A stretch of 37,519 nt of DNA from Bigelowiella natans CCMP2755 (GCA_000320545.1 ADNK01000695.1:1-37519), one strand, 5' to 3'. Positions 1 to 37,519 are shown, counted from the first letter of the stretch. The notes: a model not told the origin generated them from the letters alone. A program made the numbers and translations.

Positions 1-48
1 GAACAGGATGCTAACTCCCTACCCCAGGCTATTAGAAAATAGAGAGCA

Positions 49-1638
49 ATGATGCAGCATGAGAGAGAACCTGTTAGAGACTTTGCCACGCGCTTCCAGG
101 ATATGATCGACGAACTACATGATTTTAATTACAACACAGGTGATGATCAGGCAAGGTTTGAAGAGTTCAAGTTAAAGATAAAGGAATCCACTTACGTTAC
201 GGAGAAAGGCTACACCACGATGGAGGCAGCAGTGCAGGCTATATCCCTACGCGAGCAGGAGCAGGACCGCAAGTTTACCAGCCCTAAGGTACCTGGCATA
301 GGAAACATTAACGCTATTAAGCCGCAGCGAGACTGGTACAAGGACAGGGAAGGTAACCGACGTTGCGGATACTGCTCACGTAAAGGGAAACACACCGCTA
401 AAGACTGCAGAGACAGGAAAGAAGGACGACCCAGGATGACGATCAGGCAGCTCAACGAACACTACGAGAAGTTAAAGAGAAAGAAAGGCAGAGGACAAGG
501 ATATAACAACAGCAAATGGCAAGGCAGCAACAACGGGAAGAACAATAAATATAAGAACAAAAAGCAGAACAGTATCAATGCTATACAGCAGCAGATAAAC
601 GGAATATTAGATCACCTTAAGCAGGCGCCGACGAAGACAGCAGTACCAGCAACGCAGGACCAAGACAAGCCCATGACCCTAGACGACATAAAGAACTTAG
701 GAGTATGCAACATTAATGACGAAGACGCTAACAGGACTATCAAAGTTGCTATGACCAAGGTTAAAGTTAAAGACAGCTACGGAGACTACAAGAAACTACC
801 TGCCCTTTGGGATAGTGGCAGCATGCCGAAGTCCTTCATAAGCCTAAGCACAGTAAGAAGGTTAGGACTATTGGATCAAGTGACTAAGAAAGAACGTAAA
901 TATGCTCAAGCAGACGGAAGCTCTTCCATGAAGACCGTCGGTGAGCTAATGCTAAAGCTACAGATACCTGGCAGCGACGCGGAGACCCAAATCAAGACCC
1001 GAGTAGCCATGACTTTATCCATGGAACTACTCCTCGGACAGGATGCCCTAGAAAAATTAGGGGGGATCATATCATTCTACAATCACAAGATATACTTTGC
1101 TAAGTTGCCAAAGAAGTCAGGCAGGACCATCAGCCAGAACATGATACGGCTTGACGAGTGGACCTCTGAGTCAAGCGTTAATGCGTTAGAGTTTATGGAC
1201 CTAGCGGACAACAAGCTACCTACACCTACCGAGCTACGGAAGAAGAACCCCGGCAAGACCATCCGACAGATAACGGAGCTACTGGACAAGACCCCCCCAG
1301 CTGATGATTGGGATATCGACAAAGGCAAAAAGTACATTAATAAAATATTAAACGAGAAGTACTCTGACATCACCAAGCCGACGACGAAGCCCTCCAGCAA
1401 GCTTACCCCAGTAAAGATCGAGCTAAAGAAGGGATACGAAGAGTGCATCATCAATGACCCAGAACATAGGCGACCGGAAGCGGACTGGGAAAAGATAGAG
1501 TGGCAGATCAATGAATGGGCAAAGGAAGGGAAGATAGAGCCAAGCAACTCACCATGGAACGTGAGACATGTGCTAGCTAAGAAACCTACTTACCCTTTCT
1601 TCCGCTGGCGCACAACTTCATCCGCCACAACCGAGTAA
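49..1638 (+). CDS. gag-pol: Gag C-terminal part + zinc knuckle + aspartic protease + first RT residues
   Basis: Gag-like QxxxExVxDFxxRF; knuckle CGYCSRKGKHTAKDC; protease ALWDSGS...LLLGQD; RT start GKIEPSNSPWN. The same frame continues upstream to base 1 but has a TAG at 40-42. Confidence 0.9.
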   Translation: MMQHEREPVRDFATRFQDMIDELHDFNYNTGDDQARFEEFKLKIKESTYVTEKGYTTMEAAVQAISLREQEQDRKFTSPKVPGIGNINAIKPQRDWYKDREGNRRCGYCSRKGKHTAKDCRDRKEGRPRMTIRQLNEHYEKLKRKKGRGQGYNNSKWQGSNNGKNNKYKNKKQNSINAIQQQINGILDHLKQAPTKTAVPATQDQDKPMTLDDIKNLGVCNINDEDANRTIKVAMTKVKVKDSYGDYKKLPALWDSGSMPKSFISLSTVRRLGLLDQVTKKERKYAQADGSSSMKTVGELMLKLQIPGSDAETQIKTRVAMTLSMELLLGQDALEKLGGIISFYNHKIYFAKLPKKSGRTISQNMIRLDEWTSESSVNALEFMDLADNKLPTPTELRKKNPGKTIRQITELLDKTPPADDWDIDKGKKYINKILNEKYSDITKPTTKPSSKLTPVKIELKKGYEECIINDPEHRRPEADWEKIEWQINEWAKEGKIEPSNSPWNVRHVLAKKPTYPFFRWRTTSSATTE

Positions 1639-4229
1639 TAAAGAGGATCCAGACACCTACACCAAGGATAGATGACGTTATTGAACACGTCATAGGATAC
1701 AAATACTACTCTTCCCTAGATAAAAATGAATCATACATGCAGACACCCATCCACAAAACCTCCCGCCCCATTACCGCGTTCTCCAGCAGGCACAGGAAGT
1801 GGCACTTCGTCGTATTCCCTTACGGCCTAAGCATATCAGGGGATGCGTTCAGTAGTCAGAACTACAGGGCATACACACATGATGGGATGGCGTCTGTGTT
1901 GTGGGTGTTTGTGTTTGTGTATGTGGATGATGACATAATATGTACCAACACAGTCGTCGCTCAGATCTTCCTCCTGGAAAATATATTTATTAGGTTTGCA
2001 CACTTCGGTTTTACTATTAGACTGCAGAAGTGTACATTCCTAGCTACAAGAATCAAGTGGTGTGGATATTACCTGGAGCAAGGCCGCATCACCCCAAACC
2101 CCGAGAAAGTAGCAGCACTACAGCAAGCCCCTAAACCTAAGAATGCAAAGGAGTTAAAGTCATTCTTGCAGACTGCAGCTTGGATACTACGTAGGTTCTC
2201 CCCTACCTACGCTAGGACTGCAGCTGCTTTTACTACTGCTTACCGGAAGGAGAACTCTGTAGGCCTCAGCTTCGCTAAGGTGTGGGCCAAGGCTGGCCTT
2301 GATGCCCACTTCGATAACCTAATAAAGTTATGCAGCAACACCCTATTGAATGCTAAGCTAGACACTACTAGACCAGCTACCCTATGGACAGACTGGTCTA
2401 AGCTAGGTATGGCTGCTGTACTTACCCAAGACCAGCAGATCATACGGGTGTGGGGCAGGGCCTGCACAGCAGCTGAGGCCAAGTACAGCCCTACAAAAGG
2501 AGAGTATAAAGCCATGACTGAGGCGCAGAGGAAACTAAGACACTACCTGCTGTCGGTGCCCAGCTTCACCTTAATGACTGACCACAAGCCCCTCCTAGGC
2601 ATCGACCGCAAGCTCGAAGCGCCTAACGATGAGTATGCAGCTATGAGGGCGGACACGGAAGAGTTTAGGGACAAGAGGACAGTGGTCTACGCACCAGGAG
2701 ACAAGCAGCTTGCTGACTATTTCAGCAGGCTGTTCGAAAAGAAAGTCCCTACCCAGGTCACCCCTATGGTTAACGCGATTACCTTCGAGGACGGCGACTT
2801 CCTGCCTGAGCCAGAGGAGCTCCAGCACCTTCAAGAACACCTGGATAAATACAAACACAAGCATGAGGTACTTAGTGATAGGATATATGTATACACTAAT
2901 AATGTTAGGCGTACCTACGTGCCACGGCGGACCAGGGGAGCCCTTCTCTTTACCGCCCATGGACCTGCACACGTAGGAGAAAACCATATCACTGCTCTAC
3001 TCTACCATTACTACTGGCCCTACAAGCTAAAAGAGATAAGGACATACCTGCGTGGCTGCAGGTGCTCCAGCTTGAAGGCGGCAGGCGTCGCCACCAAGGA
3101 GTCCAGCAAGAGCCGTGCATCTAAGAAAATCAAAGCAAGGAACTTCTTAGATATCGTGCAAATTGATGTTTATAAGTACGATGGCTATCACTACCTTACC
3201 TTCGTTGATGTGGCCACTGGAAAGTGCTGGGTTAAAAAGATTATCAAGGTCAACGTTGCTAAGAAGAACAAAGGCTTATATAAGCAGAGGCTTACTAACT
3301 GCTACCGTACCTGGGAGTCTGAGCTCCAGGCTATCCCTGATGAAGTTAGCATAAACAAGATACCAAAGAAGTTACATGTGGATAATGAGACCTCTCTTCT
3401 ACAGCTACCACACCCTAATATTGATGCCTCACCTGTATACTATGCCCAGTCCAACTCCAAGGTAGAGCGACTCCACCGCACCTTGGCCAACCTAAGCAGG
3501 ATAAATAGCACCACACCAGACAAGATACAAGGGTTAGTAAACGACACCTTCACGTCTGGGGGAGGTATCAAGGATAAGGAGAGGGAAGAAGGCGACGACA
3601 ACGACGACGATACCGAGAGCGAAGACGAGAAGGTCCCGTACGATGGCCGAGTTCTAAAGGAAGGACAGTATGTTAGGGCCAAGGTAAATCTGAGATCGAG
3701 AAATAAACAAGACCCCTTCTGGGGTGGCGTTGCAAAGGTTACCGAGAGGAAGGGGAGGAAGCAGTACTACATCTATGATGGGAACAGGGTCACCTTGCGC
3801 CACATCAGTCACCTAAAGAATTATGATATCGGTGAGAAGCTCCTAGAGGATGTTAAAGTAAACCCTACTGTGTGGGAGCGAGCAATGCCTTGTTTAGGAC
3901 CCCGACCTAAGTTCGATGTGGAATATGGAAACAATAAGGTCAGGGTGAACGACGATTGGCGCATGAAGATTGTCTATCTAGGCTACCCTGGATTACGAAA
4001 TATGGAGAGGGTAGCTATGAAAATAAAGGACGGAAAATATCAGCTACTCTACCTAGCTGTTCCCGACTTACCCTTTGAGCACTGGTATAAGGTCCTGGGG
4101 GACCTTGATGCAGAGGGCTGGTATGGACACGAACCTAAGGACGAAGGTGAGTTCTGGGTAAGCGACAAAGGAGATAAGGTTAGAGAGGAATCTATTACCT
4201 GGTGGTTGGTGAAGTTCCGAAAGCGATGA
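1605..4229 (+). CDS. pol: Pol: reverse transcriptase, RNase H, integrase, GPY/F-like module and C-terminal Dam-like domain
   Basis: This frame is open from 1581 and reads LAHNFIRHNRVIKRIQTPTPRIDDVIEHVIGYKYYSSLDKNESYMQ (RT N-terminus) upstream of the listed 1737 start. Then FPYGL, YVDD; RNase H LWTDWS...YSPTKGE...TDHKPL; integrase HGPAH...CRC, QIDVY, HVDNE, SKVERLHRTL. Confidence 0.92.
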   Translation: MAHNFIRHNRVIKRIQTPTPRIDDVIEHVIGYKYYSSLDKNESYMQTPIHKTSRPITAFSSRHRKWHFVVFPYGLSISGDAFSSQNYRAYTHDGMASVLWVFVFVYVDDDIICTNTVVAQIFLLENIFIRFAHFGFTIRLQKCTFLATRIKWCGYYLEQGRITPNPEKVAALQQAPKPKNAKELKSFLQTAAWILRRFSPTYARTAAAFTTAYRKENSVGLSFAKVWAKAGLDAHFDNLIKLCSNTLLNAKLDTTRPATLWTDWSKLGMAAVLTQDQQIIRVWGRACTAAEAKYSPTKGEYKAMTEAQRKLRHYLLSVPSFTLMTDHKPLLGIDRKLEAPNDEYAAMRADTEEFRDKRTVVYAPGDKQLADYFSRLFEKKVPTQVTPMVNAITFEDGDFLPEPEELQHLQEHLDKYKHKHEVLSDRIYVYTNNVRRTYVPRRTRGALLFTAHGPAHVGENHITALLYHYYWPYKLKEIRTYLRGCRCSSLKAAGVATKESSKSRASKKIKARNFLDIVQIDVYKYDGYHYLTFVDVATGKCWVKKIIKVNVAKKNKGLYKQRLTNCYRTWESELQAIPDEVSINKIPKKLHVDNETSLLQLPHPNIDASPVYYAQSNSKVERLHRTLANLSRINSTTPDKIQGLVNDTFTSGGGIKDKEREEGDDNDDDTESEDEKVPYDGRVLKEGQYVRAKVNLRSRNKQDPFWGGVAKVTERKGRKQYYIYDGNRVTLRHISHLKNYDIGEKLLEDVKVNPTVWERAMPCLGPRPKFDVEYGNNKVRVNDDWRMKIVYLGYPGLRNMERVAMKIKDGKYQLLYLAVPDLPFEHWYKVLGDLDAEGWYGHEPKDEGEFWVSDKGDKVREESITWWLVKFRKR
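3850..4226 (+). other. Degenerate phage-Dam/DIRS-type N6-adenine methyltransferase-like domain at the Pol C-terminus
   Basis: VNPTVW..LGP...D...DDWRMKIVYLGYPGLRNMERVAMKI......LYLAVPDLPFEHWYKVL follows the DIRS/Dam pattern P.vf...GP..D...DW....Y.(N/F)PP....rvl.Ki......l.aP.wp...Wf..L. The catalytic NPPY position reads GYPG. Alignment by eye only. Confidence 0.6.
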
Positions 4230-4272
4230 AGGTCTAAGGGAATAAGGAAGGAAGGAAGGAGCAACGTGACTT

Positions 4273-4280
4273 GGGGGAGG
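4273..4280 (+). promoter_or_regulatory. Polypurine tract (plus-strand primer)
   Basis: GGGGGAGG directly abuts the TG LTR start. A second purine run, GGGAATAAGGAAGGAAGGAAGGA, lies at 4238-4260. Confidence 0.7.
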
Positions 4281-4801
4281 TGTAGCGCGTACCACTACGC
4301 GGGCACAAGTCACGTGCGACAACAAAGGGGTTGTCGCGGATATAGAATATAGATAACGTAGATATTAATACAGCATAGGCACGTGGGTTCCGGCGGGACT
4401 CATGGCAGCACACCGGAAGTGTGCTGCCCCACGTGCGGCGGCATTCGCGAAAGCTTCGCGAATGATTACGCAGTGCACGATTTAATAAAAATATAATCTT
4501 TAATAAAAATAAACACAACTCTTCAAAAGGAAGCAAACGTGCCTTTCCCCCCCCCTGCCTACTTGTGCACGTAGCGCCTCGGCCTGTGAACACCTTACGC
4601 GCAACATGTGCCAGACGGCAGTGGATCCAAAAACGACGCAGTGTTGTCTTCCATATATATCCACCACGTTTGACAAGGGGTTGCACGCCGACTACTGGAT
4701 GAGACTGGAGGCCTTCTGCCAGCAGAACGTCATTGAATCCCCAAGCATCCTCCGCATGTAGCTGTCTCCTACATTCATGAAAGTGCAGAGTGTCTGCTAC
4801 A
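4281..4801 (+). repeat. 3' LTR (~521 bp)
   Basis: Starts TGTAGC right after the PPT and ends at the inverted GCTACA (4796-4801). Contains AATAAA motifs (~4484, ~4502) and TATATAT (~4654). The 5' LTR is not in the window, so the right end is unconfirmed. Confidence 0.62.
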
Positions 4802-5212
4802 TCTTGGTGATGTACGTGCGCTGCCGCATTGTGTGACTGCAGCTAGGATGACCATTGCATGAAGCAACGCTGTCTTCGACATGTCTGTCAGAGGTCAGAG
4901 GGAATGGCTGGACGAACGGATGCAGCCTGATCGATTGGACTGCCAGCCAACTACAAGCACAAGCATGATGAAATGATGATGAATGTAGCTAGATAGCCAG
5001 AGCGAGCGATTACACATTGCATTTTTTTTGTCATCATTGCCATGAACTAAAGGTACATTTGTAACATGTGTGGTAACTGCATGTGTATTACAGTATCTAT
5101 TGAACAATGATAATAAATAAACTACATTTCCAAAATGTTACAAGACATTTGCAGTGAAGCTCATTTAATTCAGTGAAAAAAGCATCTCAAAAAGATAACA
5201 TAACACTAGCTG

Positions 5213-6157
5213 CTATGCAGCTTTTTCAAATTGCTTATGATCCAGAACATCCAATTTGCCGAATCCACCAGCCTCATAAAATTTCTTACATTCCTCAATT
5301 GCTTTGCGATCCTTCAGGAAGACACCGGGGAATCCCATTGTCTCACCGCCCCAGATTCCTGGCTCTTTTATGGGTTTTGAGTGACCTATTATAACGTGAA
5401 GATTCTCAATACTTTCTAGCGTAATGGATCCCTTTGTGTCCGAGAATCCAACACTGCTGAAATTTGAGACTGGAATCTTCTTTTTCTCTCCAACAACGGT
5501 TCCCTTTCCATCCACAACATAAAGCCATGTTGTACGGCCTGAATCTATTTCTACATTAAATTTCGATCCTTTCTCCATTTTACAGTCGAGCAAGGTAAAA
5601 TCAATCGGAAGCTTCTCGTTCTTCGGCGCACTTGTCTTTCTAAACGTTCCAGCTACAACTTTAACTCTCACACCTTTCTCTTCTTCACAGACAGGCAATA
5701 AATTGCTCTCTACTGTCATCATCCGTGGCTTCTTCGATTTTTCACTCTCGGGAATATTCACCAATATTTGAAGCCCGTGCACAGGCTTTTTTGCCTTCAA
5801 AGGATACTCTTCGTGCACCATTCCCTTATTCGAAAGTGTGTAATGAATATCACCAGGCCTTATTGTATTACCGCCTAGCTCCAAAGATGTCCTATTGGCT
5901 ATGCTACCCTCACTGTTGTCAAATATGTAAGACACTGCTGCGCACCCAGCATGTTTATGCGGAGGGAATATGGGTGTATCCATAATGTAGTGGTCGAGTT
6001 GAAGAATGGGATTCCTGAGTTCAAATGGTACATCAAGATGGGCAGCTTGGAATTCTTTGCCTCGGATGGTGACTGTTTTCATGGCCTTCCGACCTTCGTA
6101 AACTATTTTCTTCATCATTTCCAGTGAGTGCCTCTTTCTAACATGTAAACATGACAT
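5213..6157 (-). CDS. Pirin-family bicupin protein, intronless
   Basis: FPPHKHAG (His-x-His), SYIF, IRPGDIHY, KGMVHEE (His-x-Glu), HGLQILVNIP, VKVVAG and a C-terminal pirin-like PIKEP..WGG...VF.......Y..G.FG segment. The start could be a later Met. Confidence 0.92.
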   Translation of the reverse strand: MSCLHVRKRHSLEMMKKIVYEGRKAMKTVTIRGKEFQAAHLDVPFELRNPILQLDHYIMDTPIFPPHKHAGCAAVSYIFDNSEGSIANRTSLELGGNTIRPGDIHYTLSNKGMVHEEYPLKAKKPVHGLQILVNIPESEKSKKPRMMTVESNLLPVCEEEKGVRVKVVAGTFRKTSAPKNEKLPIDFTLLDCKMEKGSKFNVEIDSGRTTWLYVVDGKGTVVGEKKKIPVSNFSSVGFSDTKGSITLESIENLHVIIGHSKPIKEPGIWGGETMGFPGVFLKDRKAIEECKKFYEAGGFGKLDVLDHKQFEKAA

Positions 6158-6493
6158 GGGAGTGAATAAGAATGAGTATTTTTTATTTATTTGCTCTTTA
6201 AAGTTACAAACTCAGCATTTAAGAAAATAGTCAAAACAACATCAAGAGTTTTTCCTTCTAGATATTTGTAACTTTTAAAATGCTATGCAATCATACATAC
6301 ACGTATGCGCGTCTACACACACTCATACACCCCAACGGAAATAATGTGGTTTCTCTATCTCTGTCTGTCTGTAGCTGCCAGTATTTATCAATCTAATCGT
6401 CCCTCTTTTTTTCATTCACCTTTGGTACATGCCCTCCCCCCTCCAATCCCCCAAAAACCCACACCCACTCGCACACACGGGATCAATCAACCA

Positions 6494-6514
6494 CTAGATC
6501 TAGATCTAGATCTA
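6494..6514. repeat. (CTAGAT)3.5 self-complementary short tandem repeat
   Basis: ctagatctagatctagatcta. Confidence 0.85.
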
Positions 6515-6590
6515 CCTGAAAAGCCGCCAGAATCCCTCAGGAGCGGCGAGTTGCCATAGCGTCGCAAGTTAGCCTGTGGCACTGAGTGAG

Positions 6591-6770
6591 CCCACCAAAC
6601 CACGCACAAGTGATGATTTGATGGTGCGACAATGGTTTTACGTTACCGCTGGAGTAAAAACTAGACCAGTCAAACCTTGTCTCCCCACCAAACCACACAC
6701 AAGTGATGATTTGATGGTGCGACAATGATTTTACGTTACCGCTGGAGTAAAAACTAGACCAGTCAAACCT
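6591..6770. repeat. Tandem duplication of an 87-bp unit (6591-6677 and 6684-6770; period 93)
   Basis: cccaccaaaccac(g/a)cacaagtgatgatttgatggtgcgacaatg(g/a)ttttacgttaccgctggagtaaaaactagaccagtcaaacct occurs twice with 2 mismatches. Confidence 0.95.
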
Positions 6771-6825
6771 AATCCGCTACTGAGGTAACCAATGGAGCAG
6801 AGGAAGATGTCATCCCGGCCTCGTA

Positions 6826-7782
6826 CAAGGGGGATTCACTCCCCCTGGTTTTGGTCCGTGTCATGCTCGGAATCCAATCCAAACTTCTTCCGAAGCACCA
6901 CAGAAGACTTCTGGACGTGTGAGAAGGTCCAGAATTGTCCAGAAAGTGGTGCAAAAAAGTGGATTTTCAAGGAAAAAAATCGAGGGCAAAAACTTTGGGT
7001 GCCGCGGAAAGGGTCCACTTTGCGTGTTGGCTCAAAAAAACATGCTCAGAGGCCGTGTCAACAGCAACTCCATCACCTCCAGAAGTTCCACTTCAAAGTT
7101 CGCAAAATTGAACGTTTCCGCGCCAAAAAGGTGCTTTTTTTTTGTGGTTTTGACTTTGGTGAGTTTTCGATGTGTGGCTCCTAGCGGCCTGCACGGTGCC
7201 GATGCGGCAATCAATGAAGCTGGATGTGATGCGCGACGCGCAGCTCCAGAGCTGCTTGGGATTGGACGCACGAGCAAGACGTGTGGGCACGATGGCGCAC
7301 ACTGGCACACTTTGTGCGTGCCCAGCGCGCGCGCACGCAAGCACTCACAGCTTCCCACTCTGATGCACACTTGTCACTTGATCATCAAATTGAAGCTAGA
7401 CACGTCGCGACGTCGCGCACGACTGGATGATCGACGCTGCGCACGTGATCAGTCACACACGCTGGTGCACACATCGATGGGAAGGGCGGGAATGATGAAC
7501 AATGAACGATGAACAAAGCATTGATCAAATCTGCATGCGCCAGCAGGGAAGTGGGTTGGGCACATCTGAGACATCCCAGTGACTCGATGCCAAGAGTTCC
7601 GCCAATGTGCATCTTGGGCAATTTCACTGGACACTTTGTGGATGGTTTTTGAAGAAAACATTGAGGAATTTGAACAAAATTTGCATTTTTTTGGGTGAAA
7701 TCGAAAAATTTTCCCGGCTGACGCCGGGGCAAAACCGCCGAGCATGACACGGACCAAAACCTGGGGGAGTGAATCCCCCTTG
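6826..7782. mobile_element. Non-autonomous DNA transposon (MITE-like, 957 bp) with 45-bp TIRs and a 9-bp TSD
   Basis: TIR CAAGGGGGATTCACTCCCCCTGGTTTTGGTCCGTGTCATGCTCGG (6826-6870) matches its reverse complement at 7738-7782 with 1 mismatch. Flanks are GGCCTCGTA (6817-6825) and GGCCTCGTG (7783-7791). A 9-bp TSD is typical of Mutator-like elements. No transposase is visible. Confidence 0.9.
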
Positions 7783-9060
7783 GGCCTCGTGGACAAACGC
7801 GATGGGCAACTTCTGCTGCTGTCTCAACCATTGGCAAAAAAGGGACTTGGTTCTGAATGCGTTCCCGTGTGTGCAAGCAGGGGACACGAAAGTGGGGGAG
7901 GTCGCAAAAGTTGTTGGGCAAGAAAACAGTTTGCACCTTTCGATCCTGCTGACAATTGCGCGGCACGAACCAGCGAACACAATCACGATTGGGTGCATGA
8001 ACGACCGCACGCACTTCACGAGCGACAATTGCATGACCAGATTGCTGGGTTGCACAACTCCGTCAAATCCTGTGACGACTGGGATTTGCACAAACCATGC
8101 TTTGCGCGCGCGGCATGGCGAGCTCATCAATCGTTGCAATTGGACATTGAAGCACACTGGAGCCTGTTTGAAGTTCAAATTTGATTTTTTTTCGAATTTC
8201 AGCTTCAAAACCTCATTTTTGACGCCTGCCAGCGGGCGCAAATTGCAAAATGCTCAGCCACTTCTGAACCAGCTGGCGCAGCTGCACTTGCTGTACCACA
8301 AGTTTTGCAAGCTCATGGGGGTGTGCGCCCACTGGCTTTGTTCACATCATTGTGAAATGAATTTCAGCACACACACGAACGCAAAAAATGCTCTCAGTTG
8401 AGAGGTCATGCTGCTCGTTGCAGGTTTGACGGAGTTGTGTGTGAACGACACGTGCGTTTCGTCGATCGAAAAGAGTTTGACACACCTCTTGACCTGCTCA
8501 CTGCGTTGCGTGCTGCGCAATGAGCCACCCGTTTAGCCGTGCACGTGGCGAACGAGTGATCGTTTCAAAAGTGGTACAAAAAGGATGCCTGATTGGTGTG
8601 TACATCGGACAGACATCGACCTAGATGTTTGAGAAATGAGTGTTCAAGAAGTGATTCCAATGTTTGGGTCGTTGCGTTTCTCACTCACACAAGACAGCGT
8701 GCAAGCAATGAGCGTGTTGGCACCTGATCAATGTGCGCGTGGCATGGGTGCCTTCTTGACTACGGGCACTTTCATGCAAGGCAGCAGAGAAGCAATAATT
8801 GCATCGTTGAGCTGATGTGCACGTGACAATGCCTTGACAAAGCGCTGTTGTGATGATTGCATGCCACTGCAAGTTTTTGCCGGCCCACTGAAAAATCTCA
8901 CATCACTAGATCATCTGCCATATGCACAGCTTGGTGCTCTACTTGGTGTTTGTGGCGATGTGACAGTTGTGGTCGACTCTGGGGATTGCATTGCAACGGA
9001 CAAGATATGCACTGTGCAGAATGTGCACATGACGTGTGCTGTATGCAGCGTGTGAATGTT
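6826..9060. other. TpA-depleted block 1
   Basis: By-eye count: only 2 TA in 6826-8290, both in CTAG (~7181, ~7396). A few GTAC/TTAG/CTAG survive toward 9060. CpG remains abundant. Confidence 0.9.
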
Positions 9061-9062
9061 CC

Positions 9063-10491
9063 TTAAGATTTTGTTGCATCAACGTATTCAGCTCCATTGC
9101 GAATTTCCTTCTTGTGGATTCGCACATAAGGCTCCGATTCACCTTCAACATGATGGAAAATGGTGATACCAGTCAGCACAATCGGTATTGCACAACATTT
9201 GTGTATGTGGTTTGAGACTGTGGGTAAATGGTGAAATAAATATTCATGCCTGATGTACTAGCATATTAACTAATTTTCTATCCAAATTTATGCAGATGTA
9301 TAAAAGTTAGAATGCATGAAAATATGTAAATTTATATTATTATCATGTGGCTAGATTAGTAGTCACAATTTGTTCCTGGAACCTCTTATTTCAGCCTCCG
9401 AGGACACGCCTACAGAAAACATACACACACGCAGGCACACACACATATTGTTACTATCACTCAGAAACGTAATTTATTTATTTTATGTTCCCGAGTTAAC
9501 TGTGCAAAAGCATTGTGTTGACCAAATTTTGTATTCACCAGATTTCGTTATCACTACGGGAAAATACCATATTTATCTGCGGAAACGAAAGCATGAGCAT
9601 CTTTGTTTTTTCCATAGTAGGAAGCAGCAGCTCTGGGTAATGACGATGTCATATGCACTGGATTCTTGAGCTATAAAATAGTTAAACAATGACAACGCTG
9701 ATTATGTGGTGATGGTGTGATAGTATTAGATCTATTGGCTGAATGAAAATCAATTACGAAAATGATAATCTAACAACCGGAAGAGTCATAGTCGGTTTCG
9801 ACTCTGCAACATTTTCGCCCTTCCGAAAGATTTCGGGGTCAAGAGATGTATGAATTACAGGCCGATCTAACGTAGAACTCACGGTATTCATACGAGGTTT
9901 GGCCTACAATATCAAATAGTATGTCATATATTCTACCTAGGAAAATAAAATGCCAGAGATGTTAAAAATTTTCGTACACTATCATCAACTCATACAAATC
10001 TATGCGGTTTATGTGAAAAGCGCAAATGGAAGACTGTAGTATCTCAAACTTAGGTTTATATATAGGCAACAAAGCGAACTAACGGCATTTTTTCATCTAA
10101 CACCAACAATAGGTACCTCATTATAGAAACCCATCCAGTGGTCTCCCTTTTCAGCAACTTTATTCATGGACAAATCAGATACGAACTCTACGTTGCTGTT
10201 CTGCTAACAACATCAAATAATAACTGAGTTGGAAGCATTAACGATTAATCTCCACTAAGCACACGAACACACCCAAAGACATCATGCAACTTTTTAAGCA
10301 TGTAGTACCGCATTATTAGTGTCGCTTTGTTGCGCGTTGAGCTCTTCCCTTATTAATCCAGGCATCATACGATCTCTCAATGAAGATAATAGGTCCTCAG
10401 ATGATATCCGAACTGCAGAGGTATGTCTGTCTCCCCCCAGGAACAAGACAAAGAGCAGGCCTAAAACCCTCTGCAACCGCGCAGGTGACAT
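9063..10491 (-). CDS. Spliced gene of unknown function with N-terminal signal-peptide-like segment; boundaries approximate
   Basis: ATG at 10491 gives MSPARLQRVLGLLFVLFLGG... followed by short AG/GT-bounded open segments (NSNVEFVSDLSMNKVAEKGDHWMGFYNE; LKNPVHMTSSLPRAAASYYGKNKDAHAF; ...EPYVRIHKKEIRNGAEYVDATKS*). No recognisable domain. Confidence 0.45.
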
Positions 10492-10883
10492 GTTTGTAAC
10501 TCTGCAGCTCAGGATTAACTTGTGCAATGTTGTGCACTCGGTCGTCAACAACAACAATGATTAAAATTTTGAAATTTTCAAAAAAAAAATTGATGCAGAC
10601 ACTAAAATCTAAACTAGTAAAATCAGGAAATCACCGAATTTACTTTGACGCACATGCGAAAGGTATTGAATTTCATTAGATGTATTTAAATCTCGGATAG
10701 TAACATAACCTTGACAACGACAAAGATTTTGCCTGTTGTCGCTGGAATGAAATCCATGGAAATCTCAATGAATCCGTTCCTACCCTCAGCATTAGCAGAG
10801 ATTCAATTGGCGGCAAGCCGTTAGCGTTTAAATGAGCATTGATGACAATAGATCCATAAATTTGTCAAATGTACATGTCGCAG

Positions 10884-13037
10884 ATGAAAAATGTCCCTTA
10901 TTTAATAAACGATTCTAAACCCCATTGCTCGAATGGTGTGGGCCTTATGGAGAAGCCTGTCTCCTATTCTGATTTGACTATGAACGAATTAAATGATGAT
11001 TTGGAGCCCAAACGGAAGAGCATATGCTCTACAACCGAATGCCCAGCGTTACACAAAACCTTCGCTGTACATGAGGATGAACTTCCTCAAGATCCAGAAG
11101 TTGAAACTACAAAATCGAACAAAATCCTTCAGCAAGTGAAATTAGAGAGTTTAAGGAACAGAGTAAAGCATCTGATGGCAGATTTGAACCTGAAAGAGAA
11201 TGAAATTACCATAAGAGACACGAGGATTCTCAGTTTAACAAAGCTGGCTGAACAGCAGGAAAGGTGGAGCTGCACAACCAAGAAGACAGACTTGCTTGAG
11301 AGGCGTGCATAAAATTCAAATAATGACGATGTTGTCGTCCTAAACAGTAGATAGAGCACAGATATGTATTTACAAACGCTATTTTGTGTGTGTACAGCAT
11401 AAAGTCAAATATAATTCATGTATATGATAAGTTTTTGAGTTACTTTGGTGTTGCCCTTGCGCTCGTTTATTCTCAGCACACTACAAAAAGCCTACAAAGA
11501 AATAGAAAGACTCGATACACAACTCATAACGGAGCGCGTAATAACATGCAAAATTAATAATACTGATATCTTGATCAAAGTACCTCTTCTATTACCCGGA
11601 CAAATCCTGCACGCACGTAGTATCATCAACCCACAATTGTTCCAATCTATTTTTAAGATGATACAATTCGATGCCATCATCGACATTTTGATGCTAACAA
11701 TGCTTTATATTTCTACCTTTACTTATATTTACCCACCTATCTTCTAATATGGATACGTATGTTCTAGACAATTGCCATCATCGACATTTGATGCTGCTAC
11801 TTCTTTTGATGCACAGTAATCTTCTGTGTTTCAAAATCTTCTTATTTTGTTCACTGGTGTTTCCCAGAGCGAAGGGAAGGTTCGGTTGGAAAATTCAATG
11901 CTAAAGAGAAAGTCCCTATCAACACAAGCGAAATCGATGCAATTTTTCCTCAAATCCGAGCTCCAATCGTTGAATCCAAAAGAGTTTGAGTACTTCGTAG
12001 CTAGGTAGATATCCAACCACCACGGATGCTATTTGAGATTAAAAGATGATGACTAGATGGAAGAAACAAATGTGATGCCGAAACATTTAATCTCTTTTGA
12101 TCTTCGTACTCGTATATACTCCCCTCCCTTTATCTCATGACCTGTGTGTCTTACAATTCGATAAGATATTGTTGGTACCACTACCACATATGCATCTGTC
12201 TGTCATATAGACACACATAAACAATAATTCAAATGTTTGCTAACCCTAATGTTTGCTCCCAAAATAAAACCCACAAGTGAAGGGGGGAGAGGGAAAAGGG
12301 TCATATACGTGATATGTGTTCTTTTCTTATTTTCAATAATACCAATTGTCGTTGTAGTCATCATGGCCCTTTCGTGTTTTCATCTTCATCATTATCATCA
12401 TCATCATCATCATCATCATCATTGTCTTTTTCAAACAAAAACGATTAATCGTCTTATCGGCAGCCTATACGAGGCATGTGGATACAGTGCTCGAGTGAAC
12501 GGTGGAAAGAATGACGAGGGAGTCGACATATTTGTACACCATCCAGATAGAGGAACTGGTAGGTGGTGCCTATAAGTATACTCACGGACTTTTAAATCTT
12601 ATCACCATCCTCCTTCTTCTTCTTCTTCTTCTTCTTCTTCTTCTTTTCTTCATCGTCACCATTACTTCCATCGTTATCCTTTTGTCAGCATCATCATCAC
12701 CATCATCCTCATGCTTCTTCCTCTTCAATATACCCCCTGCAGGTGTAATCCAGTGTAAAGCATATAGCGTTGGCAATCGTGTAGTTCCAAAAGACCTTCA
12801 TGCGCTCAATGGCTCAAGGGATAAATTCCAGGCAAATTTTGCGGTTATATCTATATTCAGATATTTATATTTTGTTGATGTTGTAAAATCAGCCCAACAA
12901 TCAACAATCATCGCCATCAACGTTTTAACAGCAATCTTCATTTTGATAAAAAGGTTCTTGTCACAACTTCTGTGTGTACGAAAGCGGTAGGAGGATGTTT
13001 AATGATTCAATTTTAGATTGTTTAACTCTATTATTCA

Positions 13038-13070
<33 letters not shown>

Positions 13071-15209
13071 GCTTCTACTGTGTATAGTATCACATTTTTA
13101 AAATGGATGATGAAAATGATTTCATCATTTCATGCTAGCACTCGATCTTGTAATTCTCTGTAGTCTCTCCCCTTGAGAAATAATTGTACATTAGGGAAGA
13201 AAGTTTGTGGCAGAATTGAATGAGAACACTCGTCATTTCGAAAAAGAAGAAGAAGCCGCTGCTTCGTCGCCGTCTAAAGGAAGAACTACTCCTACCATGG
13301 TTGTGAGTATATTTATTTTCGTACTTAAAGTGGAGACTATGTTAGATTTGAATGCTAGTTGAGGGAATATCAGTCATCAAAAAGTGATGCCGAACAGAAA
13401 CAATACAGCATGTGCAAACAAACTCAACATAGACATGCAATGATAATACTACTATTTATGAATAGTAGGGAATAGAACACATCATAACAACAACAACAAC
13501 AACAACAACTTGACTACTAATTGAAACTTGTTGCTGACTGAATACTGATACCTCCCCCATGTGATCGATCGATACTACTACACTACTACCACTACTACTA
13601 TTCTTTGCAGAGAATGGAAATAATAAATGGATCCAAGCTAGATCTGATGATTGAGTTGTTCTGGGATAAGATCTTGCCTAGATGGGTCACCAACCGCTAT
13701 AAGTTACTGGCCACCTCCTCGTTGTCATCATCATCTTCTTCTTCCTCTTATTCATCACTATCATTGACACGATACACCAAAAATGGTCGCATGGCGTTGA
13801 CTTCGCAGCAGCATCACAGCGGGTCTTACAATCGAGGCCTCGTCACTGAAAGAAACAAGAGCGGCTTTGTCAAAAAAAGCAGTAATAATCATTCTGTCAT
13901 GCACGGCCTCTCAAAGACAACGACTTGTGATGAAAACTCAACAATTGTCTGTGATAGAATTAGAGATGTTGATAAAAAATTAGGCAGAGCATCCAGCTAC
14001 CACTTTCAAGCTAAGAAGCAGCAGCAGCAGATTATGATACAGAATTTTCAGAAAAGCGATGTCACCCATATTTCTAGCAACAGCAGTACAGACAAATGTA
14101 TGAGAGCCATAATCACCAGTAGTTGTAGTAGTAATAGTAGTGGTATTAGGAAGTCTACTTCTTCTCACTTTTCTTCCCCGATCAAACAGCATGATGAAAA
14201 GATCATCATCAACAATAGCTGCGAGTGTTATAGTAGTATCCAACCACCTGATGGTGCTGCCTCAGTACCGTCTACTGCTGCTACTACTACTACTACTACA
14301 ACTACGATATCTACTTCTCTTGATTCAACTTCCAAATCATCCTTCTCCCCCTCTTCGCATTCCACAAACAACAAGAAGGGGACTACTACTGCGCTTCTCA
14401 ATACGACGACTGAATTATCCTCTCAACCCATACATTCACCTGGAATAGATCATTCTAGAGCGGCACCTTTTTCACAGTCATCGTTGCCTTTATCGTCGTC
14501 ATTATCATCATTGTCATCATTGATACTATCACCAGCACCAGCACAAAGTAATGGCGGTACTACTGGTGGTAATGGTGACAATTATGAGCGCAGTGAACAA
14601 TTTGATCAGCATCCTACTGACACCAAACTGATGAAGCGTTGGCTCTCCTCTGGTACAATGTTACATGCAGCAAACGGAGGAGGAGTGTACGACAATCTAA
14701 ACAAAGAAAATGTCGAAAATATGCGTCACAAGAAAATTCGTAACAAGGCCAACAGGATCGATAGAATTATAGTTAATGAGAAGCAGAAGAAATCCATTGC
14801 TCCAACTCTTGCCACTGATTTCAAGCACATTCTGACTATTAACGATAAAGAGGACAACAACAGCTGCACCGTTGAAAAAGACGGTGATAATGATGACGAT
14901 GGTAAAGACAATTAATGAAAATACTAACCATAATTTATACTCATTATCATCGTGAAGGCTTTGTGTCGATTGATTATGAAATCGTCTTTTACATATTTCG
15001 AGGTGATATCAATTATCTACAGCATGTTAACAACTTTTATACTTTCTGATGTTTCATAGATATTATTATTCTACCGGGGAGGTCCAAGTTCTCTTCTTCT
15101 TCTTCCTCACTTTTACAGCTATCATCACCATTTTCAAAAGCAGCATTTGTAGCAGCAACACCAAGGTCTCTGAAGTATACCCCGGTAAGAAAAAATAAGG
15201 ACAATTATA

Positions 15210-15284
<75 letters not shown>

Positions 15285-15863
15285 AAGAGAGATAGAGGGG
15301 GGATGAGAAGTAGGATGGAATGGGAGGAACGACAGTTTCTTCAAAAAGTCACATGTGATATTCAAATGCAAAATTACTATTCTATGCACACGCACGCACG
15401 CACGCACGCACGCACGCACACAAACACTCTCCCGCAGTTTTTGACTTCATATTTACTCTCTCTCTCTCTGGCTTTGCAGTCAAAAAAACGACGGCAAGCA
15501 TGGTGTGAAGAGGACGTGAAAGTTCTCCTATCAGCAGTTGAAGCCCACAGAGGTGTTATGGATCACGGGAATGGAAAGGCTTCTTCTATCTAATACTATG
15601 TACTTTGTTTCTCAGGACATTCTAATGTTTGGACGAGAATCCTCGCATCTCACGGTGCAAAATTTCGACGTGCGGTGAATAATAGGGTATTGGCTGACAA
15701 ATGGAAAAGCTTAGTGAAGAAGGGCGTTGTTGAGCCGTTGTACACCGTTGCATATTACGAAAGGGCAAGAGAAAGAAAGAAGAAGCAGTGTGAAAAGCAA
15801 ATCAGCGATCAATCCAGTTCTCTGTTGCCATATTTCTGTGTTTCTGATGCCAGACTCCAATGA
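10884..15863 (+). CDS. Multi-exon protein: coiled coil + Mrr-type (type IV restriction) endonuclease domain + S/T-rich linker + telobox-like Myb domain (at least 883 aa)
   Basis: GT-AG exons 10884-11263, 11477-11537, 11868-12004, 12464-12558, 12743-12843, 12954-12986, 13195-13302, 13611-14901, 15060-15184, 15480-15552 and 15616-15863 join in phase (2652 nt) to TGA. Extra 5' exons are possible from ATG 10593. Confidence 0.82.
11960..13670 (+). other. Mrr_cat-like PD-(D/E)xK nuclease domain split over 6 exons
   Basis: Spliced: LQSLNPKEFEYFVASLYEACGYSARVNGGKNDEGVDIFVHHPDRGTGVIQCKAYSVGNRVVPKDLHALNGSRDKFQANFAVLVTTSVCTKAGRKFVAE...RMEIINGSKLDLMI. This matches Mrr hallmarks EFE, GY, DxGxD, QCK, VTTS and I.G..L. 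Confidence 0.85.
15480..15725 (+). other. Single Myb/SANT domain of TRF/telobox type
   Basis: Spliced: KKRRQAWCEEDVKVLLSAVEAHRGHSNVWTRILASHGAKFRRAVNNRVLADKWKSLVKKG. It has the three Myb Trp residues, and LADKWKSL resembles telobox LKDKWRNL. Confidence 0.78.
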
Positions 15864-15864
15864 T

Positions 15865-17600
15865 GACCAGCCATTGTGTGAAATGCGCATTCCATGTCGC
15901 CTGTTTGAAGTCATGCAATTCAGAAGTCTGTCCATGCACGCATGCACACAGTCTAACAGTGGCTCCAGGGCTGGCTGCTTGGATTTCACCGTTTGCAATG
16001 CTTTGTGTGAACGTGCCGACAAAATCCACACGTTGCATTCATTGAGCGTGTTGCTCGCTGAGCCCTCGCTCATCGCAGTCTGCATTGTGTGGCACGAGTT
16101 GCACATCGCATCATTGTTTGTTGCCGGTGACCACACTTGGTGAGTCAAATGCGCATCGCTAGATCGATGACATGCATTGCACGTGATTTTCATCGAAAAG
16201 CACACGCAAGCTGCACCATCTGATCCAGTGACAATCTAGCAATGCCAGAATGCTGGAATGGCATGCATGCCAGCAGCATGCCAGCATGAGCGCTTGAGCA
16301 CTGCGATGGTCGAGTGTGTGCAACGTCCCTCGATCGCTGCACTTTGTGCGCGGCCAGCTAGCCAGCTAGCCAGACATCAGAGCGCAAAGTCGTCGTTTTC
16401 CAGTTTTGCACGATGTCAACTGCATGCATCGCTGCGACACAAAAGATTCACGCAGCAGCAAAACGCGTGCAACGCAAAAAGTTCCAAGCTAGCGAGTCCA
16501 ATGATGGACACCACGTGACATGGAATCACTGTGTCAATTGTTGCACGAGTGCACAACCAAGCATTGAACGGAACGGACATGCAAGGAAGGAGGACATGCG
16601 AACTTTTCCACGCACGCGGGGGGCGCCAGCTGGCCAGTGCGTGCAACACAGTGCCAGAGTGCAGCCCAAAACAAGGGTTCAGGGATCATCTGCCATTCCA
16701 GCAATTCAGTTCAGCAGTGGGTCGTCAGTGGGCAAATTTTCACGTTGCGCATTTTCGCAATTTTTGCCACTGATTGCAGGTGGGAAGTGAAGTGTGGAGC
16801 ACGGCACGGGTGTCTGCTGCAGGTCACGACAGAGGCTCACAAAGAAGGATGATCTCCACCACTGCCTCTGCACACCCCGACAGCGTCCAAAGTGGGGGTG
16901 AATGGAAAAAAACAAACAGGTGAAGCAAACAGGTGAAGCCACTGAAGCTGCCAAAAAAAAACACACAAGGTCACCAACGACCCAACGATTGGTGAGGTGT
17001 CCTGCTGAAAAAGTTGCCACAGGTGCTGAGCCCTCACTGCCAATCAGCTGGAAGAGAGCCCCCGGCTGGTCGTGTGGTTCGAAGTGGGACTTGGTTCGTC
17101 ACGAAGAGGGGGGGAGCGCCGTGATGAACGAATGGACCAATGGTGGAGTCAAAAGGAGGACGAAACGTGAAGTTTGGGTGTGTCCAATGAAGAAATCAGA
17201 AGTCATGATTGCCTCATGAATTGTTGAAACAAATCGATTGCTGCAAAGCGACAAGCCAAAATTCGCAAAAATGATGTTTCACTTTCGGAGCTTTTGATGA
17301 ACATTCGAAAATGCTTGACTCACCTGACTTTGCGATTCTCAATTGGCATTCAAGCAATCAATGTGGAGTCTAGTCGCATTTTCCAAGTGATCGACAACGT
17401 AGCTTGCTTCAATGATCGGCTCCAAGGCACAAACTGCCTGCAAAAGTTGATTCCTCAGATGAAAACAAATTAGTGCTGAAATGAACCTGAAAATCAAGCC
17501 AGCTCACTGCCATGATGCAGAAAAACGATGATTGCGGTCTCTGCACCATGTTTGATGTTGATGCCCCTCAACACAACACTGTTGAGTTGCGTGACTTTTC
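15865..17600. other. TpA-depleted block 2
   Basis: By-eye count for 15960-17395: 6 TA, all in CTAG. Confidence 0.9.
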
Positions 17601-18589
17601 TGAAAGGGTCTACCATGTTAACACAAAAATTGCACCAAAATCGTCACATCTGATAGTAATGCTTTCCGTTGTTAATTTGCGCAGATTTGACGAAGAAACA
17701 CAATTTCTTTGCTTGTCGTTAATGACAATGTCCATGAAATTTTGTTTCACAAAAATTTATTGAAAATCTGGTAATCTTAAACCTAGTGCATCATTTTTTT
17801 TAAATTTCGCACGTGCTTTTTGATGCAAGTTGGTACTCGGACTCAGGAATACTAATTTGAGCACAGTCCACGCTCGGAATTGTGTGTCAACTGGATTTTC
17901 TTTGCTGCGACAGGAACATGTAAACGTCGCTGCTTAGAAAACAGCCTAGATCTCAATTACGTGAGGGCTGGCCAAAAGAAGCCCCCAGGTCTATTTGGAG
18001 AGTGGGGACTTTACATCTAGGCCTCTTATGCGTCGAGGGGGGGTGGTTTAACTGAAAAACTTGTGCTGCAATGGGGATTATTCACAGAATTTTTAACATG
18101 TGCATCATTACCAAAAATTGTTTAGCTTTGAGTATTCTCCTTATTTTCTCTACGTTTGTTCTCACATGATGCTTCCAAGAAATTACAATTTGGTGACAAA
18201 TTTTCTGCATCAGACTATCTCCAGTGCAAAAAATCTCGTATTTCTGCGGAGAGCAGAGTGAATACGTTTCGATTTAAAACACATTTTATTAGAATAAATG
18301 ATTTTTGTTTTTATTAGAATAGGATGTATCTTGTATCGAAGCGTCCTGGCGAGAAAACTACGCGTTTTCAACAAGTAAGGTGCACATTAAGTCATCGGCG
18401 TTTGTAACAACGTACTTTATAGGCCATGAACAATAATCAATCGAGAATCGGAACAAAATCAAGTGGTAAGAACGATCAAAGGACTCGAATGTATACGTCT
18501 TTCTCTGAGGGGTACAGCAATTCCCTCGATCCCTGTGAAGTTTACTCGTGAAATTTACCAATACACTGAACATATATTCTTATTATTAG

Positions 18590-21427
18590 GTCTATATCTC
18601 TTTTGAAACAAAAACATTCAAGACCGCCACCTGGTACACAGTGGCGAAATAATGAAAATAAGAGCTCTGAAGATGTGGATTTGTTGAGCTCATCATTGCT
18701 ATCCTCAAATAAAATGACTCTTAACGTCAATAATATGAATAAACAATCCTTGTCGAGACCGTTGCGGCTCTCAGCAATGTTTTCCCCTGACAAAAACGAT
18801 ACCACCGTAGAGGGTGGGGTTGTTGAGCCTAAGCAAGAGGTGATTTCTTTTTTTTGTCTCCGAAAATTGCTTCTCACATGTGTGTTTTCAGCTATCTAGA
18901 AGCTGGATAGTTTCGAACGATGGAAATGTTCCATGGCCACATGGCATGAGGTTTGCTTGTACTGGTGGCAACTTTTATGGCTTTCGCGATTTTTTAGTCG
19001 CTCCAATTCAACCTGGTGAGCAGGTAATCTGAAATATGATTTGGAGCAGATCAGCAACGTTGCTGTGTTTTCTCGATCGTTAAGATTTAGTTTGGTTAAA
19101 CAGATTCGCTTGAACATCATGTTACATGCACCAGCATCCCCCGGATCGTATATTGCGCATTTTTGTTTCTTGCACGAAGGTAATATTAACATGGCAATTA
19201 AGACATGCAGTTACCCATCCTGTAAACTACAGGTGTACCTATTGGGCCATCGCAACGAGTTCGTTTCGTTGTGAAACAACAGAGATGGAATAATTCACGT
19301 GCACAGAATTCAGGGCAAAAGCTCCAGGTTGGAGCGCATTTCGTCAGGGATCTGACAATCATGGATGGACAAATGGTGACTCCAGGTCAAGAGGTGGAAA
19401 AAACCTGGCTTATAAAGAACACAGGAAAGATTCCATGGCCAAAAGGCACGCGACTCGTATGTATTGGAGGAAATTGGCCGGTAGGTGATGTCTCTGTCTT
19501 GGTAGAAGATGTTCTTCCATCGATGGAAACTCCCGTAAGTGTCACATTGAAGGCTCCGAATGAAATGGGGAGACAGAGTGCCAGATTCCAGCTTCAATTA
19601 GCAAATGGACGGAGATTTGGTCATCGGTACTGGGTTAACATCCAAGTGTCTCATTTTCCAAGCGCTGAGCAGCTATACGAAATGGGTCGACAATTTCTAC
19701 TCGATCATCAGCTTGTACAAAGCATTCAGGTCCATGAAGAAATGTGAATGTGATGAGTATTTCCTTTTTCTCTTTTAACGATTCCTCCAATAAATATTTG
19801 GTTACTCCTAATAGGGAGAGATCCCTTTCATCTTCGGTTCCTTTAGTCAAGGACGCCCATTACTGCGCACAGCCGAGGATCTAGTGAAGAAATGTCCTAA
19901 GTTAAAGTCCCATCCTTTTGTTTTGTTCATCTGGAGATTTCTCCCAACAATTGACCATTGGTTACGCTCTAAGTTGAAAGGTAATTCCAAGGACATAATG
20001 ACTTTCCTCCATAAAATACAGCTGTGACATTTTATCAGACGCGTTGGAAACTTACACAAAGATTGTACGAGAAAATAATGAAAATATAATTTCAAGCAGT
20101 AGTCCATCTGGCAGGTATAGAAAAACGATGCATGTAATTTCCATATTTTTGACGTAGATTGTGCAGTGTTACTGGTGGTGAAGAAGTTGCTTCAAAGATT
20201 TCTAACATCTCACAACCGGGGTTTTCACATGCTAAGTTTTCCAACCCTGAGTCAAGGTGATTTTTTCATTGTAATTCTGAATCACTGCTGAAAAAAACAT
20301 CATCAAAGGGAACATCGACGAGGAAATTCCATGCCATCCCTCCTTCGAAGGCCTACGCTCTCATTGGGAACCGCTAAGGAAGAAAAGAAAAGGCATATAT
20401 CGCAGAGGCCCTCAAGATTATCCACATCACTCGATTGGAGATCAAGATTTTCGCAGAGACCTTTATCTACCTTAGGTCCAATTAGAATATTTTGTATTCA
20501 TTCATTAGAGTTCAATAATACGTTGATTAGGTGATCGAAAAACAAGCAAATATATTAAGTTACGATTGGAGAATGATAGTGAGAAAATAATTTCACAATT
20601 TTCTGCACCACATACGATATCTCCGCATGTTGCTGGCATCAGTGAATCCCTTTCGACTACCAACCATAAAGGAGCATATGATCTTGAAAGGAAATTTCAT
20701 GATACTTCATTGAGTCGAACCATAAGAAGCCCCAGTCCAAAATTAGTCCGGGGAGGAGTAATAAAGCCAGATAGCAAATCTGGAAGTCCCCTTCGCCCAC
20801 CTCTTCGGAGCTCGCCGTCAACATCAGTTTCTCCTCAACGGCATACTGCTGTGCCAGCACCTCCATCAACTCCAGTCAGACCTATATTATCCAAGGTTCA
20901 GCAGTACATTAGCGTATTATCCTCCTACAGTGTTATTGAGTTCGTTTTTTTAATTTTCCAGGCTGTGGGAACTCCAACCTCACAACCACAAGCGTCATCA
21001 CCGCCACGCATAGACCCTGTGTTTGATTTTCGGCTCCATCAACATGTTCGCAGAGCTGCTTCACCAACTGATCAGATTGGGGGAGGTAGTTGCTTTTCTA
21101 TTCTTGGGTAAAGGTGTAGTAATATTGTCTCATTGTAGGTTCATTCCAACTTTGGGCAAAGCCTCTATGGGTAAAATTTCTGTCTGTTTACATATACTCG
21201 AAATCAGGCTGATGTATTCCAATCATAGCACGGAAGTCACTCTCGCCAGAGCTCATTGGTATCATGCTCATCAGGTAGATGTTGGTTAATTGGTGTAAGA
21301 TTATTCTTTTAAATGCTTGGTGTTTATTCTTCAACAGCACAAGGTGGCGATAAGAGTGACAAATCTGATCAATCAGATCCAGCATTTTAATCATATTGGG
21401 AATCAGTTTTTACAAGGATTTCGGTGA
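18590..21427 (+). CDS. NBR1/ILRUN-type FW (Ig-like) domain protein, multi-exon; ends approximate
   Basis: Exon 19233-19729: AHFVRDLTIMDGQMVTPGQEVEKTWLIKNTGKIPWPKGTRL...VSVTLKAP...RFQLQLANGRRFGHRYWVNIQV. In-phase neighbouring exons at 19104-19179 and 19815-19980; Pro/Ser-rich C-terminal exons. No clear PB1, ZZ or UBA domain seen. Confidence 0.78.
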
Positions 21428-22059
21428 AATCTATTTGCATCCTCGATCCTTCTTAGGAGTTCTTCAAAGATCAACAATTAGAACCCTACATTAATCGTCA
21501 TCCCAAGAAAAATATAAATTTCAAAATAAATAATTATCACATACTTAGAGTAGATTTTCATTGCTTTCAAAGCGAAATCACAATTTTGACCTGGTCAGTA
21601 GTACATACGTACATTCGAAGTCGTTTTGTGCGGGTATAACAAATTATTCGTGATATATCATTTTAATGTAGTTGAACAAAATTTCTAGGAATATTTTACA
21701 AACTGAGATTGACAACTTCTCACAAAAAAAACCACACGTAATCATTTCGGTCATGGCTTAGTCGTTGATGTGTTCGTCAAGGTGTCGAACTGCATGTTGT
21801 AATTGAATTAACATGCATGAATGGATGGCATGTCTGCAATTTTCTCGCATTCAAATGAGTTAATGCAAAAAGAAGTTAAAATCGGGATTGTTTTTGTTCG
21901 CTACACGTTCCATGTCATGCGTGACATCATAACATGTAGGCATAATGACGTTTTTAGGGCTTCTTGTTGAGTACCATGTTGGTTCAATTTGTCAGCGTCA
22001 TCACGATCCTGGCCCATTGCTTGACTCTCACCCTTTTTGCAATGCACTCTACTACTGCT

Positions 22060-23640
22060 CTCGTCTAGTCTTGTCGTTTGCACGTGCATGTGATGACCAC
22101 CTCTAGACAGACATGCCTGCTTGCATGCAATCAATTCTGGAATGACGCAATGTGCGAAACTGCAGTGTCGTGTGTGCCAGTCTAGCTAGTTAGCAGTCTA
22201 GCAGTGCTAGAGTGGCAAGAGACAAAGTGCATGCCAACATGCATTCACTTGACTTGACAAAGTGCACATTGATGTGTGCACGTGTCTCCAACACTGGAAC
22301 AGTCTAGCAGTCTAGCAGTGTGTGCTCCGTGTTGCACACAACGGATGCAAACTCAATCGAACTAGCTAGCTCTTTTGCTAGCTGGTGCTAGGGAAGCACA
22401 CATTGGCAAGACTGGACGACACGCATTGCAAAACTGGCGTTTCTGTCTCAGCATGCCATGAGCACGACTGCTAGACTAGCTGCGCTGTGTCATTACTTCT
22501 AGACTTGCATGTCATGAGTCAGATGTGCCACACGTCAAATGATTCAACACGCAGCATGCACGTGTCAGCACTCGACTTGCAGAATTCGATGCTCTCTGGC
22601 TCCAGAGCTGTGAGGACTAGCTAGCTAGATCGAGGAGCACGCACACCTGCATGCGCAGCTAGCTAGGTCTGAAGCTCTGGAGCTAGGCAGCCTGGCCCAA
22701 TGGCCTGCAGCGCACCCATGCTGCTTGGTCCGTCCTTTTCAGCTCAGCAATGAGTCACCAAACAAACAACAAGTGCAACCCGCAAGTGGTTGTGAAAGTG
22801 TGAACTTGCTGCCAGCCAGTGGCCGCAAGGCCGTTGCAGATCAAGTCGCAACTTTTGGGGTGGCTAGGTGGGCGCAAATGACAATCTCTAGATCTGAGTG
22901 TCTGGTGTGTCCCTTTGCAACAACGTCCACACTCACTTTGGCCAGTCAGCAGTGGGAAAGGCTGGAAGGGATTGAGCCAAGCTTCCACTTCCTCAGGTGA
23001 ACGAACGAACATCACCAGGTCAAAACGTTGAACATTGAAGATTGCACTTCGCCTTGATGACAAAACTGCCCACGCAACAACCACGCTGGCACGTGGGAAA
23101 CACAGGCGTTTGCGTGCGACGACAGTGCCTGCAAATCATTTAAGTTTTTGCGAGGACTTGACTGCACTGACCAACAATGAACACACGCACATGTGACACA
23201 TGCAACATTGTGCAATGTGCATGTTGTCCACAGTGCCAGCTGACCAGCTGATCTGGTGATCACAGTTGTTTTGATGTTCAACACGACTTGGCAATGCACG
23301 CGCACCAACAATGACACGTTGGCACGCTGCGTTGCTGACACGAAGACGGGCAAAACATTGAAAGATTGACTGCGATTTGACATGAACGAACGAGTGAAGT
23401 GATTCCAAGAGGGGAAAAAAAGGACCACCAGAGTCAGATGGAGCGTGCAGTCTCGCAGTGAATCCCAATCCCAATCAGCTGCTGTGTGAGTGAACGAGTG
23501 AAGCAGTTCCAATGCTTGATTCGAAAGGACAACTAGACGTGCCAACTCATCCACGTCCCTCCCCGACGAGCAACCAAAGATGGAGCGAGGTTCGTTTCAC
23601 ATCCCTAGATCCTCCGGCCACGAGCGCTGAAACAAACAAA
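22060..23640. other. TpA-depleted block 3 (CTAG-rich)
   Basis: About 25 CTAG versus 3 other TA (TTAG ~22190, TTAC ~22493, TTAA ~23140), counted by eye. Confidence 0.9.
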
Positions 23641-23744
23641 CAAACGTGATCATAAGAACCGCATTTCCAAAACAGGGAGCTGGGCATCGGTGAACATTGA
23701 AATTGAACCCCCCCCCTTCGGTGCTCATGACAAAGTCGTACACA

Positions 23745-23898
23745 GAGACAAAAATGAGGAGAAACACTCCCTACGACTTGCACATTAACTAACAATGACT
23801 AGAATGAGACAAAAATACGGGGGGAAACATCCCTACGACCTGCATATGAACCAACAAAAGAGACAAAAATGCAGGGGAAAACATCCCTACGACCTGCA
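23745..23898. repeat. Three degenerate tandem copies of a ~55-60 bp unit
   Basis: GAGACAAAAAT...AAACA(C)TCCCTACGAC(C/T)TGCA starting at 23745, 23806 and 23860. Confidence 0.85.
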
Positions 23899-23947
23899 AA
23901 ACCAAGATCATTTAAAAAGAGTACTTACTTACCCGGGAAACATGCAA

Positions 23948-24005
23948 TGGGGGACGACGACGATGATGGGGGACGATGACGATAGGGGACGATGATGGGG
24001 GACGA
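23948..24005. repeat. Short G-run tandem repeat, four copies of GGGG(G)ACGA(TGA)
   Basis: atgggggacgacgacgatgatgggggacgatgacgatagggggacgatgatgggggacga. Confidence 0.75.
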
Positions 24006-24109
24006 AGAGCGACGACGAATACACATCAAATAGCGACAGTAGAACGGCGAACATGGGAAGTGAAAGTTCTCTAGAAAAAGTGTGAGGGGCGATTCTGTTA
24101 AGGTGGGCA

Positions 24110-24594
24110 ATGCTCAGACGAGTGCAGGGTGCAGGGAGGTCAGCAAATACAGCAGCATGCTGGCTCCTCCTCCCACTCATACTAGTGTACATGCTTCTAC
24201 CCCCGAAGACCACTTTTGGGAATCTCACAGTACTCTCAGATCAGGTATTTGAATTTAGTTTTTTATTCAAACTCTAGGCGAAACTACCAATCTCCACACA
24301 GTCAGCACACAGCTAATACCTACCACACTGCTTTGACCTACCGACACTTTGCAGCATAAACGAGGGTCTTGGCCGTCAGATTTATGCTCATCATTGTCAT
24401 CGTTGGATGACGATGGATCGCAACCACCCGCAGCAGCACCAGCACCGCCATTCTCTGATTTCCCTACACATCCTTGTCTGAAGAATCCAAAGGTAATGAT
24501 AATTATATACGATGATGATGATGATAATGATATTATTTTCAAAGCTATGATGACGAGTTTACTAACACGTTCATCGGCGAGAGGGTTTCACTTA

Positions 24595-24625
<31 letters not shown>

Positions 24626-25145
24626 TGTTGTAGTGAGGTAGGTATAGTAACAGTAGCAGCAGCAGCAGCAGCAGCAACAGCACAGATGAAATCATAAAAG
24701 AAGAAGAAAAAAGAATGGAAAAATATTAATCTAATCTCATCTGTAAAAGCATTATGGTGGAATTTATTATGAATTTAAAACAAATCTTGATTGCTATTAA
24801 TACTAATCCTACCAACGTTTTGTAGTCGTCGTTTTGAGTGAACGTGTACGACAATCACCGCCACCTGGAAATATTCAACAGTATTTGTTGTTCAGGACGG
24901 ATTAAATTATGAATTTTCGGCTTTCCGAAAGCATAAAGGTGGTGATTGATTGATTACTTACTTACTACGACTGCTTTGCTAATAATGTCGCAGCGACGTA
25001 ACACAGCCTCAGTTTACAATTACATACATGCATTACTTAATGTTGCACATTATGGGATTTTTATGCTGTAATAAAAGAATACGGGGAAATTTATTCCTCC
25101 TTCACTAGTAACGACGACGACTCTCAAGAAGGTAAGATATCTGTA

Positions 25146-25189
<44 letters not shown>

Positions 25190-25849
25190 TCCTATGTATC
25201 AGCAAAATCATCAGAAAGTACATTAATAAATCATAAGGTGACGCAACAATAGCAAAAGCAGTCTTTGCTATTGTGGGTTACCAGAATATTGTAAGCATTA
25301 AGAGACGACGGCATTATGATATGTAATTTTACAAATTATAAAGACGGTGAAAATACCGGTGCTACTATGTAACAACAACGCAAGGGATTATAAAAACCAC
25401 AATAACAGCAACACCACTACATTCTCCGTTCCTGCTGCTTTAATATGTCGTCAAAGCTGTCGTCGATATAATGCGGACCAACGTCTCACATTATATGAAT
25501 GATATACATATATCGGCATAGAGATTCTAAATGAATATAATTCCATCCTGGTAAACAGCAATTATTAGTTTCTATTTTACGGCACTCTTTACGATTATTT
25601 CATTGTACTTTACAATGCAGGCATACACATGTATACTATTAATGTTCTCTGTGACATTATGTAGGGCGCGAGAAACGAAGAAGTTTATTCGATGATAATA
25701 ATGGTAGCAAGAATGTAGAATAAAGACAGTGTACCACCATATTTCTATGATATTTTGGATGATTGTTACTTACCGTTATCACATTACGAAATAGAAGAAA
25801 ATACTTATGAAGAAAAAAAGAACAAGGAAATACATATCTGCTGCATACA

Positions 25850-25885
<36 letters not shown>

Positions 25886-26811
25886 AATCGTTAAGAAGGA
25901 GGTGTATCTATCATGTGTTGTTTTCATTGTTGTCCAATTATTGTGATTGTTGTCCAATTATTGTGATATTGAATGGAGGTGATACGTTTGCGGCCTACAA
26001 TCCTGACTTCGACTATAGGTAACGATTCAACGATGATTCAGTCATCAATTTGTAAACACAATCATGACAACTTTAAACACGGTGATATTCGTTATGATTT
26101 GTGCTATTCTTCTTCTTCTTCTTCTTCTTTTTCTTTGTCTGCCTATAATAAGGAGCGCTCTCAAACAAACAAAATCCAAAGGAAACAACAACAACATGGA
26201 CGAGGAATTCATGAGGTCATTCATTTATTCTGATTTGAAAGGTACTAGTAAAAATAGTAGTTGTAGTAGTAGTAGTAGTAGTAGTAGTAGCAGTAGTAGT
26301 AGTAGTAATATACATCATATTTTCCTCAAATAAAGGAAAACCACACTATGGGCAATTTTGATTCGAATATTTTACCAGCAGCTTCTCAAAATATGATGAA
26401 ATCTCCTTTAGAAGCTAAGGGCAATGCTGCTCCTCCTCCTCCTCCTCTTCCTCCTGCTCCTCCTGCTGCTGCTGCTGCTGCTGCATCATCATCGCTGAAT
26501 AATCTAAATGAGTTCTGGAAAGGTCCATCAGCATGAGAGTATGGATTTCAGTCATCATTTGAATGTGTTTGGGGGGGGGGGTGGGGGGGTTGTAAGCTCT
26601 GTACTTATTCCAACGGTACTGTTACTTACGGGTGATTGATTACTACAGAAATTTTAGTTATCATACAATTATTATTATGAATTAATAGTCGTATTATTTC
26701 TGCTGTTGCTGCTGCTATTATTGTTGTTGGTACTAACCCTATGTAGAAATCAGTCAAGATCCTGAGAAGGCAAAATGGTGGGTATCATTAGCAGCGATAA
26801 TGTAGAAAAAG

Positions 26812-26843
<32 letters not shown>

Positions 26844-27606
26844 CTTGCACTAGTACTTAATAAGATAAGGAGGAAGCAAAACAAAATAGGCTACCAGCTG
26901 TATGTAGATATCATCAATTTTATGAGAGAATAGAAACATGGGGTGGTTTGCAGTAAATACTACGTTTATAACGGAGGTCGCTTGTGTGGTTATTATTGTG
27001 TATCATGGATATCTTATTCTTTTTCTTCATCATCATCATCACCTTCTTCTTAGGTTCAGTTCTTCACCCATAAAGTAAGTGTGTCATCACATCAGTTGGA
27101 AAACAAACGAATTCTCAGGAGAAGAAATTGATTATAACGATGATGATGATGAGGATGATGATGATGATCAATCTCACCCTTCTTGCTATCCCAATTTTCA
27201 TTTCTGTGTTGTTATTGTTGTTGTTTTCAATCATATGGAAATGATAAGTCTTGAGAAGTTTCGAGAGGTGGATTTGCCTATTATGGACGGATGGTCAGTT
27301 AGTTATTATACCTACCTACACATGTCTACTTGCTTCATAACATCATCATTGCGGTTAAATAAAGTAGTAAGAGTAGAATCTACAAAGGTTAAGGAAGAGT
27401 TTACTTCTGTCGTTATGAAGCAAAGGCAGCAGCAGCTTTTAGTAGTGGTTATGATGTTATGAAGTTGTAAAAACGTACCAATGTTTTTGGAGAAAGAGAG
27501 TGAGAGAGAGAGGGGGGGGGGAGAGAGAGAGATGTAGAGTCGTGCCGTTTCAAAACTAGGTAGGAAGCTTCACATTAGTACTACAAATTCCCTTATCTTA
27601 CTAGGA

Positions 27607-27638
<32 letters not shown>

Positions 27639-27857
27639 AAAAATGATTGTCGCTTATTAGGATGAATAAAAGTTTGGCAAAACAATATCCCAATTGGAGA
27701 GAGAGAATTCAAGGGGGTCGGTCATCAATTACTGATGAAGAAACAGTCGTATTCGTCATGTTGTTGCTGCATACATGCTATGATAATCATATGTTAATAG
27801 TTCTGCCAATAGAGTAACAATACATGTAGCTCATTCTATATCAATGTTTTTATATGT

Positions 27858-27894
<37 letters not shown>

Positions 27895-28173
27895 TAATAT
27901 ATACCTTTTAATTTGAACCGCGCATACCCCCCCCACACTTATCATGAAGCTATAACCCTATAACAACACTACAGATACTACCACATGAGGGCTCATTACA
28001 TAAAACTAGTCGTCAATTCACCAACATTTTAGTCAATCAGATATGCTTTTTCTTCTTACATTTCCTCTCCTCCATTATTCTCATTATCATCATTATCTTT
28101 CAGATAAACTAGATCGAATTTTAATGGCGACATGTCCTTACAACGAAACCATCAGGTAATAATGAGAGGCAAA

Positions 28174-28208
<35 letters not shown>

Positions 28209-28947
28209 ATACCTACAAATGATGCAAGTGTGATGATGATGATTATTATGTTTATATACTTCTTGTACCATAGAAGATGCCTCTCCTATATGATTTGATC
28301 AATTTAGTTTCTCCAATATCATCATCATTTGCATTTATCGAAATATGAGTTTAGTACTATATATTATCTGCAGCAGCATAGAATGAAGAACGCATAATAA
28401 AGATAATATTAACTGTAATCATCGTCGTCGTCGTCATCATCATAAGGATGGTGCACCAATGTGATTAGATTTTTCCATGATGGTTGATATCTCCTCTTAC
28501 AGAAATCCCCCACACAAAGGAATCGTCACAACATTGGTACATTATTATTCAGCATTGCTACTAGTGCATTATTGCTTCTCTTTCTTATGCATTATCTCTT
28601 TAATAATAGTAAAGTTGATTTGTGGGTGGAAAATACCACATCAACGATCAATTATACTAATAATATTGCTCAATAAAGACAGAATTATGTTTCTTTTTTT
28701 TTTTAGCTTATTTGGTGTGTTATTGCGTGCTTATGCAGGCTGGCAAACCTGGATTGTTTGGTTGTGTTGATGGATATAGAAAGTAGTAGTAGTAGTAGTA
28801 GTAGTAGTAGCAGCAGTAGTAGTAGTGGTAGTGGTAGTTGTTGTTGTTGAAATTGAACTAGTAGAAAAGAAGATAATGATGGAAGAGGAGGAGGGGGGGG
28901 GTGAGGAGGAGGAAGAAAAACAAACAGCATAACAAGACTAGTCATTC

Positions 28948-28984
<37 letters not shown>

Positions 28985-31074
28985 TGTATTTGACTCAACT
29001 CATTGCAATATTTAAATTGATTATTGTCTTTGTCATCGTCACCACCATCGATGTCGTCTCCTCCCTCCTACTACTGCTACTACTGAATGATATCTTCAGT
29101 GTTGCTCTTTTCCATCGTCCAATGGGAATTGCCATCGATTTTAAAGGAAATGTATATGTCGCAGATGCCTACAATAATGCGGTCAGTAAGTAGTAATAGT
29201 ATGATGATAAGGATAATGATGCATGATGATCATGATATTGATAAAATATGGAGCCGCCTCTAAATCTCCTCCTGGTGCTGCTGCTACTGCTACTGTTGGT
29301 AGTCTACAGTAAGGAAAAGCATTATTTAATGTATCACCTCTTCTTCTTCCAATTAGATTCGAAAGATTTCACCAGGCCAAATGGTAAATATAATAATAGG
29401 AGGAGCGGGAACGTTGTGTTGGTGGTGGTGGTAAAAATCATGGTTATTATAAGAAGACGAAAACGAGAAAAAGCGTGATTGTATTATTATGTATTAACAT
29501 TAACTTCATTATTATTATCATTATTTTTATTATTGCAGCATGCTGACGACGGTGTGTGATTGTTCATTATGAGGTGACAACACTTGCTGGAAAAGCTGGT
29601 GAAATGGGCAAGCAAGATGGGTTCGGTTCCAATGCTAGATTTGGAGAAATGATGGGTACTTCATTACTACTACTACTACTATTAGAAAGAGGAGGAGGAG
29701 GAGGAGATTTTCCTGATTCTCCTTCAACTTATGCATCAGCTATCGTATCATTTTATCACTACTGCGATAATCATTCGGATTCTTATGTTATTATGATTAT
29801 CATCATTAGTACCATCATTAGTAGTTATCATCATTCTTGAACATCATTTTTTGGTCCTGGATTTTCCCGATTTTCTATGAGAATTCTGGCTAATTCAGAA
29901 CGTTTCGATTTCTAGACATGATGATGCTTTATAAGAATAATCTTGTTATTTTGTTATTGTTTTCCGCCCCATTATTCCTTGAATCTTAATGCAAAAGGTC
30001 CCATAGGACTTTCTTTAGATACGTCAAACAGATATTTAATCGCTGCAGATGGCGACAACCACAAGTAGTAGTAGTAATAGTAGTATCATTAACTTGATAG
30101 ACATAATATGATGTTTCTATAACCAACCTATATATGCTAATTTATTATAAACTTAATACATTATTCTACTCTCTCTTCCTCTTCTTCCGTCTACTACTAG
30201 CATTCGTCGTGTGGATGTATTAACTGGGGAAGTAACTACAATCGCCGGCACCGGCAAAGCACGTATGAATAATTACTAGCAACATGATTGAGTTTTTATA
30301 ATAACTTCATGATGATTCATTGGGCTAAGATGAAGCAATATACAGCATACTTGAGTAGTATTAATACGACTTTTTGTGATTTATTAGTTTGACAATTGAT
30401 GATCGTGAAATAAAGTCTTGAAAACGATGACATAATATCGTTTGCATTGTAAGATTTGATGATGCCTTTTATTGTATTTGATTTTAATGGAACGGCATGC
30501 AGATGATAAAGACGGAGCGTCTGGTGTGAGTGGGTGTCATCATCCAATGGGTAGTAATTAATTATCAGGCAATAGGATTGTAGCTCTCCGTCATCGCTAA
30601 ATTATATATGATAAAAATAACAATAATCACACAAATTTGATCTATAGTCTCCATAGCAATTATGTATCATTACCCCACTACATCTGTAGCGTCCAATTTT
30701 GACTCAAACGAATATGTAAATAGTATTTCATTAGTGATTGAGAGTTAGTTTGTTGATTGATTAATCAGGTGTTGCTGTGGACCAGGATGATAACATTTTG
30801 GTCGTAGAAGCAGTAGCAGTAGCAGTAGTAGTAGTAGTAATAGCCAGCTTAGTAATATAGCAAGATATGATTCGATAAAGTAAAGTTGCTTCATGATGAG
30901 GACACCACTGCTGTTTGTAGACATCGTGTTGTCATCAACCATCACATGTGTTTGATTTTAGGTTGCGGATACGCAAAACTCACGTATTCGCAGAATCAAT
31001 ACGGTTTGAAGAATGACGACAAAACTTAACATGAAATAAATCATTGTTGTGTATGCATACCATACTCGATTGTA

Positions 31075-31114
<40 letters not shown>

Positions 31115-31366
31115 GATTTGAAAGGTTATAATAAAAATTATGCCCTCGCATTGTATCATGCATTATATGGATTTCATGCCATACTCATTGTTCATTGATG
31201 TCGTTTTATGCTGATGACCTACACCTTCTTTGTACATATCAATACTATATCCTTCATAAATTCTTATGCTTATACACATATTCTCTTGAAGTTTAATGTT
31301 AGTAGTAGCAGCAATCGTGAATAGTGAGTGATACTCTTATTTACTATAAACATTGAAAGTCTAGAA

Positions 31367-31435
<69 letters not shown>

Positions 31436-31506
31436 GTATGATATATTCTTCAATATACTGTATACTGTATATATCTTTCCTCATGTCTCACTCACCTTTA
31501 CTACTT

Positions 31507-31543
<37 letters not shown>

Positions 31544-31856
31544 CTAAGAACGGCATGATCGACTATTACAGTGGATACGAAATGATGGGAGAACTATGGC
31601 CAGGTGTGTGTGTGTGTGTGTGTGTGTATGTGCCTGTGTGAGATGATGATGTGTTTATAGTACGATAAATGGTAATACTAAGAACAATGAGAAGATAAGG
31701 AAGAAATGGTACGTGTGCTTGCTCACAAGCTTATGTTGTTGTCTCGTCAGATGTGATCTATATTTTAAGTGAAAGGGACAAATTAACAAATCTTGACGGG
31801 AACAACAATAATTCGGTATTAGTCGTCTATATTCGTTCAAACAACTTTAAGTAGCG

Positions 31857-31889
<33 letters not shown>

Positions 31890-32103
31890 TCAATGCAAGA
31901 AGCAGCGATTTTGCTGATTTCTCAATTCAATAAGCGTAATAATATGGATGCAGTTTACTCAATTTTTATCATTATTTGACCACCAACCAGGGCTATTATT
32001 CTACTATATTATCCTCTCTCTCCTTTCACTGAAATTATTGTGAAAAATTTGGTGTCGTAGTTCTAGGTATACCCTCCTTATCTATCAATAATCGTTACAT
32101 ATT

Positions 32104-32171
<68 letters not shown>

Positions 32172-32887
32172 TTATATCTTACTGCGAACATGAAAGATCT
32201 ATCACTTCCCTGGAGGGATTGCACACAGCAAATACTCGGTAGGGTAGGGTAGGGTAGGGTAGGTGCTGCTGAATTTGTATTTTAGATTCAAGCAGCAGAA
32301 TGATGCTAGCAATTACTTTACTATATGGTGATTCTTATTACATAGAGGTGCTCATACAGAAGCTGATCAAATTTTAGAAAAATAAATGGAGAACATCAGA
32401 ACATTTCCATAGTTTCTTTTTCGTCAAAAAAACGAGGGAAAGGGCTGTCACTTCCCCATTTACATCATACTTCTACTTCACCATCCATCATCATCACGAT
32501 GTTTCTATGTATTCATCTGTAGCTACTAGGGTATAATTTATGCTGATATATTCCAAAATAAGTTACTTGATTGATTTGGATTGTAGTAATTGTAATTGAA
32601 CAATTGTGATTAGGGAAATATCTACGTTGCGGACACAGATGGATACCAAATACGCAAGATTGCTACAGACGGAGTGGTAATACTAATAAGATGAAGTAAT
32701 AGTGGTAGCAATTCTAGTGGTAATAGTAGTAGTAGTAGTAGTAGTAGTAGTAACTAGCAGTAACAGTAGTAATTATGTGTTGATGGAATAGTACACACCA
32801 CTAGTATCACCATCATCCATACAGCAATTGTTCACCATTGCTGATCATCATTGTACCATGTAAAAACAACAACTAATCCAACAGAAT

Positions 32888-32931
<44 letters not shown>

Positions 32932-34053
32932 ATAATATTACTGTGTATATAATCAGGTAACGACTGTCGTAGGTCCTGGTAATAGTCGTAGTAGTAGTAG
33001 TTGATGAATGTTGTTTGTTGTTGTAGCAGTAGTAAGAAAAACAGTAGTGGTTGATCAGTGGCTTGCACGATTTGGAAGTATTTCAATAATAATATCTATG
33101 CCTTTGCTTGCTTGGTGCTTGTGATGTAAGTGATGACTCTATACTGCTACTACTACTCCTTCTTTTACTATTTAGTATCTGCCGTGGTATTTTCTATTTT
33201 AAAGTTGGATTGTTTTCTTTGTGAAAAAGGTGATCTTGATGGCTGGCAAAGCGGTTAATAGTGTACCTACTATTGTGCTGTTGCTTTACAAATCCAAACA
33301 CTTTGTGTTAATGAAGTCATCAGCTCACTTCTTATGTAAAAAGGAATGAGGAGGAAGATTATCCTCATCAGCAATAAATCTATTGATAGTCATTTTTGTT
33401 GTTGTCTGATTCCTGATGGATGGTTCTTATCCTTATCATATCCCAGGAATGGTAGATGCTGTTGGAAGAAAAGCATACATAGGCCATGTACGTTTGTGTG
33501 TGCGTTGCGTTGTTTGACACTATTCTTCCACACACTAACACATGCTTACAGATAGTCACAAATCCAACTGAAGTCGGCACACACTTTTGTTGTTGTAGTA
33601 GTAATAAATAGTAGTAGTGTGGTAGTAGTAGTAGTAGTATCATAAGTGCTGATGACGACGAAGAAGTAGAAATACTACAACAATAACAACAATAACAACA
33701 ATAACAACAACAACAACGTAGGTAATTGGTATGTCTGTTGGACCGGATGATGTGCTCTATTTCGCAGGTAGCAGTAGTTGTACTAGTAGTACTAGTAGAG
33801 TAGTAGTAGTAGTTGTTGTTGTTGTAGTACATACCATCATGATACTACCAAACAATCACATTAACAATTTATTACTAATGCGCTTCGATAGACGGAGATA
33901 ACCACCGAATTCGCAAGATGACACCGAGCAGAGAGGTATGCATATGTATATGTGTAAATACATGTACAGTGGATGAGGAGTTATTGTGATAATTTTGACT
34001 TGGGATTATTCACATTCGTTTAGTAGTAATAGAAAAGTAATAATTGCTATGGC

Positions 34054-34097
<44 letters not shown>

Positions 34098-34837
34098 GTT
34101 GTGAATATGAACCAGTCACCACCACCACCACCACCCCTCTCTGGGACTACTATTCGGCATATACACTACTCATATTTTTCTTTCATTCGTCGGAAAGATA
34201 GACAACATGAATATCATCCTATTTATAACAATCCAATTTGCTGCATGCTAAGGTCACGACTGTCGCTGGGAAAGGAACACGTATTACTTCCTACTTATGA
34301 CATATTTTGTATAAAATAAAGGATAAATATATTCGGTGATGTGATGATTCATAGGATATACCTACTACATGTTCTTTCCTTCTCTCGCTGTGAAAAGTAG
34401 TAATAGTAGCAGAATCATTGTACAGGGATTGTCATCCCATGTGAAAAAGATGATTCACTCCCTCATCAGTATCGATCGTTAATATGCGGCAATGTTAATT
34501 TAGACGATTTCGTTTTCAATCCTGGGGCGGGATTCTTGGATGGTTCTACAGGTATAAAAGCTAAAAAAGAGCACACATGATGATTACTTAGCTACGCTAC
34601 TAAAACTGAAGAATAAATAGTTCAAATACTTATACGTGATATGAAACACTTCTGCTTCGCTATTTCCCAGGAATTGCGACATTCAACATGCCACAAGCTG
34701 TAGTGTGCGACGACTTTGGAAATTTGTGCGTAGTAACTCGATCTTGTTCTTCTATGATGCTGATAAACAATACTTTGATGACGACGAGTATCATGTGAAA
34801 ATTGATATTGCAGGAATAGATTTCCATCTTCCTTTAA

Positions 34838-34881
<44 letters not shown>

Positions 34882-36216
34882 TTGATGAGATGAATGATGA
34901 GCGTGTACAAAAAGTAGATGGTCAATGTAATGATAGATGTATAGTAGAAATATACATCTCATCAAATTTTACATCGATGTCATCATTTTCATCGTCGTCG
35001 TCATTATAATCTGGGATGTGAGCACATATACAAATATTAATGTATCACCTATAAACTACCATTATTGATTATAACAGATGTTTTGCATTTATTAGGTATG
35101 TTGCAGATACGTTAAATCATTTGATAAGAAAAATCAGTCCTATGGTAAAATAGTCGGAGTAGTAGCAGCAGCATATTGTGATGATAGTGATTGAAAAAAA
35201 TGAAAAAGAAGAAGTGTAAAGGATGATGATAATAATGGTGACTCGTTACGGTCGGTCGCATAGAAATTATACAAGTTACTAGAGAATACAATTCTGTATC
35301 TATATTAGGAATAATGCATAATTGGTTGGCGCTTTTTATTTACAACATTTTGTTTTTAATGACACCTCATGAAAAATTTATAGGACTCAAGAGAACATGA
35401 AATATTCTACAATGCAACGGTTAAACTATTAAATATAGATATATGTGCGAGTGTATGAATACATGTTCACATGCACGAACACATGCACACATCACACATC
35501 ACATGCACGAATACATGCACACATCACACATCACATGCAAACACAAGCATACACACACGCATATGTCCGCACGAACAACGTTTCTGTGTGTTAGAGCATG
35601 AAATTCACACAACTTCAATTAGGTTGGCGACGTTGCAACGTTCGAGAATGATACTGGTATGATGACATGTTAAGATTAGGAACCACATGATTTAAAAAGT
35701 TTATGTGAAGCATTTCAACGTATTTGCAATTTGGAAAAGCGATGAAGTGTTTGAAAAAGAAGAAGAAGAGGAAGCATCTAATGCAGTAAATATACTACAG
35801 ATGAATAGATAAAAACTTGACCAATGAATATCCAAGAGATGTGTTTTGTTGCTACAAAGGAACTTACATAGCAAGGACTCCGAAACCCACGTTAATGCCA
35901 ACACAAAGACTGGTGAGTATGAAACATGGGGATTTCTTCATTGCTTTATTGGAAGAGAAAAGAACCAGGAAAGAATGGGATGAGCCCATGTAAATGTAAA
36001 CACAAAAAGATGCATTGGAACTCAAATATTTCAATGCCCTTTAAGGTTTTCAATGAAAAGGAAGCAGCTGGAGACAATCTGTTAGATCTACTTGACAAGG
36101 TGATGATAAAAGATGGAGGGAAAACAGTTCTTTCAGTTGCTAATAAATCATTTCGTTAGATGAAAGAGGACCTTGGAAAGCGAATGGATGAAGATGACAT
36201 TGATGAGAATTTGTAG
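24110..36216 (+). CDS. Large multi-exon NHL-repeat (beta-propeller) protein with N-terminal hydrophobic leader; 5' and 3' exons tentative
   Basis: Micro-exons give NHL motifs: FHRPMGIAIDFKGNVYVADAYNNA (~29110), IRKISP, VTTLAGKAG...DG.GSNARF (~29575), PIGLSLD...AADGDNH (~30000), IRRVDVLTGEVTTIAGTG (~30202), VADTQNSRIRRI (~30962), NIYVADTDGYQIRKI (~32618), GDNHRIRKM (~33895), FNMPQAVVCDDFGNL (~34682), YVADTLNHLIRKISP (~35097). Exon 1 (24110-24244, ...CWLLLPLILVYMLL...) splices in phase to 24355-24492. The last exon, 36160-36216, ends in TAG. This could be more than one gene. Confidence 0.72.
24500..35250. repeat. Dense intronic microsatellites: (TAG)n/(CTA)n, (TA)n, (GA)n/(CT)n, (GT)n, (GAA)n/(TTC)n, (GAT)n/(CAT)n
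   Basis: Examples at 24595, 25149, 25852, 26808, 27610, 27862, 28174, 28951, 31080, 31371, 31501, 32107, 32891, 34059 and 34841. Similar tracts occur at 12390-15470. Confidence 0.95.
32240..32263 (+). repeat. (TAGGG)4 telomere-like, G-quadruplex-competent tract in an intron
   Basis: tagggtagggtagggtagggtagg. Confidence 0.8.
35469..35532. repeat. 32-bp tandem duplication in a CA/TG-rich patch
   Basis: acatgcacgaaCacatgcacacatcacacatc / acatgcacgaaTacatgcacacatcacacatc; one difference. Confidence 0.9.
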
Positions 36217-36229
36217 ATGAGCAACCTAA

Positions 36230-37009
36230 ACAGCTGAGCAAATCATCAATTCGAAGTTTAGTGCTGCATCAAGAAGCTTCCTTGAACCAATCACTTCTTG
36301 CACAGGCACGGGGAGCATTGTGCTGTTCAAATGAAGGTGGCAACATGCCATCTTCCATGTCTCAATGTTGAAAAAACAACTTTGTGTTGCTTTGTCTTTG
36401 ACAATTGTCTTTGACAAAAGAGTGGAAGTCACACATTTTGCTGTGATGATTGCACAATGTTGCACATCATTGCCCTTGCTACAGATCTGCAGCTGTCTCA
36501 TCGCGGCGCACGATCTTTCATGCAACCAAAACTGACCGGATGTGAATTCTGCCGTGGCATGAGCGCACGCATCAGTGCACAACACAAAAGCAGCGTGCCA
36601 AACTGAAATCGAAACGGCAAAAAGGCAAAACAAAAACACAACAAGACTTCAGTGCTGTGATCGATCAAGTCAATCGCACGTGACCATTTGCAAATGGCAA
36701 ATGACACAAGTGCTTCCAAATTGGCAGCACCTCCGCCATGCAAGGTTTGCATCGCCGCAGAAATCAAAAGAATTCGGGTCAGGATTGTGTTCCAAACCAG
36801 GTCAGGTGATTCAAAATCACAATCCAAACAAGAGTCACTGTTGAAAAAAAATGGCAATGAAAAACTGAGGTTTTGCAGAAAAAAATGGATAAAGTGTCAC
36901 CAAGGGTCAGGGTCATCAGGGTCTGGATTCATTTTTGAGAGTCATCATCTAGATCAGGAGTCAGGAGAGTTGCAGGTTAGGGTTGCAGGTTGGGGTTGCA
37001 GTTTCAGGG
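36230..37009. other. TpA-depleted block 4: telomere-associated sequence with variant repeats
   Basis: 36265-36975 has 2 TA (CTAC, CTAG). TCAGGG at 36907, 36916 and 37004; TTGGGG at 36990. Confidence 0.85.
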
Positions 37010-37519
37010 TTAGGGTTAGGGTTAGGGTTAGGGTTAGGGTTAGGGTTAGGGTTAGGGTTAGGGTTAGGGTTAGGGTTAGGGTTAGGGTTAGGGTTAGGGT
37101 TAGGGTTAGGGTTAGGGTTAGGTTAGGTAGGTAGGTAGGTAGGTAGGTAGGTTAGGGTTAGGGTTAGGGTTAGGGTTAGGGTTAGGGTTAGGGTTAGGGT
37201 TAGGGTTAGGGTTAGGGTTAGGGTTAGGGTTAGGGTTAGGGATTAGGGTTAGGGTTAGGGTTAGGGTTAGGGTTAGGGTTAGGGTTAGGGTTAGGGTTAG
37301 GGTTAGGGTTAGGGTTAGGGTTAGGGTTAGGGTTAGGGTTAGGGTTAGGGTTAGGGTTAGGGTTAGGGTTAGGGTTAGGGTTAGGGTTAGGGTTAGGGTT
37401 AGGGTTAGGGTTAGGGTTAGGGTTAGGGTTAGGGTTAGGGTTAGGGTTAGGGTTAGGGTTAGGGTTAGGGTTAGGGTTAGGGTTAGGGTTAGGGTTAGGG
37501 TTAGGGTTAGGGTTAGGGT
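37010..37519 (+). repeat. Telomeric (TTAGGG)n array, chromosome end
   Basis: About 500 bp of TTAGGG running to the window end, G-rich strand pointing outward. Internal variants at 37118-37151, ~37242 and ~37470. Confidence 0.98.

What the first reader, a model, noticed from the sequence alone, without database searches (positions are those of the whole stretch)
10884..15863. Eukaryotic Mrr-type restriction nuclease fused to a telobox-like Myb domain, ~21 kb from the telomere
Seen: 11 GT-AG exons join in phase into an ORF of at least 883 aa that the ORF track shows only as fragments. It has a coiled coil, an Mrr_cat domain with the expected catalytic residues (EFE...GVD...IQCK), a long S/T-rich linker and a C-terminal single Myb domain ending LADKWKSL. 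Established: bacterial Mrr cleaves methylated (m6A/m5C) DNA, and TRF-type proteins bind double-stranded telomeric repeats through a C-terminal Myb with LKD(K/R)WR. Here the Lys is Ala and the last Arg is Lys, so specificity may differ. Inference: a domesticated, intron-bearing, DNA-targeted nuclease, possibly modification-dependent, acting on telomeres or repeats. I know of no characterised protein with this architecture.
Basis: partly seen in the sequence, partly recalled or inferred. Interest (0 to 1): 0.85.

Follow-up and report, generated by a model that had tools for sequence, protein, structure and literature searches.

The report
Alga's restriction-type nuclease fused to Myb
The marine alga Bigelowiella natans expresses one 11-exon gene joining a bacterial Mrr-type DNA-cutting domain, with all its catalytic residues, to a DNA-binding Myb domain like that of the human telomere protein TRF1; I found no description of this pairing, and its target and role are unknown.

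Summary
Eleven GT-AG exons (10869-15863, + strand) join in frame. Spliced RNA contigs from three studies show all ten junctions, including the three that link the nuclease half to the Myb half. RNA moves two donor sites (11537/11538 instead of 11579; 13299/13300 instead of 13302), which gives 887 aa.

- **Nuclease domain.** Exons 3-8 carry a complete Mrr-family PD-QxK domain. Exons 4 and 5 hit Pfam Mrr_cat one after the other along the profile. The family's signature residues are all there: E-F (motif I), D-x-G-x-D (motif II), Q-x-K (motif III).
- **Myb domain.** The C-terminal domain folds as a three-helix Myb, and its best solved matches are human TRF1. Only one of the three base-reading residues of helix 3 is kept unchanged.
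- **What is missing.** There is no Mrr_N-type methyl-sensing domain and no TRFH domain.
- **Copy number and relatives.** The gene is single-copy. No relative with this architecture turned up. The one public model found (247 aa) covers only the rear part.

Best reading: a nuclear endonuclease held on DNA by its Myb. Action at telomeres and dependence on DNA methylation are not supported, but they are not excluded either. It is a new domain combination of known parts. The joined protein was not searched or folded.

The parts
10869..11263 (+). Exon 1 (aa 1-131). Holds the putative start codon and an N-terminal region with no family match. A helical, heptad-like stretch lies at about aa 87-125. 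There is no signal-peptide-like hydrophobic run.
   Evidence: The open frame starts at 10860. The RNA contig begins at 10939 and the joint to exon 2 is seen. Pfam gives no significant hit. The heptad test is weak.
11477..11537 (+). Exon 2 (aa 132-152).
   Evidence: Joint 11537 to 11868, GT..AG, in X1, X5 and X8. The frame is kept.
11868..12004 (+). Exon 3 (aa 153-197). Start of the Mrr nuclease domain, with motif I (E-F-E at 11982-11990).
   Evidence: It aligns to positions 5-20 of my profile of 70 prokaryotic Mrr_cat proteins. Its open stretch ranks 4th of 1896 in the window.
12464..12558 (+). Exon 4 (aa 198-229). Mrr motif II, D-E-G-V-D at 12513-12527.
   Evidence: Pfam Mrr_cat 15.3 bits, profile positions 16-44. 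The open stretch scores 20.2 bits in the genome search. It ranks 1st of 1896 stretches. The nearest ESM Atlas clusters are all Mrr_cat.
12743..12843 (+). Exon 5 (aa 230-263). Mrr motif III, Q-C-K at 12751-12759.
   Evidence: Pfam Mrr_cat 15.1 bits, profile positions 51-79. It ranks 2nd of 1896 stretches.
12954..12986 (+). Exon 6 (aa 264-274). The core strand 'LVTTS' of the nuclease domain.
   Evidence: It aligns to profile positions 87-95, in order with the other exons but with a score near zero. Both of its joints are seen in RNA.
13195..13299 (+). Exon 7 (aa 275-309). A charged insertion inside the nuclease domain. RNA places its donor at 13299/13300, not at 13302.
   Evidence: Joint 13299 to 13611 in X1, X5 and X8.
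13611..14901 (+). Exon 8 (aa 310-739). Its first 15 or so residues close the nuclease domain. The rest is a linker of about 390 aa, 28% Ser+Thr, with no family match.
   Evidence: The start aligns to profile positions 106-119. Composition. RNA covers 13610-14266 and 14314-14900.
15060..15184 (+). Exon 9 (aa 740-781). End of the linker.
   Evidence: Joints 14901/15060 and 15184/15480 are seen in X1, X5 and X8.
15480..15552 (+). Exon 10 (aa 782-805). A basic KKRR stretch and helix 1 of the Myb domain.
   Evidence: AF2 model of P0001: helix at residues 151-163, pLDDT 85-93. The joints are seen in RNA.
15616..15863 (+). Exon 11 (aa 806-887 plus the stop). Myb helices 2 and 3, with the recognition helix L-A-D-K-W-K at 15690-15707, a possible fourth helix, and the tail.
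   Evidence: TRF1 is the best match by sequence and by fold. The RNA contig runs on to 15967.
36990..37519 (+). The TTAGGG telomere array at the end of the window. This is context only, not part of the gene.
   Evidence: Read directly from the sequence.

Best explanation
One single-copy, expressed nuclear gene of Bigelowiella natans encodes a protein of about 887 aa with four parts:
- an N-terminal region of about 180 aa, perhaps a dimerising helix;
- a complete Mrr-family PD-QxK endonuclease domain (about aa 183-325);
- a low-complexity Ser/Thr-rich linker of about 450 aa;
- a C-terminal single three-helix Myb domain of the TRF/telobox class (about aa 783-845).

The most likely mechanism is a tethered nuclease. 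The Myb domain and the basic stretch before it hold the protein on double-stranded DNA or chromatin in the nucleus, and the flexible linker lets the nuclease domain cut nearby.

What is shown: the gene structure, its expression, the two domains and the intact catalytic motifs. What is inferred: that the nuclease is active, that the Myb binds DNA, and that the protein sits in the nucleus. What remains unknown: the DNA sequence it recognises and its biological role (repair, recombination, genome defence or telomere processing).

My confidence is about 0.9 for the architecture and about 0.5 for the tethered-active-nuclease mechanism. The confidence value given for this explanation is for the mechanism.
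For: **Gene model.**
- All ten joints appear in spliced contigs from three studies. One contig runs from exon 1 to 14266 and a second from 14314 to 15967, at similar depth, 35 and 45.
- The joined frame is open.

**Mrr domain.**
- Two neighbouring exons each hit Pfam Mrr_cat (E 0.02 each) at successive profile positions, 16-44 and 51-79.
- This is the only Mrr_cat candidate found in the 91-Mb genome.
- A separate profile built from 70 prokaryotic Mrr_cat proteins places exons 3, 4, 5, 6 and the start of 8 in the same order as the domain. The exon 4 and 5 stretches rank 1st and 2nd of 1896 open stretches in the window.
- Motif I (E+F), motif II (D-x-G-x-D) and motif III (Q-x-K) match the family signature. 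In LlaGI the two Asp and the Lys are essential for cleavage (PMC2790908).

**Myb domain.**
- The only four PDB sequence hits are human TRF1 Myb.
- Proteins with several Myb repeats match at E 2e-12.
- The AF2 model has pLDDT 85-93 over three helices.
- Foldseek ranks 1-6 are all TRF1. VIA-align gives TRF1 Z 7.9.

**Other.**
- The gene is single-copy. Elsewhere in the genome only short simple repeats match it.
- The first 35 residues hold no hydrophobic signal-like run.
Against: - The joined protein was never scored or folded as a whole. No single exon reaches the Pfam cut-off of 21 bits; the best is 20.2.
- Pfam's own Myb models do not hit the C-terminal part.
- Two of the three TRF base-contact residues in helix 3 are changed. 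A TRF-like Myb, that of TERB1, is known to have lost DNA binding (PMC8867601).
- No relative with this architecture was found, so conservation cannot argue for function.
- No long read spans the 47-base repeat gap in exon 8.
- The 5' end and the start codon are not mapped.
Confidence: 0.5

Rival explanations
1. It is a telomere-directed nuclease. The Myb reads TTAGGG repeats, terminal or interstitial, and the Mrr domain cuts there. That would make it a natural counterpart of the engineered TRF1-FokI fusion, used for telomere trimming or subtelomeric recombination.
For: The best sequence and fold matches of the Myb are TRF1, Tbf1 and TRF2. The organism's telomere repeat is TTAGGG. A possible fourth helix follows the Myb, as in plant telomere-binding Mybs (PMC3598436).
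Against: Helix 3 reads L-A-D-K-W-K where the telobox has L-K-D-(K/R)-W-R, so only the Asp of the three critical residues is unchanged. Canonical telobox exons exist elsewhere in the genome. There is no TRFH domain. An unregulated telomere cutter would be harmful to the cell. The position near a telomere is not evidence about the protein's target.
Confidence: 0.15
2. It is a modification-dependent (type IV-like) nuclease that cuts methylated or otherwise modified DNA, as bacterial Mrr does. It would be used against foreign DNA or against marked parts of the alga's own genome.
For: The catalytic domain belongs to the Mrr family, with its signature D-x-G-x-D and Q-x-K.
Against: In bacterial fusions of the Mrr catalytic domain, modification is sensed by separate winged-helix or RAMA domains (PMC11037411). 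No such domain was detected in exons 1-2 or in the linker. Myb domains are not known to me as readers of methylated bases; that statement rests on my own knowledge.
Confidence: 0.1
3. It is a chromatin-bound protein in which one domain has changed its job. Either the Myb acts as a SANT-like protein- or histone-binding module, or the nuclease domain only binds DNA and no longer cuts it.
For: Helix 3 is divergent and Pfam's Myb models give no hit. TERB1 is a precedent for a TRF-like Myb that lost DNA binding. Many SANT domains score close behind TRF1 in the fold search.
Against: All catalytic signature residues of the nuclease are intact. A basic arm (KKRR) precedes the Myb in the position where the TRF1 alignment starts. 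The helix-3 Asp, Trp and basic residues are kept.
Confidence: 0.15
4. They are two separate genes, as in the public annotation, with an independent Myb-only product of about 247 aa. On this view the contigs mislead across the repeat gap.
For: The public model P0001 starts at an internal Met (14630) and covers only the rear part. No contig bridges 14267-14313.
Against: Exon 8 is one open frame of 430 codons, covered on both sides of the 47-base repeat at similar depth. The stop at 14915 is spliced out in three runs. The extra small exon of P0001 is not seen in any RNA contig.
Confidence: 0.04
5. It is a remnant of, or a domesticated gene from, a mobile element. Some retrotransposon proteins, such as that of R2, combine a Myb with a restriction-like PD-(D/E)XK endonuclease; that comparison rests on my own knowledge.
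For: It combines a Myb with a restriction-fold nuclease. A Ty3/Gypsy element lies 7 kb upstream.
Against: The gene is single-copy and has ten introns. No reverse transcriptase or transposase domain was found in any exon. The motifs are those of Mrr (Q-x-K, D-x-G-x-D) and do not match the R2-type endonuclease.
Confidence: 0.05

Closest known systems
Escherichia coli Mrr (type IV restriction endonuclease) and Pfam Mrr_cat PF04471
   Same: The catalytic domain has motif I (Glu followed by Phe), motif II (D-x-G-x-D) and motif III (Q-x-K) in the same order.
   Different: This one is eukaryotic and its domain is split by five introns. It has no detectable N-terminal modification-sensing domain. It carries a long disordered linker and a C-terminal Myb. 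A charged insertion (exon 7) sits inside the domain.
Bacterial fusions that reuse the Mrr catalytic domain (LlaGI; winged-helix- or RAMA-Mrr-NTPase enzymes)
   Same: The PD-QxK domain serves as a portable cleavage module attached to a separate targeting or sensing domain (PMC2790908; PMC11037411).
   Different: Here the partner is a eukaryotic Myb domain. No NTPase or translocase module was found.
TRF1, TRF2, Tbf1 and plant TRF-like telobox proteins
   Same: A single C-terminal three-helix Myb preceded by a basic arm. These proteins give the best sequence and structure matches: 30-35% identity and rmsd 1.6-2.7 A to TRF1.
   Different: It has no TRFH dimerisation domain. Helix 3 reads L-A-D-K-W-K instead of L-K-D-(K/R)-W-R. 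It carries a nuclease, which no known telobox protein does.
Engineered TRF1-FokI fusion
   Same: It follows the same design idea: a restriction-enzyme cleavage domain joined to a TRF-type DNA-binding protein. The engineered version is widely used to break telomeres (62 papers hold the term).
   Different: TRF1-FokI is man-made and uses whole TRF1 with the FokI domain. This protein is natural, uses an Mrr domain, and its Myb has unproven specificity.
Yeast Rrg7 / DUF2034 (PF10356), the eukaryotic branch of the Mrr-like group
   Same: It is a eukaryotic protein with an Mrr-like PD-(D/E)XK domain. The Mrr_cat/DUF2034 group is recorded in Eukaryota (PMC3424549). Exon 4 gives a faint RRG7 hit, E 0.22.
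   Different: Rrg7 is a mitochondrial protein without a Myb; that rests on my own knowledge. Here the match to Mrr_cat is clearly better than the match to RRG7.

Membership tests
Mrr_cat (PF04471) nuclease domain | A match to the family profile above the curated cut-off of 21 bits | tested here: inconclusive
   The test could only be run exon by exon. Exon 4 scores 15.3 bits, exon 5 scores 15.1 bits, and the open stretch around exon 4 scores 20.2 bits. The two exon hits lie one after the other on the profile and add up to about 30 bits. The joined protein was not scored.
Mrr_cat (PF04471) nuclease domain | Motif II: two Asp four residues apart, linked by a Gly (D-x-G-x-D). This is specific to the Mrr family and essential in LlaGI. 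| tested here: met
   D-E-G-V-D at 12513-12527 aligns to the profile's DgGvD. The definition comes from PMC2790908.
Mrr_cat (PF04471) nuclease domain | Motif III: Q-x-K, with Gln in place of the usual acidic residue | tested here: met
   Q-C-K at 12751-12759 aligns to the profile's QcK.
Mrr_cat (PF04471) nuclease domain | Motif I: a Glu followed by a conserved Phe in the first helix | tested here: met
   E-F-E at 11982-11990 aligns to the profile's efE. The alignment score of this exon is low, 3.4 bits.
Type IV modification-dependent restriction enzyme (Mrr proper) | A separate domain that senses the modified base (a winged helix such as Mrr_N, or SRA, RAMA or similar) | tested here: not met
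   Exons 1, 2, 8 and 9 give no Pfam hit to any such domain at E up to 10.
Type IV modification-dependent restriction enzyme (Mrr proper) | Cleavage that depends on DNA methylation | not testable with these tools
   This needs a biochemical assay.
Myb/SANT domain | A three-helix bundle with spaced aromatic residues, and homology to known Myb repeats | tested here: met
   Proteins whose repeats score 67-76 bits against Pfam Myb_DNA-binding match at phmmer E 2e-12. AF2 gives pLDDT 85-93 over three helices. Fold matches are Myb/SANT throughout. Pfam's own models give no direct hit.
Telobox / TRF-type telomeric Myb | The helix-3 signature L-K-D-(K/R)-W-R, whose Lys, Asp and last Arg read the TTAGGG major groove | tested here: not met
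   The sequence is L-A-D-K-W-K. The Asp is kept, the Lys is Ala, and the last Arg is Lys (alignment; residue roles from PMC8867601).
Telobox / TRF-type telomeric Myb | A dimerisation domain (TRFH or equivalent) that goes with the single Myb | tested here: inconclusive
   No exon hits the TRF (PF08558) model. An N-terminal heptad-like helix is possible, but my test did not separate it from shuffles.
Telobox / TRF-type telomeric Myb | Specific binding to double-stranded telomeric repeats | not testable with these tools
   This needs EMSA or SELEX.

The most novel reading that the evidence does not exclude
This is a natural 'TRF1-FokI'. The cell itself makes a restriction-type nuclease aimed by a telomere-class Myb at TTAGGG-like repeats, or at a variant of them. 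It would make programmed breaks at chromosome ends or interstitial repeats, for telomere trimming, subtelomeric recombination or the healing of chromosome ends. That would be the first nuclease joined directly to a telomere-repeat reader, where known telomere nucleases are recruited through protein partners.
Probability: 0.12. Interest if true: 0.85.

Novelty: new variant of a known kind. Interest (0 to 1): 0.55.

Why it matters
Both domains are well known, but I found no description of this pairing: an Mrr-type restriction nuclease with intact catalytic residues covalently joined to a TRF-class Myb. I looked in the literature and in a library of 1.84 billion protein representatives.

Known telomere-associated nucleases (Apollo, SLX1-SLX4; from my own knowledge) are recruited through protein contacts. 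Researchers had to engineer TRF1-FokI to get a Myb-aimed cutter. A natural version would show how a cell tolerates and controls such an enzyme. It could also provide a compact, programmable cutting module.

The finding also corrects the public annotation of this genome. The one public model found covers only the rear 247 aa, includes an exon that RNA does not support, and so hides the fusion.

The case is limited by the lack of any ortholog and of any functional data.

Tried and rejected
The joined (spliced) protein was not sent to any search, family scan or structure prediction. Exons were searched one by one by reference. The only spliced sequence used was the public model P0001, which a tool returned. 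As a result the nuclease domain was never folded.

**Searches that led nowhere.**
- PDB sequence search with exon 4 and with exon 5: nothing relevant.
- The search for homologous proteins with the exon 4 stretch: no candidate shared enough words. With exon 1: nothing. With exon 8: only P0001.
- The look-up of encoding contigs for P0001: nothing on record.
- tblastn of exons 4 and 5 against plasmids: only weak hits (E 0.2-9), though three lay under genes annotated as restriction endonuclease. I used these to seed my own profile.
- Metagenome scan with exon 11: one hit, L088. I reject it as chance. It comes from an exact 8-residue pattern and lies antisense to an 846-aa open frame.
- RRG7 family search in the own genome: no hit, but the controls did not hit either, so it says nothing.

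**Models and tests that failed.**
- Single-sequence AF2 of P0001 was poor (pLDDT 41) and its Foldseek hits were meaningless. It was replaced by the alignment-based model.
- My heptad test for the coiled coil was not significant.

**Readings considered and rejected.**
- Two separate genes: the RNA joints argue against it.
- A mobile element: the gene is single-copy with ten introns.
- Targeting to an organelle or the nucleomorph: there is no signal-like N-terminus, though the 5' end is not mapped.


Full report
**Where and what.** Earlier notes of this scan name the organism as the chlorarachniophyte alga Bigelowiella natans. The one public protein that matched confirms this, because its source label is jgi/Bigna1. 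The window ends in about 530 bases of TTAGGG repeats, so the gene at 10869-15863 lies about 21 kb from a chromosome end. Around it are a Ty3/Gypsy element (49-4229), a pirin gene on the minus strand (5213-6157) and an NBR1-like exon (19271-19747). This is ordinary subtelomeric gene space.

**Gene model.** I laid contigs of three older runs from three studies, plus raw reads of one 2026 RNA run, on 10400-16300. The contigs carry ten GT..AG skips, so they come from spliced RNA.
- Two donors differ. Both keep the frame.
- The RNA-supported coding sequence is 2664 bases, 887 aa, with the only stop at the end.

That fails: in all three runs one contig runs from exon 8 through 14901/15060, 15184/15480 and 15552/15616 to past the stop codon.
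- In X1, one contig covers 10939-14266 (exons 1-8, spliced) and a second covers 14314-15967, at depths of 35 and 45.
- The gap of 47 bases is an ACT repeat inside the open exon 8, a place where assemblers break.
- One transcript is therefore very likely, but it has not been seen as one molecule.
- The raw-read run gave only 20 reads and adds nothing on the joints.
- The 5' end is not mapped. No depth lies between 10597 and 10793, so the upstream gene is separate.

**Public annotation.** The only database protein that matches exon 8 is P0001 (Bigna1 130956, 247 aa). It starts at an internal Met (14630) and includes a small exon that no RNA contig supports. After that it follows exons 9-11. No public model of the front half was found within the length ranges I could reach. 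As far as I could see, the fusion is hidden in the public gene set.

- Exon 4 hits Pfam Mrr_cat at 15.3 bits (profile positions 16-44) and exon 5 at 15.1 bits (positions 51-79), each at E about 0.02 against 24,736 families. It is very unlikely that two adjacent exons would by chance hit the same family at successive positions.
- A six-frame search of the whole 91-Mb genome finds this locus as the only Mrr_cat candidate, at 20.2 bits.
- As a separate check I collected 70 prokaryotic Mrr_cat proteins, confirmed three by Pfam (77-113 bits), and built a profile from them.
- That profile places exon 3 at positions 5-20, exon 4 at 23-48, exon 5 at 54-76, exon 6 at 87-95 and the start of exon 8 at 106-119, in the same order as the domain.
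- Among all 1896 open stretches of the window in six frames, those holding exons 4, 5 and 3 rank 1st, 2nd and 4th.
- The nearest ESM Atlas clusters to the exon 4 stretch are all Mrr_cat.

**Catalytic residues.** The family's signature residues are defined by Smith et al. 2009 (PMC2790908), and all are present:
- motif I, a Glu with an adjacent Phe (E-F-E);
- motif II, two Asp four residues apart joined by a Gly (D-E-G-V-D);
- motif III, Q-x-K with Gln in place of the usual acidic residue (Q-C-K).

In LlaGI the two Asp and the Lys are essential for cleavage. Exon 7 adds a charged insertion before the last strand-helix unit. I conclude that the domain is a complete Mrr-type nuclease domain that looks catalytically competent.

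**The Myb domain.** Pfam's Myb models do not hit P0001, so I tested the domain in other ways.
- phmmer against PDB sequences returns four hits out of 177,635. All are the human TRF1 Myb domain and cover the whole domain (E 0.05).
- An exhaustive phmmer search of 1.84 billion representatives returns only five proteins besides P0001. Three are multi-Myb proteins whose repeats score 67-76 bits against Pfam Myb_DNA-binding and carry the LKDKWR telobox helix. The best has E 2e-12 and 36% identity over 59 aa.
- With these three as an alignment, AF2 models residues 145-205 of P0001 at pLDDT 85-93 as three helices, with a less confident fourth helix.
- Foldseek ranks 1-6 are all TRF1 (probability 1.00, rmsd 2.0-2.6 A, 28-33% identity), followed by Tbf1 and TRF2.
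- VIA-align against 48,161 chains puts TRF1 first (Z 7.9 and 7.5) and S. pombe Tbf1 at 7.3. Other Myb/SANT folds lie within one Z unit.
- The ESM Atlas agrees.

The domain is therefore a Myb of the TRF class by overall likeness.

**The recognition helix differs.** Where TRF1 has L-K-D-R-W-R, this protein has L-A-D-K-W-K. The Lys, Asp and last Arg are the residues critical for reading the telomeric major groove. One change at that Arg abolishes TRF1 binding, and the TRF-like Myb of TERB1 has lost DNA binding altogether (PMC8867601). The genome also holds at least two Myb exons with the canonical VDLKDKWRN helix on other contigs. Exon 11 has no paralogue. Telomere specificity is therefore an open question, not a finding.

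**What is absent.**
- No winged-helix, SRA, RAMA or other modification-sensing domain was found, and no TRFH domain, NTPase, reverse transcriptase or transposase. The Mrr catalytic domain is a portable module, and in bacterial fusions the modified base is sensed by a separate domain (PMC11037411). Methyl-dependence therefore does not follow from the family name.
- The N-terminal stretch has a heptad-like pattern (about aa 87-125), but 64 of 500 shuffles did as well.
- The first 35 residues have no signal-like hydrophobic run.

**Copies and relatives.** The gene is single-copy. Every other DNA match in the genome is a short simple repeat from its introns or linker. I found no relative with this architecture in the representative library, by word search, or in JGI metagenomes, where the single hit was a chance pattern match antisense to a long open frame. 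Eukaryotic members of the Mrr_cat/DUF2034 group are on record (PMC3424549), so a eukaryotic Mrr-like domain is not new in itself.

**Interpretation.** The best-supported reading is a nuclear, DNA-tethered endonuclease. The Myb and its basic arm anchor the protein, a flexible linker of about 450 residues gives it reach, and the Mrr domain cuts. The architecture is well supported. Nuclease activity, DNA binding and nuclear location are inferred. The role is unknown.

The engineered TRF1-FokI shows that such a design does cut telomeres, and that is also why an unregulated natural one would be dangerous to the cell. The methyl-dependent reading has no support beyond the family name.

**Verdict.** This is a new combination of known domains, seen in one species so far and expressed, and it is worth a bench test.

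Noticed in passing
window 14630-15863 (public model P0001, Bigna1 130956): The public gene model covers only the last 247 aa. It starts at an internal Met and includes a small exon of about 45 bases (near 14957-15001) that none of the RNA contigs shows. No public model of the front half was found within the length ranges I could search.
   Followed up: partly
G000:C1167:22917-23111 (-) and G000:C2333:24310-24468 (-) (loci L086, L087): Two other Myb exons in the same genome carry the canonical telobox helix VDLKDKWRN. They are better candidates for the alga's ordinary telomere-repeat-binding proteins.
   Followed up: partly
window 37121-37152 and about 37240: The TTAGGG array holds a short irregular tract (TTAGG, then several TAGG units) and a single GGATTAGGG variant. 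These are either sequence variants within the telomere or assembly noise.
   Followed up: no
window 12374-12434, 12597-12661, 13027-13082, 15205-15295, 15380-15420: Most introns of this gene hold long microsatellites: CAT, CTT and TAC repeats, AT followed by AG, and ACGC. The same repeat types sit clustered together at many other loci of the genome (for example C2309, C1073, C573). The reads tool also reported that reads seem cut at these places.
   Followed up: no
window 49-4229: A Ty3/Gypsy-type retrotransposon with two long open frames. They hit the gag-aspartyl protease, reverse transcriptase, RNase H and integrase zinc-binding domains.
   Followed up: partly
window 5213-6157 (-) and 19271-19747 (+): A pirin-family gene (both cupin halves) and an exon with an NBR1-type Ig-like domain (89 bits). 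These are ordinary genes close to the chromosome end.
   Followed up: no
P0002, P0003 (pea, KAI5403355.1 and KAI5403356.1): Two adjacent hypothetical pea proteins of 1793 and 1247 aa hold 8-10 repeats of a stretch of about 42 residues resembling the second half of this Myb domain. Pfam does not call any Myb in them.
   Followed up: no
window 11531-11798 and 12021-12368: Run X1 also holds low-depth contigs (about 9, against 35 for the spliced form) that lie wholly inside introns 2 and 3. They could be unspliced precursor RNA or traces of genomic DNA in the library.
   Followed up: no
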